A stretch of DNA of 64,000 nucleotides from NCBI GenBank assembly GCA_964187785.1, contig OZ076409.1, positions 26,042,001-26,106,000 of the forward strand, written 5' to 3'. How positions within the stretch are numbered: the stretch's first letter is position 1; every line of letters starts with the position of its first letter. This document shows positions 1-64,000 of this stretch, in pieces. Below the pieces are notes generated by a model that saw nothing but the letters and a program-made list of their open reading frames with translations, searched no databases and was not told where the DNA came from. The position numbers and the translations under genes are program-made. This DNA comes from Amphiscolops sp. MND2022. Taxonomy: Eukaryota.

Positions 1-1008
1 GTTAGATTTTGAGTGACCATTTCAGTTCGATTTGATAAAACGTAATAATTGTAACTTGAAGTTGAGTTTGGCTGATTTTGCTCACAAAAAGCTAAGTCAG
101 TTCAAGTACTTTTGTAATTTTCACATCTTGTTCATTGGAGTCAAACTGAAATTACCGCAAATATATAGGTTTTTGTACTCTTCACCGTTTAGTGGCAATT
201 CTCCAGAAGGATGCCTGATCAACCTCTCTTGTGCTCACGAAGCTGTTGTGAAGTGTTGACTCTTGTTTTGAATTTCAGAGTTTAGAAGCGAACACTGCCA
301 CTGCTTGTTGAGAGAGGTCTCCCACTTCATCTTACAATGTCAATCAGAATCAACGTTTCGAGATTTTTGCAACTAGAAGAAACCAGATACCTCAAATATG
401 TACAATTTCCTTCGTTTCTACAAATTTTCCTTCGTAACCTTTGTATGCATTTGACGCTTTGTTCAATGTTGCTCGTAAAGTGTGAATTCATCATTTTTCG
501 GGTGATCAATATACTTTTTCTCAAGCTCAAGAATTTTATATTAACGAGAAACGTGATAAAATGGCCCTTGGACTAAGTAGACATTGAAACTCCTTTAAAA
601 ACTCCTTAGGAGTAGTAATGGAGTAAAAAGTAGATTGTGAGGAATCTTGAACGGATAATGTTGTAATACAAAAGTTGAAAATTCGAAAATTTCAAACAAA
701 ATTGCAATTTACAATAGTTGAAAGTTCCATCTTCGCTTCATGTTTTACTGCCTATCAACAGCACAATCATGCTTCTCTCCTTTCTGTGTTGAAGTTTCAA
801 CATCGATCGATTTTTGCCATCAGTCGATTCAATTAGGGAAATTTCAAAAAAGCATTGTCTCAAGAGCTAATGTCCGAAATGATTCCAGCAAAACAGCTGA
901 ATTTCTTAGGTATTAATCCTGTTTCGATTTTGAAATGCCTCGAATCCACTTGTTTTTCGAGTATCTGAGATTACAAAACTGTATCTTGAAAATACAACGA
1001 ATGTAAAT
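1..1008. repeat. Unclassified dispersed repeat; second copy at 32098-32721 + 52369-~53316 is split by the Copia element
   Basis: Direct sequence match (gttagattttgagtgaccatttcag...). This copy shows the empty Copia site (gtaatggagtaaaaagtagattg) and lacks ~550 bp present in the other copy. Confidence 0.85.
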
Positions 1009-3849
1009 AGTAGTATATAAATTGCTGATCATGGCCAGCCAGACCATCAAAAATCAAAAACAAGCATATTTGCAAGGCAAATCGTCAAAAATTAGCCATT
1101 TTTCACAACTAAAAAATAACAAAAAAATACAAGTTCGTCTAATCATTGAAAACAAGAATATTTTTAAGGCAAATCATCAAAAATTAGCGTTTTTTCGCAA
1201 CTAAAAAATTACCAAAATCAAAAATCACCAAAAAAAACTTCATTACGCAAATTGTGAAAATGTTTGTCACAAGGAAAAATTCACCAAACTCCATGTTGTT
1301 GTATAGTAATACAGATTATAGAAGAAATGAAAAGTGTAACATGAGCAGTTCATATCATTTGCAATGTGCAGTGAAGGGTCATTGACATTTCACACTCGAG
1401 AAACATGCGAAGCCAGCATTGCTGCATGAAAGAAACATCAAAGTAAATTTACTAAAATTTGTGCCAGCCTGGCAAAAAGTTTGTCAAAAATACTTTTGCT
1501 GGCAAAAATTTCGGCAAAAAATTTTCTCACTGCCATTTTTTTTTGAAGTTGTTCTAGTGCTTGTATATTATTAATACAAGGGAAAACATGATATGCTCAA
1601 TATCTCAACCGGAGAGGAGTTTAGAGAAAGTCCACAGAAACAAAAGTTGTAGATAATGAAAAGATACACACATTTTATTTCTGAACGTTATCTTTAAAAA
1701 ACCCCCTATTTACCAGGTGCCAAAACAGGTGTGAAAATTGGGTTTTTTCCATTTTAACAATAAAATAATTGAAATCGATGAAAAATAATTAGTACAAGCA
1801 AAGCTCTTCTTCTTCTTCTGGACATTCGAGGCAGTTTACTCGCAAAGTCTCAGTTCATCTGGAATGGTGGCCAATTACCCAATGATTTGAAATGTTTCAA
1901 TAGGGAAACAGTATTTCGATTCAGAAAAGACTATCTGTGGTATTCTGATTAGTCCTGTTCAGCTTCTTCTAGTAACATCTTTTACAGCTTCAATAACTTC
2001 TGTTTTCTCAATGAGGTCGGTTTTGCTTGGTACTGATCACGCTGAGTTTGGAGGGGTTTCCAAAGATGAAAGTTGTTCACAGAGTACCAAATTGTTAAGT
2101 TCTGTCGATGTCTTGTTTTTCTTGGTTCAAATGGATCTATAATACTGTTTCAATACTCGTTTTGTTCACTATTCAACCTGTTGACGTTGGTTTGGCTGGT
2201 TCAAGTGGGCATGTTTTCATTTATTTATGAATGGCATCGCAATCAGCTGATCAAAACTGCAAAATCATTCTCTTTTTGGCTTTTTTAAGGACAAATTCGG
2301 GTTAATGGCTCATAGCGTATAGTTAGTGACGTCATCAGTTTTTTCAAAACTAGTGTCTTCATTAAATTCTGCGCAGACATTATGAGCTTAGACTATCTGC
2401 CATCAGTGGGAACATTTACTATCTGTTCAGCGTTAAGCTGTTTCAATATACTAACCATACCTGTATCTTCCAGATCCATCCGTGCTTCGGTTTGTGTTCT
2501 AGTTAGTGTGGGAAAAATTAATTTCGCTGCAAAGTATAAACGACGTGTGGTCGTGAAGAAGCAAAAAAATAGTTAAAAGAAGAAAATTAGCAATTGTTTA
2601 TCTGTATGGAGTGTCTTTTGGAGGATTATAAAAAGCGCATGTAATAATTGGCGTTTCTAACGGAAACGTACTGCTACGCAACACAATCGAAGTTTGACAT
2701 TCAATTTTGAAGCGGAAAGTGCTTGGTAATAGCAATTTTTACTCCACCATCATTTTACGAAACGTTTTTCGTGGGCTCTCTCTCTCTCTCTCACTAGGGA
2801 AAAACTTGAAGTTATTCAGGTATAGTTTAGCATTATTCAAATCTTCAAGATGTTATTCCTTTAGACGTTTTTCCCGATGGACCTTTAGATGTTATTCCTT
2901 AGACGTTATTCCCTCCTCTAGTCAGGTCTTCAGGTAGACCCCGTACACGAATGATTGACAAAACATTGTAATGTTTCTCAAAGACTTTTCATCCGATTTC
3001 TTTCGGAATGACAGTTTGGTTTCAACGTTTTTTCGGTCACAGCATTTACAAATTCTTCAATGCAACTTTCACATTTTTCAAAAACAGTTTTGACTCTAGT
3101 TTCCATGAATTGTTCAATACTGTCTTCTAGTGTATCCAGTTTTTCTTTCAGTTTGTTACTACATTGATTAGTGTCCAATAAATAAATTATTCTGGTATTT
3201 TCGACACAATCGTTGCATAACAAGGCGACACGACCACGTAGATCTTCGATGTCATTTGTAACTCAAAAATTTATGACGATGTTGTAGGAGAGAGAAAAAA
3301 ACGGACTGTAACTCTGGCTTCTGCCTCATAACTATGAGTGTACTACAAATAAAAAGTAGAATCCTAATAAACTAATCCAGGTGATGCTAATTCTATCAAA
3401 ATTATGCTGATTCTAAGTTGTACATTTGTATTTCTTCATTGACTGGAGCCATGAAGCAGCGCGTTTCTCTAAAGAAATTTTTATCCGTACTCAAAAAGCC
3501 GAAAAACACCTTAAATCAGAATAATTCGACGATGATTGCAACCGTCTCCTACAGAAACGAACAATAGCTCCAAAACGCTACCAACGCCAAACTTCTGCTA
3601 CAAATTGGGAACAATACAAAAAGTTGAGTTCCGAATTTTCGAAACTATTAGTCAGAGAGCATTCACATTACAGTTTGAACTTAATGTAAACCTTCAATCT
3701 ATCCAATAAAAGACGGATATTTATTAACAATCTTCGCCATACAAAGTGTAAAAAACCACGAACATCGGCTCTAAAGAAACATTTTTGAGACCTAATCATG
3801 GAAGACAAAAAGACCTATTGATTTATACTTTTTGCACCTAAGAGATTAC

Positions 3850-4446
3850 TACGGACAAAATTTCCCAATCAATATGGAAAACAAAACTAAACCCAAATTT
3901 TTTAGTTTTCGACCAGCCACCATGGATATAGTCGTCAAGGCCGAAAATTCCTTGAGAATCAATAAAACCCTAGGACCATGCTCTATACCAGCGTGGGCTC
4001 TTACAGACTGATTGACCGAAATTGTACCACATCTCACAATGGTGATAATTGAATACATTAAAGAACAGAAATTTTCCTCGTTTCTGAAAAAAGGTCTCAT
4101 TACCTGTCTATATAAGAAGATGATCCACTGAACCCTTCGAAATACAGACCCATTACAATAACGATCTGCGTGTCGAAAATATTTGAAAAACTTCTGCAGA
4201 AACAAAAATAATCATTTCCTTTCATCATATAAATTTTTACCTAATCTTTTTTATCACACAGACGCTAGCATGTCGTTATCAATAGTAGGGAATATGACAT
4301 CATCGAAACCCTTCAAGGCGTACCGCAAGGAACAGTGCACGGGCCATTACTTTTTAATATCTACTTCAACGATATTACAAAATATATCTCGAAAGAATGT
4401 AGAATAATTCAACACGCCGATGACTGTTTGATATACTCAGAGAACC
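3850..4446 (+). pseudogene. Degenerate non-LTR (L2/CR1-like) reverse transcriptase, 5' part
   Basis: Frameshifted translation gives GPCSIP..., YRPITITICVSKIFEKLL, VPQGTVHGPLLFNIYFND, HADD. Interrupted at 4447 by an LTR element. Confidence 0.85.
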
Positions 4447-7400
4447 TGTTGGCGCCAGCTATCAGCAGGCGAAGAGAGTCGATTTGGAACATGCTGAGTG
4501 AAAAAAAAAGAATTTAAACTCTTAGAGACTTAGATGAAATATTAGAGAAATGTCGACCATCACAATTCTTTAAACCCCCCTCAAATGGGTTTTCTCGAAG
4601 ACTCTTAGTCATAGAGCCATGAAACGTGGCACACGTAAGCAACTACTTACCACAAACACACTGGCTAAATTTTGAAGTCATCCACCAAACAGAATCCCCT
4701 TTACCTCTCACATGTGTGTTATTCAAGGTCATGAAGCCCAAAATGTAAACATTGATATTTACCCCTATGACCACGTTAGAATGGAACTCTGTTGATATTG
4801 ATGATATTTACTTTGTGTAAACATGCTTTAGAATCCACCTAACAACCATGCCAAAAGCATCACATAGTTTGTTTACATAGCCAATACCTTTAATAGTTCG
4901 CTTTAATGTCATTTATTTATACTTCATATTTCAACTGAAGTTTGCTCTATATTTACTGTAGAATTGCAAACGAGGTGTATACTTTTACTAGTTAGGCACA
5001 GATTGATTGGAAAACTGTATTCAAGTTGGGTCTTAGAACCATTTCAATCCTCACTTCATTTCTTTACCTCTTTTCGACTTTTCGCCAAAGAATTAGGGCG
5101 ACTAAGTTAGTTACTCTCAACTTGTGAAGAGTTGGACGCGTTGAGAGACAAAGAAGAAGTGCAATTCAAGATCATTTGATCATACTAAGTCAAGAAACAG
5201 TCCCTTAAATCTAAGAAGCAAGCAGTCTTGGGTAACGATCCGCAGTGCCGAGCACTGAATACAGGGCGGCGTAAAGTTAGGTCAAGTGAAGGGATCAAGC
5301 AGCCGTTACATTTGGTCCGCGGACCAGGACATCATCATTTGGCGGCGGACATCAATACTTTGGGCGGACATCAATAGTTGGAGTTGACATCATTCTGGAT
5401 GGACACTGCGAGAGAAATGTCGTCTTCATCGTGTTTGGATTACATTTGCGATGGAAGGCACGTGATCAGTTAGAGTCATCAAACGGGTGAAACAACATCT
5501 ATCTGTTCACATTACACGAAGCTTGGGCATAGCTTCCGTGCTGGTTTCTGTGGCAAACCAGAGAGGTGGGAGGACAAGCCTAATTGTGGGAACCTTCCGA
5601 ACCTAGAAGTGGCAACAGGTGATCCTGTTCGCACAGCAATCGAAAGGTATTGCAAGAGTCGTCGCATCCGAACGGAATCGCGAGAAGTAGATGAGACGAC
5701 TATTCACAGTCAACAAGAACTGTGGAGACTGGGTCTACAGTTGGTGATTGGAACTCTGAGGAAGTGTACACTGGGGCTTTGGCATTACACTATTGGGTGA
5801 TTTGGAACTGGATTGGTTGTGTGCTCTGAGAGTTGGGCTTTGGCGGAAGTCTGGAAGCAATTGTGCTTCTTCAATTCCAGTTTTGGGACGAACTGTATCC
5901 TGAGGAAACGTATTCCTAATTGAAAGCAAAGGGTTGAAATAAGACGTCGCTGCAAGTATATCCACCAAGTTAAGCAGAGTGATTGAGTCATTGGGACGAG
6001 GTCCACCGAAACAATCAAGTTCGTCAAAGAAGGCAAGCATAATTGACATTTTGGGTTAATTCTTCGTTAATTGGCAATTGAATATTGGATTGAGCAGTTG
6101 ACACTTCAGATCTAACGCGTTGCGAAATATGGGAAAAATGAAAAAGTCGTCAAGAAACTATTGTGTAGACAGAAAACCCTGTTAGTCAACAAACTGCAAT
6201 CTGAATCAAATGAAGGCCAGAAAGAAAGAAATGCTCGAGGTGCAGCATGCATCCTCGAATGACAAATGTATTTGATCAAAGAAACAAAAAACAAAGCCAT
6301 GAACTGATGGAACTCAGATCAAAAAATTGGAAAATGGTTCCGACTGTTATGTGTGGCGCTTTTATCTGGATACTGTGGCCACTCAAGTGGGAACACTACG
6401 GACTCTGATTAAAGAGTTGGATGACAAGCTTGATGATCAATGCGCTATTCTTTGAACAACAAATTGAATGATTGGATATTCGAATATCGCGAGAATAAAC
6501 AAGCATTGCTGCATAACATAGATCTCATGTTGGACCTCACGAACGAAGAAACGCAAAGACGGCTCAGTTGTGACTGAATTGGAAGAATTCTTTGCCAAAT
6601 TAGAAGCCAGCTGGGGATATTGCTTCCCTGATGTGAAGTTAATGCTGAAGGATCCAAAAGACGAAACACACAAAACGAAGCTTCGCCAAGTGGCAAGTGG
6701 AACCTCCACAGATGCAACTATTAAATGCACTCACACAAGGAAGATCAAGCAATGTAGCTTCAATCAAACAAAACGTAATTGCTCAGTGGAAGCAACTAGT
6801 GAAAAGAAATCACTGGAACAGTCACGCAGGGTAACTGATGAAGAACGACGGATTGTTGGAGTATCCAACCCCTCTGATGTGATTGAATCATTCAGTGATG
6901 TGAAAGTGTTATCCAAACAAAACAACAACGGGTCAGTCAAAGCAACTTCGTAGAGCAACAGAACACCAGCAAGATCTAAATCATGAAATGCAAAACGAAT
7001 ATTTCTTCTAGAATTGGAAGCAATGAAGAAACAAGATGAAATTGATGAACAGCTAGCTGCAGCTAGACGCAAAGCCGAGATTCGGAAGAAACAAGAGGAG
7101 ATGCATCTGAGGATACTCTCGGAAGAACTCGGAATTGCTAAGCTCGAAGAAGAAAACCCGAGGACTGAACAAGTTAAGTTGCCAACCAAGCAATAGAATC
7201 AGCGCGAAATGGAATTCAGTTAAAACTGAGACAACGCAGAGAGTGACGGAGCAATTGCAACCATGCAAAGGTCCGCAGAAATGTTATCGGACCTTCAAGT
7301 CGTCCTCGACCACAACAAAGCCTCTTACAGGAACTGCACTTCGTGGGCAAAGCGCTCACTCTCAGAAGGACATAAATGGAGTGACGAGGAAAAAGTCACG

Positions 7401-10400
7401 CCTTATAAGCAATAAAAAAACTCTATTTTGGACAAATTAATTCAAAGAGTTTTGCTGGATCACATTGGCGCTCGAACCATAAAAGCGTTGAAAGTATTTC
7501 AATGATGAGAACTGTGAAGCAAACTCAAACAAGACAAACTTCGAGCAGAGAAAGTTCAAGTGATCACGAGGAATCGCTGAGAAGAAAAGACGAAATTATG
7601 GGCAAGCAAGAAAAAACTGCTTCGCCAAAAACTCCTAACCAGAAACTAAAAGGAAAGTGTACGATGAAGAAATGGGAAACTGGGTAGTTTAATTCTTCAG
7701 GCAAATATCCAAGCTATGAAATACCGCGAGAGGAATTTATCGATTGTGAGTCATTTGAGGACTCTAATTTGGCAAATGCAGAAAGCGAGGCAAACAAACG
7801 GTTCTCGAAGCAAACTGGCCAGAAACGTTCGTTGTAGGCAATGGCTGGCAAGACTTCCGTTCAGAAACTCTCCTCGTGGATACCACACAAGGTTTGGAAG
7901 ACGAAATTCACTTGGTTATGAATGAGCATTTGATAGTACAAGCAGAGGAGATCTTGGAATACACAGTGACTTAAGCCACGAATGAGTTCAGGAGCTTAAC
8001 ATTCGCATTAGGCGAACAAACGTGGGAAGAATCGAGTGTACAATTTAAACTTCGATAAGAGAGTGCAGAAGTTTCCACCGCACTACAGGACGTACAACAA
8101 GGGATTCTATTCAAAGTGACAAAGTTTTATGACAGTAAACTACTCATTGAAAAAGGAAACAAACGTTTTGAATTCGTTGAAAGTTATGGAATTGTGCATG
8201 AGCAACAATTTGCAGTGCAAGACGATTGGAATGAAAAGGCCATGTATCGAAAACTATGCTACAGTGCAATGAAACAGGACAAACCAGTGAATGACGATAT
8301 CAAAATTGAAACACAAACATTGAATGCTTCGTTTGAGAAGGAAACTGATTTTGACTTCAAGAAAAGTCTTGTTGAACAACTTATCCCAAGTGTTAGTAAG
8401 GTGTGGAACCAATGGAATGGTAATGGAAACTCTGGGATGGACGGAGTGGCACAGGCTAACTGCATTGATGAAACGCACTTGAGCAACGGCCACCGCAAGC
8501 GACTGAAGAGAAGATCTCGGAAGATTGAACCTATCTCGAACCTGCTACATGAAATGGATGAAAGAGCTCATCAGTTGGGTGTGATTGCAATACTAGACAT
8601 CACAATTAATTGGTCTACAAGATTTCAGCGACAACTATCAATGGCAATGACGAAAATGTGTTCTTTGAAAAAAACAACAACAAGTTGGAGCAACGGGTCT
8701 TGCAATGGGCCCGCTACACTATTCAAGACAATGTGGACTCGGTATGAGTCGTTTGGTAAATTGGAAGTTTCTGATGATCATTTGGAGCACGACAGAAACC
8801 CAGATGATAAAAATAGGAATTTTGTGGTGAGAGAAACACGGTAGTTTTCTACAAACAGAAGCGAAAGCCAAACTCCACAGAATGGCAGTTACTGGGGGAA
8901 AACACGAATGTAGCTACGAAAAACAACCTGTCAGAAAGAAAAAAGCAAAACGGAGTGCAGCGACTGAGTTCAAAACACAAATCCTTTCCTATTGGATGCA
9001 CAGAGAACGTTGAAAACAGAGAAAAAAACTTTAGTCGCTGCAATGTGGAAAATTCTCTTTATCTACTGATTATTCTGATGGTTGGTTCGACAACGTTTCA
9101 AGAAGAGCAGATTCAAAACAAAATTTTGGAAAGATTAGAGAACGAATTCTCTTTGATATATCTCCCCGCGGTCAGTCAACATTGATGAGGAAATGTGTAG
9201 TAGAGCAAATCTAGGGAAACCGGCTGGAGATTTTTTTGACCTAGCTGGAAATCTATTCTTTGGATGTTGAAGTAACTATGGAAGTAGAGTTAAATGAAAT
9301 GAAGCATTCTTGTACCATGCCTTTTAAAGGCTCAAAAGAAAGGAAATTGATTGAACATAATAATTGTTGGACGTTGATGATGAAGTTTCTGATAATTGGG
9401 GAAACTATGACTTCAAATGCAAAAACAGTTTTATGGAAATATTTTGTTGTGTTATGTGAATATGTGGAAAACAATTTAATTGTCAGCGAAGTGGAATATG
9501 GGCTGGGATTTTCTTGCAGTAGTGAAAGAACACAACAAACAACTGGCAAACTTGACAATGAAACTAGAGATCTCAAAATGACAACGACGATTGATGGCAA
9601 ACTCAAAAGACCAAAAATGAGACTGGGAGCCTTGTTCTACGAAAGTATTTTACGGGAGAAAAACTGGGCCGGCAATGTTGGCGCCAGTCATCAGCAGGCA
9701 AAAAAAGTCGATTTGGAAATTGCTGAGTGAGAAATAAGAACTTAAACTCTTAGAAACTAAATGAAATATTAGAGAAAAGTCGACCATCACAATTCTTTGA
9801 ACCCTCCCTCAAATAGGGTTTCTCAAAGACTCTTAGTCATAGAGCCATGAAACTTGGCACACGTAAGCAACGACCTACCAAAAATACACTGGCTAAGTTT
9901 CGAAGTCATCCGCCCACTACAACGCCCTCTACCCGCCACATGTGTGGTATTCAAGGTCGTCAAGCCCAAAATGTGAACATTGATATTTACTCCTATGACC
10001 ACGTTAGAATGGAACTCTGTTGAAAATGATGATATTTATTTTGTGTAAACATGCTTTAGAACCCACCTAACAACCATGCCAAAAGCATTACATTGTTTGT
10101 TTACATAGCCAAAAATTTTAATAAATCACTTAAATGTCATTTACTTATACTTCATGTCAACTGAAATTTGCTGTGTATTTACTGTAGAATTGTACACGAG
10201 AAGTACACCATTTCTAGTTAGGCACAGACTGATTGAAAAACTGTATTCAAGTTGGGTCTTAGGACCATTTCAATTCGCAATTCATTTCTTTACCTCTTTT
10301 CGAATTTTCTCCAAAGAATTAGGGCGACTAAGTTAGTTACTCTCAACTTGTGGAGAGTTGGACGCGTTAAGAGACAAGGAAGAAGTGCAATTCGGGATCA

Positions 10401-10536
10401 TTGGATCCTACTAAGTCAAGATACAGTCCTTTTATTTTAATAAGCAAGCAGTGTTCGGTAACGATCCGCAGTGCCGAGCACCGAATTCAGGGCAGCGTAA
10501 AGTTTGGTCAAGTGAAAGGATCAAGCAGCCGTTACA
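4447..10536 (+). mobile_element. Degenerate, internally deleted BEL/Pao-like LTR retrotransposon
   Basis: Diverged ~860-bp LTRs at 4447-5310 and 9676-10536 (TG..CA); TGGTCC PBS-like after the 5' LTR; GGGCCGGCAA before the 3' LTR; TSD GAACC/AAACC; integrase-end remnant GKLKRPKMRLGALF; coiled-coil gag remnant near 7014-7196. Confidence 0.8.
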
Positions 10537-10725
10537 AAACCCAAGACCTGACATTGCAATTGAGAATGTACAAGTTTGTCTTGAAAAACTAAAAAGTCAT
10601 TTTCGGACGAATAGGTTAGTTCTGAATGCACCTTCAGCAGAGTTTATTAATTTCACAACATCAAATATTACCGTATCCAATAGTCAACTCAAAGTCGCCG
10701 GTTCCAATATAAAACATAAGAAAGT
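10537..10725 (+). pseudogene. Continuation of the L2/CR1-like RT after the BEL/Pao insertion
   Basis: ENPRPDIAIENVQVCLEKLKSHFRTNRLVLNA fits the region following the (Y/H)ADD motif. Confidence 0.7.
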
Positions 10726-11648
10726 GCTGCTTCTTGCTCTGGTCTCGTCATTTTGAATACTGTAACCTTCTTTCAACGGACATCAGTAGTGCTTTTCTTG
10801 ATTTGCCCAGAAAAACAACTGCATTGGGCTCTTTAGTCCGTATTCTACAGATTTAGAGGCGAATGCTCAGCCTCTTTGACAATATATGAAGAAATATTAG
10901 GTATGTAACAAAAAATTGAAGTAAACACATTCGACTTATTATTTTCGATTCTCAAAAACGAAAGGACAGCATTTTAGAATCATTTTAAACTCCGAACGAT
11001 GAGTTTTCGAACGAATGATCGAAACAAAAAAACCTATATTCAAAGAGCCTTGTAATTAAGTTTTTTCGTGGATCCTTCTTTTATACCTGTGTGAGAAGTT
11101 AGAATTTCTTGCCCATTGAATTGGGAACAATCAAATACAAGCAAAAAAATGGAAGAAACTCATCAGCAATTACAAGCTACTACTTTACAAAGAACGTCCA
11201 ATATTTTTTAAACCGTACTTGGCGTGGGTTCTATCTTCTCTAATTGCTCAAAAACGCTACTAATGTTAATTCCGTTTTATTACTACGCCTACTGTACCCA
11301 ATGAGTTATTCTCTTCAATCGGCGCTTTATGAAGTGAAACGTGACTATTATAGTGACTCTTTTTTTCAATCCACACGAACTAACCAAAAGAGTTCTCAAA
11401 AGTTCTACACAATTTTTTGGTCCCAAAATGACTCATTTGGTCTAGCGAACTGAACCAAAGAGGTGTTGGTTTTTCAGCGTAACAGCGTAGCTGTAAATCT
11501 GTAAATAGGTCGAATTTTTCTGATCGAAAAGACAGAGGTCGAACCTTCTGATCGAATTGCAGGGATCGAATGGAATGCGGTCGAATATGATTGAAGCCTT
11601 CGGGTCGAAAACGTTCTTTGTTTGCTTCAAGTCGATTGACTATAATAA

Positions 11649-11833
11649 TGTGGGGCATATGCTGTGTATGCACGCTCGCCCTCACCGTCGCAAAGACCAG
11701 CTCCCACTACGATCGCTTCACCATCTCCGTTCCCGGTAGGTCTTTGCTCCTGTTCGACCTCGCCTAGCTAGATGGGAACATAAGCGGCCCCAAGGGGCCG
11801 CGGGGAACTAGAAGAAATGGGGACATATCCGAG
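11649..11833 (+). repeat. Short dispersed repeat with GC hairpin followed by CTAG (second copy 18844-19025)
   Basis: gcggccccaaggggccgc then gggga/cCTAG in both copies; resembles a rolling-circle element end. Confidence 0.6.
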
Positions 11834-12261
11834 ACAAGTTTTTTTCTAGAAAATTCTATTTGCGGCAATTCGACTTGTTTCCCAAAAATCAAAATTTCGA
11901 CCCGAGTTGTTTCGATCCCATTCAAAAATTTGGTATGTCGACCTGAGACTAACTCTGATTTTCGATCCCGTGCCTTCGACCTATATCCGCCCACCCAGCG
12001 TAACATACTCTACAGGGAGAGACTGACGGGTCCCCCCTTTAAGTTTTTTTCGGCATTGAGAAATTCCCAAAGGGTCCTCTCTTCAATTTTTTGATGTTTT
12101 GCGACAGAATGGATGTTGAAAAATCCCAAAGGGTCTCCCTTTCAGTTTTTTTTGGCATTGTGAGACTTTTCGGAATTTTTTTTCACCATTCATTTTTTTG
12201 AGGTTTTGCAACAATGGATGTTAAAAAAGCAAAAGGATCCCCTTTTAGCGCGCCAGGGGCC

Positions 12262-12461
12262 NNNNNNNNNNNNNNNNNNNNNNNNNNNNNNNNNNNNNNN
12301 NNNNNNNNNNNNNNNNNNNNNNNNNNNNNNNNNNNNNNNNNNNNNNNNNNNNNNNNNNNNNNNNNNNNNNNNNNNNNNNNNNNNNNNNNNNNNNNNNNNN
12401 NNNNNNNNNNNNNNNNNNNNNNNNNNNNNNNNNNNNNNNNNNNNNNNNNNNNNNNNNNNNN
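12262..12461. other. Assembly gap (200 N)
   Basis: Run of N. Confidence 1.
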
Positions 12462-12914
12462 CTCCGTTCCCGCTAGATCTAATATATATATATATAACCA
12501 AAGTAAATTCATTTAATGTTCTAATCTGAAAGGGAAAAGTTCAAAATGTGCTTTTTCCGGTACTTCAGGCTTTTCGCATGTTTTTTCACTGGATTTGGTT
12601 CTACGTTTTCCCTTTTGGACCCTCTAACTCCTCGGTGTCGTCCCCGATTCCCAACCCCTTCAATCAATCTTCATGAGTGTTTTTGTACTGGGCATATACT
12701 TGGCAATATGTTGATTTAAGTCTGAGCAAGGCGCAGTGCGTAAAAGGTTTTGATGAAAGTTCAGTACATCAAAATTTTTTGCTATATCATCTGAATAGCA
12801 AGAACATGTTGCTAAAATTCAAGGGAAAAGACCAACAAGATCTACAGATCACGAAAATCTTCAAGAAAAATTTTACAACCCGGTGACTAATTTATCCGTA
12901 AGCAAAGAAACGGT

Positions 12915-15900
12915 TGTAACGTCCGGCTAGCGGCGCACATCTAGGAAAAGGGACAATGCCTAGGGTGCTTAAACAGGAGACCGTTGTCTTATTACAGCCC
13001 TAGACACCAGTTTTTGATCCCAAAATGGTCTCCAAGGGTACTTTTCTTTCGTCTAAGGAGGCTCCTCTAATTAGAGCTCCGAGGCGACGTGCCGGCACTC
13101 TCAAAGTCCGGACACGCCCCACAACCCTGTAAAAACGAATCCTAGGTTCCTAATGCGTTCCTGCGACTTCCCACATACTTCCGAGGCCAAAAAACAGAGG
13201 TTTAGCTAAAGTACATCAATTCTGCGAATAAGATCTAAAATGGGCAAAACAGGGATCTAGTAGATCCTGAACCATTATAAATCTGCGAAATAAAGGGCAA
13301 TAGCTACAAATGCACTAAAAATGATAAAACATGCTGATCTTCATGCAGTTCCCAAAATCTTCGGGCAAACCACCGTCGGGTTCTCGATCTCCTTCGGGCC
13401 TTCCAGGACATCCTTTCGGGTATGACACAACCCATGGTTTTGTTCTCTTAAGCCTTTTCTGGGTTTCTGCGGGTGTCAGGGACAACGAGGTCTGTCTCTC
13501 GGGCTGGGTCTGGCTCCGTTCTGTCTTTTTTCGCTTCCTCTTCGGTTTTCGTACCTGCCGGGTCGGCCATCTTGAATGTGCTTGTTTGATGCCGCACATT
13601 TCGAATTTTTGATCGAAATTTTCAAAATTTTCAGCAACGCCGACTGCCGGACGTTACATCCTCCGCGGGCCGTAGTTTGTCGTCCTCGACAAACGAGAGA
13701 GGACGTTCACATCTTGGTTGCCACCATCCATGAATCCAGTGATACTGTTGCAACATGGTACTTCAGGAATCTAAATGGAAGTCGTTGCCCAAAAACACGT
13801 TATTGCCCAAAAACAAGAGTTTTTGCCAGCCTAGCAGGCTTCCTTGGATTCCACACCAACAACGAGTTCTTGCACTGGAAAAATATTAGCAACTTTAGAC
13901 ACTTAGCCTTATATTCAAAACAATTTCAAACTTTTAATTTCGCACCAAAATTTCAAAATTTCTAGCACCTTATTGCATCTGAATAAAAAGCACTCATCAC
14001 AACAGGTCTGTCACTGACCAGGGGCCCACCTGATAGGTTAGGTTTTACAAAATGCACGATAGCACTTGAAAAGCGAAAAATAAAAGTAACAGCTGTGGTC
14101 CTGCAAAGTTCATGGCCAACAGAAACTGCACAATAACTAGCATCAAGGGTGAAACAGGCCTCAAAAAAATCAAAAATATTACCAAAAGTGAGAACCCATT
14201 CAGTCTATTGTATTAGCAGTGTACGCTCAGATAAAGCTATTGTCTAGGTAGTACAAGCACCAGTGTATAGGCAAGAGATGGAAATAAACTGCTTCTCAAG
14301 AGGACGACAATGTCACTAGCGATGATAGAGCAGAACCAATAAAAGTCAAAAATCAGGCATGATAGATCATGAAAACAGTCTTCGGCATTAAAAACAAGTT
14401 CCAGAGCAATCATTGGAGTTCTAAAAGCACGGCCGCAGGCCAAGCAGTTCTCAGAGCTTCGAAGCTCCAGGTGTTTCATCATGCTTGGTGGTAATTTCTC
14501 TCGGGAGAGTACGGGTACTTCCCTGGCCAATCTCTTGTCCGGTGTTTTCACATCGACATGGTTCACGCAACTGTGGTACCGAGCATCAAGGTACACCTTA
14601 GGCATGAATCGAGCAACGAACACTGATTTTTTGAGAAGCCTGTTTGGCTACAGATGTTAGATTGTCTGAAAAGTCCGTTTGTCATTCATGCTGCCCTGTT
14701 TCTGGAGAACACAAGTAATAACAAAAATGTGATTGGAGACTACGTGTAGACCTTGTGGGTGAGTAGGAGGAGAGACACTGAGTTTGAAGTGGTTTTTTGC
14801 CTTACGATCGTAGTACGATCAGTAAAAGAGTTCTTTTTCAACTATGGTAGTCAATAGTGTACTTGTTGTTCTGTTTTGAGACGCACTGCCTAAAAACGTG
14901 CTTTGATAGCAGTCAGGAGGCGAATTTCCATTTTCGGTTTTTCAAATCTATGTCTCGTAGACCGGTTTTCTCAGAGACCCGAGATCTTAGGGTCAGCTTA
15001 GCACTAATCAAAGTGATTCAACAAAGCATCCTGAGGGGGCCTGGTATGGTATGCTAATGGGGTCGCCTTGGCCCTCACTGGCACGTACACTGACAAAAAC
15101 TATGTGATTTTTTGCAAAAATGATAAAAATCAACAATTTTCTTGTCAACATGCACCTCCGGGGAAGGTGAAAATCACTTCTAGCACTGCTAGCGACCTGA
15201 AAATTTCACACCGTCTAACACACTGGCTGAATCGTGGGGAATAAACCTCCGATTGCGTTAAATTTAATTCTGCGTGGAGCACGGCCACTTAATAATGTTC
15301 ACTAGAAATTTGACTATGTCGTGAAATTCACAGAAAGTGGTCAAACTCGCCTTCTAGGCGTTTCAGCCACCTAAACATTTGCATGCGAGCGTACCTTTTG
15401 CCCACGTACCAGAAAAACACGGCGGCGAGGTGCCTGTGTCAACATCCGGCGATCCGAGGTGACAAAATCTTGATGTACCAGAGGTACCACTTTTTCGCAT
15501 GTCAATTTCTCAGCTTTGGCTAGTAGCGGGTTGCTCAAACTGCACAAATCGTCGGTATCTAGTGCCGTGCGTACAAAAATGCAAGAATTTTAGTGCTGGG
15601 ATACCTGCGAGGTATTGCACTATGCTCAACTAAAATTCCATTTTTTTGACATTTTCACACGAATTTCGAGCAAAACTTCGGCTAAGTTTTTTCCACGAGT
15701 ATTAATGATAGCGCCATCAAAATCACGCTACTAGCATAACTTTTTGCGCTCTACACGATGGTGCAATCAATTTTTAGTTCTTCCTGCTAGGAGAGATTCC
15801 GACTTGTCAAAAGTACGTGATTGTCGAATTCCAAAAATGTCGCTAAAACGACGCGTTTTCGGCTATTTCTCAACAACCACTGATTGGAATCACTCGCGGT

Positions 15901-17897
15901 TTTCTGCGTTAGTAACGGTACGCTCTATAATAAGAGAAAATAGGCAAGCGAAACCTGGTAGGTTCCAAATAAGGTCTCTCAAAAAATTTTCAGATTGCAC
16001 TTTTTACACTCTCGGAACAGTACTAAAAATACGTATTTTCGCCAAGAACTTGATCTTTCTTTTGTTCCGTGGCGTTCTAAATAGTTTTAGCAGTAATGTC
16101 AAAATACGTAACAACTTTATTTAGGAGACTGGGGTGGTTATAATAATTAATTCGATTTCAATAACACTCAGGCCTATGGGGGTCCTTAACTCAGGTCTGT
16201 TTGTAAGAAAGAATGGGAATGTTAAAACTTCAATTTATATTGGGGATGGTCAAAAACTGTCTTGGCAGTAGTGTTTTGTACCACCAAGCTCAACAACAAA
16301 ACTTTTGGGACGTTTAAGAGGCTTTGGAACTAATGTCCAAGGCTTCGTTCTTACCAAAATTGGTCAAAATGGCCAATTCTGGCGATTTTTTAACAAAAAT
16401 TGCTGAATTTTTCGCGTTTTTTCGAAATGCAGCCCAACAAAAAGTTTTGTGCTCAACCTAGTAGATCTATCAGAACGTTTTTTGCTATTCCCACAGGCCG
16501 TGTTCAACTCTATAGGTTTTTGGCTTTCAAAACTGAAAAAATCAGGATTTGAGCCATAATAGGCGTTATTTTCGATATTTTTCGAGTTCATATCTTGAAA
16601 TAACTGGCGTAAACACCCTCTGGGTATTCTTTCCAGTTAGTTGATGTAGAAATAGGCCTGGGAATTTTGTTTTTGGGCTAGAAAACGTAATGGGAACGAA
16701 ATAACCCAGTTGTCGTCGTAGAATGGGCAACAGGAGGGGAGGTGGAGGTGATGATGTGAAGCACCTGACGTCCTGCTCTCAGCTAGCTGGGGCCTTCACG
16801 AACCATCCTCTCAGTCCCTGTACATTGCTAATTAGCTGAAAATAGGCTGGAAAACCCGCTAAAACAAGCTCCAGATAGGCCGGAATAACTTTTTCAGCTA
16901 ATGCAGATAAAGTATGAAGGGGTACGCTGTTTGAAACTGTCTATCTTTGGTTCTAGACCTCGGAAACATGCAAGAACCGCAAGAAAATTACTACTACAAG
17001 GCCCGAGGGGCTCAAAAAAAGCAATAAAAAGAATCTAGGACCCTCCAGAAAGCTTTTCCTAGATCCGGACCTAACAGGGCCGGAAAGCAGGAGTTGCTCC
17101 TCGCAGGACGTGGAAATGGAAAAATATCCCTCTGTGGTTGCCATAAAAACTATTTCAGATGTAACGTCCGGCTAGCGGCGCACATCTAGGAAAAGAGACA
17201 ATGCCTAGGGTGCTTAAACATGAGACCGTTGTCTTACTACAGCCCTAGACACTAGTTTTTTATCCCAAAATGGTCTCCAAGGGGGACTTTTCTTTCGTCT
17301 AAGGGGGCTCCTCTAATTAGAGCTCCTAGGTGACGTGCCGGCACTCTCAAAGTCCGGACACGCCCGACAAGCCTGTAAAAACGAATCCTAGGTTCCTATT
17401 GCGTTCCTGCGACTTCCCACAAACTTCCGAGGCCGAAAAACAGAGGTTTAGCTAAAGTACATCAATTCTGCGAATAAGATCTAAAATGGGCAAAACAGGG
17501 ATCTAGTAGATCCTGAACCATTATAAATCTGCGAAATAAAGGGCAATAGCTACAAATGCACTAAAAATGATAAAACATGCTGATCTTCATGCAGTTCCCA
17601 AAATCTTCGGGCAAACCACCGTCGGGTTCTCGATCTCCTTCGGGCCTTCCAGGACATCCTTTCGGGTATGACACAACCCATGGTTTTGTTCTCTTTAGCC
17701 TTTTCTGGGTTTCTGCGGGTGTCAGGGACAACGAGGTCTGTCTCTCGGGCTGGGTCTGGCTCTGTTCTGTCTTTTTTCGCTTCCTCTTCGGTTTTGCCGG
17801 TTCGGCCATCTTGAATGTGCTTGTTTGATGCCGCACATTTCGAATTTTTGATCGAAATTTTCAAAAATTTCAGCAACGCCCACTGCCGGACGTTACA
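12915..17897 (-). mobile_element. Non-autonomous LTR element (LARD-like; Gypsy-type termini)
   Basis: Near-identical ~740-bp LTRs at 12915-13658 and 17160-17897 with 13-bp inverted ends TGTAACGTCCGGC..GCCGGACGTTACA. Minus-strand PBS-like TGGCAACCACAGAGGGA (~17128-17144) and purine-rich tract next to 13658. No gag/pol recognisable; apparent TSD GGT(T). Confidence 0.8.
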
Positions 17898-18520
17898 GGT
17901 TTACACGGTCCTTTTTGCACCAAGAGTGCTAGTCGCTTCTCACGTCATGCTACTCTCAATTCTCTCATAAAGCAGACGTTGGGATCTCTCGACTTGCCTT
18001 CACTGTTCGAACCGCGTGGACTGTACCGAACTGATGGCAAACGCCAAGAGGTAAATGGTCACCTGGCTTAATGCCATTTGGCTTAAAGTCATTTGGCTTA
18101 ATACAATTGGTCATTTGTTACCGGTGTTACTATGATTCCTTGGGAAATGGGTAAACAGCTGGTGTGGGATGTCCTGGTTGTGGATGCTTTTGCACCCAGT
18201 CGCCTGAATCAAGGCTCTTTATGCAACCCGGGAACCACCGCCACCGAGGCTGAAGCGCGTAAAATTGAGAAGTATCGCGAATTAATAGACAATGGATACA
18301 TTTTTCAGCCGGTGGCCTTGGAAGTACAGGGTTCTTTAGGCGAGAGCAGTAAAATTTTCATCACGCGTCTCTGTAAAATGCTCTGTCGTTCACACGACGA
18401 TCAACGAGCTGACAGCTTTTTGGTTGAAAGCAACGGGTTTCAATGGTTCTTCAGATCGGCAATGCGGCCTGTGTTCTAGGAACTGTGACCGACAGAGATG
18501 CGTTCGAAGAAATTTATTAT
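17898..18520 (+). pseudogene. 3' end of a CRE-like non-LTR retrotransposon (zinc knuckle + restriction-like endonuclease)
   Basis: GLHG..C.KS..RFSRHATLN, EPRGLYRTDGKR, PWEMGKQLVWDV, AEARKIEKY, GNAACVLGT; small insertion at ~18048-18121 and a frameshift. Confidence 0.85.
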
Positions 18521-18703
18521 ATATAACGTAATTTTTTTACCTTTATATCATAGCAGCTTTTAAAAAATTCTACCGGTCGACTGTATAGTGGCTGGTTTGA
18601 GTAGTTTGTTGGTTGTTTTTATTGTTACTGTTCTACTGGTATAGTGGCTGGTATGTGGTTCCCTACTTTCGTTGCAGACCACGGGTGTGTGTCTTCGGAT
18701 GCA

Positions 18704-19233
18704 GGTCATTTCGCCTAATGCCATTTCGCCTAAAAATTTAGTTGAGTCATTTCGCCTAAAAAATTAGGCGAAATGACCAAACGGGAATAACGTCTAAATA
18801 ATCATGTTTCGAAAAAGGCTTTCTGAAAGCGAAAATATCAAAATGTGGGGCATATTTGGTGTATGCACACTCGCCCTCACCGTCGCAAAGACCAGCTCCC
18901 ACTACGATCGCTTCGCGATCTCCGTTCCCGCTAGGTCTTTGCTCCTGTTCGACCTCGCTTAGCAAGATGGAACATAAGCGGCCCCAAGGGGCCGCGGGGC
19001 ACTAGAAGGAATGGGACATATCCGAGGCACGTTTTCTATTTTATATCACTTTTTAGTTTTAGATCTTAAACGATTTATTTGTTTTTTTCAATTTCATGTG
19101 TTTTTCACGTTTCTGAAAAAAAATTAGGCGAAGTGACCAAAGTAAAAGACGTTTCGCCTAAAAAAATTAGACGAAGTGACCAAACACGTTAGGCGAAATG
19201 ACTTTAGGCGAAATGGCATTAGGCGAAATGACC
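18704..19233. mobile_element. Foldback/MITE-like element with TIRs built of CATTTCGCCTAA repeats
   Basis: ggtcatttcgcctaatgccatttcgcctaaa on the left; its reverse complement tttaggcgaaatggcattaggcgaaatgacc on the right. Confidence 0.7.
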
Positions 19234-21140
19234 ATTTCCCGTGTCTTCTCCCCCAAACATGATGATTCACATGGCACTTGATTGATGACGAAGATCCATG
19301 ATATCTGATAGAGGTTAAAAAAGCAAAGAAAACTTTTGGTACCGTGTCGTACAACTATATTCGATCATTGGCAAGAAAGTCTGCATTTATTCGAGCAATT
19401 TGAAAGCAGAACTGTGTATTATCAGGAGTATTTTGCAATTTATTATGACTACGACGACAAGAAGACTTGGAGAGTTTTGAATAATACTCATTGAAAAAGG
19501 CGAAAAGATGAGCGAACACCTTTTCCTCTATGGATAAAACTTTTATTAACATTATTATAATTTCATTCTTAGTTGGCGATTCATGACGTGAAACGCGACT
19601 AAACTAGTGGCTTCTTATTAATCCACACGAACTGACCAAAATAGTTCTTGGAAGTTATATGAAATTTTATGGTGTCAAATTTAACCATTTGGCCCAGCGA
19701 ACTGAACGAAAAAGGTTTTTCCTTTTTTTTCCGCGTAACATACAATACCGGGCGAGGCTAAAGGGTCTCCGTTAACATTGTGAAACTTTCTTTATCATTT
19801 CTGCGATAGCAGCGATATCATTGAAATCTCAAGATTTCAACTTGTTTTCAGTAAAATTTTTGTCGTGATACTGAAAATTTCAGATATTTTGTTCGGCATT
19901 GAGTATAAGCGTGAGATTTAAATTTCTCAAGCTGCCGACAACAATTCGTTTCTCGTGCGATGGAACGAGCGAGTGGTAATTATGCTTTCGTACCTCGAGT
20001 TATTGACATAAAGTGAATGAGTGTTAATTATTCGATCGCTGAGAGCTTCGCCTGCATTCAAATGCGAATGCGAAATTCGTGTCTACGCTTAATAGGTATA
20101 TTTTCTTTAGTCCGAGAAGAATTAAAGCAATGTAAACTGGTAGTGATTAATTGTGCGCTATATTAATGATTAAGATTTGCTTCTATTATTGTGGAAAGCC
20201 TAAAAGCAGAAAACTACTGTGCCCCGCAGGGGCCCTTTTTTGAATATTTTTCCCCAAAGGATCCTCAATTCACCAATACTTTGACACTTTGAAGTCCTTT
20301 TGCTTTTTTGAGCCTCAGATATGGCGCCGACTTATGTCGTTCCCGGCTTCTTCGTTCTTCATTGAGGCTATTTACCTCATGTTTCGAGAACCACTGGTAC
20401 CATGTGTTTCTCAGTCTCCAACTTGAGAATTAGCAGTTTGCATTTTGGAACAAGGGGGACTATTGGAATTTTGTTTACGTAGAGAAAGTGGTAACTTTTT
20501 CAACATAGGTATTTTTCTAATTTCATCAAAACCCCTAAATTACACGAGGCCAGGAGTTTTTCTGCCAGCATGGTCCCCATGCTTGTGACGTGGTGTAGAG
20601 ACAAAAATCGTTTTTCCGACTGGTGAATTTGCAACATCTTACTGTCCATCTTCGCGTTCAATTTTTGTCATGAAATGATTTTCTTAATTTTTCAAAACTG
20701 AAATGGACAATTTAAATTGAATTTAATGATAATATAAATTCTGATTCTCAAAATTGCATCCTTTGTTGGTATTTCCAACAGTTTGAAAATTTATTAATGG
20801 TTTTCATATTTTATAATACTTGCGGTTAAATTTGTTGGTTTATTTAATTTTCGATGGCGATGCCTTTATTTCAGTCCATTCTGCTGGGACTTGGAGGATG
20901 CTTGTACAATATTTTGCTCTTACAAAAACGTGAACTGATTATACAGTTGACTTGAAGCTGATAAGAATATCTGACTTTCATTAGTTCTTTCTAATTGTCA
21001 ACTCAAAATTGTTTAACGCTTGTTTGATATTAGATGTAATCTTATTTGCCCAGTCCCACGGATGATTGTCATTCCAACACCATCAGAATATTCATGATAA
21101 TCGTGTGGAGCTAGTTTCAGATTGTTTTGGTTGTTCTTTA

Positions 21141-21267
21141 ATGGCAGAAACTAAAACTGACAAAAAAGATGACGATGTCAAGTTGCAGAGGGAGGTGGGT
21201 TTGTTGGGTGGCATATCCTTCATTGCCGGAACCATGATTGGTTCTGGTATTTTCGCTAGTCCTTCCG
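21141..21267 (+). CDS. SLC7/LAT-family amino acid transporter, exon 1
   Basis: MAETK...LQREVGLLGGISFIAGTMIGSGIFASP (LAT TM1 signature); donor GTGAGT at 21268. Confidence 0.92.
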
Positions 21268-21823
21268 GTGAGTTTATAAGGATTTTTTTAAAATTTTTGA
21301 TGGAGCTTTGAGGTTGTTTTAATTGTCTCGTTTGAAAAAAAACTAAGTACACTATTTTCTAAATTGGTCCTCCACTTGTTAAAATTTATCCTATTTAATT
21401 TTACTGGACAATTATTGATACAGCAAGGAGGCTCTACAGCTTGCAGCGTGACAGCACCACTTCCAACACTCATTTTTAGACTGGCCCTCTAGGTAAATAA
21501 TGTGCAAACATCTCTTATCGCTAGCAAACCTGCTTTCGTAGCGCGCGGTCCTTATTTAAAAATTTACTACATCATTACTCTACAAGAACTTACTACATCA
21601 TTGAGAGAACTATAATACTCCGGAGATCGAGGTTGCGTCCTTCAGGCCTCAATATTATAAAAATATTTCGAGATTTGCATAAATTTTCAATTTTCGATAG
21701 TTTTAATTTAATTTTTAATTTAAAGTTTTTCGATATGGAAGCGTACTGGCGGAAAGGTATGTAGAAAAAAAACATGAATATTGAGTATAGCAAGGTTCTA
21801 TTCGTGGTAGAACTTTTTTACAG

Positions 21824-22049
21824 GAGCTTTGGAAGCATCAGGAAGTGTGGCCTTGGATTTGATAGTGTGGGGTTTGTGTGGAATTTTGTGTCTGATGGGA
21901 GCTTTGTGTTACGCGGAGTTGGGAACGTTGATCACCAAATCTGGCGGAGAGTACCAATATATCAAAAGTGCTTTCGGCCCAGCTGTTGCATATCTCTTTT
22001 CTTGGACAACCGTCGTTGTTTTGAAACCTTCGGCGTCCGCTGCTATAAG
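21824..22049 (+). CDS. SLC7/LAT transporter, exon 2
   Basis: TACAG acceptor; GALCYAELGTLITKSGGEYQYI..FG; donor GTAACT; phases consistent. Confidence 0.92.
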
Positions 22050-22448
22050 GTAACTGATTTGTTTCTATTTCTTCAAGCGTTTCATAGTTTGTAATATGGT
22101 TGGTTATCGTCTACGTGAATCGAAAAGTTTTTGTTAATAGAATTCACTGGGAAGTTTTCGAAAATGCCATTTTGAGTTATGAGCTGTCAAAAATGGATCT
22201 TATACGGAGTTTCCTTGTTTATTGCAGAGCCTTTATATAATTGAGCTGATATTTGAACTTTGTTTTTGGTTGGATTAACGATCTAAAATCGTGTCTTACC
22301 AATTATGGTAGTATGTGCCTTACTAGTCTGATCACAAGTAACGTATAATATTGGTCACATTCAGTTATCAGCCCTCTAGAACGAATAATTGGTATCAACA
22401 TCGTTTTTGTAGAATTTTTTGATAATGTAATGAGCCGTTTGATTTCAG

Positions 22449-22581
22449 CTTAACGTTCGCTGACTACGCGCTGAAGATTTTCATGGACTGTGAGTCTGTG
22501 AGGGCTCAGAGGTTACTGGCTATTTGTGTCATTTGGATCATCGGTTTTGTTCACATCTACAGCGTCAAATTATCCAATAAG
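22449..22581 (+). CDS. SLC7/LAT transporter, exon 3
   Basis: TTTCAG acceptor; SLTFADYALKIF..C...RLLAICVIWIIGFVHIYSVKLSNK; donor GTTTGC. Confidence 0.88.
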
Positions 22582-23679
22582 GTTTGCTCAAACATTGTTT
22601 TTCCCTTTCATTCTAATTGAATGAATTTTCCTGACATCTAATAGTTTACCTGATCTGGCAAAACTTCAAAAAATTACCAAAAAAGTTTTTTCTTGGTATT
22701 GGCGAAAATGGAGCAATTATGATTCACCAAATTTACTCATTTCAAACATTTTGGAATCTTTTCTACATGAACATTTTTTGCGACAATACTTGACGGCAAA
22801 ATTATCTAAAAATCAAACTTTTCGATTTTTTTCAGAACAAACACCACTGGTAGAGGAGCAAAGAAGGTACCATTTGCTGTATGCTAACAGCCCTCGCTAC
22901 GGAGCGTTGAGAATCATCATTGTTGAATTTTTACGGCCTATTTTTCATTCAGTTTTAATTTTCATGTCATTTCGAAGTATTCTGCGAAATACATGTACAA
23001 AGAAATTGAAGTTTATCAAATTTCATCGGATCAAACTTCACCCATGTATCACTTTGCATCTTCCCTGATGATGATTTTGTGACTATTTTGCAATAATACT
23101 TGAAAGATATAAAATGTGCTAAGAAAAGTTAAATGAAAGCGTGTTTTCAAAGACTTGCAAGTTAGGGATTTATCGTTAACCTTAAGTTGACCAGGAAAAT
23201 TCTGGATCCATCCAAAAATCGGGAGCTTAAACTTTAAACCACAATATCCTAAACTATTCAAGTCCGACAAACGATTTATTGAGCGTTCGAAAGAGGAGAA
23301 TCAGGGCTTTCAAATCAACTTTTACACTGCTAGGCTGGACGCTGGCTCCGGACTTTGCGCCAAAACTTTGCACGCGTCGTGTCTCTGATTGCTTTTCAGC
23401 GTGTTTCAAACACGCTGGGGCCGTTTTGACCCAATGATGATACCAGTGGGATAAAAGGGCCACCAACGAAAACTGGAAAAACGGAGAAGCTGCGCTCATT
23501 TTTTTGGTCCCATTTTCTTGATTTCGAGCACATCATGTCAATATTCCGTGAAAAGGTGCGGGCTGCTATGCAATATCGTCTGAAAATTTTATTCAAGCGT
23601 TTTCTTTACCAAACAATCAGCTGGTGCGTTTAGAAGTTTGCAGAATCTAAATGTGCCGAATTCGTACCAGTGGTCAAGT

Positions 23680-26600
23680 TAGGGTTAAATGACATTTCGT
23701 CCTATGCAATGTCAGCCTATTGCATTTTCAACTTTCCGCAATGTCGACCTAATTAATTTTGGCTATTTAGTCCTAATTCGGTTATTTCAGTACAATATCT
23801 AGTAATGAATCAAACAGCCTTAATTAATGGGAATTACTCACGAAGCTGAAACGTATCAGAGCCGGCCTACAAATCAGCGCATCTGATTTTAGAAACATTT
23901 TGAAATGAAAACCACCTGAAATAATTAGTTTAGGTCGGAATTGCGGAAGGTTGAAAATGCAATGTGTTGAAATTGTGAGCGGTTAAAATGCTTAAATGTC
24001 ATTTTGTCCTATGCAATTTCAACCGCTTGCAATTTCAGCCCAATTTTAGATAGTTCAATGTCGTTGCGTTCTTTGCGAACGTCCTAAAACTAATTAAACA
24101 TAATCGAAGCGCGGCAAAGTAAATGCACATAAACTGTCAAGACGCATATTATTGAACGCATTGAAAACTTTCGTTGCAATAAAATTTTCACTGTTCGAAA
24201 AGGACAGAATGATGTAATCGTATGACGCAGTTTTAAAATGCATTCAACAACATGTTATACGCGATATAAGTAAGAAAGTGGAGCTACTGAACATTTATGA
24301 TGAAGACTTTGGTTAAACGCTATTGAAAATTCGTCATTTTTTGAAAAATTCAGTTAAAATTAACAACTTAGACAAGTGCTACTCCTTTAAAAGCTTTAAA
24401 AGCTTGGTCTGATTCCTCTCACGCTCTTCTGGTTTCACAGGCATGGTTCTAATGTGCCTACATCAAAGAGCAGTTTTGGGGTGTAGTGTGCGCCAATCAC
24501 CTTCGGTACCCGACCGGGGGGGACGCAACCGGGTGCCAGTTAATTGTAAGTGATGAAAAAATATTCCCATAGAAGAATTGAATTGAGCAAAACTCGAATT
24601 TCAAATACACACAAAACGAATCATATCAAACAAATCAATGCAGCAATATAGTCAGTTCATTGTTTTCATCCAAAGTTGGCGACTGCTCGCAAATGAGGCA
24701 CGACGTCCTCAAAATTGTAGTCACTTTGTATGACTTGCATCGGTTTTTTTAGGAGTCGGAAAAAATTTTCGACTACTTATGCAATCGTGTTGTTTTTTTT
24801 TGTTTTTTTTTCTCCCGACCTTTTCATTGAAATTTCAAATTTCTCAAAAACTGTCCATACGATTTTCACGAAATTTTGCACAGTCATTCTACAACCAAAG
24901 GGGCCCCTGCGTGTGCAAAGGCATCAAAATCGTATGGCTGGGATGTGAGAAACATAGCCAAAATTAGCCCAAAAATGGCCAAAAAACAGCAATTTTTCGA
25001 CTTTTTTCGATTTTCTCAAAAACTGTCCATACGATTCGAACGAAATTTTCTACAGTTATTTTACACCATATTAGAGTCCTATATGTGCAATGGCATCAAA
25101 ATCGTATGGCTGGGATGTGAGAAACATAGCCAAAATTAGCCCAAAAATGGCCAAAAAAACAGCCATTTTTCGACTTTTTTCGCTTTTCTCAAAAACTCTC
25201 CATACGATTCGAACGAAATTTTCTACAGTAATTCTACACCATATTAGAGTCCTATATGTGCAATGGCATCAAAATCGTATGGTTGGGATGTGAGAAACAT
25301 AGCCAAAATTAGCCCAAAAATGGTCAAAAAGGCCATTTTTCGACTTCAGAAGGAAAAAGACCTAAGCCGACTCCTTTACCGCACATGCGGCTCTGGTTTT
25401 ATTTTTTTTCTCATCGGGGGCGCTTGGACCAAATAATTCCAGTTATCTCTTGGATGTATTCGAATTTCTGCATTTTCGAGTCTTTCTCCAAATTCCGTAG
25501 AAGCAACCAGACGTTTGAAATAAGCTTGAAGTCCATAATGCCAGCCTTCTACGCTCTTAGTTGTCCTTGCCACTCCTTCGCCAGCGGCCTCCAATTGGTT
25601 CCATATTTGGAAAGTTGCCTTTTTCGTGACTGTGGGGCCTTCTATATAAGTATTTTTAAAATAGAGTGCGAATCCGTCCAGTTTTTCGCTGATGCTTTTA
25701 CTTGACAGGGCGGAACATGGGCAAGCGCAGGTCGCATTCTAAGTGCCAAGTTGAAATCCAGGCAGTTTTCCTAAAAAAACTTTCAGACCAATTTTGTTTA
25801 TTTTCCGGTTAAACGATTGCGTCAGGTGAAAGTAGCAGCATGAAATGTTCGCATCTGGAAATTATTTCACTGGATTGGTTCAATGCTGCTTTTTCAAAAT
25901 CTGCTAGGATGCGATCTGGTTTTCAGTTCGTTTCTCCGAAGTGCAAATCCAGCATTCGGGAATAGGTTTTTCCTGCTTTGTTGGGTGGTAGCAAATGAAC
26001 ACAAGGGAGCGCAAAACCTTTTAACTCAAATGTGGATTGTGTATATTCGGTAAACATGGTCCGGTGATAATTTGGAAGTTCAGTCAATCAGCTATGTTTT
26101 TGAAAAATTAAACAAATTTTTCCTCGTTGTATCGCCAAACATCAAAATTCTTTCGCTTGCGGCAAGTTGTTCTGATCAAGTTTTTTTTCGGCAATGAAAG
26201 CTGGACTGCATAATCGTCAGAGATTACCGAAATTTCATTGATTTTGGCCACCGTAGGTGTCAATGACTCTGACTTGTTTAATTTGGTTCACAACTTCTTT
26301 CGCTTTACACTCGGAAGGGTCACTTTCATGAGTGAGAGACTGTCTTTCAAACTAATTACCGCTTTCTGATTTGTCTTCAAAACGGCTGGGCATTTAATTG
26401 AATAATACGTCGTGCATCTCCATTGTATGCAAATTGAAGTGACTTCGATTGTAACAGTAACCGTTATGTACTGCGATATTGCCCCCTCTATTCGATTTCA
26501 TGATTTGAATTAACATTTTGAGTTTTCAGTTCCAAAATTATTGGGCTTGCTGTGTGGAATGTTTACAATTCAGATGACTTCGCTATTTATACTACGAAAA

Positions 26601-26690
26601 CGTGTGATAGGTTGAAGTAAACGGATGAAATTTCAAGCTGTTGAATTTGTGAACGGTTGAAATTGCAAGGGACGAAATGTCCTGACACCG
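23680..26690 (-). mobile_element. Degenerate Mutator-like (MULE) DNA transposon in SLC7 intron 3; boundaries approximate
   Basis: Minus-strand remnants RILADFEKAALN, CCYFHLTQSFNRKI and RTTKSVEGWH. Inverted terminal motifs gacatttcgtcc..tgcaat (23691) and attgcaagggacgaaatgtc (~26662-26681). Confidence 0.75.
24751..25396 (+). mobile_element. Helentron-associated HINE/DINE-1-like element with ~172-bp internal tandem repeats
   Basis: Sub-terminal IRs AGGAGTCGG..CCGACTCCT, 3' stem-loop CCGCACATGCGG, inserted in a T run without TSD. The empty site is visible in the duplicate at ~27567. Confidence 0.8.
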
Positions 26691-27197
26691 GTTCAAAGTG
26701 CCTAGGATGAACTGTCCTGACACCGGGATTTGTTTTGATAATCGAATAGAATAATTAATTTCCTTGGGGTAATAAATTTGATTATTGAACACATTATCTT
26801 GTTTCTACATAAGCTGAAAATGTTATAGAAGCCGTAAATATGATACTTTTCCAGATTTCTACCATCACATTTTGGTTTACTAGTCTCTAGCAGTTAGGCA
26901 GTGCCTTTCCAAGTCTTCAGCTGGCGCTTTCATTGAGATGAAACGAATGAGTGTATTATTCGTACGCCCAGTTTCGCCTGCGTTCAAATACGAATGCGAA
27001 ACGTCATTGACGTTTAGTAGTTATGTTTCCTCAAGTCCAAGAAGAATCAAAGGCGATGTTAACTAATTTTTCGTACGCTATATAATTGAATAAAAGGAGT
27101 GTATAGTTAAGTTAATTCAGAGGTTTTTAGGAGTCGGGAAAAATTTTCGACTACTTATGCAATCCTATCGTTTTTTTCTCCTGACCTTCCATTGAAA

Positions 27198-29370
27198 AAG
27201 TGCTACTCCTTTAAAAGCTTTAAAAGCTTGGTCTGATTCCTCTCACGCTCTTCTGGTTTCACGGGCATGGTTCTAATGTGCCTACATCAAACAGCAGTTT
27301 TGGGGTGTAGTGTGCGCCAATCACCTTCGGTACCCGACCGGGGGGACGCAACCGGGTGCCAGTTAATTGTAAGTGATGAAAAAATATTCCCATAGAAGAA
27401 TTGAATTGAGCAAAACTCGAATTTCAAATACACACAAAACGAATCATATCAAACAAATCAATGCAGCAATATAATCAGTTCATTGTTTTCATCTAAAGTT
27501 GGCGACTGCTCGCAAATGAGGCACGACGTCCTCAAAATTGTAGTCACTTTGTATGACTTGCATCGGTTTTTTTTTCATTTTTTGTCTTATCGGGGGCGCT
27601 TGGACCAAATAATTCGTTATTTTTTGGATGTATTCGAATTTCTGCATTTTCGAGTCTTTCTCCAAATTCCGTAGAAGCAACCAGACGTTTGAAATAAGCT
27701 TGAAGTCCATAATGCCAGCCTTCTACGCTCTTAGTTGTCCTTGCCACTCCTTCGCCAGCGGCCTCTAATTGGTTCCATATTTGGAAAGTTGCCTTTTTCG
27801 TGACTGTGGGGCCTTCGATATAAGTATTTTTAAAATAGAGTGCGAATCCGTCCAGTTTTTCGCTGATGCTTTTACTTGACAGGGCGGAACATGGGCAAGC
27901 GCAGGTCGCATTCTAAGTGCCAAGTAGAAATCCAGGCAGTTTTCCTAAAAAAAACTTTCAGACCAATTTTGTTTATTTTCCGGTTAAACGATTGCGTCAG
28001 GTGAAAGTAGCAGCATGAAATGTTCGCATCTGGAAATTTTTTTACTGGATTCGTTCAATGCTGCTTTTTCAAAATCTGCTATGATGCGATCTGGTTTTCA
28101 GTTCGTTTCTCCGAAGTGCAATTCTAGCATTCGGGAATAGGTTTTTCCTGCTTTGTTGGGTGGTAGCAAATGAACACAAGGGAGCGCAAAACCTTTTAAC
28201 TCAAATGTGGATTGTGTATATTCGGTAAAAATGGTCCGGTGATAATTTGGAAGTTCAGTCAATCAGCCATGTTTTTGAAAAATTAAGCAAATTTTTCCTC
28301 GTTGTATCGCCAAACATTAAAATTCTTTCGCTTGCGGCAAGTTGTTCTGATCAAGTTTTTTTTCGCCAATGAAAGCTGGACTGCACAATCGTCAGAGATT
28401 ACCGAAATTTCATTGATTTTGGCCACCGTAGGTGTCAATGACTCTGACTTGTTTAATTTGGTTCACAACTTCTTTCGCTTTACACTCGGAAGGGTCGCTT
28501 TCATGAGTGAGACTGTCTTTCAAACTAATTACCGCTTTCTGGTTTGTCTTCAAAACGGCTGGGCATTTAATTGAATAATACGTCGTGCATCTCCATTGAA
28601 TGCAAATTGAAGTGACTTCGATTGTAACAGTAACCGTTATGTATTGCGATATTGCCCCCTCTATTCGATTTCATGATTTGAATTAACATTTTGAGTTTTC
28701 AGTTCCAAAATTATTTGGCTTGCTGTGTGGAATGTTTACAATTCAGATGACTTCGCTATTTATACTACGAAAACGTGTGATAGGTTGAAGTAAACGGATG
28801 AAATTTCAAGCTGTTGAATTTGTGAACGGTTGAAATTGCAAGGGACGAAATGTCCTGACACCGGTTCAAAGTGCCTAGGATGAACTGTCCTGACACCGGG
28901 ATTTGTTTTGATAATCGAATAGAATAATTAATTTCATTGGGTTAATAAATTTGATTATTGAACACATTTTCTTGTTTCTACGTAAGCTGAAAATGTTACA
29001 GAAGCCGTAAATATGATAATTTTCCAGATTCCTACCATCACATTTTGGTTTACTAGTCTCTAGCAGATAGGCAGTGCCTTTCCAAGTCTTCAGCTGGCGC
29101 TTTCATTGAGATGAAACGAATGAGTGTATTATTCGTACGCCCAGTTTCGCCTGCGTTCAAATACGAATGCGAAACGTCATTGACGTTTAGTAGTTATGTT
29201 TCCTCAAGTCCAGAAGAATCAAAGGCGATGTTAACTAATTTTTCGTGCGCTATATAATTGATTAAAAGGAGTGCATAGTTAAGTTAATTCAGATGTTTTT
29301 AGGAGTCGGGAAAAATTTTCGACTACTTATGCAATCCTATCGTTTTTTTTCTCCTGACCTTCCATTGAAA
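27198..29370. repeat. Near-identical tandem duplicate of 24374-27197 (MULE remnant plus flank), lacking the HINE insertion
   Basis: aagtgctactcctttaaaagc... restarts at 27198 and is collinear to the HINE start at 27129/29301. Confidence 0.9.
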
Positions 29371-29828
29371 ATTTGAAATGTCTCAGTCTTTCTACATCCA
29401 AAGTTGCTCCTGTGTACGCTAAGGCATCGAAGTCGTATGACTGGGATGTGAGAAACATAGCCAAAATTAGCCCAAAAATGACCAAAAAACTTTTTTTGTG
29501 ATTTTCTGAAACTGTCCATACGATTCGAACGAAATTTTCTACAGTCATTCTACACCACATTAGTCCTATGTGTGCAATGGCATTAAATCGTATGGCTGGT
29601 ATCTAAGAAACGAAGCCAAAATTAGTCCAAAAATGACCAAAAAACGGCCAATTTTGGACTTTTTCGATTTTCTCATACTCTTTACGGTCCTGAAAGGACT
29701 TTTACGGAATATTTCTAGACCATATAAGGGCTTAATATGTGCAATTCCATCAAAATGGTATGACTGGGATTCGAGCGAGTCAAAAGGAAAGACCTAAGCC
29801 GACTCCTTTACCGCACATGCGGCTCTGG
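29301..29828 (+). mobile_element. Second HINE/DINE-1-like copy (5' stub also at 27129-27197)
   Basis: Same subTIRs and 3' hairpin; T-rich flanks. Confidence 0.8.
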
Positions 29829-30206
29829 TTCATTGTTGAAATTTGAAGTTAATGGTTACTGTAGCGTGAAAATATTTTACTCTGCCCCACAGGGGCCTAT
29901 TTCCACATAATACAGTTTACAAATATAACTCAATACAGGGCTTCTATTTTCGGCCCCTGAGACCCATTTGTGGTAACTTTTAATTTTTTTTCATTTTCAA
30001 TTGTTTTGTATCAGCGATTTGTCGCTTTTGTTGACAATCCAATTATACATTGAAGAGATTTTCAAGAATGCAGTTTCATTTGAGTCTTCCGTGAAGGAAG
30101 ATTCTTTGAGAGCCATCTTACTTTAAAATAGTATAAACGAAACCGGTGCTTGAGGCATGTTCTTTGTTTTGTTGCTCATGTTAGAATGATTCTCTTTTGT
30201 GTTCAG

Positions 30207-30744
30207 ATTCAAACATATTGCACTATCGCCAAGATTCTCGCCATCATTTTCATCGTTTGTATTGGTCTTGTGAAAATCATTATGGGCAACACTAAAACAC
30301 TGGCTAGTGGATTCGAAGGCAGTCAAAGAGACGTTTTTAAGCTGTCCCTTGCTTTCTATCAAGGCCTCTTCTCGTATGACGGTTGGAACCAGCTCAACTT
30401 CCTCACAGAGGAACTGCAGAATCCGAAGAGGAACCTGCCTCTTTCGATCATAATCGGTATTCCCCTGGTCATGGTGTGTTATCTACTTATGAATGTGGCC
30501 TATTTCGGAGTGCTGACGAAAGAGGACGTGTTGAACGAATCGGCACTGGCTATTGTCTTGGGCGAGAGAACTTTGTTCAAATGGATCGTGTGGATCATCC
30601 CTCTTTCAGTCTGTTTCTCAACTTTCGGCTCTACCAACGGAGAAATGTTCACTTGCGGCCGAATTGCATACGCCACTGCCCGTGAAGGTCACTTGCCGAG
30701 GATCTTTTCCTTCTGTCACACATCGTTTCACACTCCTGTTCTTG
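30207..30744 (+). CDS. SLC7/LAT transporter, exon 4
   Basis: IQTYCTIAK..., AFYQGLFSYDGWNQLNFLTEELQNPKRNLP, STFGSTNG, AREGHLP; AG/GT boundaries. Confidence 0.93.
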
Positions 30745-31178
30745 GTTAGTCATCAGTTTCTTGATATAGTATGATGCAATATTTTTGAATGAACCTTCGA
30801 TTCGCTTTAAAGGTCACTGTTGCATAATACTATTTATCTTACATTCTTTTTGTTTTATGGATTCCTCCAAGCAACATTCACTCATGAAGTACATTCCCTT
30901 AGCATCAATTTTGATTATTTCATGATGCTCACCCTAAATCATATCGTATCAAAATGACTGCAAAACTTGATGAGATGGAAGATAACTTATCGACTGTAGT
31001 ACTTTTTGGGTGGAATGGAACATTATCGGAATTTAAAAATCATGAAAATCTTCAGTATTCACATCAAATTTGAATAAAAGCGCCTCAATAAGTGTTTAAC
31101 AGTCATTTCATCGCTTGCAGTTTTCTGAAAAGTTTTTCTTGATTACACTATTCGTTATAACATTTCCTTTTTTCTCAG

Positions 31179-31606
31179 GTGTGGTAGTAACGGTTGCCAT
31201 GAGCACTTTGTACATCATGTTGGGAGACTTCAACGAACTAGTGGACTACTTCAGCTTCGCAGCCTGGGTCTTCTACTTCATCACAGTGCTGGGTCTGATC
31301 AGACTGCGCTGGACTATGGCTGACGTCAAGAGGGAGTTCAAAGTGCCCATAGTCATCCCCATCCTCTTCTGCATATGTGCCCTGTACCTCATTGTGGCCC
31401 CACTCATCGCGGAATTCGACCCTAAGTACATCATGGCGGTGCTCTTCATCCTGTTCGGCTTCGTCTACTACCTGCCCTTCGTTCAGTGTGGGGTCAAGGT
31501 CAAGTTCATGTACCCCTTGTTCACCTACATCCAGTACGCACTCAACATCGCCACTTCATATTACCACGAAGAGGAGGAGAATGAACAGGATCAAACAGCA
31601 GATAAG
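31179..31606 (+). CDS. SLC7/LAT transporter, exon 5 (3' end uncertain: donor GTTAAT at 31607 or read-through to 31786)
   Basis: LVDYFSFAAWVFY..GLIRLRWT....REFKVPIVIP; hydrophobic TM11-12. Confidence 0.85.
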
Positions 31607-31735
31607 GTTAATCCCTTCCATGTCACTAGTTTGGGTTTGACATGCAGTCAACTCCGTATTTTGCATCCGGATAATTCGGATCTTCGTTTAAATTGCATGT
31701 ATCCGAGCCCCTATTTCGAGACGACCAAAGAAATA

Positions 31736-31910
31736 CAGTGGATCCCGGATATAAGAAACCCTCTTATAAAAAATACCCGCTTATAGTCAATGCGTATCTT
31801 GGCCCCGATAGCCAATTTAATTTCTTTTGAAAACCCGCTTTTAAGAAAGTTCGATTATAAGAAACACCACTAGTCATTCCCGTGACGTTGATTATATCCG
31901 GGATTCACTG
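31736..31910. mobile_element. Tc1/mariner (pogo-like) MITE
   Basis: TA|CAGTGGATCCCGGATATAA ... TTATATCCGGGATTCACTG|TA. Confidence 0.8.
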
Positions 31911-33164
31911 TATCATCTGGTTAGTTCGTATTTTCTCATTATTCGTACTATTTTATTCGGTCCCTAGCTATAAGAATTGATGGATTCAAATATTAGCATG
32001 ATTCTTGTGAGCAAAATTGTCCATTCAATGTCAAGTATTCGTCAGTTAAAACATGCAGTTGCAAAGTCTTGTTCCTTCGAAAACTCTTGAACCTTGTGTT
32101 AGATTTTGAGTGACCATTTCAGTCCAAATTGATAAAACGTAATACTTGTAAATTGAAGTTGAGTTTGGCTGATTTTGCTCACAAAATGCTAAGTCAGTTC
32201 AAGTAGTTTTCACATCTTGTTTATTGGAGTCAAACTGAAATTACGGCAATTGTATAGGTTTTTGTACTCTTCACCGTTTAGTGGCAATTCTCCAGAAGAA
32301 TGCCTGATCAACCTCTCTTGTGCTCACGAAGAAGCTGTTGTGAAGTGTTGACACTTGTTTTGAATTTCAGAGTTTAGAAGCGAACACTGCCACTGCTTGT
32401 TGAGAGAGGTCTCCCATTTCATCTTACAATGTCAATCAGAATCAACGTTTCGAGATTTTTGCAACTAGAAGAAACCAGATACCTCAATTATGTACAATTT
32501 CCTTCGTATCTACTAATTTTCCTTCGTCGTAACCTTTGTATGCATTTGACGCTTTGTTCAATGTTGCTCGTAAAGTGTGAATTCATCATTATTCGGGTGA
32601 TCATTATACTTTTTCTCAAGCTCAAGAATTTTAAATTGTCGAGAAAAGTGATAAGATGGCCCTAGGACTAAGTAGACATTAAAACTCCCTTAAAAAACTC
32701 CTTAGGAGTAGTAATGGAGTATGTTGAGGTGATGACCTAAAAGAACATAGATGAATGCCCGAGATGTAAACAGATCATTGAACTATAAATTAGCAAAGCA
32801 GGCGTGAAAACTTATTGACCTGTTGATGAGTAAACTTTGCTAATAAACACGTGCTTCCTGTAACTATTTAATTGTCCTGTCAAGTATTTGTTTGTAATTA
32901 TCATCGACCAGAGTTGAGATGAATTCATTACCCCGGATTTGTGATTCTAATATTCAGTTGACTATTAACTAATCTCTGTTTTCATCACGCTACGCGAAAT
33001 ACTGCGCGATAGACTAAATCCTGATCGTAACAGGTTATGTTGCCCAGAGTGAATTGAACAGAGACAACTCTCGTACAAAAGCGCGCTCATCTCAATCAAC
33101 TGCCGATTGAAAAATTGTTTTCAACAGAAAGAAGCCTCTATAAAGAACGTTTTCCTGTGTCGAA

Positions 33165-33234
33165 ATGGACAGTGCAGCAATGAAATGGCTGTTTCTCTGG
33201 AAAACAAGAAGATTTTGCAACATGGAGTACCAGG
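33165..33234 (+). pseudogene. Copia gag N-terminus, split by the Maverick insertion
   Basis: FSGKQEDFATWSTR continues in frame as FIAYIQTKNL at 47573 once the element and one TSD copy are removed. Confidence 0.85.
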
Positions 33235-33286
33235 AGTAGTTTGATTTTATATACCCTTGTTAGAAATAGGGGGGGTTTAGTTTTAC

Positions 33287-33388
33287 AAAAATTTCCATTT
33301 CTAGCAAAGACTATGAGTCCCTCCCGGGACTCGAACCTCGCCGGTTGAAATGATGGCCGAGCACACTAACCACTCGGCCATCGGGAGG
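33287..33388 (-). ncRNA. Putative Pol III tRNA-like hairpin RNA (left arm copy)
   Basis: Reverse complement of 47414-47515. Confidence 0.5.
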
Positions 33389-34746
33389 CGGAATACTGTA
33401 ATATCAACACGCTTATTACAGAATGTATTCTCCCGCTAGCTGAGCGGTGAGTTAATTCAGCTCGCACAACAACTAATTGCATATTCAAAGATTTCGTAAT
33501 CTTATATTCGTATCATTTGTGTCGTAACAAAATCGTATCATATACAAATTGGATCTGGCTACAATTTGGATCTGGGCACTAATCGTGCACAGATCAGAAT
33601 AGTTTTTGACTATTTTGATGTCAGGCGAACAAATTTATGCTAGTGCTATGATAAATAACTCAAGGAAAGGTAGGCAAATAAAACGTGAAAGGCCAGCGGT
33701 CTTGTTTTAACCCCCAGTGTGGGTTCCCAGTTATATCCGCCCTCCTCCATAAAGAAGTAATTCGGCTGATCTGCTCCTTTTGTTTAAGAAATTGATCGTT
33801 TTCGGAGCCTAGACACACGCTTTTCTAATTCGCCGGCAGGATAAATTTATTCCGTAATTGTTACACTTGCTGTTTGTTTGTGAAAGTTGATTATGTAATA
33901 GCGGAAAACATTTAATGAAGATTGGGGAATAATCTCTTTTAATTCACTGACTGCGCTTCATGATACTTATATTTAATATGCGTGCAATTATTGCCCTAGC
34001 CAAATCCAGCCACTTTCCCAGATCTACAGCTTTGGGTGGTCTCTAAACATGAAGGTATTCTCCCCTTATTGAGACAATTTATCTCACTTGCGAATCACAA
34101 CATGCGCATTGTAAGTGAATGGGAATCGTTCAATCGACCCCTTCCTGAATTTAACCCCCCCCCCCCTCATTTGCGATGGCAAAACAAAACAAAAAGGTGA
34201 AAATGTTTTGTTCTTGCAAATATCTAGGTAAAACTACCAATGCAGTATGGCTCACATTTGCTTTTATCTTCCATTCTGTCTGGGATGGAATAATCAAAAC
34301 TTCTTTACAGCTCAGTAAAATAGTTAACAAAACAGTTCAAAATGAAAAGTAAACATTTGATAATTTCTTTTGTCAAGTTTCTTTTCTTTCATGCATCATT
34401 TTTGTTTGGATTTGATTTAACTGCAAAAGTTGGCAAGATTTTGTTTGCCTCGACAGTGACAGTCTAGTCTCAAGTCAGAAACACCAGTTGTTGCAAATCT
34501 TAACTTTCTTCATCTCCATTTTTCCTTACTGAATCAAATTTTATTGTTTTACTTGTCGAGTCTCGGTAACAAATCTGAAAGTCAGCTAGAACAATCACAT
34601 CTAGGCCTTCGAAATTGAAAATTTTTGCACAAGACGGTCCTCTGCAACTTTTGAGCTATCTTTTTGTTCTCCCTTTTGTCTCGCGTTTTTGTTCTCTATC
34701 TGTTCTTGCGTTTTTGTTCTCCCTTTTCTCTTGCCGATTAAACCCT

Positions 34747-35283
34747 ATGGATTATCTGAGAAGTTTATGGGACCTGGATCAGTCAAGAGTTGGCTTCTAC
34801 GAGTATGGGGAACCTGCTGCATTACTGCCTCCACCACCCAAGAAGCATGAAGTCGCCGAAGAATTGAAGGTCGAAATCTTGAAAACAACGTCGTTGAGAG
34901 ACGAATACCAAAGATCTGGCAAACAAAGAGTACGCCACAGAGCTTTTGTACTTGCTACCGATGGAAAGGGAAAAGTAGGCATCGGTATAAAGGTCAACCG
35001 AGTACAGAAAATAGCCATCGAAAAAGCAACTGATCAAGCCAAATCCGAGATGTTTGAAATTGCTCTCGGAAACTTTGACCCAGAAAAAGAAGAAAAACAC
35101 ACTTTATCTCAACAAGTTCATGGGCAGTACGACAAACTTGAAGTCATTCTAATTCCTGCTGCAACGGGTGCTGGACTGGAAGGTTCCGCAATTGTTCAAT
35201 TTATCCTCCGACTTATCGGAGTCAAGGACTGTATTGTTAAGCCCGAATCTAGTAAGTTTTCTGCTTTTCATCTCTTACTTTAA
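34747..35283 (+). CDS. Divergent ribosomal protein uS5 (RPS2)-like ORF, left arm; possible intron 35252-35345 and short exon to 35377
   Basis: LKVEILK...RVRHRAFVLATDGKGKVGIGIK...AIEKA...AK...HTL....G....V.LIPAATGAGL.....ILRLIGVKDC matches uS5 N- and C-domain patterns by eye. Confidence 0.8.
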   Translation: MDYLRSLWDLDQSRVGFYEYGEPAALLPPPPKKHEVAEELKVEILKTTSLRDEYQRSGKQRVRHRAFVLATDGKGKVGIGIKVNRVQKIAIEKATDQAKSEMFEIALGNFDPEKEEKHTLSQQVHGQYDKLEVILIPAATGAGLEGSAIVQFILRLIGVKDCIVKPESSKFSAFHLLL

Positions 35284-35804
35284 ACGGCCATCAATCCTGC
35301 ACTCACCGGAAGGAATCATCAAATTTTCTACTAATAACATTTCAGTGAATTCACAAATGGGGTTGATTACTGCTTGATTTCTGCTCTTCTTTTTCGAATG
35401 ACTATGAGTTTTTTTTTGTTCTTTGCAGCTCATGGAAATAACACGATAACAATGGCGTTGGCTGTTCTGAATGCACTTGGAAAACAATTCAACAAATAAT
35501 CGTGAGTTTTTATCTTTTGACTAGGCTTATTTGTCAAGATTTGTTTAACTGTCCCAACACACGAGTGATCAGCAGCGTAAACCCGAGACGTTTTTTGCGG
35601 TGCTTTCAACGTTCAAAACAATCGGTGTTTACGTTGTTGACAACTCCCCAACCCTCATTTTTGAAAGTTGAATAATGTTATTAGGCTTAAACTTCTACAG
35701 GTGTTTTGTATGATATTAGTATTTTCCCAATACGGTCTATCTGCAAATTCCTCTTATACAACCTTTTGTAACTTAGTAGTTTTGTATTTTCTTATCGAAC
35801 TGTC

Positions 35805-36805
35805 GGCATTAAAGCCCAATATTTTGCTTTTATAGCCAATCATTTTCTATTCTACGGTTATGGGGCTGCATTTAGGCCTGCGGGGGCGGCCTTGAAGTCC
35901 AATATTTTGCTTTTATAGCCAAGCCTTTTCCATTCTACGGCCGTGGGGCCGCGATTAGGCCTACGGGGGCGGCCTTGAAGCCCAGTATTTTGCTTTTATA
36001 GCCAAGCCTTTTCCGTTTTACGGTTATGGGGCCGCGATCAGGCCTACGGGGGCGGCATTAAAGCCCAATATTTTGCTTTTATAGCCAATCATTTTCTATT
36101 CTACGGCTGTGGGGCCGCAATTAGGCCTGCGGGGTGGAATTAAAGCCCAGTATTTTGCTTTTTCTACCAGGTATTTTTCATTTTACTGCTATGGGGCCGC
36201 AATAAGGCCTGCAGGGGCGGCATTAAAGCCCAATATTTTGCATTTACAGAGCAGCAATTTTCATTCTACGGTTATGGGGCCGCATTTAGGCCTGCGGGGC
36301 GGCATTAAAGCCCAGTATTTTGCTTTTTGAGCCAAGCATTTTTCATTTTACGCTTATGGGGCCGCAATAAGGCCTGCGGGGGTGGCTTTTATGCCCAATA
36401 TTTTGCTTTTATAGCCAAGCTTTTTCCAATCTACGGCTGTGGGCCGCATTTAGGCCTGCGGGGGCGGCATTGAAGCCCAATATTTTGCTTTTTAAGCCTA
36501 GCAATTTCCATTTTACGGTTATGGGGCCGCAATGAGGCCTGCGGGGGCGGCATTAAAGCCCAATATTTTGCTTTTTAAGCCAAGCATTTTTCTTTCTACG
36601 GTTATGGGGCCGCGATTAGGCCTGCGGGGGCGGCATTAAAGCCCAGTATTTTGCTTTTTAGGCCTAGCAATTTCCATTTTACGGTTATGGGGCCGCGATA
36701 AGGCCTGCGGGGGCAGCGTTTAAGCCCAGTATTTTGCTTTTATAGCAAAGTTATTTCCATTTAACGGCCGTGGTCGCGTTTATGCCTGCGAGGGAGGCCT
36801 TCAAG
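35805..36805. repeat. Satellite of ~12 x 82-83 bp units (left arm)
   Basis: gccca(a/g)tattttgc recurs at 82-83-bp spacing from 35820 to 36730. Confidence 0.95.
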
Positions 36806-37059
36806 GCCTTCAATCTGCTTTTTTCAATCATCTATCGATTCGTTTTTCATTTGGAAAATTACATTCTACATCTTTTGGAGAATAATCTCTGCTATTAGAC
36901 AACGCGTCGGCCAATAAAATGAGAGCAAAACAACACTGAATTTACAAATAGCTAACAGCTCAAAAGTACTTGAAAGCCTATTCAACAACTACTTGAGAAC
37001 AATACAAAGTAAAACAATGAAAACAGCACACATCTATGTAATGCAATTTTGCTCGAGTT

Positions 37060-37937
37060 TTATTCGCTGTCGCTCACAATCTCCATCCGTCTCCTTTTCG
37101 CTCTTTTTATCCTGTTCACAAACTCGTCATCGCTGAACCAATTGTCAAAATCAATTAGGTATTCCAAGTCTTCTATGGCGTTTGCCTCGTCTTCTGTCAG
37201 TGTCTCGACAATTACGCAGTCGTTAGGGTCTGACTCTTCGTCATCTTCGTGTGCAGTTTCACCTGTATCTGATGCTTCCACTGCCTCATCGTCAATGAAG
37301 GGATTTCTCGGAGGACTTCGCTCCTCAACAGATTCGTCCATGTTACTGAATTGGTCTTCCAGCTCGGAATCACTGTACTCTCTTTGGTGCATGCCTGGAT
37401 CGGGAGGCGACCATGCTTCCATTAACTGTTGAGTTAAAGAGACTGGCCCATCATCACTGACTCGAACTCGCAATGGTGATGACAGAGGGGCATTTGCCAG
37501 CATCGGAGCTTCATCTGGGAATATTTGGCTGATTGTGACTTGCGGATCATTGCCGTTCAATTCGTCCCATGTGGGACTTGATGGTATCTCTTCCTCTTCA
37601 TATCCCCATTCTGGTTCATCCACAATGTCTTGCTCAACATGAACATCTCTGATCATGTAGTGACCATGGGGTAAAGTTGAGATGCCGTCTTCTAATACAT
37701 AACGCTTGTCATCAAAGGAGCTGAGAGACACCTTGTTCGTCTTGATTGTTTGTAATTGGTGCTTTTGCGAGCCTATTCGCATGTTTACAGTCTTGTAGGA
37801 CTCCCCAGTTTTCAATACTTTTTTGTACAGCTCATGATTCAGTTCCTTCTGAGCGAATCGGCAAACTCCCTTTGCCGACAGCTTCTGCCTTCCTCCAACC
37901 ATGATTGAATACATTTTGGGTTTTAGTCCGACAAATT
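37060..37937 (-). pseudogene. Inverted duplicate of the PolB 3' end (part of the left arm)
   Basis: Near-identical to 42861-43738; begins mid-gene at FVGLKPKMYS. Confidence 0.9.
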
Positions 37938-38131
37938 TTATTCCTTACATTAGTGAACAAGAACTATTACGATTTGTAAAACATTTCATTTAATGCTGTC
38001 TTGTCTAATTGAGTTTTATCCTTTAAGCTTTTTTTTCGAAAACAAAGAGCACAAGAATGAATTATTCAAGTAAAAATTTTAAAAAAAAACATCATGGAAT
38101 CAACAAAGCTGCAAGACAAAACAAAAACAAA

Positions 38132-38509
38132 TTAAATGGTTTGAAAGTTCATTATATACACGGGCTCGCCATCCATAGCCCCCGGCTTCCAACAGTCATC
38201 TTCCTCCTCTAGCGTTACCACGGATGTGTAGGACCAGCCATTTGGCTCGATCGTTGTGTAGAAGGAGGAGAAACTAACTTTTTGGAGTCCTTTCCGTTGC
38301 GCGGGCATGCTCTTGAAGGACGATTTTTCTGGCTGGGGTTGTACTTTCGTAGAGGTTGATGGTGATGGTTCGAGCGGGGTCAAAGCCGGAAACACTCGTA
38401 TATAACAGCTGAATGTGACTGTTTTCCTCAGCGGGGGTCCAAAATTGGAAACCAGCTCGTCGTCGATTTTAAGGCAGGATCGGATTGGCATAGCAGTTGA
38501 ATCATACAT
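38132..38509 (-). CDS. 125-aa Maverick accessory ORF, divergent from PolB, with two RVxF-like motifs
   Basis: ATG-initiated ORF; RSCLK...RKTVTF and KSSFK...QKVSF. Confidence 0.55.
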   Translation of the reverse strand: MYDSTAMPIRSCLKIDDELVSNFGPPLRKTVTFSCYIRVFPALTPLEPSPSTSTKVQPQPEKSSFKSMPAQRKGLQKVSFSSFYTTIEPNGWSYTSVVTLEEEDDCWKPGAMDGEPVYIMNFQTI

Positions 38510-38799
38510 TTTTCAAGACGAGCAATAGGTGATTACTGAGGAAAGCCAGGAAAAGAATTCGAAAAGACTTTAATGTGATTTTAAAGCAAACTGATGATTT
38601 GCAAAATAGTTGAGTGAGCGAAAAGCAAAAAGTTGAAATCAAATAGCTGTTGATATTGATATCAGGCAAAAAGCAAATGATTTTGGGCTGTGGCCAGACA
38701 AGTCAGGCGGCGGCGAGCAACAGCTTGCATTTTTACGAGAGAGTGCTGAGAAAAATTAAACAACAACTCACTTTCTAGGGGAAATTTAACTGCGTAGCG

Positions 38800-39030
38800 T
38801 GTCTAGAGGGGAGGTGTTTCAACAGTTGCGCTTTCTTATCTTGCCGGTTCAAACAAATTCAACCGCCGATTGTCTGGGAGGGGGTGCGTCAGCTTGTCTC
38901 TATATTGCCGGTTCAAACGAGATTAACCGCCGGTTGTCTGAGAGGGGGTGCGTCAGCTTACAATTTTTTTTAAACCGGACAAAACGAGATTGAACGGCGA
39001 TTGTCTAAGTGGGGTGCGTCAGCTTGCGTC
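38800..39030. promoter_or_regulatory. Three to four imperfect ~65-70-bp repeats between the divergent ORFs (candidate bidirectional promoter)
   Basis: ttgtct..ggggtgcgtcagctt occurs three times and ttgccggttcaaac twice. Confidence 0.4.
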
Positions 39031-39337
39031 TGTCGTCGAACCCGAATAACCCCCGATAGCTCAATTTTAAAACGAAATTTCTCAAAAATAAAATCAAAAA
39101 TCTCCAACTTTGTTGCAAATCAGTTACCCTCACAAGCAAAAATTGTTGAAAACTAGATATTCTCACCTGCAATATTTGATTGAAAATACTATTTCAGATT
39201 GAAACTCAAATTCAAAAATCAAATCAAACAGTTAAAGAAACCGAATTCACTTTTTAAAAAACACTTTCTGAGCCCCTTGGGGTATTTCATTCAACAATCT
39301 GATATGGTAGTTTCAATCAAGTATCTATTCAGTCGAA

Positions 39338-42300
39338 ATGAGAACTTGTGACGTTTGCCAAAAATCGTTTGGAAACAAAAATTTACTTCGTCATCATCGG
39401 CGAAATGTTCACAAAATTCCTGCTTATCTCTTTCCCATGGAATGCAATGTTTGCCACAGGATGGAGCTATCTGTCGCACTAATTGATCAACACTTTCGAG
39501 AAAAACATGGAACACAACTGGACAAAATGTGTGTTTATTGCGGAGTTGGGTTCGATATACCTGAACACTTTTACAAACACTTGGAAGAGAAACACGAACT
39601 TCCACCACCTGCTGAATCAACCAAAGAGAAAACGAACCCAATATCATCAGCTTTTGACGGGGCGCTCAAAGTGTACAAAATTGAGGGATCAGGAGAAAAT
39701 GACTTGATGCAGTTCATGACTGACATCAAACCACAAATTGATCAACTGGTTAGCGAAAATGTAAACCGCACTGCCCGTAAACTGCAGCTAATTTTGAAAG
39801 TTGAGCTTTCACAACCAACAAAAGACGAGGAAACTCAAGTCTTTCTTCGCTCAAACATGGTGCCAGTGTATGGTACTAGTCTACCGCAAGACGATTTCCT
39901 CAGTGCAGTGGACCAGTTACTAAACACTTTGTTTACGTTCACAGCTTCTGGAAGTGGATGGATCTTGGAGAAAATTGTCGATCTGGATGTCAAGTTTGCA
40001 ACATTTAGCCCCATTCGAGGATCTTCCTACTTGCCTACTCCGCCCGAACTGGACGCATCGCACTTGCTACTAAACATACGAAACCGTCAAGATCACAATT
40101 GCTTCTTGTATTGTTTCACAGCCGCGTGGCACCTGAAGCACGGACCATTACTCTATGTCGCTGGTCGAGACTCATTAGCAAAGAGAACTAGCCCAGACAC
40201 TTATTCGCGACGCAACCCATTAGCTCATCAAGCTGAAGGCGAGTTTGAAATGCCAATGGGCTTCGGTCAGATGCTTCGATTCGAAAAATTGAATGATTGC
40301 AAAATCAACGTGTTTAGATACACTGAAAATCAACTGGTTCCCCTGCGAGTAACTCGAGAAAAAGGAGATGGCCTAGAAATTGACCTGTTGCTGGTGGATG
40401 ATGGACAAGAGTATCACTATATTCTGATACTTGACTTTTTGAGACTAGTTTCTATGGTGAAAGGAACCACAACACTGTATCAGAGAGTCCTCTGTAAAAA
40501 TTGTTTCCACATTTGCATGAATGAAAACACATACAGACGGCATCAAATCAGTTGCTTGCAACATGAACCAGCAGTAGTCAAAATGCCAACGCCTGAGAAA
40601 AACAAACTGAAGTTCGCGAATTTGGGTGCCCGGTGGTTCGCACCAGTTGTCATATATTTCGATCTGGAATCAATTATCAAACCAGTTGCAGGATGTCAGA
40701 ATGCAAAACAGCAAACAAGTATCACAGAAATTCATCAACCCAGTGGATTCTGCCTTATTGGAATTGAGCATGGGAATCCTAATCCCGTTTTCATGCAACT
40801 AGAGCGCTCTGAAAACTGCATGGAAAAGTTTGTAGGGGCACTTGAAAAGATTGCACAGGAAATGTATCAAAAGAAGCAAAGCAACCGGTACTTTCGAGAC
40901 TCAGTACCCGAAAGGCCTCAAGAAGCCCAACTTTGTTGGATATGCGAAGGTCAATTCGGAATAGTCAGAGACATCGAGGACGACAAGGTTATTGACCACT
41001 GTCATTACTCAGGAAAGTTTTTGGGATTCGCGCATCCGGAATGCAATCTCAAAAGAAAGACAGTCAATTTCATACCAGTCATGGCCCACAATCTGTCGAA
41101 TTACGACCTTCATCACGTGTGCTTATACATTCACAAGTTCAAACCCGGTTGCAAAGTAGACGTGATACCGAATACTGATGAGAAATACATTACCTTGACG
41201 ATCAGAGTACCTGTGAGGAGCTATCTAGACAAAAACGGACTAACAAAAACAGTGTTTGAGTACTTGCGTTTCATTGACTCGTTCAGGTTTATGGCTTCTT
41301 CACTCGAAAAACTTGCAAGCTATCTGCCAAAAGACAAGTTCAAGATACTGGACAGTTGCTTCGCTGACTATTCGGAATCAGACCGAGACCTTTTGCATCA
41401 AAAAGGGTACTACCCTTATTCGTATTTTGATAGTTTTGACAAGTTTCAAGAAGAAGAGCTCCCGCCAAGATATCAATGGACGGACTCACTGCGCAACAAA
41501 GCGATCATGTTGACTCAAGATGAATGGGAACACACAAAGAAGGTTTATGAACGATTCGCTTGCGCAAATTTGGGTGATTATCACGACCTATATCTTAAAA
41601 CTGACACTCTAATATTAGCATGTGTGGTTGAAGAATTTCGGAGCCTATGCTACACTACCTATGGCCTAGACAGCGCCCATTACTTCACCTGCTCGCATTT
41701 GTCTGGAGACGCCTTCTTGAAAAAATGTCGGGCAGACATTGAGCTTCTAACAGATCGCGAGCACCTAGAGATGGTGGAAAATATGATTAGAGGTGGTGTT
41801 GCATCTGTTTTTGACAAGAGGTTCTTCAAAGCGAACAACAGGTACGTGGCCGAGCATAACTATAATGACTACAACACTTACGGAGTGTTATTAGACGCAA
41901 ACAACTTGTATGGGGGTGTTATGGAAAAGTTACCACTGCCATTGAATAGCTTCGAAACAGTTCAAAACATTGATCTCAACAAAATCTTGGAAACAACTAA
42001 CGACTCTGAAGAAGGATACATTCTAGAAGTAGACTTGCATTACCCCGACAAACTTCATGACGGACATCAAGATTTTCCGCTAGCTCCAACAAAAGAGCGA
42101 ATATACTACAAAAGCCTTGGAGAGAAGCAGCAAGAGCTTCTAGAAATAATGGGTGAAACTAGACCTTATAGTCAGGGGACGAAGTTGATTCAGTCACTGT
42201 CAAACAAAAGCAACTACACTGTCCATTATATAACACTGAAGCTCTACGTTAGCCTTGGCATGGAAGTGAAGAAAGTACATCGAGTGTTGAAGTTCAAACA

Positions 42301-43738
42301 AACAAAATGGTTGAAACCATACATGGAGCTAAATACCGCAAAGAGAAAAGAATCTCGAAACAAGTTCGAAGAGAGTTTCTTCAAATTAATGAATAACTCA
42401 TGCTACGGAAAAACGCTCGAGAGCAAGCGAAACCGCCTCACTGTTCAGTTAATAAGCAACCGAGAAAGTCTTTTGAGGAGAACAGACACCCCGTTCTTTT
42501 GTGAGTTTAAAATCTTCAATGAAAATCTTGCAGCTATTTCGTCAAGGAAAAGATCCATCTTGTGGAACAAACCAACAATAGTCGGAGCATCTGTTTTAGA
42601 CTTGGCCAAATTCCACATGTTCAATTTCCACTATAATGTAATGAAAAAGCACCTGAACTGCTTCGTGTTATATTCTGACACAGATTCTCTGTTGTATGAG
42701 ATTAAATACACAGACTTTTATGAAGAGCTAGCAACCAATGATGAGCTCCGCCAGCACTTTGACCTCTCCAATTACCCTAAAGAACATCACCTCTATAACG
42801 CTGATAATAAAATGGTCACACTCAAGTTCAAGGATGAACTCGGAGGAGAGCCAATCGAAGAATTTGTCGGACTAAAACCCAAAATGTATTCAATCATGGT
42901 TGGAGGAAGGCAGAAGCTGTCGGCAAAGGGAGTTTGCCGATTCGCTCAGAAGGAACTGAATCATGAGCTGTACAAAAAAGTATTGAAAACTGGGGAGTCC
43001 TACAAGACTGTAAACATGCGAATAGGCTCGCAAAAGCACCAATTACAAACAATCAAGACGAACAAGGTGTCTCTCAGCTCCTTTGATGACAAGCGTTATG
43101 TATTAGAAGACGGCATCTCAACTTTACCCCATGGTCACTACATGATCAGAGATGTTCATGTTGAGCAAGACATTGTGGATGAACCAGAATGGGGATATGA
43201 AGAGGAAGAGATACCATCAAGTCCCACATGGGACGAATTGAACGGCAATGATCCGCAAGTCACAATCAGCCAAATATTCCCAGATGAAGCTCCGATGCTG
43301 GCAAATGCCCCTCTGTCATCACCATTGCGAGTTCAAGTCAGTGATGATGGGCCAGTCTCTTTAACTCAACAGTTAATGGAAGCATGGTCGCCTCCCGATC
43401 CAGGCATGCACCAAAGAGAGTACAGTGATTCCGAGCTGGAAGACCAATTCAGTAACATGGACGAATCTGTTGAGGAGCGAAGTCCTCCGAGAAATCCCTT
43501 CATTGACGATGAGGCAGTGGAAGCATCAGATACAGGTGAAACTGCACACGAAGATGACGAAGAGTCAGACCCTAACGACTGCGTAATTGTCGAGACACTG
43601 ACAGAAGACGAGGCAAACGCCATAGAAGACTTGGAATACCTAATTGATTTTGACAATTGGTTCAGCGATGACGAGTTTGTGAACAGGATAAAAAGAGCGA
43701 AAAGGAGACGGATGGAGATTGTGAGCGACAGCGAATAA
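39338..43738 (+). CDS. polB: Protein-primed family B DNA polymerase (Maverick pPolB), 1466 aa, intact
   Basis: Three N-terminal C2H2 fingers; GSGW; OTU-like DHNCFLYC..HY; ExoI FDLES; EndoVII/HNH CWIC..DHCH.SG..G.AH..CN; ExoII HNLSNYD; KGYYPY; ExoIII YLKTD; motif A LDANNLYG; motif B KLMNNSCYGK; motif C YSDTDS; KMY; AKGV; DDKRY; acidic tail. Confidence 0.96.
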   Translation: MRTCDVCQKSFGNKNLLRHHRRNVHKIPAYLFPMECNVCHRMELSVALIDQHFREKHGTQLDKMCVYCGVGFDIPEHFYKHLEEKHELPPPAESTKEKTNPISSAFDGALKVYKIEGSGENDLMQFMTDIKPQIDQLVSENVNRTARKLQLILKVELSQPTKDEETQVFLRSNMVPVYGTSLPQDDFLSAVDQLLNTLFTFTASGSGWILEKIVDLDVKFATFSPIRGSSYLPTPPELDASHLLLNIRNRQDHNCFLYCFTAAWHLKHGPLLYVAGRDSLAKRTSPDTYSRRNPLAHQAEGEFEMPMGFGQMLRFEKLNDCKINVFRYTENQLVPLRVTREKGDGLEIDLLLVDDGQEYHYILILDFLRLVSMVKGTTTLYQRVLCKNCFHICMNENTYRRHQISCLQHEPAVVKMPTPEKNKLKFANLGARWFAPVVIYFDLESIIKPVAGCQNAKQQTSITEIHQPSGFCLIGIEHGNPNPVFMQLERSENCMEKFVGALEKIAQEMYQKKQSNRYFRDSVPERPQEAQLCWICEGQFGIVRDIEDDKVIDHCHYSGKFLGFAHPECNLKRKTVNFIPVMAHNLSNYDLHHVCLYIHKFKPGCKVDVIPNTDEKYITLTIRVPVRSYLDKNGLTKTVFEYLRFIDSFRFMASSLEKLASYLPKDKFKILDSCFADYSESDRDLLHQKGYYPYSYFDSFDKFQEEELPPRYQWTDSLRNKAIMLTQDEWEHTKKVYERFACANLGDYHDLYLKTDTLILACVVEEFRSLCYTTYGLDSAHYFTCSHLSGDAFLKKCRADIELLTDREHLEMVENMIRGGVASVFDKRFFKANNRYVAEHNYNDYNTYGVLLDANNLYGGVMEKLPLPLNSFETVQNIDLNKILETTNDSEEGYILEVDLHYPDKLHDGHQDFPLAPTKERIYYKSLGEKQQELLEIMGETRPYSQGTKLIQSLSNKSNYTVHYITLKLYVSLGMEVKKVHRVLKFKQTKWLKPYMELNTAKRKESRNKFEESFFKLMNNSCYGKTLESKRNRLTVQLISNRESLLRRTDTPFFCEFKIFNENLAAISSRKRSILWNKPTIVGASVLDLAKFHMFNFHYNVMKKHLNCFVLYSDTDSLLYEIKYTDFYEELATNDELRQHFDLSNYPKEHHLYNADNKMVTLKFKDELGGEPIEEFVGLKPKMYSIMVGGRQKLSAKGVCRFAQKELNHELYKKVLKTGESYKTVNMRIGSQKHQLQTIKTNKVSLSSFDDKRYVLEDGISTLPHGHYMIRDVHVEQDIVDEPEWGYEEEEIPSSPTWDELNGNDPQVTISQIFPDEAPMLANAPLSSPLRVQVSDDGPVSLTQQLMEAWSPPDPGMHQREYSDSELEDQFSNMDESVEERSPPRNPFIDDEAVEASDTGETAHEDDEESDPNDCVIVETLTEDEANAIEDLEYLIDFDNWFSDDEFVNRIKRAKRRRMEIVSDSE

Positions 43739-43994
43739 AACTCGAGCAAAAATTCTTTTTGCATTACATAGATGTGTGCTGTTTTCATTGTTTTGCTTTG
43801 TATTGTTCTCAAGTAGTTGTTGAATAGGCTTTCAAGTACTTTTGAGCTGTTAGCTATTTGTAAATTCAGTGTTGTTTTGCTCTCATTTTATTGGCCGACG
43901 CGTTGTCTAATAGCAGAGATTATTCTCCAAAAGATGTAGAATGTAATTTTCCAAATGAAAAACGAATCGATAGATGATTGAAAAAAGCAGATTG

Positions 43995-45001
43995 AAGGCC
44001 TTGAAGGCCTCCCTCGCAGGCATAAACGCGACCACGGCCGTTAAATGGAAATAACTTTGCTATAAAAGCAAAATACTGGGCTTAAACGCTGCCCCCGCAG
44101 GCCTTATCGCGGCCCCATAACCGTAAAATGGAAATTGCTAGGCCTAAAAAGCAAAATACTGGGCTTTAATGCCGCCCCCGCAGGCCTAATCGCGGCCCCA
44201 TAACCGTAGAAAGAAAAATGCTTGGCTTAAAAAGCAAAATATTGGGCTTTAATGCCGCCCCCGCAGGCCTCATTGCGGCCCCATAACCGTAAAATGGAAA
44301 TTGCTAGGCTTAAAAAGCAAAATATTGGGCTTCAATGCCGCCCCCGCAGGCCTAAATGCGGCCCACAGCCGTAGATTGGAAAAAGCTTGGCTATAAAAGC
44401 AAAATATTGGGCATAAAAGCCACCCCCGCAGGCCTTATTGCGGCCCCATAAGCGTAAAATTAAAAATGCTTGGCTCAAAAAGCAAAATACTGGGCTTTAA
44501 TGCCGCCCCGCAGGCCTAAATGCGGCCCCATAACCGTAGAATGAAAATTGCTGCTCTGTAAATGCAAAATATTGGGCTTTAATGCCGCCCCTGCAGGCCT
44601 TATTGCGGCCCCATAGCAGTAAAATGAAAAATACTTGGTAGAAAAAGCAAAATACTGGGCTTTAATTCCACCCCGCAGGCCTAATTGCGGCCCCACAGCC
44701 GTAGAATAGAAAATGATTGGCTATAAAAGCAAAATATTGGGCTTTAATGCCGCCCCCGTAGGCCTGATCGCGGCCCCATAACCGTAAAACGGAAAAGGCT
44801 TGGCTATAAAAGCAAAATATTGGGCTTCAAGGCCGCCCCCGTAGGCCTAATCGCGGCCCCACGGCCGTAGAATGGAAAAGGCTTGGCTATAAAAGCAAAA
44901 TATTGGGCTTCAAGGCCGCCCCCGCAGGCCTAAATGCAGCCCCATAACCGTAGAATAGAAAATGATTGGCTATAAAAGCAAAATATTGGGCTTTAATGCC
45001 G
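43995..45001. repeat. Satellite of ~12 x 83 bp (right arm, inverted)
   Basis: Reverse complement of 35805-36805. Confidence 0.95.
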
Positions 45002-45520
45002 ACAGTTCGATAAGAAAATACAAAACTACTAAGTTACAAAAGGTTGTATAAGAGGAATTTGCAGATAGACCGTATTGGGAAAATACTAATATCATACAAA
45101 ACACCTGTAGAAGTCTAAGCCTAATAACATTATTCAACTTTCAAAAATGAGGGTTGGGGAGTTGTCAACAACGTAAACACCGATTGTTTTGAACGTTGAA
45201 AGCACCGCAAAAAACGTCTCGGGTTTACGCTGCTGATCACTCGTGTGTTGGGACAGTTAAACAAATCTTGACAAATAAGCCTAGTCAAAAGATAAAAACT
45301 CACGATTATTTGTTGAATTGTTTTCCAAGTGCATTCAGAACAGCCAACGCCATTGTTATCGTGTTATTTCCATGAGCTGCAAAGAACAAAAAAAACTCAT
45401 AGTCATTCGAAAAAGAAGAGCAGAAATCAAGCAGTAATCAACCCCATTTGTGAATTTACTGAAATGTTATTAGTAGAAAATTTGATGATTCCTTCCGGTG
45501 AGTGCAGGATTGATGGCCGT

Positions 45521-46057
45521 TTAAAGTAAGAGATGAAAAGCAGAAAACTTACTAGATTCGGGCTTAACAATACAGTCCTTGACTCCGATAAGTCGGAGGA
45601 TAAATTGAACAATTGCGGAACCTTCCAGTCCAGCACCCGTTGCAGCAGGAATTAGAATGACTTCAAGTTTGTCGTACTGCCCATGAACTTGTTGAGATAA
45701 AGTGTGTTTTTCTTCTTTTTCTGGGTCAAAGTTTCCGAGAGCAATTTCAAACATCTCGGATTTGGCTTGATCAGTTGCTTTTTCGATGGCTATTTTCTGT
45801 ACTCGGTTGACCTTTATACCGATGCCTACTTTTCCCTTTCCATCGGTAGCAAGTACAAAAGCTCTGTGGCGTACTCTTTGTTTGCCAGATCTTTGGTATT
45901 CGTCTCTCAACGACGTTGTTTTCAAGATTTCGACCTTCAATTCTTCGGCGACTTCATGCTTCTTGGGTGGTGGAGGCAGTAATGCAGCAGGTTCCCCATA
46001 CTCGTAGAAGCCAACTCTTGACTGATCCAGGTCCCATAAACTTCTCAGATAATCCAT
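45521..46057 (-). CDS. uS5 (RPS2)-like ORF, right arm copy
   Basis: Translation identical to the left-arm copy. Confidence 0.8.
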   Translation of the reverse strand: MDYLRSLWDLDQSRVGFYEYGEPAALLPPPPKKHEVAEELKVEILKTTSLRDEYQRSGKQRVRHRAFVLATDGKGKVGIGIKVNRVQKIAIEKATDQAKSEMFEIALGNFDPEKEEKHTLSQQVHGQYDKLEVILIPAATGAGLEGSAIVQFILRLIGVKDCIVKPESSKFSAFHLLL

Positions 46058-47413
46058 AGGGTTTAATCGGCAAGAGAAAAGGGAGAACAAAAACGCAAGA
46101 ACAGATAGAGAACAAAAACGCGAGACAAAAGGGAGAACAAAAAGATAGCTCAAAAGTTGCAGAGGACCGTCTTGTGCAAAAATTTTCAATTTCGAAGGCC
46201 TAGATGTGATTGTTCTAGCTGACTTTCAGATTTGTTACCGAGACTCGACAAGTAAAACAATAAAATTTGATTCAGTAAGGAAAAATGGAGATGAAGAAAG
46301 TTAAGATTTGCAACAACTGGTGTTTCTGACTTGAGACTAGACTGTCACTGTCGAGGCAAACAAAATCTTGCCAACTTTTGCAGTTAAATCAAATCCAAAC
46401 AAAAATGATGCATGAAAGAAAAGAAACTTGACAAAAGAAATTATCAAATGTTTACTTTTCATTTTGAACTGTTTTGTTAACTATTTTACTGAGCTGTAAA
46501 GAAGTTTTGATTATTCCATCCCAGACAGAATGGAAGATAAAAGCAAATGTGAGCCATACTGCATTGGTAGTTTTACCTAGATATTTGCAAGAACAAAACA
46601 TTTTCACCTTTTTGTTTTGTTTTGCCATCGCAAATGAGGGGGGGGGGTTTAAATTCAGGAAGGGGTCGATTGAACGATTCCCATTCACTTACAATGCGCA
46701 TGTTGTGATTCGCAAGTGAGATAAATTGTCTCAATAAGGGGAGAATACCTTCATGTTTAGAGACCACCCAAAGCTGTAGATCTGGGAAAGTGGCTGGATT
46801 TGGCTAGGGCAATAATTGCACGCATATTAAATATAAGTTTCATGAAGCGCAGTCAGTGAATTAAAAGAGATTATTCCCCAATCTTCATTAAATGTTTTCC
46901 GCTATTACATAATCAACTTTCACAAACAAACAGCAAGTGTAACAATTACGGAATAAATTTATCCTGCCGGCGAATTAGAAAAGCGTGTGTCTAGGCTCCG
47001 AAAACGATCAATTTCTTAACAAAAGGAGCAGATCAGCCGAATTACTTCTTTATGGAGGAGGGCGGATATAACTGGGAGCCCACACTGGGGGTTAAAACAA
47101 GACCGCTGGCCTTTCACGTTTTATTTGCCTACCTTTCCTTGAGTTATTTATCATAGCACTAGCATAAATTTGTTCGCCTGACATCAAAATAGTCAAAAAC
47201 TATTCTGATCTGTGCACGATTAGTGCCCAGATCCAAATTGTAGCCAGATCCAATTTGTATATGATACGATTTTGTTACGACACAAATGATACGAATATAA
47301 GATTACGAAATCTTTGAATATGCAATTAGTTGTTGTGCGAGCTGAATTAACTCACCGCTCAGCTAGCGGGAGAATACATTCTGTAATAAGCGTGTTGATA
47401 TTACAGTATTCCG

Positions 47414-47515
47414 CCTCCCGATGGCCGAGTGGTTAGTGTGCTCGGCCATCATTTCAACCGGCGAGGTTCGAGTCCCGGGAGGGACTCATAGTCTTTGCTA
47501 GAAATGGAAATTTTT
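47414..47515 (+). ncRNA. Putative Pol III tRNA-like hairpin RNA (right arm copy)
   Basis: A box TGGCCGAGTGG (47422-32), B box GGTTCGAGTCC (47465-75), T5 at 47511-15; stems CCTCCCG/CGGGAGG and GATGGCCGAG/CTCGGCCATC. Confidence 0.5.
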
Positions 47516-47572
47516 GTAAAACTAAACCCCCCTATTTCTAACAAGGGTATATAAAATCAAACTACTACCAGG

Positions 47573-50500
47573 TTCATCGCTTATATTCAAACGAAAAATC
47601 TTTTCGAAACACTGGCTGGCACAGCAGTGGAACCCGTTGAACCCGCAGCTTTGGGAGACGCTCCGACGAATGAGCAGAGAGAAGGTCATAGAGTTGCAAC
47701 AGAGGAGTTTGAAAACAATAAGAAGAAATTCCGAAATGACAAAAACACACTGTGGTGCATGCTGGCTCTGACACTTGATTCGACAAGTCTAATGCTGATA
47801 CGACATGATTGTGTTGGAAAAGATGGCCTTGGTGACGGAACCAGAGCATGGAATCTTTTGAAGGAAAGATTCAGAAGTGAAGAATCACCAACAGTTGTGG
47901 CTCTTGTATCTCAAATTGCCAGAATGCGACTGAAACCAGACGAGGCACTGCACGAGTATTTCATCAGAGCACAAGAATTGATGACAAGGCTGAGTGGTGC
48001 AGGTGAACGCATTTCGGAGACGATATTCATGGCGTTGGTTCTCAATGGACTTCCTGAGAGATTCGAGAATTTTATGGTGCAGGAAAGTTTCAACCCATCC
48101 GCCAACTTCACTGAGTTGAGATCGAGATTGACAAACTTCGAGGAAAGCCGCAAGCAACGCAATGGCGAAGAAGAGCAGCAAAATCAGCATGTGGCAATGC
48201 CGTCATGGGGGAAGTTCGAGAAGAGTAGCAGTAAGTCAAAAAGTTTTAATTATAAAAAAAGGAAAAGGCCGAGGAAAGCAAGCGATTGAGTTGTTATTGC
48301 TGTGGTAAAGTCGGTCATATAGCCAAAAATTGTTTTTTGAGAAACAAAGCAGAATGTCGAAAATGTGGTAAAAAAGGACATTTAGACGTTACTTGTAGGA
48401 GTCAAAGTACGGAGAAAACCGCCGTACAAATGCCCAACTCTCAAAGTCTACATTCAGTTCACCTGAGTTCAGGGAGCAAAGTAGTGAGTAAGGACAAAGT
48501 TTTAATTGACTCAGGATGCACAGATCACATTCTGACAGACCGAAAATTTTTCCAAAACCTCAGAGAGATAACGTCTAGCGTAAAAAATCCGGATGGAAGT
48601 TTTTGCAAAATTGAAGGTATTGGAGACGTTGAAGTCGAACTTCGTAATGAAAATGGAAGTACAGACACGTTGATAATGAGGGATGTACTTTTCGTACCAA
48701 GTTATGAAACAAACTTAGTTTCAGTGTCAAAATTAGTCGAAAAAGGACACAGAGTCGAGTTCAGCTCGAACTGTTCGCAATTGAAAACTGAAAAAGGTGC
48801 AAACTACGGAATTGATAGAGAAGGAAGTCTTTATACTATCCAAATGAAACTAGTTGAAAAACCTTTGAGCTTTGCTACGCATGCAAAGAAAATGACTGAT
48901 TTGGAAACATGGCACAAAAGATTATGTCATGCAAATGAGCGAAGTACAAGACTCACGGTACCTAGTTTGAAGAAGTGTGAGTTCTTTTGCGAAACGTGTG
49001 CACTTAGTAAGATTCACGAGAGGCCAGTACCTCGTGAAGCAGGTTCGAAGGCTAGCAAAAAGTTAGAAAGAGTGTATACTGACATAATGGGGCCAATTGA
49101 ACCCGCAAGTATCAATGGTTATCGATATGCTATCACTTTCATTGACGAGTTCACGAAATACGCAGTTGTGAAATTCATGAAATTCAAGTCTGAGGCACTT
49201 GAAAAACTAAAGCAGTATGTAGCGGAAGAAGGCGTACCCGAAAAACTGCGTAGTGATAACGCAAAAGAATATAAAAGTCAAAGTTTTGAAAAATTTTGCG
49301 TTGAGAACAAGATAAAGCGGGAATTTACAGTTCCAGAGACACCGCAACAAAATGGAGTAGCTGAAAGATACAATAGAACGCTAGCAGAGATGACTAGATG
49401 TAACTTGATTGAAGGCAAGCTTTCTAAAATGTACTGGGTTCGGGCGATGGCAACAGCGAATTACACTTTGAATTGCATAACGAACGAGAAAACTAAAAAA
49501 TCTCCATTTGAACTGTTTTTTGGTAAAAAACCTGACTTGACAAAACTTCGGGTATTTGGATGCATAGTGTTCATGCAGAAACGAAAACAGCAACGAAGTA
49601 AACTAGAACCTAGAGGCGTCAAATGTAAGTTTTTAGGCTACGATGATTGTAGTCCATCTTACGTTGTTCAAGAGATTGACTCAGGTCAAATTCATTTTGC
49701 GAGAAATACTATCTTCAATGAGAACGAGATACCGAGCTCAGATTTCAGCGGAGACAGCGTTGTTAGGTCAGATGACGGTTCCATTATCGATATTTTTGAA
49801 AAGATTGCTGAAAAGAAGGCAAATGAAAATTCAACTAATCAAGAGAATGTTGAAACTACAAATTTGCGTACATATGCGCAAGAAGAAGAACAATCCGATG
49901 AAGTCGAAAGTCTCGTTAATGATCAAGCACTATTTGCACATGACGAAGTCAATGTGCATTGCAGTCCAGCTAAGAAAGTTTTTTTTCCACGATAGCCAAC
50001 TTCATAATAAGCGCCTTTTAGAGAAAAGCCAAAACCCCAGAGAGATTCGAACCTGCAGCCTCCCGATTGTGCGGCATAAGTGTTAACCACTGTGCCATAA
50101 GGACGTTATTGAAGGAAGTTGAACTGTTGAATATATACGCATGCGATTAAAATAATATATATACGCATATTAAAATAATCGTTGTCTTCGTCATGTGTTG
50201 CGAAGCACCGCTTCGCCTCTGTGTTGAGGTATGTAATGATGCCACCATGAGTCAAGTAGTTAAAGAAGAGACTGAAGAAAATGACAATAGAGCACAAGGT
50301 ACTTCGTACAGACCTAACCTCAATGACTGTCAAATTGTTCTCGGAGGACAAACTTTTAGATGTTTGCCCCGTGAAAAAATAGTTGATCGCTCAGAAGCGA
50401 GTGAGAAGAAAGAAAAATCACCGTTGAAAAAACTTTTGAGACGAGAATCTCGAAATAGAAGCGTACCAACTAGATATGGTACTACATACACGCATAAAAG

Positions 50501-52050
50501 TGAGAAAGTTGATATTTTTTAGCCAAAAACATATCGTGAAGCTGTCGAAAGCTCAGACAAAGCATTATGGTTAGTAGCAATGCAGCAAGAAATGAATGCT
50601 TTTGCTGAAAATGAAACTTGGAGTTTGGTAGAGAGACCAAAAGATAAAAATGTGATAAACGGAAAATGGGTCTTCAAAGTAAAACTGAATGAAGAAGGCG
50701 AAATAGACAAATATAAAGCAAGATATGTAGCTAAAGGCTATGCTCAAGTGGAAGGAGTTGATTTTAATGAAACATTCGCTCCAACATGTCGACCTGAAAC
50801 ATTCAGAACAGTGTTAGCGATAGCTGCAAGTAGAAATGTTAGCATAGAGCAAATGGATGTAAAGTCTGCATATTTACATTCTGAAATTCAAGAAGAAATT
50901 TACCTAGAGCAGCCTGAAGGATTTGAGAAAGGGAAAAATTTAGTGTGTAAACTGAAAAAGTCTATATATGGCTTGAGACAAGCAGCAAGAAATTGGTACA
51001 ATAAATTACATGATTTTTTGCTAGAAAAAGAAATGACAAAAAGTGCTAACGATCCGTGTCTATTCACAAGAAAAAGTCAAGATAACTTCCTGTACATCTT
51101 AACGTGGGTAGATGATTTTCTGATAGTGGGAAGTAAACCCGAGGACGTTCAAAAACTGAAATATAGTCTTTCCCAAAACTTTAAAATGGAAGATAGGGGC
51201 AAAATCAAACCCTTCTTAGGGCTCAGGATTAGCCAAAATGAAGATGGTATTAGTGTAGATCAGGAAATGTTCATCCAGAACGTGCTTAGAAGGTTCGGAA
51301 TGGAAGATTGTAAGCCTAATGAAACTCCAGCTGAGATGAATCTCAAATTAGAGAGAAGTAGCGAACCGAGTGTGATATAGACGTAACAGCTTATAGAAGT
51401 TTAGTTGGATCATTGCTTTATGTGTCAAAACAAACAAGTCCTGATGTCACTTGGATTACGAATCAGTTATCACGTCATATGCAAAGTCCAACGCAACAAC
51501 ATTGGATTGCAGCAAAAAGAGTTTTGCGATAACTGCAATTCACGAAGACAATGAAGATTGTTTATGACGGAAATTGCGACCTAATACTTCAAGGTGCATC
51601 AGATGCAGATTGGAGTGGAGATGCATCAGATCGGAAGTCAACCACTGGATTCTATTACAAGCTTAGTGACAGTAGCGGAGCAATCAGTTGGAAATGCAAA
51701 AAGCAAAACACAGTCGCCTTATCAAGTTGTGAGGCAGAGTACCATTCATTCCGCAGATGAAACCAACACAAATTGCGGAAGACAATCAGAGTTGCATAAA
51801 ACTATGTAACAATCCAGTATTCCATAAAAGGTCGAAACACATGTCGACAAAATTTCACTACATCAGAGAGAAAGTGGAAGATGGAAGTGTGGAAATATTC
51901 TATCAACCAATTGAAGAAATGGCAGCCGATATTTTCACCAAAGCACTGGGAAAACTGAAGCATGAGAAGCATCGAAACTATTTACTTGGAGAACACCTGT
52001 TGAAAGATGCAGACTTATCCTATAGTGGGAAATTACCTGGAAAAGTCTGA
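47573..52050 (+). pseudogene. Copia gag-pol with frameshifts and stops
   Basis: Two CCHC knuckles; protease LIDSGCTDH; WHKRLCH; integrase YTDIMGP, LRSDNAKEY, PQQNGVAER; RT QMDVKSAYL, WVDD; RNase H SDADW..RKSTTG, EAEY, EDNQSCI. Breaks at ~48287, 49937, 50522, 51380, 51531 and ~51750. Confidence 0.93.
49937..50197. mobile_element. 261-bp MITE (CAC..GTG ends, 3-bp TSD TTG; CMC/CACTA-like) containing a tRNA-like segment
   Basis: CACATGACGAAGTCAATG / CGTTGTCTTCGTCATGTG; minus-strand TGGCACAGTGG..GGTTCGAATC within ~50031-50104. Confidence 0.75.
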
Positions 52051-55000
52051 GTGGGGGTGTTGAGGTGATGACCTAAAAGAACATAGATGAATGCCCGAGA
52101 TGTAAACAGATCATTGAACTATAAATTAGCAAAGCAGGCGTGAAAACTTATTGACCTGTTGATGAGTAAACTTTGCTAATAAACACGTGCTTCCTATAAC
52201 TATTTAATTGTCCTGTCAAGTATTTGTTTGTAATTATTATCGACCAGAGTTGAGATCAATTCATTACCCCGGATTTGTGATTCTAATATTCAGTTGACTA
52301 TTAACTAATCTCTGTTTTCATCACGCTACGCGAAATACTGCGCGATAGACTAAATCCTGATCGTAACAGTAGAAAGTAGATTGTGAGGAATCTTGAACGG
52401 ATGATGTAGTAATACAAAAGTTGAAAAATCGAAAAATTTCAAACAAATTTGCAATTTACAATAGTTGAAAGTTCCATCTTCGCTTCATGTTTTACTGCCT
52501 ATCAACTGCACAATCATGCTTCTCTCCTTTTTGGGTTGAAGTTTCAACATCGATCGAAGTTTTTACATTTCATTTTACCTTCTCCTTGATGTTTCGTCCG
52601 GCGTTTTCATCAAAAGTTGCTCAAAAAGTTTATCTTCATACCATGTTGATCCTCAGTCTTCTGTATTTGGAAATAACATACATCACTAGTTAAAACGAAA
52701 TAACTATACTAACTTCAATTTTCATTTATCGTAGAGATTTACCTTTTGATGATCCTGTTATTGATATCCCGACAATTTTTTTCTTGAGAAAGTTAAGGCG
52801 ATTGAACTAAAATCAAATTGAAAAGAAGTTGATCATGAAGACTACTATTTATCTTCCATTTACAAAACGTTCATTTTCCGTCCATAAATCTTTATGGGAA
52901 ATTTTTAGGAGAATATTAACTCAGCGGAGCTTTGAGAAAAATTACCACGTCTCAATTTCATTCCCAAATTATTTATTCCACAGAATTTAGCTGCCTTAAC
53001 ATTAGGTTCGTGTTATCAGTAGAAGTTGAGAACTTGGAAATTTTTGGAAACCGTGCCTCAAATTACTACCAAAATGCCCCCAAAAATGCCAAGGTTTTCA
53101 AAAGCAAAAGTTTTTGCCACCAGTCGATCGAATGAATTTAGGGAAATTTCAAGAAAGCATTGTCTCAAGAGCTAATGTCAAATGATTGCAGCAAAACACG
53201 GCTGAATTTCTTAGTTGTTATTAATCCTGTTTCGAATTCGAAATGCCTCAAATTTAATTGTTTTTCGAGTATCTAAGATTATAAAACTGAATCTTGAAAA
53301 AACAACGAAAGTAAATCACTCTTTTTAGTGATGGTTGAAAGATTCACAAACCGAATGTGAGACGCATTTTGTGAAGTTCCAAACAAGGCCAACCATTTCG
53401 ACAAATTACTAACAATTGATCTTGAGAAAATTGACGACACTTTTGCACAGAACGTTTGCCTGTACTGATAACTATTTTGGATTGACTTTTTTGCCGATTG
53501 ATTATTCATCTCTCGTTTCTTGAACGGAACCAAAATATTCGGTATTTTCAATAAAAATACTCTGAGTTGAAAATGGTTTTCCGTTTCTCTTCCAAGGTTA
53601 AAAGAAGTTCGATCGTATTCAGAACTTTCTGAAAGTCCATCCAGAGCTGCAAGCTCGAAAAACATCTCAATCCTCCAGCTCTAAAAAGAAGTACTCCAAA
53701 CAGAAAGTAGTGACAGGTTCTACGAGAAAAACACCAGCGTTGACAACTATTTGTCGATGTTTACCTACTGAAGAAGCCCTTCCCTAAGTTTCAAGAGGTC
53801 AAATAGGTAAATGTAGTGTCTACGGGCAAGTTTTGCGACCAAGTAAACCAGCTGAGACGAATCTATTGATACATGATTGTAACCTTGTAGCGATCACCTT
53901 GCTTTGCTTACGTTCAAGGTTCAATAGATGACAAAGTCGAAGACTTCTTCAGAAAAAATAGTGACGAACATTCAAGAAATTGAAGCTTTTGCCAGCAAGC
54001 TATGCTACCATTCTGTTTGTTACTCTCTGCTGGGGCTAAACCGAATAAGGAATTTAAAAGTCCGTTTGTTTTTTTTCCAGAATGTTTCCCAGAAACAACG
54101 ACTTCCAACGTCAACATTAAACTCACTGTAAACCACACCACTTCTTACTATTCAGAGACTCAAATACCTCACAGGGTCTTTTTTGAATGGGTTTTGGCTG
54201 CCCGAGAAGCCTGCCAAAAAATGGACGCCCCAAGACGGCGCCCCGCTTAAAGCTCGAATAGCGCAATCTTTTCAGCCTGTTTCTAAGAAAAATCTCAAAA
54301 AATTCACTGTCAAAAAATTTGAGCGCGCTTGTGGCTTAAACGCTTTTCCTAAACTGGAAATGTCAAAAACCCAAATCGGTGAGTATATCTTCTCTTGAAA
54401 AGTCGCACAGTGCTGAAAAATTCCAACGAGGGCCTTTTAGGCTCAAACTTATTTTCCCCATCTGTAAACATTTTTAAAAATTGGAGACCATTCAGTGAAA
54501 AAAAATCGGGAAAAAAGTCGGTCGTTGTCCAGAAAAGCATTGTCTGGAACTAAAGTTGGCTCTATATTTGAGGCTCAAAAAGCGCAAAAGTTAATTATTC
54601 TCAGGACTTTTCAATTGAAAAACGTACAAACAAGTGCCGAAACACCCGAACGGTGCCTTTCGTGCTCGGGAAACGCTTCAAACGTTCCAGATCTAGCGTG
54701 CTTGGCCATATGCCACATGGCACCGCTTTTTTCGAATCTCGGGCTCCTCCTGATTAAAGCGCAATTTACTTCGGATCTAACGTCAAAATTCGGATACATC
54801 GCACTAATTTCGATCCTCCGCTTCCTCATTAGTAAAATGCAATTTACTTCGGATACAACGTGCTCAGACAAATTGGAGCGCTTTTTCGACCCTACTCTTC
54901 CGCAGTGAAACAAATTACTTCGGATATAACGTCCACAGTTCAAATAGAGCGTGCTGGGACCAACGGGAGGGCTTGTTTTCGAACCGCCTCCTCTTTAGTA

Positions 55001-55488
55001 AAACGCAATATAGTTAGAATATAACGTCAAAAATTCGGATGGTATTGAAAAAATAATTGGTGGATAAATATTGAGAAAACCAAATATCAGACAAAAAATT
55101 AACCTTTTGAACAGTCTCATAGTGCCGAAAAAAGAAAAAAGAGGATCCTGTGGGACTTTTTAGCATCCATGCTCTGGCAAATTATCACAAAAATTGAGGG
55201 GGGCCTTTGAAGACATTTTTAAAATTTCGAAAAGAGTCTCACAATGCCGAAAAAATCAGCAGGGTGGACCTTTTATTTAGTCTCGTTCGGTTTTGCATGC
55301 TACGTTAAAAAAAACGAAAAAAATGAAGGGAATTCTTTGCACAAACTTAGATGCGTTTCCGCAGGCCGGACTTGGCTGGTCCAGTAGTTTAGTAGTTTTA
55401 GTGGTTTCTGTAAAAAGTGTCCACTACGCGTGCATTCTGTTATCTGACGAAACGAACTACTAAAATGCGCTAACTAAAAATCACCTTG

Positions 55489-55718
55489 AGTCTGGCACGA
55501 TGCACAAAAAAACATGGTCATCGATGGGAAAAATGCATACAGAGATTTTTTATGAATTTCAAAGCCGCGTTCAACGCGGCTTTGAAATTCATAAAAAATC
55601 TCTGTATGCATTTTTCCCATCGATGACCATGTTTTTTTGTGCATCGTGCCAGACTTTTCAAGTGTTGTGGGTTTCAGCTTAACAAGTTGTTAAGCTGAAA
55701 CCCACAACACTTGAAAAG
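55489..55718. repeat. Two abutting perfect palindromes (83-bp arms centred on 55572; 32-bp arms centred on 55686)
   Basis: Read directly; each has a 1-nt spacer. Confidence 0.95.
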
Positions 55719-56831
55719 AAAGCTCAGTCGAAACAAAGAGATCAATAGCGCAGACGGCCGAGGTGTAAAATGGTGGGCTGGTAAGTAATGGACTTCTGCT
55801 GCTGAGATACTACGTAATAAATTTCGGAAAATGCCAAATGTCAAAAATAAGTTACCTTTGGTAATTTTTGTTTAACTTCAAAGCGAAAAATACCCCTGTT
55901 ATTCTGATTGAGAGTTGGGAAAGATTTACTCTTGGGACTTTTAGTGTCAAATGATCGTGTAAAATTTCTTCGCTAGCGAAATCGAGTGTCTTAGGCTTTC
56001 TCGTACCCTGGTGTACATCCCAAATAAATTTCGGTGAATAGAACGGAACTTCCATCCGTGAATTTTACATTAGGAGCTCTATCTACTGAATGTTACACTA
56101 AAGTATGGCTAATCGAGTAAGAAATCTCAGAGGTGTTACAGTTTGGAGCCCGTCAATGAAATTCGGTCAGCCACCTGAAAAGTCCTCCAATTCTATAGGG
56201 AGTCTTCTCAGTACTATGCAAGGACTTCTGAAGTGCTGAAGCTTAACCTGCTAAATCACAGTCCTCCTACGCATCATTCAATTAGTTATTTACTGAACAC
56301 CCAAACTGGTTTCACTGCTCCAGGGAGCCTCACATCATGTCAAGCCCATCTTGATAAGATCGTATTACGTTGATGTCAATCATGAATGGTACTCTTGCTA
56401 GTATTCGTTCTCCGTTCTTTTGCTTGATTTACAAACTTCACCAGAATTTTGTATTCAAACCTTTGGCATTTAAAAGAGTTTCGAACATTTAACGTGAATT
56501 ATGAGCACCTGATGTAATAATTTTCTAGACTGTAAAAGACAATTGGTTGTGAAATAGAGAATAATTTTTAAAAGTTTTTTTGTTTTTTTGGGAATACTTC
56601 AGAAAAGCTAAACATTTTCAAGATTGAAAGAAAGCTGAACTCAGGATCAAGGATCAAAGAAATTTTGGAAGAGAAATCCAAATAGTTTTTAAAGGTATTT
56701 ACGAAGGTTAAATAGTTATTGTGCTTCTTTACGTGATGAGAATATCAGATATCAGATTAATATTGTTCTTTTTGAGTCATCGCTGATCTTTCTCCAAGCC
56801 TTTAGTATTATCGATAATTTTGTATCGGAGA

Positions 56832-57934
56832 TCACATAGAGAACAAAGGCAAGTCCATGAAGCAAACTGAAATCTTGCGATTCACTTCAAATTCAAGAGG
56901 CATCTCTTCTGTTTTGCCTCCGATGCAATTTGCAGGACCCGTGAAAAACACTTCATTTTCTAAGATTCTGAGTCTCTTCTCAAACCAGATACACGCTTGG
57001 CCACCCCAATACCTGGTGATAACCTCTTTTCCATCTGTGCTTCTCAGCAGTACATTTCCATGCTCATCGCGCGACGTTTCATAACCCAGGTACAGAAACT
57101 GCTTTGGTTCGTTTTGAGGTGCCTCGAGCCAACCTCTTGAGAACAGGTAGTATCTCCAAACATAGTCAATTTCTGCCTCGTCGCGAGGATAAAAAAGTGT
57201 CGCTTGCTTTGTTTCACAAGACGAAACATGACTGGTGAAATTTACACCTGAGCCGGAATGCTCTATGAAAAAGAAACATCTCAGGAAGTGAACATTTATA
57301 TGCCCGTGATTATCGCCGCATTTTTTCTCTACATTTGTTGATTGGATTATGTCTTCCAAAGCTTCATTCAGTACAATTTTCTCCCCAGATAAACTGTTCA
57401 ACTTTCGCCGGCCTCCCAAAAAAGGATGTTCCATGCTCTGCAGGTAAAAAACTACCAAAATACAAATAACACATAACTTGAGCACAGCCAAAAGAGCAAA
57501 ATATCTGCGAAAAAGATAGTTTCCTCTAGATTTTTTAGAAATGCGGGTTTTTTGAGGCAATGATTGCTGCTGTGTTTTAGATGTCTCGTTTTCCGGTTTT
57601 TCAACTCTGTTCATCAACAGGCTCTTGAAAAAAGTTCCCATGGCTATTTGGAATGGTTTGAAGATGATAAGCAACAAAAACGGATTGGCTTGTGAGTAAA
57701 TCATCTGAATCGTAACTCTGTAGAGAGCTACATACTTATAAAGCGAGTATGCCAAAGTTGGCTCCGTGAATCTTCCTTTCTCTGTTAAATCAACTAGCAG
57801 CATGACGTAATTTGGAGACCAGCTGATCACCCAAATAACCAAACTGATGCTGAAAGCTATAGACAAATTCCGATTGCGCTCCTCATTCCTCTCACGTTTC
57901 ATTATCACTCTGCAAATGCCAATGTAAAAGTAAC
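56832..57934 (-). CDS. GPCR exon 3: end of TM5, TM6-7, extra TM, C-type-lectin-like domain
   Basis: YFYIGICRVI; WVISWSPNY; YSQANPFLL; hydrophobic YFALLAVLKLCVICILVVFY; C..RCFFF...NFTSHVSSCETKQATLFYPRDEAEIDYV...YLG. Confidence 0.75.
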
Positions 57935-58257
57935 CTACCGGTCGCGGGGGTGTTAAAGCAAATGTGATTACAACAATAGCTTTCCTGGTTTTTTTTTAAA
58001 TACCAGAATCAAAGAACTCGATAGTATTTCGGGTACAGAATCGAACTATTTAAAAACGAAACGTTCTGTAGTATTCATTAGCACGCGTTTTTCATTCTAA
58101 TGGTCCTGGGTGTAATCCTTCCCGTGATTCGGTGAAAAATTAAAGAATAGTTTTACTTGATGCAAGTTGAATCCCGCGAGGACATGGCTTAATAGTTTTT
58201 GATGAAATTTGGGAAAAATCAAGGAAAACTGCGAGCTTTTTCCTATTTTTTACACCC

Positions 58258-58566
58258 CTGAAACGCTAGCTGGTATGACGAAAAAAATTAATGCTTCGAC
58301 GAGTACTCTGTTCCGTTCCCGATAGAGGAATCCTTGACAGTTGAGGTTGAAATTGCTGATGCTGAAATGCAGTTCCCCATACTCCGCGTTGTAATTGCGG
58401 ACGCTCTGGTAGTCGAAAAAATCAGGAATCTCTAGGTTCATTCTTATGGCATTGGCGATTATTCCTGAACAAGTCAGTAAGGTTATGAATATTGAAATCA
58501 TCCACAAGACTTTTGTAGTCAAGATTTTTGACGTTGGGTGACACACAAGAACGTAGCGAATGAAAG
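58258..58566 (-). CDS. GPCR exon 2: end of TM3 to TM5
   Basis: AFIRYVLVCHP (DRY-like), TM4, ECL2 Cys, LIFFVIP. Confidence 0.8.
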
Positions 58567-59644
58567 CTGTGTTCAAGTAAGGGATGGGAATATATTGATT
58601 CATTTTCAATGCTCTTCCTGAGAAAAATACCTACTATTTGTTTCATCTCGCACAAAAATTAAGGCCAAATCATAATTTCACATGTCTATTAACTACCGTA
58701 TTATTGAAAGAAACAGTTCGATTTCAATTAGTTTGTTATGTATGTCATAAAAAATATTGAATCATTTCTCGAAATAAAACTTGAAATTCAAGGTTGTTTC
58801 CGTTATCCACAAGAGTTAGTAACAAACTCCTTGCATTCATTGATTCAGCTAAGTGAAATACCAGTCACGCACTTTTGGCACTCAGATAACGACGCCACTT
58901 AGTGCAAAAGGTCTTGGAACTCTTGACAAGATCTTGCATATTCCCCGTTTATTCTTGAAAGCCTTAATACGATCTTGTTTATTACGAGCTTGCTTTAAAA
59001 CGAGCTCCTTGCATTACAAAAGCCTCCTTGTCGCAGGGCTATCCGTGCAGCACCGTGAAAAGCATTCAACCCCTCACCCAATTCAAAATACCCGAAGCCT
59101 CAATAAACTCTAAATCCCCGAAACGGATGCCACAAACCATCAAACTTTTACTTCAACTTTAGATTGCTCAAAATATTTGTTGTTATGTTTTGTTGTTGCG
59201 CGTTAATGAACTGAATCGTCTGCAAGGCGGGAGTAACGATATTGTTGCTCTATACAGGTCAAATCTCGACTTTTAGCTACATTACCTCATTTGTGAAACC
59301 GTGGTATCTTATTTGTATCACTCCGTAACATATTAAAATTTGCAGGACGATTACAGCATAAGTATGAGGAAATCTTTTAAAAACAGTAGGATGTTCTGAT
59401 CAGAAAACAGCATTACGATGACACACGCGCCGGTTCTCAAGCATTATGCTGCATTATGGGGTTTGTATAACACAGCATATGCGTAATTTCTGTTGAAACA
59501 GCTTGATGAATATTCACGCGTTGGTGCTCACATATTATACTGTTTCATGCTATTTGCATAAAACAGCATTTGCCGAACAAAACGCCCGCCAAGCACCTGC
59601 ATACTTTCCGCTAAAACTGTAACGCATCAGCGACATCGTATCTC

Positions 59645-60885
59645 CTAGGCAAACGCACTACCAACTACGCCATGGCGACTAGACTTAATTGATTGGAGTG
59701 GTGTTAAGTGGAGTTTTGGCAGAATTTGGAAAAAAAACGCAACACAGACAATAATTCTCATCCCCCATTATATGTGGACGAAAAATCAATAGTGTTGAAA
59801 AAAAACAACATCGTTTGAGCGATACTTTCAACTAATGCGCCGCTGTCACAGCGTTATATTTAGACTTTCTTTGTAAAGGTTGTAAAGGTATTTTTTCGTA
59901 GTATTGGCCCTAGGAACAAAAGTTAATATGAGAACTGTTTGAACGGTAATAATGTTACCAAAAATAACGTCCAATAAAATCACTTAGGAAAAAACTCTGA
60001 AGAAACATAAATTTATAATCATTCACCTGAAGTACTTGAACAAAACAGCTGCCAAATTAAACAAACAACCTCTCTTCAGTGCTAACTGAAAGCTCAACTT
60101 TCTCAACAGTTTCTCGTTCTGTACGCGATATTTTTTTCTGGGATTTCAGTTCACCCACTTTGTTCAAACTTTGAAGAAATCCGCGCCTAACTTTGTTTTC
60201 ATCATGGGAAATAACAGAAATAGGCGCGATCAAGGAGAGTTGAATCTAAATCTCTAGATAGAGGAAAACACTTCAGAAACAAGCTCCGTATATGATCAAT
60301 CGACTTTATTTACAGTTTATGAAAATGTTGATTGTATTTCTTACGAAAATTTAGGCAGTGAATTGATTGAACCTTCACAAACTAGCAATGAAACAGAAAT
60401 TGTTTCTCAAAGACTGGCAGAGCAAGACAACACAAAAACTCCTAATAAGAACCTTGGTAACAGTCTTATCAAGGGTGTCAAGAAACTGTCTACCTAGTGA
60501 AACAAACAACATTACTACACTACTATACTATTACTACATTACTACTATACTAGGCAGACGCACTACCAACTACGCCATGGCGCCATGGCGACTAGATTTT
60601 ATTGAATGGAGTGGAGTGGTGTTAAGTGGATTTTGGCAGAATTTGGAAAAAAACGCAACACAGACAATAATTATCTTCCCCCATTATATGTGGACGAAAA
60701 ATAATAAGTGTTGAAAAAAACAACATCATTTGAGCGATACTTTCAACTAATGCGCCGCTGTCACAGCGCTATATTTATACCTTCTTTGTAAATGATGTAA
60801 AGGTATTTTTTCGTAGTTTTGGCCCTAGAAACATTAGATTTTTATGAAAAGTGTTTGAACGGTGAGAATGTTACCAAAAATAACA
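59645..60885. repeat. Two ~325-bp direct repeat copies (59645-~59968, 60550-~60885) within GPCR intron 1
   Basis: ctaggca.acgcactaccaactacgccatggcg ... aatgttaccaaaaataac in both. Confidence 0.85.
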
Positions 60886-62241
60886 GTTACCGTGAGAAAA
60901 ACAGGAAAGGAACGATGTTCATGATAGTCTTATGAAAACACTCTCGGACATGGCAGCAACAAATTCTGATAATTACGAACAAGAATCGTGTGTGATTTTT
61001 GTCAAAAAATTTTTAATATTAGAAGAAATTAAAAATTGGTGTCTCAATTCCGAAGCGAAAAATTCACAGAAAAGAAACGAATCTCTCAGAAAGAAAACAA
61101 AATCCTTTGTTAAAATCTCAATCATTCGCTGCAGGTAGATTATACTGCACTACGAGTACAATTTGGCTGAGAGTCGAACCATTCGGCTTTTTATCTGAGA
61201 GGAGGTCAAATTTCGAATTAGGTGTTTGGGATGTTCTCCGGGAGATTGTCTTCTTGCGAACCGACCTCGAAATTCCAATGGCATTAAGGTCTGACATCTC
61301 GAGGAGCCTAAAATAAGAATGAGTAGCTCACGAGCTAAGAATCAGAGCTAAGACCATTGTACAGCAACGGGAAAAGGGACACAAGCACTGTATTCTAAAT
61401 TAAGCAGAAAGACTCATTTTCCACTATTTTTGACAGTCAGTAGCAACATGCTAAGCAGTGCGCAAGTTTCAATCTAAATTCAGTCTCAGCGTATTTAGCA
61501 CTTGGCTAATTGAGTCTTTTTACGCATAGTTCTTTCGTTTTTTTTCGGGTCAGCTTTCGGGTGTCTCTGTCTCTTTCTAGTGATTTCGTCCTTTTCAATT
61601 CTGGTATTTGAACTGACACGGGCACCATTAGAGATAAATTATAGTCCGGTCGAATTTTCCAACTGTTGAGCATGTCTATAATAGGAAGACGTTACATATA
61701 ACTTTTTCAGCACTTGTGGTCTGGAATTTCAGTAAGTTCCGGGTCCGATTTTGAAGCAAATCGTTGATGTTTAGATTGTTTTCTACATAACATTAACCTT
61801 CGATCGATTGCACGCCTGTAGCATGTTCATTTTAATGAAACGGCGGTTCTAGAATGTAATTTTGATAAAATCGCTTCTTTCAGGGGCGTCATACAAAACT
61901 TTTTTCAACGGTTGCAAAGGCATCGCAGTGAGGTGATATTTTTTTGAAAATGATATTTTTTTGTGAAAAAGAAACAAATTTTCTCACAAAACCAGGTAAT
62001 TCTTTTTTGTTGGTTCACATCAAAAATTGAGGTTTCTTCGGGCTTATTTCAGTATTCAGAACACTTTCGACTTTTGAGCGTCTTACAAAAGACGAAGAAA
62101 TTCCAACATTAGTTTTGTTTTCTTTCTGTAGATTTAAGCAATTGATCTTTTTTGCTGTTTTGGCAGCTTATTCGAGGCAACTTCTTCATTCTCGTTTGTA
62201 AAGTTTGTCCACATTTTTTTAGCAAAACGGTTTTCTCATCC

Positions 62242-62863
62242 CTGTGCCGACAATGCACCATCCTGTCGAGTACTCATTCAACATTGATCGTAGGAAGATA
62301 ATAATACACCCCGAGTATGAGTTTTCAGAACCATGCATAGATCTCTCAAACACATTTTCGGAGGATTTAAGCAAAAATATCAAAGAAAACTTGAATGTCT
62401 TCTTCACTTCTCTCACCATATTGTAGCCTCGAACTTCAGCCATGAAATTGGCAACTCCAGGGCCAATTAGATCTGTTGCAGCTTGGATGCACAGAGGCAA
62501 AAACTTTAGATCCCGAAGTTCCTTCTCGGTCAAGCAGAACACAATCAATGATAAGTTCAAGAAAATGCAGGAAACACTCAGCATGCAGCTTCCAACTGCT
62601 TTCCACAGAAACGAAGGGTACACAATTTCCCACGAGTCGAAATCATAGTAAGAGTCTTCGAATCGGTCCGGGGGAATCCCCTCTGTTCCCTGGGGTGATG
62701 TAGTTATACTTTCTGGAGTCGATGACCATCCAGAATGCCAATGTCCAGGAGGATACCACCATGTGGAAAAATGAGGCAGGGTGGGGAAGTGTGATCCAGA
62801 TTGTTCGTAGCTCCTTGGATATGCGCTCCCAAATTGCGGCATTGAGCTATGTATTGAGCCCAT
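62242..62863 (-). CDS. Rhodopsin-like GPCR exon 1: N-terminus to TM3
   Basis: TM1 CIFLNLSLIV, LR, TM2 QAATDLIG, TM3 C..FLRSMLNEYSTGWCIVGT. Confidence 0.8.
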
Positions 62864-63223
62864 TGTATGCGTTTGAATTTCTGTAGACGCTGTGTTAAAA
62901 ACAGATAGTTTTCAGCTCATTAATTATTTGACAATACAACAGAAATCGAAAAACTGGCAATTCTCTGCAAATATTTTTTCTTGTTTACCTTGAATTAGAG
63001 CAGACTGCAATATTCGTTCTAGTAGAGCATAAAACGGAATATCGATTGGGTGATGCAACGTATAATGTGGTCTTGGGACGGTAAGAAACTTGTGCGTCAT
63101 ATAAGTGAGTTATTTGGGCAATATCAATTGAACTGACTCGAAAACAATAAACCGAACCCACACTTTTATTTTCAGGTCCGAAAAAAGTTGGAAGCTTTCA
63201 AACATCACTTGTTCGAAACAATC

Positions 63224-64000
63224 TGTGACAGAGTACTAAAAAGAGCAGTAAAGCTAAAAGTGAATTAAAGATAGTATTTACCAACACCTGTCAAAATGCT
63301 AGAATGAGTTACATGCCATAACATTTAGTTGCTGATGTCTTCGAATCGAGATACAGTTCGTAATACATTATTATCTCCCTTCTTTCTTTCTTTACTTGCC
63401 TCTCAGTAGTCTGTAACATGGCGCTGCGAGTAACTTCTACTGCGTCAATACAAAAAGAGAACCCTTCATTGCTACCCGGCCTGCCGCTGTTCTAGTCAAA
63501 TAGCACAAGATCCCCGTTAATGGAATGGGAACGATGGTTTGACTTGTTTGCCGAAGCAGTCGTAGCAAAACATTCAATCTCCACAAAGGAGTTGACAAGA
63601 ACCACGGATGCGAACAGTCCCATGATAAAGGCACTTATCGGGGATATGGCAGAAGAAGCGTAACTTGGCTATTCCTTTCGGTGGGAGAAACCGCTAGGAA
63701 GATGTTTAAAGATAAACACCCGGATCTGTCAGTCTGGACATTGGGAGTTCGGGAAATGATGTTTCTGTACAAAAAAAAAACAACAAAGTAACGAGTCACT
63801 AAAACAATTCTGGCACGCACTCAATGGACTGGCGTCGAGATGTGAGTTGGGCGAAATTACCCAAACGTTGGTGCATGATGTGTTCATTCTAAAAATGAAT
63901 AACAACAAAGTTCACGAAAAGTTATGCGTAGAGCCCTTCGATGACCCGCAAGATGCCCTGCAATATGCCATTTCCTATGAAGAAGGCGTCAAGAGACGAA
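63224..64000 (+). mobile_element. 5' end of a Ty3/Gypsy-like element (LTR ~63224-63418, PBS, degenerate gag)
   Basis: TGTGACAGA..TCTGTAACA followed by TGGCGCTGCGAG; gag-like EWERWFDLF and LNGLASRCELGEITQTLVHDVFI..M.N..V.EKLC.EP...AL.YAISYEEG. Confidence 0.7.

Follow-up and report, generated by a model that had tools for sequence, protein, structure and literature searches.

A Maverick element with two right ends and mirror-image 4.7-kb arms in the genome of Amphiscolops sp. MND2022

Coordinates below are those of the window, the whole 64,000-nt stretch of DNA that was analysed (contig OZ076409.1, positions 26,042,001–26,106,000, assembly GCA_964187785.1, Amphiscolops sp. MND2022), and its features are collected in Table 1. 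The Maverick at 33235–47566, which is G000:C1:26075235-26089566 in genome coordinates, starts with AGTAGTTTG at 33235 and finishes with CAAACTACT at 47566; both the (AGT)2/(ACT)2 end motif (AGTAGT/ACTACT) and the 6-bp target-site duplication (TSD) of Maverick/Polinton elements are present. The perfect TSD, which like these ends had been noted from the sequence, is genuine, since the empty site exists in Copia copies (27 occurrences of the uninterrupted target site genome-wide, 0 for the control) and both flanks continue one Copia, being continuous in 6/6 copies tested (27 copies found). The LTRs of the host Copia differ at 3/312 sites.

Table 1. Features of the Maverick and its insertion site (window coordinates).
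Feature	Coordinates	Strand	Basis or remark
Host Copia retrotransposon; element sits in its gag	32722..52369	+	LTRs 32722-33033, 52058-52369
Left TSD copy, ACCAGG	33229..33234		sequence, empty-site comparison
Left arm, inverted copy of parent's right-most 4.7 kb	33235..37937	-	arm alignment, sibling comparison
Ordinary family TIR, 146 bp	33235..33380		inward of it, right-end type sequence, not left-end type
tRNA-like stretch, left, outward-pointing, approximate limits	33318..33386	-	A-box/B-box-like words, by eye
Diverged uS5/RPS2-like ORF, 178 aa, left-arm copy	34747..35283	+	PF00333 + PF03719, fold
83-bp tandem array, 11.7 copies, left arm	35804..36823		repeat search, arm alignment
Truncated inverted pPolB copy, residues 1185-1475, startless	37060..37935	-	ORF list, tblastn
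Blunt junction, zero microhomology, one copy in assembly	37937..37938		sibling comparison, assembly search
Final 17 codons of parent's protease gene	37938..37993	+	sibling comparison
126-aa ORF, function unassigned	38132..38512	-	relatives (32-51%) in other Maverick families of the same genome
64-bp repeats, upstream of pPolB	38830..38959		repeat search
pPolB, open ORF, 1466 aa	39338..43738	+	zinc-finger N-terminus, endonuclease-VII-like insert, exonuclease and polymerase motifs
Right arm, parent's own right end	42861..47566	+	arm alignment, sibling comparison
83-bp tandem array, 11.7 copies, right arm	43982..45001		repeat search, arm alignment
Diverged uS5/RPS2-like ORF, right-arm copy, identical protein	45521..46057	-	ORF list
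tRNA-like stretch, right copy	47416..47484	+	long hairpin fold, z -3.9
Right TSD copy, ACCAGG	47567..47572		sequence, empty-site comparison

The two arms are 99.53% identical across 4710 alignment columns, differing by 11 substitutions, one 7-bp deletion and four 1-bp indels, and they make up 9409 of the element's 14332 bp (66%); the original prediction of ~4.70-kb arms forming two-thirds of the element, with ~4.9 kb unique (measured, 4923 bp) and a left arm that stops within an inverted PolB copy, was thus accurate. A TIR of 4.70 kb exceeds the ~50–1500 bp expected of an autonomous Maverick/Polinton; published lengths are 46–1,447 bp in vertebrate Mavericks and 100–1500 bp generally (PMC8097293, PMC8502044). 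Alignment of the outer TIRs in this subfamily revealed no base that separates left from right. The outward-pointing stretch near each end is called only tRNA-like here, and tRNA identity was not adopted, because ARAGORN at default settings made no call and Rfam gave no match; a sibling's stretch gave a weak ARAGORN call at a lowered threshold.

A search for a full-length parent, proposed along with the prediction, found siblings of 17.7–17.9 kb, and comparison with them confirms that a left half was exchanged for a copy of the right. The element retains 9.63 kb from the right of a 17.8-kb Maverick family, and to this is joined the family's last 4.7 kb, copied in inverted orientation; this mirror copy has taken the place of the parent's left 8 kb (integrase and virion genes), and the junction falls inside the parent's protease gene. 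Positions 37938–45001 are 98.7–99.2% identical to four of the siblings. The tandem array has 11.7 units in both arms, a number matched by 0/14 siblings (range 11.2–17.4), and one private substitution is common to both arms; the equal array count and the shared substitution indicate that both arms came from one template molecule. Both TIRs of sibling C3b carry one and the same private substitution, as end-to-end copying predicts.

The pPolB reading frame is open and has the exonuclease and polymerase motifs; the protein matched atlas clusters with PF03175 and PF02945 (score 0.95–0.97, families on 19–47% of members). Sequence searches of Pfam, NCBIfam and the PDB gave no polymerase match, and a scan of viral contigs that requires short exact words found no pPolB relatives. 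When six proteins from the left half of a full-length sibling were used as tblastn queries, the element gave no match for the ATPase, the integrase, the minor or major capsid candidates or the 203-aa ORF, and protease residues 145–161 were the sole left-half remnant; the predicted absence of integrase, capsid, ATPase and protease therefore holds apart from these 17 protease codons. By analogy with adenovirus, the protease may be needed for maturing the polymerase/terminal-protein precursor. The sibling's integrase matched rve (E 4e-12), and its matches to Pox_A32 (E 1e-4) and Peptidase_C5 (E 2e-3) were both below cut-off. The parent's 442-aa ORF is a candidate double jelly-roll capsid protein with 383 homologues, two of which are named 'F54H12.2-like', a name linked to Maverick capsids; its single-sequence fold had a pLDDT of 32, and a PDB profile search gave chance matches only.

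The element is not "PolB-only", as had been supposed, since it has a uS5-like ORF in each arm and a 126-aa ORF centrally. The arm ORF matches both S5 domains (PF00333 and PF03719) above cut-off and lies below the TIGR01020 equivalog cut-off (70.7 vs 181.65 bits); its model has a pLDDT of 74, and all 50 listed Foldseek matches are ribosome chains (best E 4e-13, rmsd ~2 Å). About 330 uS5-like loci were seen in the genome, and a Maverick polymerase precedes 18 of the 20 that were sampled. The 23 Maverick uS5 types are 19–66% identical to one another and 31–43% to the host protein, and all 23 lack the eukaryotic RGG tail and the host QTRAGQR loop. In a quick tree, where long branches may attract, they fall on one side of a branch with support 80, a tentative grouping. 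A homologue search returned 160 proteins, 41 of which resemble the Maverick types more than they do host uS5, as matches without genomic context or taxon, and a scan of metagenome contigs requiring short exact words found no relatives. The gene has evolved under purifying selection, and we think it very probable that this cargo is a selected Maverick gene. Since it is terminal in this lineage it lies inside each arm, so arm duplication doubled it, probably as an incidental effect of where the gene lies.

An independent element of the same build, with 7.5-kb arms and a perfect TSD, lies in a different Maverick family (G000:C6:69.35 Mb, C6:69345464-69365852, the C6 element); it was located through its uS5 pair, not through its polymerase. 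It retained the polymerase region and dropped the remaining core genes. In both cases the copy runs from right to left and the whole pPolB region is kept. Its spacer between the arms is 1.4 kb (4.9 kb at 33235–47566) and its junction has 1 bp of microhomology (0 bp at 37937/37938). The C6 arms are 1.15% apart, one of them holds a 4.45-kb later insertion, and the pPolB frame is broken; this is the older case. These two are the confirmed mirror-armed cases among 331 uS5-marked clusters. The 2.56-kb inverted repeats at C3:27.74 Mb (95.8%) were not counted, as no termini or TSD were found and an N gap adjoins them. A facing pair at C1:30.75/30.78 Mb is a candidate, and inspection by eye of the best 150 of 2177 pPolB candidates found no further facing pairs.

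The private substitutions of the element at 33235–47566 comprise 11 that are arm-specific and 1 that is shared, which dates the duplication to the opening 15% of the private history of the lineage (95% interval 0.4–56%), or the opening 25% (0.7–73%) when the arrays are left out. Against one sibling, the C6 element has 61 arm-specific vs 5–11 shared substitutions over 4986 sites. Because arm-specific mutations far outnumber shared ones in both cases, the duplications date to about the time of insertion. Neither element's junctions have a second copy in the 1.07-Gb assembly; a search for copies sharing the 37937/37938 breakpoint, which had been suggested, thus found this one only. The element decayed in place after insertion, with no sign of further spread.

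How did an element with two right ends arise? To our knowledge, Maverick replication has been modelled on that of adenovirus and phi29 and has never been directly watched. We consider it somewhat probable that this is a single defective Maverick made by a polymerase template switch on a free linear genome and then inserted by a helper's integrase. Synthesis would begin at the right origin and proceed 9.63 kb leftward as far as 37938. There the polymerase would move over to position 42861 of the displaced strand and copy back out to the right end. The product, with two functional ends, pPolB complete and a length 80% of the unit, would be put into the Copia element by a helper's integrase. Switching to the displaced strand has been seen with phi29 polymerase in vitro (PMC4176320). 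The element lacks an integrase, so its integration required protein in trans; the free intermediate is putative, since neither junction has a second insertion. A template switch is favoured by the composition relative to the parent, the shared template marks, the early timing and the two cases that both retained pPolB. Against it, the timing interval for 33235–47566 is wide, microhomology of 0 and 1 bp suits end joining equally well, spacers of 4.9 and 1.4 kb are on the large side if the switch took place directly at the fork, and confirmed cases are rare. The originally proposed switch during replication therefore gains from timing near integration and independent recurrence, while host repair and dimer deletion remain rivals.

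In the former, a full-length element inserted first. A break that hit its left half shortly afterwards would have been mended within the chromosome, through pairing of the 146-bp TIRs, copying of 4.7 kb from the right arm and end joining. This likewise predicts a TSD, a single copy and a blunt junction, the timing interval extends to 56–73% of private history, and arm replacement following breaks is known from Streptomyces linear chromosomes (PMC5869714); we nonetheless find it rather unlikely, as repair could occur at any time, yet both cases date early, and it offers no reason why both retain the whole pPolB region. More doubtful still is a left-to-left joined dimer that integrated via its outer right ends and, as an unstable 36-kb palindrome, lost ~21 kb centrally and asymmetrically. 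Mouse work reportedly shows such central asymmetric deletion in long palindromes, and the sequence of events accounts for the paired right ends, the single TSD, the blunt junction and arms that were identical when inserted. But it demands two rare steps, twice over, and by eye the nine facing Maverick end pairs comprise 8 left-right, 1 right-right and 0 left-left, with no dimer in the sequence stretches examined.

An active helper-dependent, interfering or plasmid-like replicon, "still mobilised in trans" as had been supposed, appears very improbable: the open pPolB with all motifs, two intact ends and 80% of unit length fit it, but each junction is single-copy in 1.07 Gb, the arms are already 11 sites apart, the protease is gone, and the C6 element has its broken frame and its insertion. 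Long inverted repeats are a known hazard for assembly, and a fold-back read or haplotype chimera could mimic mirror arms. We regard such an artefact as extremely improbable, since each arm has its own substitutions relative to the siblings, plus the 7-bp deletion; both flanks rejoin one Copia with a TSD, there is zero N within 20 kb, and the older C6 element has diverged arms, one with a later insertion.

If the template-switch account is right, two-right-ended integrated genomes dated to insertion preserve, like fossils, a trace of strand-displacement copying and of integration in trans. Neither mirror arms nor a uS5-like cargo was found described for Mavericks in the literature searched, where accessory genes or long TIRs may still appear in supplements. 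One survey limited TIRs to ≤2.5 kb and required a 15-kb loop (PMC11131425); such limits, or a demand for several core genes, make mirror-armed elements invisible. The cargo may matter more, as a conserved, diversifying homologue at hundreds of loci whose target is testable with protein alone. A broader and doubtful proposal is that free linear Mavericks recurrently yield copy-back genomes selected for the pPolB/terminal-protein gene and packageable length, and that this lineage's swappable, terminal, fast-diversifying uS5 (RPS2) mimic acts on the host small-subunit or RNA-handling machinery; both that target and selection on copy-back forms are conjecture. If true, a core 40S protein homologue, its dose doubled by copy-back, would here be known for the first time from a lineage of small eukaryotic DNA viruses.

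Among known systems, the element resembles Maverick/Polinton (polintoviruses, adintoviruses) in its AGTAGT/ACTACT ends, 6-bp TSD, pPolB and 14-kb size, and differs in its 4.7-kb arms, its missing integrase, ATPase, capsid candidates and protease, and its added uS5-like cargo. Linear plasmids and invertrons exist as free linear DNA with terminal proteins; this element was seen as an integrated copy with a TSD, and a free linear form of it is putative. Work by Esteban (1997) and Murthy (1998) reportedly belongs to the literature on copy-back/snap-back genomes and phi29 template switching. As in copy-back/snap-back defective genomes and the phi29 template-switch products (PMC4176320), one end is copied onto the other, interior genes are gone and both origins are retained: the element derives from a parent, and the complement of one end stands where the other end was. 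Unlike copy-back genomes, which propagate repeatedly with a helper, this one sits in an animal genome, flanked by a TSD, and has a kilobase spacer; its junction occurs once, one helper integration is inferred, and helper dependence or interference is putative. The cargo is comparable to eL40 of giant viruses, which a 2024 paper presents as the first eukaryotic-virus ribosomal protein (PMC11499249), and to eS30 of FBR-MuSV and phage proteins (PMC6375957), likewise ribosomal-protein homologues in viral-type genomes under purifying selection; here, in contrast, uS5 is a core small-subunit protein and its carrier is an 18-kb element. In PMC5869714, Streptomyces linear chromosomes undergo substitution of the right arm for the left with an enlarged TIR, as here; there this happens through recombination of repeated sequences and spans hundreds of kb, whereas our case has a blunt junction in a 17.8-kb element; their linearity survives only when the terminal-protein genes are kept, and both mirror-armed Mavericks keep pPolB.

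The mirror-armed Maverick of the window is a real, single-copy element in which one arm has been replaced, and it has an independent twin on another contig, C6, of the same 1.07-Gb assembly (G000). Its arms align over 4710 columns with 99.53% identity and differ by 11 substitutions and four 1-bp indels; the left arm, which has also lost 7 bp, has as its inner end an inverted copy of residues 1185–1475 of the central ORF (1475 codons, stop to stop). The flanking sequence is Copia gag, and the uninterrupted target site occurs 27 times in the genome (22 exact; control 0); in all six copies tested from these 27, both flanks continue a single Copia element. Because the empty target occurs elsewhere and both flanks rejoin one Copia element, the target-site duplication (TSD) is a true insertion mark. 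The LTRs of the host Copia differ at 3/312 sites, which is consistent with its being older than the Maverick insertion. The original prediction of a perfect 6-bp TSD, arms of ~4.70 kb and a left arm ending within an inverted PolB copy thus describes the element correctly.

Coordinates of the Mavericks and neighbouring features (C, contigs of G000; L, stretches fetched from it)
Feature	Position	Details
Mirror-armed Maverick	window 33235–47566	AGTAGTTTG at 33235 to CAAACTACT at 47566; ACCAGG flank both sides
Its arms	window 33235–37937 and 42861–47566	
Its part colinear with the parent	window 37938–47566	right 9.63 kb of parent
tRNA-like stretch within terminal inverted repeat (TIR)	window 33318–33386 and 47416–47484	directed outward
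Amino-acid permease ORF and likely continuation	window 30132–30749 and 31100–31786	PF13520, E 4.5e-30; directly upstream of Copia element
Tandem duplication	window 24374–29770	period about 2.2 kb, 97.6% identity over 1.8 kb
N gap	window 12262–12461	200 bases, 20.8 kb left of the element
C6 element	G000:C6:69345464–69365852 (L160–L162)	TSD CATAAG, 7541-bp arm, 1433-bp spacer
C3 pair	G000:C3:27736810–27754151 (L163–L165; 27.74 Mb)	2.56-kb inverted repeats
Facing uS5-like pair	G000:C1:30749 kb / 30784 kb	35 kb apart, apparently different types
Mavericks with simple internal deletion	L146, L156, G000:C2:47037652–47049066, C12:39195466–39211824	part of pPolB gone
Tandem arrays of uS5-like modules	L149, L152; G000:C3:58.05 Mb, C12:37.27 Mb, C6:19.15 Mb	L149 and L152 without pPolB in stretch fetched
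Modular family ends	L031–L048, L090–L107	inverted repeats 58–75 bp in some copies, 146–156 bp in others; near-identical core with several different right-end modules

The right end is complete in four copies elsewhere in the genome, which span 17.7–17.9 kb between 6-bp TSDs and end in TIRs of about 146 bp, and whose left 8 kb encodes a 203-aa ORF, an rve integrase (E 4e-12), proteins resembling the A32 ATPase (E 1e-4) and the adenain protease (E 2e-3), and two candidate capsid proteins, so named from position, size and a homologue name that presumably ties a candidate to Maverick capsids. The window's element consists of the right 9.63 kb of this parent plus an inverted copy of its last 4.7 kb, with the break inside the protease gene, 17 codons short of its end. 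The predicted replacement of the left half by a copy of the right, and a full-length parent with integrase and candidate capsid genes, were both found; of the parental left-half genes sought in the element none is left, in agreement with the predicted lack of integrase, capsid, ATPase and protease, except that the last 17 protease codons persist. The junction is blunt; it is spanned by one of 40 scored matches (from 518 candidates), and its exact 36-base pattern has a single match genome-wide. Perfect 6-bp TSDs bound 12 of 14 delimited family copies, and of nine facing pairs of Maverick ends counted by eye eight are left–right, the window's element being the sole right–right pair. The tRNA-like stretch in the TIR, a possible Pol III unit, has 5' halves that differ between the parent's left and right ends.

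The cargo of the arms is more surprising than their replacement. The element had been called PolB-only, which is incorrect: each arm carries a 178-aa ORF in which both S5 domains exceed Pfam cut-offs and whose model (pLDDT 74) matches ribosome-structure chains (best E 4e-13). Host RPS2 accounts for two loci at 107.6 bits, the other 148 scored matches being at most 52 bits. The uS5-like gene lies at the right end in 14/14 family copies, in several interchangeable types, and when 20 further loci were selected away from the parent family's ends, 18 lay tail to tail behind a Maverick protein-primed polymerase gene (pPolB) mostly 45–87% identical to the window's, and two were tandem arrays with no pPolB within the 10 kb fetched. 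Between types, dN is about 0.22–0.48 with synonymous sites saturated or nearly so, and dN/dS is 0.14–0.15 where measurable and 0.28 for one closer pair; by these codon comparisons, the genes are under purifying selection between types. Among recent copies dN/dS scatters from 0.2 to 1.4, as expected for neutral decay with few changes. The 23 types share 31–43% identity with host uS5, whose RGG tail and QTRAGQR loop none of them has, and fall on one weakly supported tree branch. They are uS5 homologues that fail the equivalog test, and a normal ribosomal role is therefore doubtful; our guess is a putative decoy for uS5 partners or a putative RNA-binding factor. In the available text of the sources, the RpS2 binder Zfrp8/PDCD2 influences transposon transcripts in flies (PMC4726551), but such chaperones are thought to bind the N-terminal region of uS5 (PMC7736825), a region absent from the Maverick copies.

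Genome searches with the uS5-like gene, each scoring 150 of 318–366 candidates, gave at least 375 positions with at least four facing pairs no more than 60 kb apart, the window's element among them. These diverged uS5/RPS2 homologues form a large family (at least 331 clusters), a terminal accessory gene in many Maverick families of the genome. The C6 element has two right ends like the window's element but belongs to a different family (pPolB about 80% identical). Its pPolB region is entire, though the frame is now broken, and no further core gene is present; the right arm has a later 4.45-kb, reverse-transcriptase-like insertion, and the arms differ at 80/6957 sites. Its junction lies at another position and shows a 1-bp microhomology; a search tolerating up to 3 mismatches matched it at one site. 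The C3 pair, whose repeats contain a uS5-like gene, part of an integrase and the start of a minor capsid candidate, may reflect two successive arm replacements, but it has no termini and adjoins an N gap, and is not counted as a third case. Deletion derivatives are more frequent than arm replacements among these Mavericks; a 136-aa pPolB piece had 2177 first-look candidates (150 scored), a very high Maverick load.

Outside the 83-bp tandem arrays, one in each arm, private substitutions number 3 in the right arm, 3 in the left and 1 common to both (3551 sites), and the centre has 6 per 4915 sites; the four siblings have 15–25 each per 8466 sites, and the window's element is therefore the youngest of the five. 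Both arrays have 11.7 units, versus 11.2–17.4 and never 11.7 in 14 siblings; given this common count and the arm-private substitutions, the arms come from one template and have diverged since. Such mutation apart makes an assembly artefact scarcely credible as the source of the mirror arms. With 1 shared and 11 arm-specific substitutions, the duplication falls 15% of the way into the private history (95% interval 0.4–56%), or 25% (0.7–73%) without the arrays; this leans towards an origin at about the time of insertion, and a somewhat later one is also compatible. The C6 duplication was likewise early, with 61 arm-specific and 5–11 shared substitutions relative to one sibling (4986 sites).

We consider a polymerase template switch the probable origin. 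Copying would start at the right end and cover 9.63 kb, the polymerase would leave its template for the displaced strand, as phi29 polymerase does in vitro according to the available text of PMC4176320, and copying would then return 4.7 kb outward to the right end, giving a two-right-ended molecule that, because it has no integrase, would need a helper for insertion. The early date, copy direction and kept pPolB in both cases support this, as do product lengths of 80% (window) and about 93% (C6) of the 17.8-kb unit and an identical private base in both TIRs of one sibling; two cases are too few to establish the length and pPolB-retention patterns. The predicted template switch thus gains from early timing in both cases and the independence of C6, but the junctions suit end joining equally well, the spacers are long and neither product has spread. 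Host repair shortly after insertion is an unlikely alternative that would accommodate the later origins within the timing intervals (up to 56% and 73%), and an integrated head-to-head dimer with its centre deleted is less likely still. That the element is a still-mobile replicon is very improbable, since each junction occurs once and neither product has spread; the predicted continued mobilisation in trans is unsupported, the junction search for further copies having found one site only.

The available portions of published accounts give Maverick TIRs of 46–1,447 bp in vertebrates (PMC8097293) and 100–1500 bp in general (10.1101/2023.08.22.554363), and report ten C. elegans loci with pPolB and TIR and no integrase, those portions making no mention of long arms (10.1101/2024.01.15.575659). 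Among the papers listed by our literature search of openly accessible articles and preprints, none dealt with copy-back Mavericks or with Maverick-borne uS5; word searches found no uS5-like cargo in the available text of PMC8502044, PMC11071296, PMC11131425 and the C. elegans report, and no uS5 in that of PMC11499249 and PMC6375957. The window's element derives from the Maverick family without being autonomous, and its working resembles that of a copy-back genome or of an arm replacement in Streptomyces (PMC5869714).

Follow-up and report, generated by a model that had tools for sequence, protein, structure and literature searches.

A divergent homolog of ribosomal protein uS5 as probable exchangeable cargo of Maverick elements in an Amphiscolops genome

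In nematode Mavericks, as far as the accessible text on them goes, cargo genes such as the WASP proteases and KRMA kinases lie in a poorly conserved region of 2-5 kb beside a terminal repeat, and this region, as in the elements we describe here, holds host-derived genes, some of them intron-bearing, and undergoes modular exchange (10.1101/2022.07.12.499685). Vertebrate Mavericks, in the portions of their description available to us, have in common with the present elements the (AGT)2//(ACT)2 ends, 6-bp duplications, a size of 12.7-24.6 kb and accessory regions beside the core (PMC8097293). Exchange of polymerases between Polintons (PMC10748475) and mosaicism among small eukaryotic DNA viruses (10.64898/2026.10.13.758929) are likewise described in the accessible parts of those papers. 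Ribosomal protein genes without an assigned use have also been noted in virus-type genomes, and the available excerpts name eL40 in FloV-SA2 and Imitervirales (PMC11499249), eL40 and S27a in ChrysoHV (PMC13595923) and antisense eS30 in FBR murine sarcoma virus (PMC6375957). A sequence-only reading of the locus studied here knew of no description of uS5 as Maverick cargo, and our literature search for Polinton/Maverick together with ribosomal terms agrees, in that it returned no account of uS5 carried by a Maverick or a eukaryotic virus, with the proviso that supplements, Repbase or the gene tables of subscription journals could hold one. In the main text, to the extent available, the string 'ribosom' is absent from 10.1101/2022.07.12.499685, PMC8097293, one further Maverick paper and 10.64898/2026.10.13.758929, and 'uS5' is absent from the accessible portions of PMC11499249 and PMC6375957. 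The uS5 Maverick family is thus apparently undescribed.

The locus lies in a stretch of 64,000 nucleotides of Amphiscolops sp. MND2022 (the window; contig OZ076409.1, positions 26,042,001 to 26,106,000), where a Maverick/Polinton foldback derivative of 14,332 bp (33235..47566) with the ends AGTAGT...ACTACT is flanked by a 6-bp target duplication (33229-33234 and 47567-47572). Compared with its sister elements it lacks anything to the left of the protease 3' end: the left half has been lost and the right 4.7 kb, copied in inverted orientation, stands in its place, the two arms being 99.5% identical over 4.7 kb. It is this foldback duplication of the right end that put the uS5-like gene into both arms. 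The sequence-only reading had noted a copy in each, which stands insofar as exon 1 is the same sequence in both, and has to be qualified insofar as both stem from a single foldback rearrangement. A polymerase-like ORF of 1466 aa (39338..43738, + strand) begins with three C2H2 fingers and has an endonuclease VII-like insert; its motifs, read from the sequence, are presumably those of protein-primed family B polymerases, and searches of Pfam, PHROGs and PDB sequences returned no polymerase match, with weak library matches only. An inverted duplicate of the polymerase 3' end (37060..37937, -) forms the inner end of the left arm, the foldback junction carries a 3' remnant of an adenovirus-type protease gene (37938..37993, +; by comparison with sister L067), and a 125-aa ORF with no assigned function (38132..38509, -) is also present in sister elements. 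The Maverick sits within the gag of a copia element whose LTRs (32722-33033 and 52058-52369) are 99.0% identical, and because these differ at 3/312 sites its insertion is taken to be recent. Directly left of the nested insertions, at 30186-31786, are amino acid permease exons (Pfam AA_permease_2). Elsewhere in the genome, facing pairs of uS5-like genes stand 13-15 kb apart at C6:69346506/69359960 and C3:27737567/27753012, which suggests that foldback derivatives recur.

The uS5-like ORF (34747-35283, +, 178 aa; mirrored in the opposite arm at 45521-46057, -) had been read from its motifs as a highly divergent uS5/RPS2 homolog, and the profile and structure searches bear this out. Both Pfam domains exceed their cut-offs (Ribosomal_S5, E 2.8e-9, 37.3 bits against 27.1; Ribosomal_S5_C, E 9.3e-7, 28.7 bits against 21.5), and the top PDB sequence matches of the protein are 40S uS5. 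Exon 1 (34747..35251, +; 168 codons and one base) encodes the dsRBD-like S5 N domain and most of S5_C, as judged by Pfam, AlphaFold2 and fold searches. Its AlphaFold2 model (pLDDT 78, residues 11-36 poorly modelled) matches 40S uS5 in Foldseek with a TM of 0.70 and an rmsd of 1.8 A, and uS5 in a second fold search with Z 15.3; behind the uS5 family and Rad52 the fold matches are mostly canonical dsRBDs at Z ~5, covering residues 35-105. For the uS5-like protein of element L141, a single-sequence fold prediction reached a pLDDT of 35. The window protein is 34% identical to host RPS2 over 122 residues, and the element proteins as a set are 24-40% identical to it. No match to the uS5-like protein was found among BFVD viral folds at E 0.001, and the gene was found at 0 loci in the viral contigs searched, one candidate aside, and in none of the phage records searched.

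An intron at 35252-35345 had also been proposed; its donor at 35252 stands, and the conserved acceptor is the one at 35428. As judged from conservation, a phase-1 intron of 177 nt (35252..35428, +, GTAAGT...TTTGCAG) would be followed by exon 2 (35429..35499, +) encoding the final S5_C helix and the stop, colinear with the intronless relatives L029 and L087. In the mirror copy, which is the original right end (45306..46057, -), exon 1 lies at 45553-46057 and exon 2 at 45306-45376. Donor and acceptor are common to subfamilies 58-94% identical, and when the acceptor equivalent to 35428 is used the introns measure 70-177 nt and exon 2 codes for the final uS5 helix; these acceptors were chosen by script through a helix-like pattern, which gave none in 6/27 loci (L001-L027), several of them broken. 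Identity in exon 2 (0.60-0.97) tracks that in exon 1 (0.62-0.96) while the intron drops to 0.33-0.89, and intronless relatives have equal spacing across the exon 1/exon 2 boundary. The acceptor at 35345 was rejected: it reads into an unrelated 9-residue tail ending at 35377, and its AG is missing in L007-L009. Host RPS2 has a phase-1 intron equally far from the last helix, and displaced by one codon as measured on its other side. Because the element intron is confined to one nested group (support 100/97) whose sister group is without it, inheritance from host RPS2 and parallel gain may each account for it, and one gain competes with several losses. A donor derived from coding sequence of the intronless sister was also considered and is unsupported by the comparison.

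Assignment to the Mavericks follows from the terminal inverted repeats, (AGT)2//(ACT)2 ends and 6-bp target duplication. Three near-identical sister elements of ~17.8 kb have ~150-bp terminal repeats and 6-bp target duplications, a fourth is more distant and longer, and in L112/L049 the terminal repeats are 234 bp. A single uS5-like gene is present in 4/4 fully examined sisters, together with the integrase, ATPase, capsid and protease genes that are absent from the window derivative (rve, 6.8e-12; Pox_A32, 4.3e-5; Peptidase_C5, 0.0019, the last below cut-off); their double jelly-roll capsid scores 0.97-0.98 by atlas features. Across the genome we count at least 320 uS5-like places, mostly in Mavericks, from the merged match tables of several queries, a figure with hand-entered coordinates that takes in fragments and tandem repeats and excludes the two host genes and two non-element matches. 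With the window protein as query, 150 scored matches were obtained among 316 candidates. The position of the gene is fixed: among the best 150 of 2531 candidate matches to a polymerase segment, 120, as a lower bound, are followed 1-8 kb downstream by a uS5-like gene in convergent orientation. Seen from the gene, 17/20 uS5-like contexts have a polymerase within 5 kb, two have one further away and one is host RPS2, and of 13 additional uS5-like stretches 11 occur with a polymerase, the remaining two being one tandem array.

The uS5-like proteins form at least eight deep groups in trees, and a single split sets all element rows apart from cellular uS5 (98/95 with 79 rows, 96/92 with 32 rows), host RPS2 among the latter. 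A single capture fits this tree, and long branches would give the same picture; a tree that unites the element rows with host RPS2 is rejected, though weakly (p-AU 0.024), again under long branches. The best named cellular matches of the element proteins are RPS2, 38/51 rows score higher on a eukaryote-type than on an archaea-type profile (the type labels being assigned by identity), and K83 is found in 95% of eukaryote-type and of element rows and in 0/7 archaea-type rows. The database proteins P0043 and P0039 are matched in this assembly at 45-62% at best, and on this ground other genomes likely harbour members of the family as well. The two canonical host RPS2 genes (C5:874103 and C5:66370669) are 99% identical, with a dN/dS of 0.01. 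A divergent multi-exon RPS2 paralog (L064, C1:84.64 Mb), which is without the intron of the two canonical genes, has no Maverick core gene within 10 kb. Tandem arrays or fragments of uS5-like genes occur at C7:42.17-42.19 Mb (L131, L132), C12:37.26-37.27 Mb (L066) and C3:58.05 Mb, and the tandem genes of L131, L132 and L066 have no Maverick core gene within their stretches; such arrays are possibly the product of host re-capture or local amplification.

We scored 54 columns kept in 19 eukaryote-type uS5 sequences across 43 element rows, and compared them with the residues through which uS5 sits in the subunit, whose rRNA-facing assignment we take in part as assumed. Gly, Pro and Ala columns are kept in 64% and other classes in 32-39%, with hydrophobic columns kept no better than polar ones. 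In host numbering, K83, R98, G113, A125, A129, A133, T154, G193 and D196 are kept in at least 88% of element rows, and Q90, T97, E121, V122, P139 (0/43) and W145 (3/43) are lost. Loops of fixed length in cellular uS5 are 4 to 20 long in the elements, cut by up to 11 residues, and the element rows seen have neither the RG/FG N-terminal tail nor the C-terminal extension. Many of the invariant rRNA- and neighbour-facing residues of a working 40S uS5, its fixed loops and its terminal extensions are lacking in the element proteins, a pattern that would argue against a working ribosomal subunit. This bears on the three roles offered by the sequence-only reading, an RNA-binding silencing suppressor, a ribosome modifier or a decoy, and first on the ribosome modifier, which would be replacing or competing with host uS5 in some 40S subunits and shifting scanning or decoding toward element mRNAs. 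The full uS5 fold speaks for it, as do the five sampled rows (L090, L141, L144, L147 and L148) that keep the archaeo-eukaryotic N-terminal segment and the substitution proposed for phage bS21 in the accessible text of PMC11499249; however, an identity of 24-40% to a protein whose two host paralogs are 99% identical, combined with the lost invariant surface residues and C-terminal extension and the cut loops, makes it very unlikely in our estimation.

The two-domain uS5 fold is whole in all groups, as would also suit a decoy or mimic titrating binders of free uS5 (PRMT3, ZNF277, PDCD2, PDCD2L) or 40S quality-control factors. Free uS5 indeed has conserved non-ribosomal partners, PRMT3 and ZNF277 competing for one site, and its RG-rich N-terminal tail carries methylated arginines and the Tsr4/PDCD2 site, according to the available part of PMC10216425. 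The host genome has a ZNF277-like exon, with no further ZNF277 exons found within 8 kb of it; the PRMT3 finger family matched nothing in the genome, and neither did the controls of that search. However, that RG-rich, FG-bearing tail is absent from all element rows seen, and a conserved partner should hold a surface constant, whereas no more than a dozen or so columns, most of them structural, persist in at least 80% of element rows; we therefore regard the decoy as unlikely. The core net charge is positive in 43/43 element rows (+1 to +16); the window's group is weakly basic at +1 to +4, whereas eukaryote-type uS5 ranges from +9 to +17. Where the N-domain helix begins, 25/29 cellular rows have Glu, in place of which 34/43 element rows have Ser, Thr, Asp or Asn, and at the two positions that follow, Lys or Arg is found in 27/43 element rows versus 2/29 cellular rows; the window's group has one lysine there and no S/T/D/N. 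The basic helix-2 signature of dsRBDs resembles such a start, and Pfam dsrm gave no match in 25 element proteins at E up to 10; the change may be a surface freed from rRNA, nothing more. We infer that the uS5-like protein is a fold kept soluble and basic that may no longer be fitted to the 40S subunit.

Could the gene be a neutral passenger or pseudogene spread by the copying of the element? Frameshifts or stops do occur in some genomic copies, as would be expected once an element has inserted. Against this, dN/dS is 0.05-0.36 in 18/18 pairs at most 75% identical, with pN < pS in 500/500 bootstraps each, values that are pairwise counts and rough for the distant pairs because dS is near saturation. 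Among the eight closer pairs it is 0.35-0.53 in seven and 1.77 in one with 2 silent changes, as is expected where post-insertion drift mixes in. Open frames hold across groups less than 30% identical, and splice sites and exon 2 persist although the intron decays. Barring faulty alignments, the diverged pairs refute the passenger, to which we give next to no credence. The view of the sequence-only reading, that the gene is long-term selected cargo and no fresh pseudogene, is upheld by these values together with the hundreds of copies, their fixed place and the at least eight deep groups.

The gene also likely moves between backbones, and this cassette exchange, which the sequence-only reading could not see, is the most informative feature of all. 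It lies in a cassette of ~2.3 kb (45002..47350; mirror about 33450-35803) bounded on its inner edge by an 83-bp tandem array of ~12 units (44038..45001; mirror 35804-36767), and between elements of equal polymerase the DNA likeness runs through this array to ~45001, breaks, and returns in the last 165-225 bp. Polymerase and uS5-like identities over 35 elements are uncorrelated (Mantel r -0.08; 1760/2000 permutations as high), in a set where most rows were picked for uS5 diversity and one polymerase segment is degraded. Elements with polymerase segments 99-100% identical carry uS5-like versions only 26-59% identical, and between the window and L141 the polymerase segments do not differ, yet the uS5-like proteins are 27% identical; in five pairs, the reverse, 67-79% is common in uS5-like proteins and only 60-69% in the polymerase. 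Unrelated cassette types occur even where capsids are 98-99% identical. When 16 elements were taken by polymerase rank alone, 11 had a uS5-like gene and 5 had other DNA, including a 323-aa JmjC-like ORF (L155:4298-5266, -; an atlas lead, with no Pfam match) and short ORFs without assigned function common to three elements (L150, L152, L156). Because about one fifth of elements are without a uS5-like gene, or with one undetected, the gene is not essential. The array between polymerase and cargo varies in unit and sequence between element groups (L043, L040, L049, L152 and others), so array type may limit which cassettes swap. That the gene is selected, uS5-derived, exchangeable Maverick cargo we hold to be nearly certain.

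This exchange also weighs on the idea that the product belongs to the element's own machinery, as a genome-binding virion protein or a partner of the polymerase C2H2 fingers. A small basic protein in a fixed place in most elements would suit such a role, and known uS5 partners depend on C2H2 fingers, in the accessible text of PMC10216425, and the polymerase begins with three; but the gene exchanges freely against polymerase and capsid types, and unrelated cargo replaces it in 5/16 elements, so that we find the idea highly improbable. Many deep alleles in one slot, reshuffled over backbones, are by contrast what a specificity factor between elements would show, through exclusion or a ribosome-assembly poison and antidote, with alleles under frequency-dependent selection, and a cargo protease of nematode Mavericks did become the toxin of a toxin-antidote element, as the available text has it (10.1101/2022.07.12.499685). 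Yet no partner gene was found in the window cassette, with no ORF of at least 60 aa between terminus and gene, and the host tolerates hundreds of copies, all types together, which leaves this reading quite unlikely.

Beyond the observed homology, fold, fixed position, copy number, selection and mismatch of cassette and backbone, we tentatively favour, while holding it somewhat short of probable, a product that acts as a free RNA-binding factor outside the ribosome and aids the element against host RNA-level control. Such a history might have begun long ago with a Maverick capturing a cytosolic RPS2 gene, followed by loss of the tails and of the surface residues fitting uS5 into the 40S subunit. 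The basic scaffold of dsRBD-like domain and S5_C would then bind structured or double-stranded RNA, cassettes would be exchanged via crossovers in the common 83-bp array and the terminal 200 bp, and host conflict would maintain the deep allelic diversity. Other cargo in 5/16 of the same slots, one of it JmjC-like, is what would be expected of a host-interaction slot. Against the RNA-binding factor, in diverged families at large Gly, Pro and Ala columns tend to be those that survive best, and a sequence-blind RNA binder does not obviously need many alleles. Near the terminus, ~90 bp inside, a long hairpin with a Pol III A/B box-like motif (47408..47490, +; mirror near 33312-33394) occurs in 7/11 loci tested and is kept across elements with differing cassettes; what we take to be its A and B boxes is accompanied by no ARAGORN tRNA and no Rfam match, and the region may yield a small structured RNA. 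Adenovirus VA RNA offers a likeness for such a terminal RNA.

On the wider picture, we put forward as a possibility that a virus-like transposon has domesticated a core 40S protein, that its at least eight diverged uS5 alleles are interchangeable RNA-binding or ribosome-mimicking weapons against the host, and that the tandem arrays may be host re-captures. The family amounts to a naturally occurring collection of uS5 variants with which to probe what this ribosomal fold is capable of away from the ribosome, and it makes the purpose of Maverick cargo open to test. It also carries a warning for annotation, since, in a genome like this one, 'RPS2-like' calls numbering in the hundreds belong to elements. 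With cytosolic uS5/RPS2 the element proteins have in common both Pfam domains, the fold and residues of the K83/R98/G113/T154/G193/D196 type, with the N-terminal segment in some element groups and a matching-phase intron in one; they differ in having neither eukaryotic tail, in loops of variable length, in the loss of many invariant surface residues and in far faster evolution. Unlike the vertebrate Mavericks, as portrayed in the accessible text of PMC8097293, the core genes here all run in one direction, a single host-derived family predominates in the accessory slot, and the window copy is a foldback derivative. Compared with Polinton polymerase exchange (PMC10748475, in the part available), the break points here isolate the cassette. 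In contrast to the nematode Mavericks, on the available description (10.1101/2022.07.12.499685), the cargo is a ribosomal protein homolog, downstream of and facing the polymerase in most elements, and a single genome contains many deep alleles of it. Eukaryotic viruses rarely carry ribosomal proteins, and those reported, in the excerpts of PMC11499249, PMC13595923 and PMC6375957, are small, host-like and of ubiquitin-fusion type, eL40 being 85% identical to the host's. Here, by contrast, an early, universal protein of the 40S core, 24-40% identical to the host's, is the main accessory gene across a Maverick radiation, carried in an integrating 18-kb element.

Follow-up and report, generated by a model that had tools for sequence, protein, structure and literature searches.

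A large family of class A receptor-like genes with a predicted eighth transmembrane helix and a C-type-lectin-like C-terminal domain in Amphiscolops sp. MND2022

The DNA analysed (the window) was a 64,000-nucleotide stretch of Amphiscolops sp. MND2022 (assembly GCA_964187785.1, contig OZ076409.1, positions 26,042,001 to 26,106,000). The receptor gene described here was modelled on its minus strand, to which all of the following coordinates refer. Exon 1 (62242..62863, 622 nt) holds the start codon, the N-terminus, TM1, TM2 and most of TM3 in an open frame and was aligned to positions 3-131 of a profile built from the gene's family, with N1.50, D2.50 and C3.25 found. It is followed by a putative intron 1 (58567..62241, 3675 nt, CAG/GG...AG/, phase 1) within TM3. 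Exon 2 (58258..58566, 309 nt; profile positions 109-214) is likewise open and carries the end of TM3 (IRY), TM4, ECL2 with its cysteine and most of TM5, and a putative intron 2 (57935..58257, 323 nt, CAG/GG...AG/, phase 1) lies within TM5. Exon 3 (56832..57934, 1103 nt) contains the end of TM5, TM6 (SWSP), TM7 (NPFLL), helix 8, a basic tail, a further hydrophobic helix (TM8), a stalk, a lectin-like domain and the stop codon; it was read as a single 387-codon open frame, uninterrupted from TM6 through the stop. Joining 62863-62242, 58566-58258 and 57934-56832 gave exactly 677 codons plus stop, with zero internal stops.

The hallmarks named in an earlier reading of this locus (the sequence-only reading) were all recovered in the joined protein, namely the TM1 Asn at aa 103, the TM2 Asp at 131, IRY at 210, SWSP at 348 and NPFLL at 394, and all tested anchor residues (x.50, numbering assigned by motif) and the TM3-ECL2 cysteines were present. 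Seven of the eight segments reached the hydropathy threshold (Kyte-Doolittle, KD, at least 1.2), TM2 falling under it. That reading had also placed a basic tail, another hydrophobic helix and a C-terminal domain in one exon with TM6 and TM7, and this layout was borne out: a 53-residue tail (11 K/R vs 3 D/E) leads to a 19-residue stretch (57441..57497; aa 457-475) whose KD of 2.88 is the maximum of the protein and which is the predicted eighth transmembrane helix. A sequon at aa 426 lies inside the supposed cytoplasmic tail. The Cys-patterned region from C516 to C668 (56862..57320; aa 516-668) was assigned as a long-form C-type-lectin-like domain (CTLD), predicted to be extracellular, without sugar-site motifs and without the third core cysteine. 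The latter, present in 37 of 38 family models, is Leu in the window copy, where a private Cys625 might stand in for it.

At the level of the family, Pfam matches at E<=0.1 were obtained to 7tm_1 (PF00001) in 27 of 42 family rows (best 3.7e-10) and to Lectin_C in 7 of 34 family domains (best 0.0044), the latter being weak support for the lectin fold when sequences are taken singly. The window pieces gave a weak 7tm_1 match only (exon 3, E 0.025, 14.5 bits against a curated cut-off of 30.5). Because the window's lectin-like domain alone matched no Pfam family and the single-sequence fold of exon 3 was too low in confidence for use (pLDDT 38), its assignment as lectin-like is drawn from the family, through its profile and a paralog model.

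The 677-aa protein proposed earlier stood as a stop-free reading, but its dependence on splicing at unusual donors had been overlooked, since it would exist only if two non-canonical CAG/GG...AG introns are spliced. Profile scores suggest that the window copy is spliced in this way: at intron 1 the GG donor gave a join of 93.5 bits and the best GT-AG join 66.5 (27 lower), and at intron 2 the values were 98.7 and 67.3 (31 lower). Gene models with GT-AG introns throughout were rejected on these lower scores at both joins, although a GT-AG join that drops 8 TM5 residues exists in the window copy. Removal of intron 1 restored gap-free colinearity with the closest paralog, which lacks both introns and is uninterrupted. 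An intron with a GG donor occupies the position of intron 1 in paralog L097 as well, and at the codon position of intron 2 L065 has a GT-AG intron and L083 one of the GC-AG type. Intron 1 contains several old repeat fragments (70-80% identical to other copies) with its ends unmatched, and intron 2 is single copy by genome search. The idea that one or other of the intervening sequences is a young transposon was rejected, as the insertion ends had no other copy and the inner repeats were diverged.

By homology, GA and GG donors similar to those of the window appear to recur across the receptor family. Ends of the type G...AG were possible at 18 of 19 sharply defined family junctions (chance expectation 2.2); exonic CAG preceded 13 of 13 non-GT donors in the family, and A stood at +3 in 11 of the 13, window intron 2 being one of the two without it. 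A frame-breaking GA-AG intron is common to three paralogs, for which dN/dS in core and domain was 0.20-0.44. A paired-end stem was rejected as the cause of GG-intron splicing in the window (not significant, p 0.22 and 0.10), as was a variant U1 5' end, given that 11 of 15 U1 copies carry the standard ACTTACCT. No special donor-reading snRNA was seen, most U1 genes having the standard 5' end. In the copepod Eurytemora affinis, RNA-supported GA/GG donors are described with exonic AG before them and mostly A at +3 (PMC5714493). The introns proposed here resemble these in the exonic AG, the frequent +3 A, the normal AG acceptor and apparently recent gain, and differ from them in being deduced from homology within one gene family and not from RNA (PMC5714493).

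A search of the whole genome with the C-terminal module returned 137 matches. For 21 of these, one open frame of 603-721 codons spans the 7TM core, an eighth hydrophobic helix and the domain. As the whole architecture is found in single open frames, the fusion requires no splicing guess. Among the best 30 TM5-TM7 loci, 29 were linked to the domain (21 within one frame, 6 through a frame lying no more than 1.5 kb downstream and 2 farther downstream); a chance neighbourhood of two genes was rejected on this linkage and on the single open frames. The genome holds more than 100 related genes with this architecture, the window gene being one member. The family is highly diverse (median domain identity 29%), and the fusion of 7TM core and domain persists over its whole tree. 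Certain paralogs have an intron between the core and the TM8 exon, and some members are frameshifted or stop before the last cysteine. Pooled dN/dS over 13 close pairs was 0.27 for the domain, 0.32 and 0.24 for the core and 0.62 for TM8 plus stalk; core and domain are both under purifying selection (0.24-0.32), and TM8 plus stalk are the least constrained and least confidently modelled parts (pLDDT about 46-74). The sequence-only reading had suggested that paralogs of this kind be sought and had overlooked that the gene belongs to a family of this size.

Word-based homolog searches returned 6, 12 and 1 ENA proteins, several of which match loci of this genome exactly or almost exactly. One foreign-looking protein (P0019, 161 aa, DRY) is a fragment stopping before TM7. 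No relative with the same architecture that was clearly from another species was found in these searches, from which absence can be argued only weakly. For the full protein, Atlas look-alikes reached just 0.77-0.78, and literature searches turned up no earlier description of the architecture.

The fold evidence for both parts was taken from the model of an intronless paralog, L009, and not from the window protein; L021 is another intronless paralog. The model was superposed on BRS3 with Z 23.2 (rmsd 3.2, 260 aligned), its helices had pLDDT of about 80-95, and Foldseek gave E 1e-6; PDB fold searches with it were filled by GPCRs and are informative on the 7TM part only. Together with the family core profile, which matched NTSR1 (E 8.6e-12) and chemokine receptors, the model supports the class A (rhodopsin-type) GPCR fold that had been read from the window. 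Anchor residues were close to invariant in the family for N1.50 (47/47), D2.50 (46/49), C3.25 (49/49), R3.50 (48/49), the ECL2 Cys (48/49), P5.50 (48/49), Y5.58 (47/49), W6.48 (49/49) and N7.49 (49/49), with P6.50 and P7.50 each in 36/49. An acidic residue at 3.49 was found in none of 49 models, a hydrophobic residue replacing the D/E of DRY, and Tyr 7.53 in 15 of 49, where Phe is commoner and the window copy has Leu. DRY and NPxxY vary among accepted class A members, and the absence of D/E-R-Y and NPxxY marks these sequences as atypical members of the class. With no acidic 3.49 and Tyr 7.53 in just 15 of 49 models, the usual coupling to G proteins cannot be taken for granted. ICL3 carries a conserved basic motif (RNRNL), and a Ser/Thr-containing loop of 25-68 residues follows TM7.

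For the C-terminal domain, the family profile matched chains of tetranectin and CD69 in the PDB (E 6e-4 to 1e-2) over the first half of the domain only, with CD94 and CLEC2D also among the closest solved structures, and Atlas Lectin_C look-alikes scored 0.94. In the L009 model the elements follow CTLD order (beta1-alpha1-alpha2-beta2...beta5) with pLDDT mostly above 85, and a Foldseek search of a viral library with the full model recovered viral proteins annotated as C-type lectins (best E 7.2e-4, probability 1.00). The modelled domain therefore has a C-type-lectin-like fold. The six-cysteine pattern (four core cysteines plus the long-form pair) was present in 49/49, 49/49, 49/49, 39/39, 37/38 and 39/39 family members, and the WIGL-like strand is of the W-x-x-x-L-G type. 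As judged by motif, the combination expected of a calcium-dependent sugar site (EPN or QPD plus WND) is not carried by the family domains: WND or QPD occurred in 0 of 44 and EPN in 1 of 44, EPN in two aligned members lies before the beta-2 strand and not at the sugar site, and the residues preceding the third cysteine are unrelated to that site.

A hydrophobic segment (at least 1.6) occupied the TM8 position in 38 of 40 aligned rows, corresponding to helix 388-417 of the L009 model, and K/R residues were richer before it than after it in 37 of 40. All 40 rows have a stalk of 39-58 residues. N-glycan sequons were found in 46 of 49 stalk-plus-domain regions vs 6 of 49 tails, the domain's own sequon reading N-L/F-T/S. 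TM8 is predicted to cross the membrane, and the domain to lie outside the cell, from the near-invariant six-cysteine pattern, the distribution of sequons and the basic residues on the TM7 side. The type II lectin-receptor topology suggested earlier for the added module is compatible with hydropathy, charge bias, sequons and cysteines, all of which are sequence features.

Class A peptide and chemokine receptors (NTSR1, CXCR3, BRS3; PF00001) share with the family the fold (Z 22-23), the TM3-ECL2 cysteines, helix 8 and the residues N1.50, D2.50, R3.50, P5.50, Y5.58, W6.48 and N7.49. The family differs from them in the hydrophobic residue at the D/E of DRY and in NPxxY, which is often NPxxF, and has the eighth helix and folded C-terminal domain in addition. 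Identity in structural alignments was only 10-19%, too little to call any named receptor an ortholog. The added module resembles the group V C-type-lectin-like receptors CD69, CD94 and CLEC2D, together with tetranectin, in its predicted basic cytoplasmic stretch, single helix and stalk, and in a CTLD of the long form that has the additional pair of N-terminal cysteines and no sugar-site motifs; unlike in CD69, CD94 and CLEC2D, a whole GPCR takes the place of the cytoplasmic N-terminus. RAMP and MRAP, single-pass GPCR accessory proteins that shape ligand choice and surface delivery, offer a functional analogy only (one helix and a small ectodomain beside a GPCR), as they are separate proteins of unrelated folds whereas the module here is fused. 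Class A receptors normally end intracellularly, and GPCR recognition domains stand at the N-terminus, as in latrophilin-type adhesion GPCRs. N-terminal domains are likewise described for sponge and choanoflagellate GPCRs (PMC4302439, PMC12716839). All of these join a recognition domain to a seven-helix receptor; in the present family, by contrast, the domain is C-terminal, an extra helix would bring it outside, the core is class A and there is no GAIN domain. GPCR-PIPK and GPR155-DEP do carry a folded domain after TM7 in the same chain, a signalling domain that follows TM7 directly, and the portion of the source covering them describes no extra helix or disulfide-bonded domain (PMC12716839).

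We consider it likely that, in this large class A GPCR family, the CTLD functions as a co-receptor joined covalently to the receptor, binding a protein or a cell-surface ligand independently of calcium and signalling via the core. The chain would run from seven-helix receptor through helix 8, a short basic tail, the eighth hydrophobic helix and the stalk to the lectin-like domain, which would catch its ligand outside the cell and pass a signal to the core, with presumed G-protein coupling. The family may have originated when a GPCR gene became fused to a gene resembling those of type II lectin receptors, and may then have expanded. A bolder version is put forward tentatively, as possible but doubtful: a new receptor class, with a type II lectin-like receptor joined to a GPCR tail, forming a recognition repertoire of more than 100 copies (microbes, symbionts, prey, self) in which ligand choice and direct activation of the G protein would fall to the tethered domain instead of the seven-helix pocket.

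The sequence-only reading had raised a glycan or microbe sensor as a possibility. Glycan sensing is not supported, given the missing calcium and sugar motifs; these make capture of a protein or surface ligand likelier. A true glycan-binding lectin sensing microbial or symbiont sugars through a calcium-free or relocated site would be consistent with the lectin fold (profile and model), with the size and diversity of the family and with the precedent of Dectin-1, whose CTLD binds glucan independently of calcium. We regard it as rather unlikely, given the motif counts, the residues before the third cysteine and the protein ligands of CD69, CD94 and CLEC2D, which are among the nearest solved structures. 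Scavengers or adhesion anchors without G-protein signalling, in which the domain binds cargo and the core drives uptake as in atypical chemokine receptors, could explain the lost acidic 3.49, the Phe at 7.53 and a C-terminus that cannot form a free cytoplasmic tail. The near invariance of R3.50, Y5.58, P5.50, W6.48 and N7.49, the conserved RNRNL motif and the Ser/Thr-containing loop left after TM7 make this improbable. Most improbable is an eighth helix serving as internal signal or cleavage point, with the domain cut off and acting apart from an ordinary seven-helix receptor; the poor conservation and low model confidence of the stalk and the intron before the TM8 exon in some paralogs would fit, but the stalk keeps its length in every row and the fusion is retained over the whole tree.

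A separate question is whether the family is real and the window copy dead or broken, its insertions either retained or spliced out through GT-AG joins that harm TM3 and TM5. GG at both donors, short direct repeats at the insertion ends that look like target duplications, the alternative join lacking 8 TM5 residues, the uninterrupted closest paralog, the lost cysteine and the existence of frameshifted paralogs all speak for such decay. It is nevertheless judged unlikely: no other copies of either insertion's ends were found in the genome, the repeats of intron 1 have diverged from their kin yet the three coding segments are stop-free (677 codons seldom stay so after 5% neutral drift, P 0.006), both intron positions are common to diverged paralogs, and GA/GG donors recur under purifying selection.

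If the favoured co-receptor reading is true, an eight-helix family with an outside C-terminal domain, maintained by selection in more than 100 copies, would be a natural co-receptor-GPCR fusion and would put directly to the test the idea that a class A core can be driven by a C-terminal domain tethered to it. Routine annotation would miss the family, as its domain falls under Pfam cut-offs and GA/GG donors, which gene finders reject, appear to be in use in many members. Should these donors prove true, the present genome would be one more among the few animal genomes known to use them often.

The gene under study lies on the minus strand of the window (56832-62863), where three open segments, joined at 62242/58566 and 58258/57934, gave 677 codons and a stop, reproducing the length proposed by the sequence-only reading. 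All of the receptor hallmarks named there were recovered in the joined protein (TM1 Asn 103, TM2 Asp 131, IRY 210, SWSP 348, NPFLL 394), as were its basic tail (53 residues, 11 K/R) and further hydrophobic helix (19-mer at 457-475, Kyte-Doolittle (KD) value 2.88). The cysteine-patterned domain followed at 516-668, and one open frame ran from TM6 to the stop, in agreement with a single exon for TM6 through the C-terminal domain. A single-sequence structure model of the window copy was unusable.

The seven-helix core belongs to the class A GPCRs, as the rhodopsin-like assignment had held. A family core profile (42 rows) matched NTSR1 at E 8.6e-12, along with chemokine, opioid and somatostatin receptors, and 7tm_1 was matched at E ≤ 0.1 by 27 of the 42 rows; the window copy alone did match 7tm_1, but weakly (E 0.025). 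When the paralog L009, which has no introns, was modelled with AlphaFold2 (mean pLDDT 78.5, pTM 0.64), the structure aligned with class A receptors at Z 22-23. Anchors, with x.50 residue numbers assigned by motif, were kept across the family: N1.50 (47/47), D2.50 (46/49), C3.25 (49/49), R3.50 (48/49), P5.50 (48/49), Y5.58 (47/49), W6.48 (49/49) and N7.49 (49/49). An acidic residue at 3.49 was found in 0/49 models, and position 7.53 was Phe in 25 and Tyr in 15.

A 19-residue segment with KD ≥ 1.6 separated TM7 from the domain in 38 of 40 rows (two of which are the same protein), located 25-68 residues past TM7 and 39-58 ahead of the first cysteine, and K/R residues were in excess before rather than after it in 37. 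In the L009 model, a helix was placed at 388-417, downstream of helix 8, with modest confidence. N-glycan sequons occurred in 46/49 stalk-plus-domain regions versus 6/49 tails, with one site conserved within the domain; this distribution and the near-invariant cysteines point to a predicted location of the domain outside the cell or in the lumen.

A 34-domain profile matched a tetranectin-like chain (E 6.2e-4), tetranectin, CD69, CD94 and CLEC2D, and 14 of 19 profile rows at E ≤ 5 were, judged by name or alignment, chains with a C-type-lectin-like domain (CTLD), with the matches confined to the domain's first half. Atlas look-alikes carried Lectin_C on 29-40% of members (score 0.93-0.94), and PF00059 was matched at E ≤ 0.1 by 7/34 family domains. 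The L009 model showed the CTLD order of elements with high confidence and matched viral proteins annotated as C-type lectins (best E 7.2e-4), and the six cysteines of the long-form CTLD were kept in the family. The sugar-site motifs WND and QPD were absent from 44 domains and EPN was present in 1/44; the domain is C-type-lectin-like and unlikely to be a calcium lectin. The C-terminal CTLD of the sequence-only reading therefore stands for the family on profile, model and cysteines, whereas the window domain searched alone matched no Pfam family, Lectin_C included, and has lost the third core cysteine (Cys in 37/38, Leu in the window copy alone); its private Cys625 might pair instead.

Within its own genome, the TM8-plus-domain part gave at least 137 matches and the TM5-TM7 part at least 149, each among 150 scored candidates, these being match totals and not copy numbers. 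The proposed search for paralogs of the same architecture was successful: all 21 matches with an open frame > 600 codons contained the seven-helix core, the extra helix and the domain in one unbroken run, although several stop before the last cysteine. Of the top 30 TM5-TM7 loci, a set that includes the one in the window, 21 had the domain in the same frame and six had it in a frame lying up to 1.5 kb downstream; two of the remaining three had it further downstream, and the third was locus L144. The fusion was present throughout a tree of 49 models, with a median identity of 32% for the core and 29% for the domain. The fusion is thus old in this lineage, not an artefact of splicing.

Family members nearest on the same contig were ~160 kb (25.93 Mb, L008/L041) and 2.9 Mb (29.03 Mb, L062) away, L062 being the closest in TM5-TM7 (54%) with an intronless core. 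Frameshifted members (L005, L010, L066, L078) are consistent with birth-and-death turnover. The L003, L006, L007 / L063, L064 clade (contig C9, 7.27-7.45 Mb) has an intron between the seven-helix exon and the TM8-plus-domain exon, so forms with and without the module would be possible. Another clade (L026, L027, L028, L030-L038), mostly on C9 near 43 Mb, carries an expanding Tyr-Asp (YDYDYD) tract in the lectin-like domain's long loop, which may be a charge patch or a site of tyrosine sulfation; the frames of several members end directly after it.

Pooled dN/dS across 13 close, partly non-independent pairs (three saturated pairs excluded) was 0.32 for TM1-5, 0.24 for TM6-helix 8 and 0.27 for the domain, and 0.62 for the tail, TM8 and stalk. 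Constraint on the domain was equal to that on the core.

The added module would most likely act in the manner of a fused accessory subunit. Beyond the architecture, we infer that TM8 would bring the chain back to the outside and the stalk would keep the calcium-free lectin-like domain alongside the receptor's outer face, where it could capture a protein or surface ligand, or set dimerisation and surface delivery, while the core would signal via the conserved R3.50-Y5.58-W6.48 path. Because the whole module, tail through C-terminus, resembles a type II lectin-like receptor, its simplest origin would be fusion with a gene of that kind. The architecture is real, under selection and greatly expanded, both parts are known folds, and the combination is apparently undescribed. 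Full-text searches of openly accessible articles turned up, among the papers listed, no description of an eight-helix GPCR carrying a C-terminal lectin domain: the GPCR C-terminal domains in the portions covered of PMC12716839 are PIPK and DEP ('lectin' 0 times), and the passages covered of PMC4302439, PMC12909245, PMC12849515 and PMC9911081 do not describe it. The only proteins that homolog searches retrieved were ENA entries, several of them identical to this genome's own loci.

No GT-AG gene model left both TM3 and TM5 of the window copy intact. Gap-free colinearity with the closest paralog was given by CAG/GG...AG/ joins (slashes marking splice sites) at both intron 1 (58567-62241, inside TM3; 93.5 bits versus 66.5 for the best GT-AG join) and intron 2 (57935-58257, inside TM5; 98.7 versus 67.3); for intron 1, a GT...AC register of the same length scored 2 bits above the GG register. 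A survey of the window together with 60 paralog loci covered 48 junctions, of which 19 had sharp limits (8 GT-AG, 1 GC-AG, 5 GA-AG, 4 GG-AG, 1 without an AG end), with G...AG ends at 18 versus 2.2 expected by chance. Seven additional junctions comprised three GG-AG (L132 with a GT alternative 6 bits lower, L137 with a margin < 3 bits), two GT-AG and two undefined. The pooled 22 G...AG junctions fixed by homology had 9 GT, 1 GC, 5 GA and 7 GG donors. The 13 non-GT donors (at both window introns and in L047, L049, L070, L072, L073, L083, L097, L131, L132, L137) all followed an exonic CAG, and 11 had A at +3. In upstream exon end and A at +3 they resemble the RNA-supported GA/GG donors of Eurytemora in the parts consulted of PMC5714493 and PMC7072748, whereas those here are deduced from homology within one gene family; by analogy, such donors may be genome-wide, as in Eurytemora.

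Counting against splicing of the window copy, the closest paralog lacks both introns, the U1 genes appear standard, and a single intron examined in a neighbouring transporter gene is GT-AG. A frame-breaking GA-AG intron (970, 427 and 398 nt) is nevertheless common to three paralogs with dN/dS of 0.20-0.44 over core and domain, the position of intron 1 is common to L097 (GG) and that of intron 2 to L065 (GT) and L083 (GC), and the chance of 677 codons staying stop-free after 5% neutral drift is small (P 0.006). The repeat fragments inside intron 1 are no more than 70-80% similar to their best relatives among the candidates scored (40 of 2411), the ends of this intron are unmatched, and a genome search found no second copy of intron 2. 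Taken together, these comparisons make it quite probable that the window copy is spliced at both GG-AG introns.

The U1 snRNA gene copies L108, L109, L110, L114 and L115 have altered 5' ends; in L110, a C has become T within the stretch that pairs with the donor. In paralog L057 (about 3774-7899), one junction in TM3 is CAG/GT...AT/ at the position where L083 has a GA-AG intron, which would reflect either mutation of the acceptor or another non-canonical class. In 7/22 introns, the initial 25 and final 35 bases formed a stem stronger than interior controls (p ≤ 0.05; 3/9 GT, 4/13 non-GT; L044, L049, L052, L070, L073, L074, L083), which suggests transposon-derived or structure-assisted introns; stems of window introns 1 and 2 were not significant against these controls.

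Elsewhere in the window, two plus-strand exons (30132-31786) joined by a canonical GT-AG intron encode what we take, from sequence likeness, to be an SLC7/LAT-like amino-acid transporter. A 1475-codon minus-strand frame (39311-43738), which resembles a zinc-finger-bearing family B DNA polymerase of the Polinton type, has its end duplicated at 37060-37944 (minus strand), and both are flanked by two identical 234-codon frames (34579-35283 and 45521-46225) resembling ribosomal protein uS5; the arrangement suggests an element with cargo or a duplication of local origin. Several plus-strand gag-pol frames (47555-51380) presumably belong to a Copia-like LTR retrotransposon. A near-perfect long inverted repeat with mirrored translations on both strands lies at 55474-55689, ~1.1 kb downstream of the receptor stop.

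What the first reader, a model, noticed from the sequence alone, without database searches (positions are those of the whole stretch)
57935..62241. Two non-canonical GG..AG 'introns' with hAT-like inverted repeats in an otherwise intact gene
Seen (minus strand): ACAG|GGATGAGAAAA...TATTCCCATCCCTTACTTGAACACAG|CT (62241-58567, 3675 bp) and TCAG|GGGTGTAAAA...TTTAACACCCCCGCGACCGGTAG|GT (58257-57935, 323 bp). Excision joins 622+309+1103 = 2034 nt with no stop and restores IVGT-AFIRY and VSG-YFYIGIC. Both begin CAG|GGRTG, which resembles the Ac/hAT TIR CAGGGATGAAA. Both have an 11/13 inverted copy ending 10-12 nt before the final AG, and neither has an 8-bp TSD. The long one has accumulated internal repeats while the exons stayed open. 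The SLC7 introns in this window are ordinary GT-AG. Inference: a transposon-derived (introner-like), structure-guided intron class with GG donors.
Basis: partly seen in the sequence, partly recalled or inferred. Interest (0 to 1): 0.88.

Follow-up and report, generated by a model that had tools for sequence, protein, structure and literature searches.

The report
Transposon-made GG-AG introns in an acoel
Two old DNA-transposon insertions in a receptor gene of a marine acoel worm look as if they are spliced out as introns that start GG instead of the usual GT, and related genes in the same genome show the same thing, but no RNA was available to prove the splicing.

Summary
Removing two inserts (3675 and 323 bp, both CAG|GG...AG) gives a 677-codon frame of an acoel-expanded class A GPCR-like family. 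Most paralogues read through both sites, so the inserts are gains. An aligner with no splice-motif bonus recovers both lengths, and the gene keeps 50 of 53 family-conserved residues.

It is not a one-off. Of 27 resolved breaks in the family, 9 have GG or GA donors, all after CAG. Paralogues sharing a GA intron (4 genes) or a GG intron (2 genes) show dN/dS 0.27-0.47 and no stops. That GG intron is a whole copy of a very abundant GG-ended MITE with an 8-bp target duplication. Intron 2 of the window starts with the end of a hAT-like MITE family.

Best reading: introner-like gains from several 8-bp-TSD transposons, spliced by a spliceosome tolerant at +2, as in Eurytemora and Oikopleura. Against or open: no transcript was seen; 0 of 25 resolved CCT and SLC7 introns use such donors; no U1 copy changes the +2-reading base; 'structure-guided' splicing is only suggested; the TIR-to-AG spacing (12 and 10 nt) misses the ideal 11.

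The parts
62242..62863 (-). Exon 1 (622 nt), N-terminus to mid TM3 of a class A GPCR-like protein
   Evidence: family fold
58567..62241 (-). Intron 1, 3675 bp, phase 1, GG donor after CAG, AG acceptor; decayed element with nested repeats
62231..62244 (-). 5' terminal repeat of insert 1; its first three bases are the last three of exon 1
   Evidence: 20 copies against 4 control; weak as a family
58579..58592 (-). Inverted copy near the 3' end of intron 1, ending 12 nt before the intron end
60550..60884 (.). Nested repeat copy B inside intron 1
59645..59968 (.). Nested repeat copy A inside intron 1 (about 88-91% like copy B in ungapped blocks; flanks differ)
58258..58566 (-). Exon 2 (309 nt), mid TM3 to mid TM5
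57935..58257 (-). Intron 2, 323 bp, phase 1, GG donor after CAG, AG acceptor; MITE-sized; no T-rich tract directly before the AG
58248..58260 (-). 5' terminal repeat of insert 2, identical to the end of a hAT-like MITE family
57945..57957 (-). Inverted copy (11/13) ending 10 nt before the end of intron 2; pairs with the 5' end in the predicted fold
56832..57934 (-). Exon 3 (1103 nt), mid TM5 to stop; TM6-7, a further hydrophobic helix and a cysteine-rich C-terminal domain
   Evidence: a second allele is also open

Best explanation
Both inserts are old non-autonomous DNA transposons that became real spliceosomal introns in an ancestrally intronless GPCR-like gene of an acoel. Shown: the inserts are gains, they carry element ends, and exact removal at CAG|GG...AG restores the family sequence. 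Inferred: cut-and-paste elements with 8-bp target duplications supply the splice sites. An insertion beside an exonic AG|G leaves AG|G at the 5' side and an AG at the 3' side, and intron base +2 is whatever the element end or the duplicated target supplies. TAG-ended elements give GT, CAG-ended ones give GC, or GG if the donor falls inside the terminal repeat as here, GG-ended MITEs give GG, and a donor inside the duplication can give GA. The major spliceosome accepts these donors when the exon ends in CAG and +3 is usually a purine, probably with an unchanged U1. Such donors seem to be a minority concentrated in gained introns.
For: Empty sites: 24 of 29 paralogue loci read through site 1 and 26 of 29 through site 2; nearest relatives are intronless. 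Motif-free alignment gives the exact lengths; the best GT/GC alternative scores 9.1 and 25.6 lower. 50 of 53 conserved residues are kept, against fractions of 0.88-1.0 in 11 intronless members; simulated neutral decay of 5% leaves no stop in under 1% of 400 runs. Family census: 39 supported breaks, 27 resolved: GT 9, GC 2, GA 5, GG 4, other 7; all 9 GA/GG follow CAG. Shared GA intron in 4 paralogues: dN/dS 0.30-0.47; shared GG intron in 2: 0.27 and 0.35; GT control trio 0.22-0.48; no stop in any of the 9. The shared GG intron matches 13 of 13 MITE copies (best 73% over nt 1-331 of 416), whose duplication is 8/8 in 9 and 7/8 in 3; its own is 7/8. A GC-AG intron in CCT5 has terminal repeats, a 7/8 duplication and an intronless 98-99% paralogue. 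Precedent: GA/GG donors after an obligate AG in Eurytemora (PMC5714493).
Against: No transcript was seen. 0 of 21 resolved CCT introns and 0 of 4 SLC7 introns have CAG|GG or CAG|GA, so no essential gene vouches for these donors. The window gene has no close paralogue, so its own dN/dS was not measured. TIR-to-AG spacing is 12 and 10 nt, whereas frame-neutral geometry for a CAG-ended element needs 11 (or 8 with an extra codon): a 1-nt intronic indel must be assumed each time, and both target duplications are gone. The margin for intron 1 over the upstream GC donor is modest (9.1). 7 of 27 resolved breaks scored best at a non-G donor, so margins near 5-8 are within noise. All 20 U1 copies read keep the base that reads +2. 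Loci were chosen for broken matches, not at random.
Confidence: 0.8

Rival explanations
1. The gene is a transposon-disrupted pseudogene of a birth-and-death receptor family, and the clean removal is chance.
For: Large, fast-turning family (at least 119 matches) with some frameshifted copies; housekeeping genes examined lack such donors; two alleles differ at 12 of 355 residues in exon 3.
Against: The inserts look old (duplications lost; no other copy of the intron 2 interior, though that search skips common words), yet 2034 nt hold no stop or frameshift and 50 of 53 conserved residues remain. Both removals are zero-indel at AG|G...AG. Paralogues sharing GA or GG introns are under purifying selection on both sides.
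Confidence: 0.08
2. The gene works, but through nearby canonical sites (GC donor 6 nt upstream for intron 1; internal GT with a downstream AG for intron 2), or through RNA editing of +2.
For: GC donors are common here (4 of 21 resolved CCT introns); a GC site exists and costs only two residues; U1 is unchanged at the +2-reading base.
Against: The alternatives delete 2 residues of TM3 and 7 of TM5, including an aromatic pair conserved in the family. In paralogues the best canonical alternative is 8-28 units worse for the 7 other resolved GA/GG breaks. Two homologous introns at one site carry GA in one gene and GT in the other with the same ends (L145, L153).
Confidence: 0.1
3. Variant of the best explanation: the retained terminal inverted repeats form an RNA stem that is needed to bring the splice sites together (structure-guided splicing).
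For: Terminal helix in both the minimum-energy and centroid folds of intron 2. In the GA quartet only the first 25-35 nt and the 3' end stay alike between distant copies, while lengths run 398-978. In the GT trio two introns give no BLAST match to each other yet keep both ends. Target duplications decayed while the repeats did not. Several of these introns lack a T-rich 3' tract.
Against: Fold z only -1.73; 6 of 100 shuffles fold as well. Conserved ends also occur in GT introns, so they do not explain GG specifically. Gene conversion among clustered paralogues could homogenise exon-adjacent bases. No pooled statistic or covariation test was obtained.
Confidence: 0.35

Closest known systems
GA/GG 5' donors of the copepod Eurytemora affinis and the tunicate Oikopleura dioica (PMC5714493, part 1 of 2 read; PMC7072748, passages)
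   Same: Non-GY donors after an obligate exon-terminal AG, mostly A at +3, ordinary AG acceptor, recently gained introns.
   Different: There about 10-12% of introns in diverse genes, RNA-supported, GA far more common than GG, and no transposon origin named in the parts read. Here GG is about as common as GA, element ends are visible, none was found in 25 housekeeping or transporter introns, and RNA is lacking.
Introners (PMC9860276 and PMC12130899, passages; review PMC11282704, main text)
   Same: TIR DNA transposons becoming introns, with splice sites taken from the element, the target duplication or flanking exon; empty sites in relatives.
   Different: Those surveys detect young families of near-identical introns. 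Here the elements are old, diverged, 0.3-3.7 kb, from several families, and only a small share of copies seem intronic. 'Acoel' has 0 occurrences in both main texts; their supplements were not read.
MITE-derived non-canonical introns of Fritillaria borealis (via review PMC11282704; PMC13326754, passages)
   Same: Animal, MITE origin, TIR and TSD at non-canonical borders.
   Different: Fritillaria uses mainly AG-AC/AG-AT borders in most introns, with changed U2AF and snRNA modification. Here +1 G and the 3' AG are kept and only +2 is relaxed.
hAT and Merlin DNA transposons
   Same: 8-bp duplications; CAG/TAG ends for the hAT-like families (hAT hallmarks recalled, not from a call); GG ends with 8-9 bp duplication define Merlin (PMC8101967, passages).
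   Different: No transposase was tied to these non-autonomous ends; the window copies have lost their duplications.
Euglenid nonconventional introns (review PMC11282704)
   Same: Terminal inverted repeats set a few bases in from the intron ends.
   Different: Those lack G/AG borders and are not removed as lariats; the acoel introns keep AG|G...AG, the spliceosomal signature.

Membership tests
Introner-derived intron | Empty site in related genes (gain) | tested here: met
   24 of 29 and 26 of 29 paralogue loci read through; nearest relatives intronless
Introner-derived intron | Exact removal restores the reading frame at spliceosomal borders | tested here: met
Introner-derived intron | Splicing shown in RNA | not testable with these tools
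   no run could be laid on the locus
Introner-derived intron | Several introns at unrelated sites similar along their length | tested here: not met
   Window introns: intron 2 interior has no other copy and neither matches another family intron end to end. Only the paralogue intron L139/L142 matches a MITE family along its length.
hAT MITE (intron 2) | Short terminal repeat shared with a multicopy family that makes 8-bp duplications | tested here: met
   203 against 13 control; of 9 distinct elements with a partner end at 1 mismatch or fewer, 6 have 8/8 and 1 has 7/8 (30 loci read)
hAT MITE (introns 1 and 2) | 8-bp duplication at this insertion | tested here: not met
   2/8 for intron 2, about 3/8 for intron 1; decay is the inferred cause
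hAT MITE (intron 1) | Terminal repeat shared with a multicopy family | tested here: inconclusive
   20 against 4 control; 6 of 20 are one unrelated repeat, and none has a partner end at 2 mismatches or fewer within 1.5 kb
hAT | Autonomous partner: hAT transposase flanked by the same ends | tested here: inconclusive
   At least 150 PF05699 matches; of 8 loci read, one has a 12/14 match to the intron 1 end 1.3 kb downstream, the rest are worse
Merlin MITE (paralogue intron L139/L142) | GG termini with 8-9 bp duplication | tested here: met
   3314 against 21 control; 8/8 in 9 of 13 and 7/8 in 3; definition from PMC8101967
Merlin MITE (paralogue intron L139/L142) | DDE_Tnp_IS1595 transposase partner | not tested
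   no search of the genome was left for it
Eurytemora/Oikopleura-type GA/GG donors | Obligate AG at the exon end | tested here: met
   9 of 9 resolved GA/GG breaks follow CAG
Eurytemora/Oikopleura-type GA/GG donors | About 10% of introns across ordinary genes | tested here: inconclusive
   0 of 21 resolved CCT and 0 of 4 SLC7 introns; 21 further CCT breaks were unresolved; small sample
Eurytemora/Oikopleura-type GA/GG donors | U1 variant complementary to the odd donor (proposed, not established, in PMC7072748) | tested here: not met
   20 of 23 U1 matches read; all keep the base that pairs with +2
Class A GPCR (host gene) | Seven-helix rhodopsin-like fold | tested here: met
   Model of paralogue L018 (mean pLDDT 60) hits class A receptors, best E 5.6e-7; Pfam 7tm_1 only E 0.18 on exon 3

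The most novel reading that the evidence does not exclude
Acoels are a further animal lineage with a spliceosome relaxed at intron position +2, and here the origin of the odd donors is visible. Several 8-bp-TSD transposon superfamilies become introns, the element end or target duplication dictates the donor dinucleotide, and the terminal inverted repeat is then kept by selection as an RNA stem that stands in for the missing U at +2 and the missing pyrimidine tract, with U1 unchanged.
Probability: 0.3. Interest if true: 0.85.

Novelty: new variant of a known kind. Interest (0 to 1): 0.7.

Why it matters
GA/GG donors at appreciable frequency were reported in the papers read for two animals (a copepod and a larvacean), with their origin unexplained. 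An acoel case that ties them to identifiable transposon ends and target duplications would supply that origin, and it gives natural GT/GC/GA/GG series at homologous or identical sites for testing how +2 is read. An ancestrally intronless receptor family with many independent gains, three at one proto-splice site, is a clean system for intron gain in animals. Practically, GT/GC-only annotation would split or drop part of a large acoel receptor family and could make working genes look like pseudogenes.

Tried and rejected
RNA: no RNA holder was listed; this is no evidence either way. A scan of metagenome contigs with part of exon 3 found 201 pattern matches, none confirmed. A search for longer homologues of exon 3 found none among 2224 candidates. 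Of 150 representative proteins, none at 50% identity or more spans a GG or GA junction; the close ones are single-exon gene calls, and the 9 family clusters looked up are all ENA assembly calls. The earlier-findings index was empty.

A 3'-end pattern with a C in place of T gave 159 against 57 control, and none of 30 loci had a 5' partner, so I found no such subfamily.

A single ancestral intron at site 2 shared by the window gene, L125 (GC) and L022 (GT) was rejected as a clade (p-AU 3e-49; 38 rows, group named before the tree). Parallel gain is favoured, though one gain plus losses remains possible for the window gene and L125.

The mixed CCT search returned only CCT5 in its top 120, so half of the CCT breaks stayed unresolved; the motif-weighted rerun over-fitted micro-exons and was not counted. 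The first census filter passed 122 breaks, many spurious; 83 were dropped for lacking tblastn support on both sides and 12 more as unresolved. Dating the insert from the two internal repeats was dropped because their flanks differ. L119, L120 and L122 introns give no BLAST match to the GG-ended MITE; their link rests on the ends alone.

A pooled test of terminal pairing, target duplication and donor consensus across all curated introns was not obtained, so the stem claim rests on single loci. Seven literature searches listed no paper on non-canonical donors in acoels; two key papers were not held, and the introner datasets in supplements were not read and could list an acoel.
Full report
Observation. 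On the minus strand the two inserts are 62241-58567 (3675 bp) and 58257-57935 (323 bp). Both begin GG after CAG and end AG, and removal gives 2034 nt, 677 codons and one terminal stop. The inverted copy near the end of intron 2 is 11/13, matched by 0 of 1866 background windows. For intron 1 it is 10/13 from the CAG (11/13 from the AG), matched by 6 of 1866. Neither site keeps an 8-bp duplication. The neighbouring SLC7 gene has 4 of 4 GT-AG introns.

Organism and gene. The genome is 1.07 Gb. The window's SLC7 protein is 78% identical to one from Symsagittifera roscoffensis and about 54% or less to vertebrate ones, so this is an acoel (inference). The gene belongs to a family with at least 119 matches. 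A model of an intronless paralogue matches class A GPCRs. The junctions fall in TM3 and TM5.

The inserts are gains. Of 29 paralogue loci, 24 read through site 1 and 26 through site 2. The five exceptions at site 1 have introns a few codons away; at site 2, two have an intron at the same place (GC and GT donors) and one is frameshifted. The window gene sits among intronless genes, and the three genes with an intron at site 2 are rejected as a clade.

Where the borders are. An aligner with no motif bonus returns exactly 3675 and 323 nt; for intron 1 that run slid the borders 11 nt upstream, at the same length. With all AG acceptors and all donors within 60 nt scored, GG wins at both, and the best GT/GC option is 9.1 and 25.6 units lower. 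The first margin is modest. The alternatives would delete two residues of TM3 and seven of TM5.

Is the gene alive? It keeps 50 of 53 family-conserved residues; 11 intronless members keep fractions of 0.88-1.0. Simulated neutral substitution of 5% leaves no stop in under 1% of 400 runs, ignoring indels. The inserts look older than that: the duplications are gone and intron 2's interior has no second copy (a search that skips common words). A second allele known only from assembly gene calls also runs into intron 1 and has an open exon 3 with 12 changes in 355 residues. None of this is RNA evidence.

Family census. In the window and 47 paralogue stretches chosen for broken matches, 122 candidate breaks passed a first filter, 39 had independent support on both sides, and 27 were resolved by 5 units or more: GT 9, GC 2, GA 5 (two events), GG 4, non-G 7. 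All nine GA/GG follow CAG. Of the seven non-G, five lie in variable loops, one reads equally well as GT-AG, and one has no nearby AG. Further likely cases below the filter are two more GG and one GA in L126, GG in L139/L142, and GA in L145, whose homologous intron in L153 is GT with similar ends. Four paralogues share a GA intron of 398-978 bp and show dN/dS 0.30-0.47 on both sides. Two share a GG intron with 0.27 and 0.35. A GT trio gives 0.22-0.48. None of the nine has a stop. This is the strongest argument that such introns are removed.

Housekeeping control. In eight CCT genes 21 of 42 breaks resolved directly: 17 GT and 4 GC, none CAG|GG or CAG|GA (references existed only for CCT5). The odd donors are therefore not shown in essential genes and may be confined to gained introns.

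Transposon origin. The 13-mer at 58260-58248 occurs 203 times against 13 for the control. Of 9 distinct elements with a good partner end, 6 have an exact 8-bp duplication and one 7/8. hAT transposases are abundant (at least 150 matches) but none was tied to these ends. The end of intron 1 is a weak family (20 against 4; no paired copies). A second family has GG ends, 3314 matches against 21, about 410 bp, and 8/8 duplications in 9 of 13 copies, which fits the Merlin definition in PMC8101967 (passages). The L139 GG intron is one such copy plus its 7/8 duplication. TAG-ended elements give the GT trio, with a 6/8 duplication in L130. A CAG-type element gives a GC-AG intron in one CCT5 copy, with a 7/8 duplication and an intronless 98-99% twin.

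Mechanism (inferred). Insertion with an 8-bp duplication beside AG|G supplies both an exon-terminal AG|G and an acceptor AG; base +2 comes from the element end or the target. In the window the donor lies inside the terminal repeat, so the exon gains three bases and the acceptor should lie 11 nt past the element. The observed 12 and 10 (10 also in L124) need a later 1-nt indel each; this is unexplained. The spliceosome then accepts AG|GN donors. Of 23 U1 matches, 20 were read: 13 are canonical over the first ten bases, five differ at one base, two have replaced 5' ends, and all keep the base that reads +2. Any tolerance must lie elsewhere.

Structure-guided splicing. Intron 2 folds with a terminal helix, but z is -1.73 and 6 of 100 shuffles do as well. 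Ends are kept while interiors diverge in the GA quartet and in the GT trio, which hints at selection on a stem but is not specific to GG and could reflect gene conversion. No pooled test was obtained.

Comparison. Eurytemora has about 12% GA/GG donors with an obligate upstream AG, RNA-supported (PMC5714493, part 1 of 2); Oikopleura is similar (PMC7072748, passages). Introners recruit splice sites from elements, duplications or exons (PMC9860276, passages; PMC12130899, passages; review PMC11282704, main text). Fritillaria has MITE-derived introns with other borders (same review; PMC13326754, passages). The S. roscoffensis genome paper does not mention odd donors in the passages seen (PMC9911081). 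Seven searches listed nothing on acoel non-canonical donors; supplements were not read.

Verdict. Real, and part of a family-wide pattern. About 0.8 that these are spliced GG-AG introns of transposon origin, about 0.35 that the terminal stem matters. It works like introner gain combined with copepod/larvacean-type donor tolerance. It is not shown to be a young introner family. New variant of a known kind; interest 0.7.

Noticed in passing
L134:1673-5802 (+) and L135 near 2740 (-): Two paralogues share an intron whose best acceptor reads AT, not AG, with no AG in the 55 nt before it in L134; the donor in L134 is GT after CAG. Possibly a non-canonical acceptor or a shared broken site.
   Followed up: partly
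L176, L182, L183 (U1 loci): Three U1 copies carry A instead of U at position 6, which would pair with T at intron +3; several CCT donors have T at +3, including three GC donors with the same six bases.
   Followed up: no
L105:1165-6863 and L092: Two CCT5 copies, 98-99% identical: one intronless, one with a 5.7-kb GC-AG intron that has terminal repeats and a 7/8 target duplication. A filled/empty pair in a conserved gene.
   Followed up: partly
L104-L115 (CCT genes): GC donors are 4 of 21 resolved introns, far above the usual animal level of about 1% (recalled).
   Followed up: partly
window 56832-57500: The receptor family has an extra hydrophobic helix after TM7 and a cysteine-rich C-terminal domain that looks like a C-type lectin fold (resemblance recalled, not tested; model confidence low). 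No named homologue was found.
   Followed up: no
L126: One paralogue appears to carry four gained introns in its first 360 codons, three GG and one GA; its 3' part was not resolved.
   Followed up: partly
window 33500-47300: Large inverted duplication with 83-bp arrays and a ribosomal-protein-S5-like frame in each arm, around a 1475-aa frame resembling a protein-primed DNA polymerase, as in Polinton-type elements (labels recalled from the translations).
   Followed up: no
window 47555-52050: Copia-like gag-pol frames, broken into several pieces (label recalled from the translations).
   Followed up: no
window 21066-31786: SLC7A9-like transporter gene with four GT-AG introns; the 7.6-kb third intron holds a 173-bp tandem repeat and duplicated repeat frames.
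   Followed up: yes
G000 genome-wide; L212-L224: A GG-ended MITE of about 410 bp with at least 3314 end matches, also nested inside other family introns (L121, L124, L126).
   Followed up: partly
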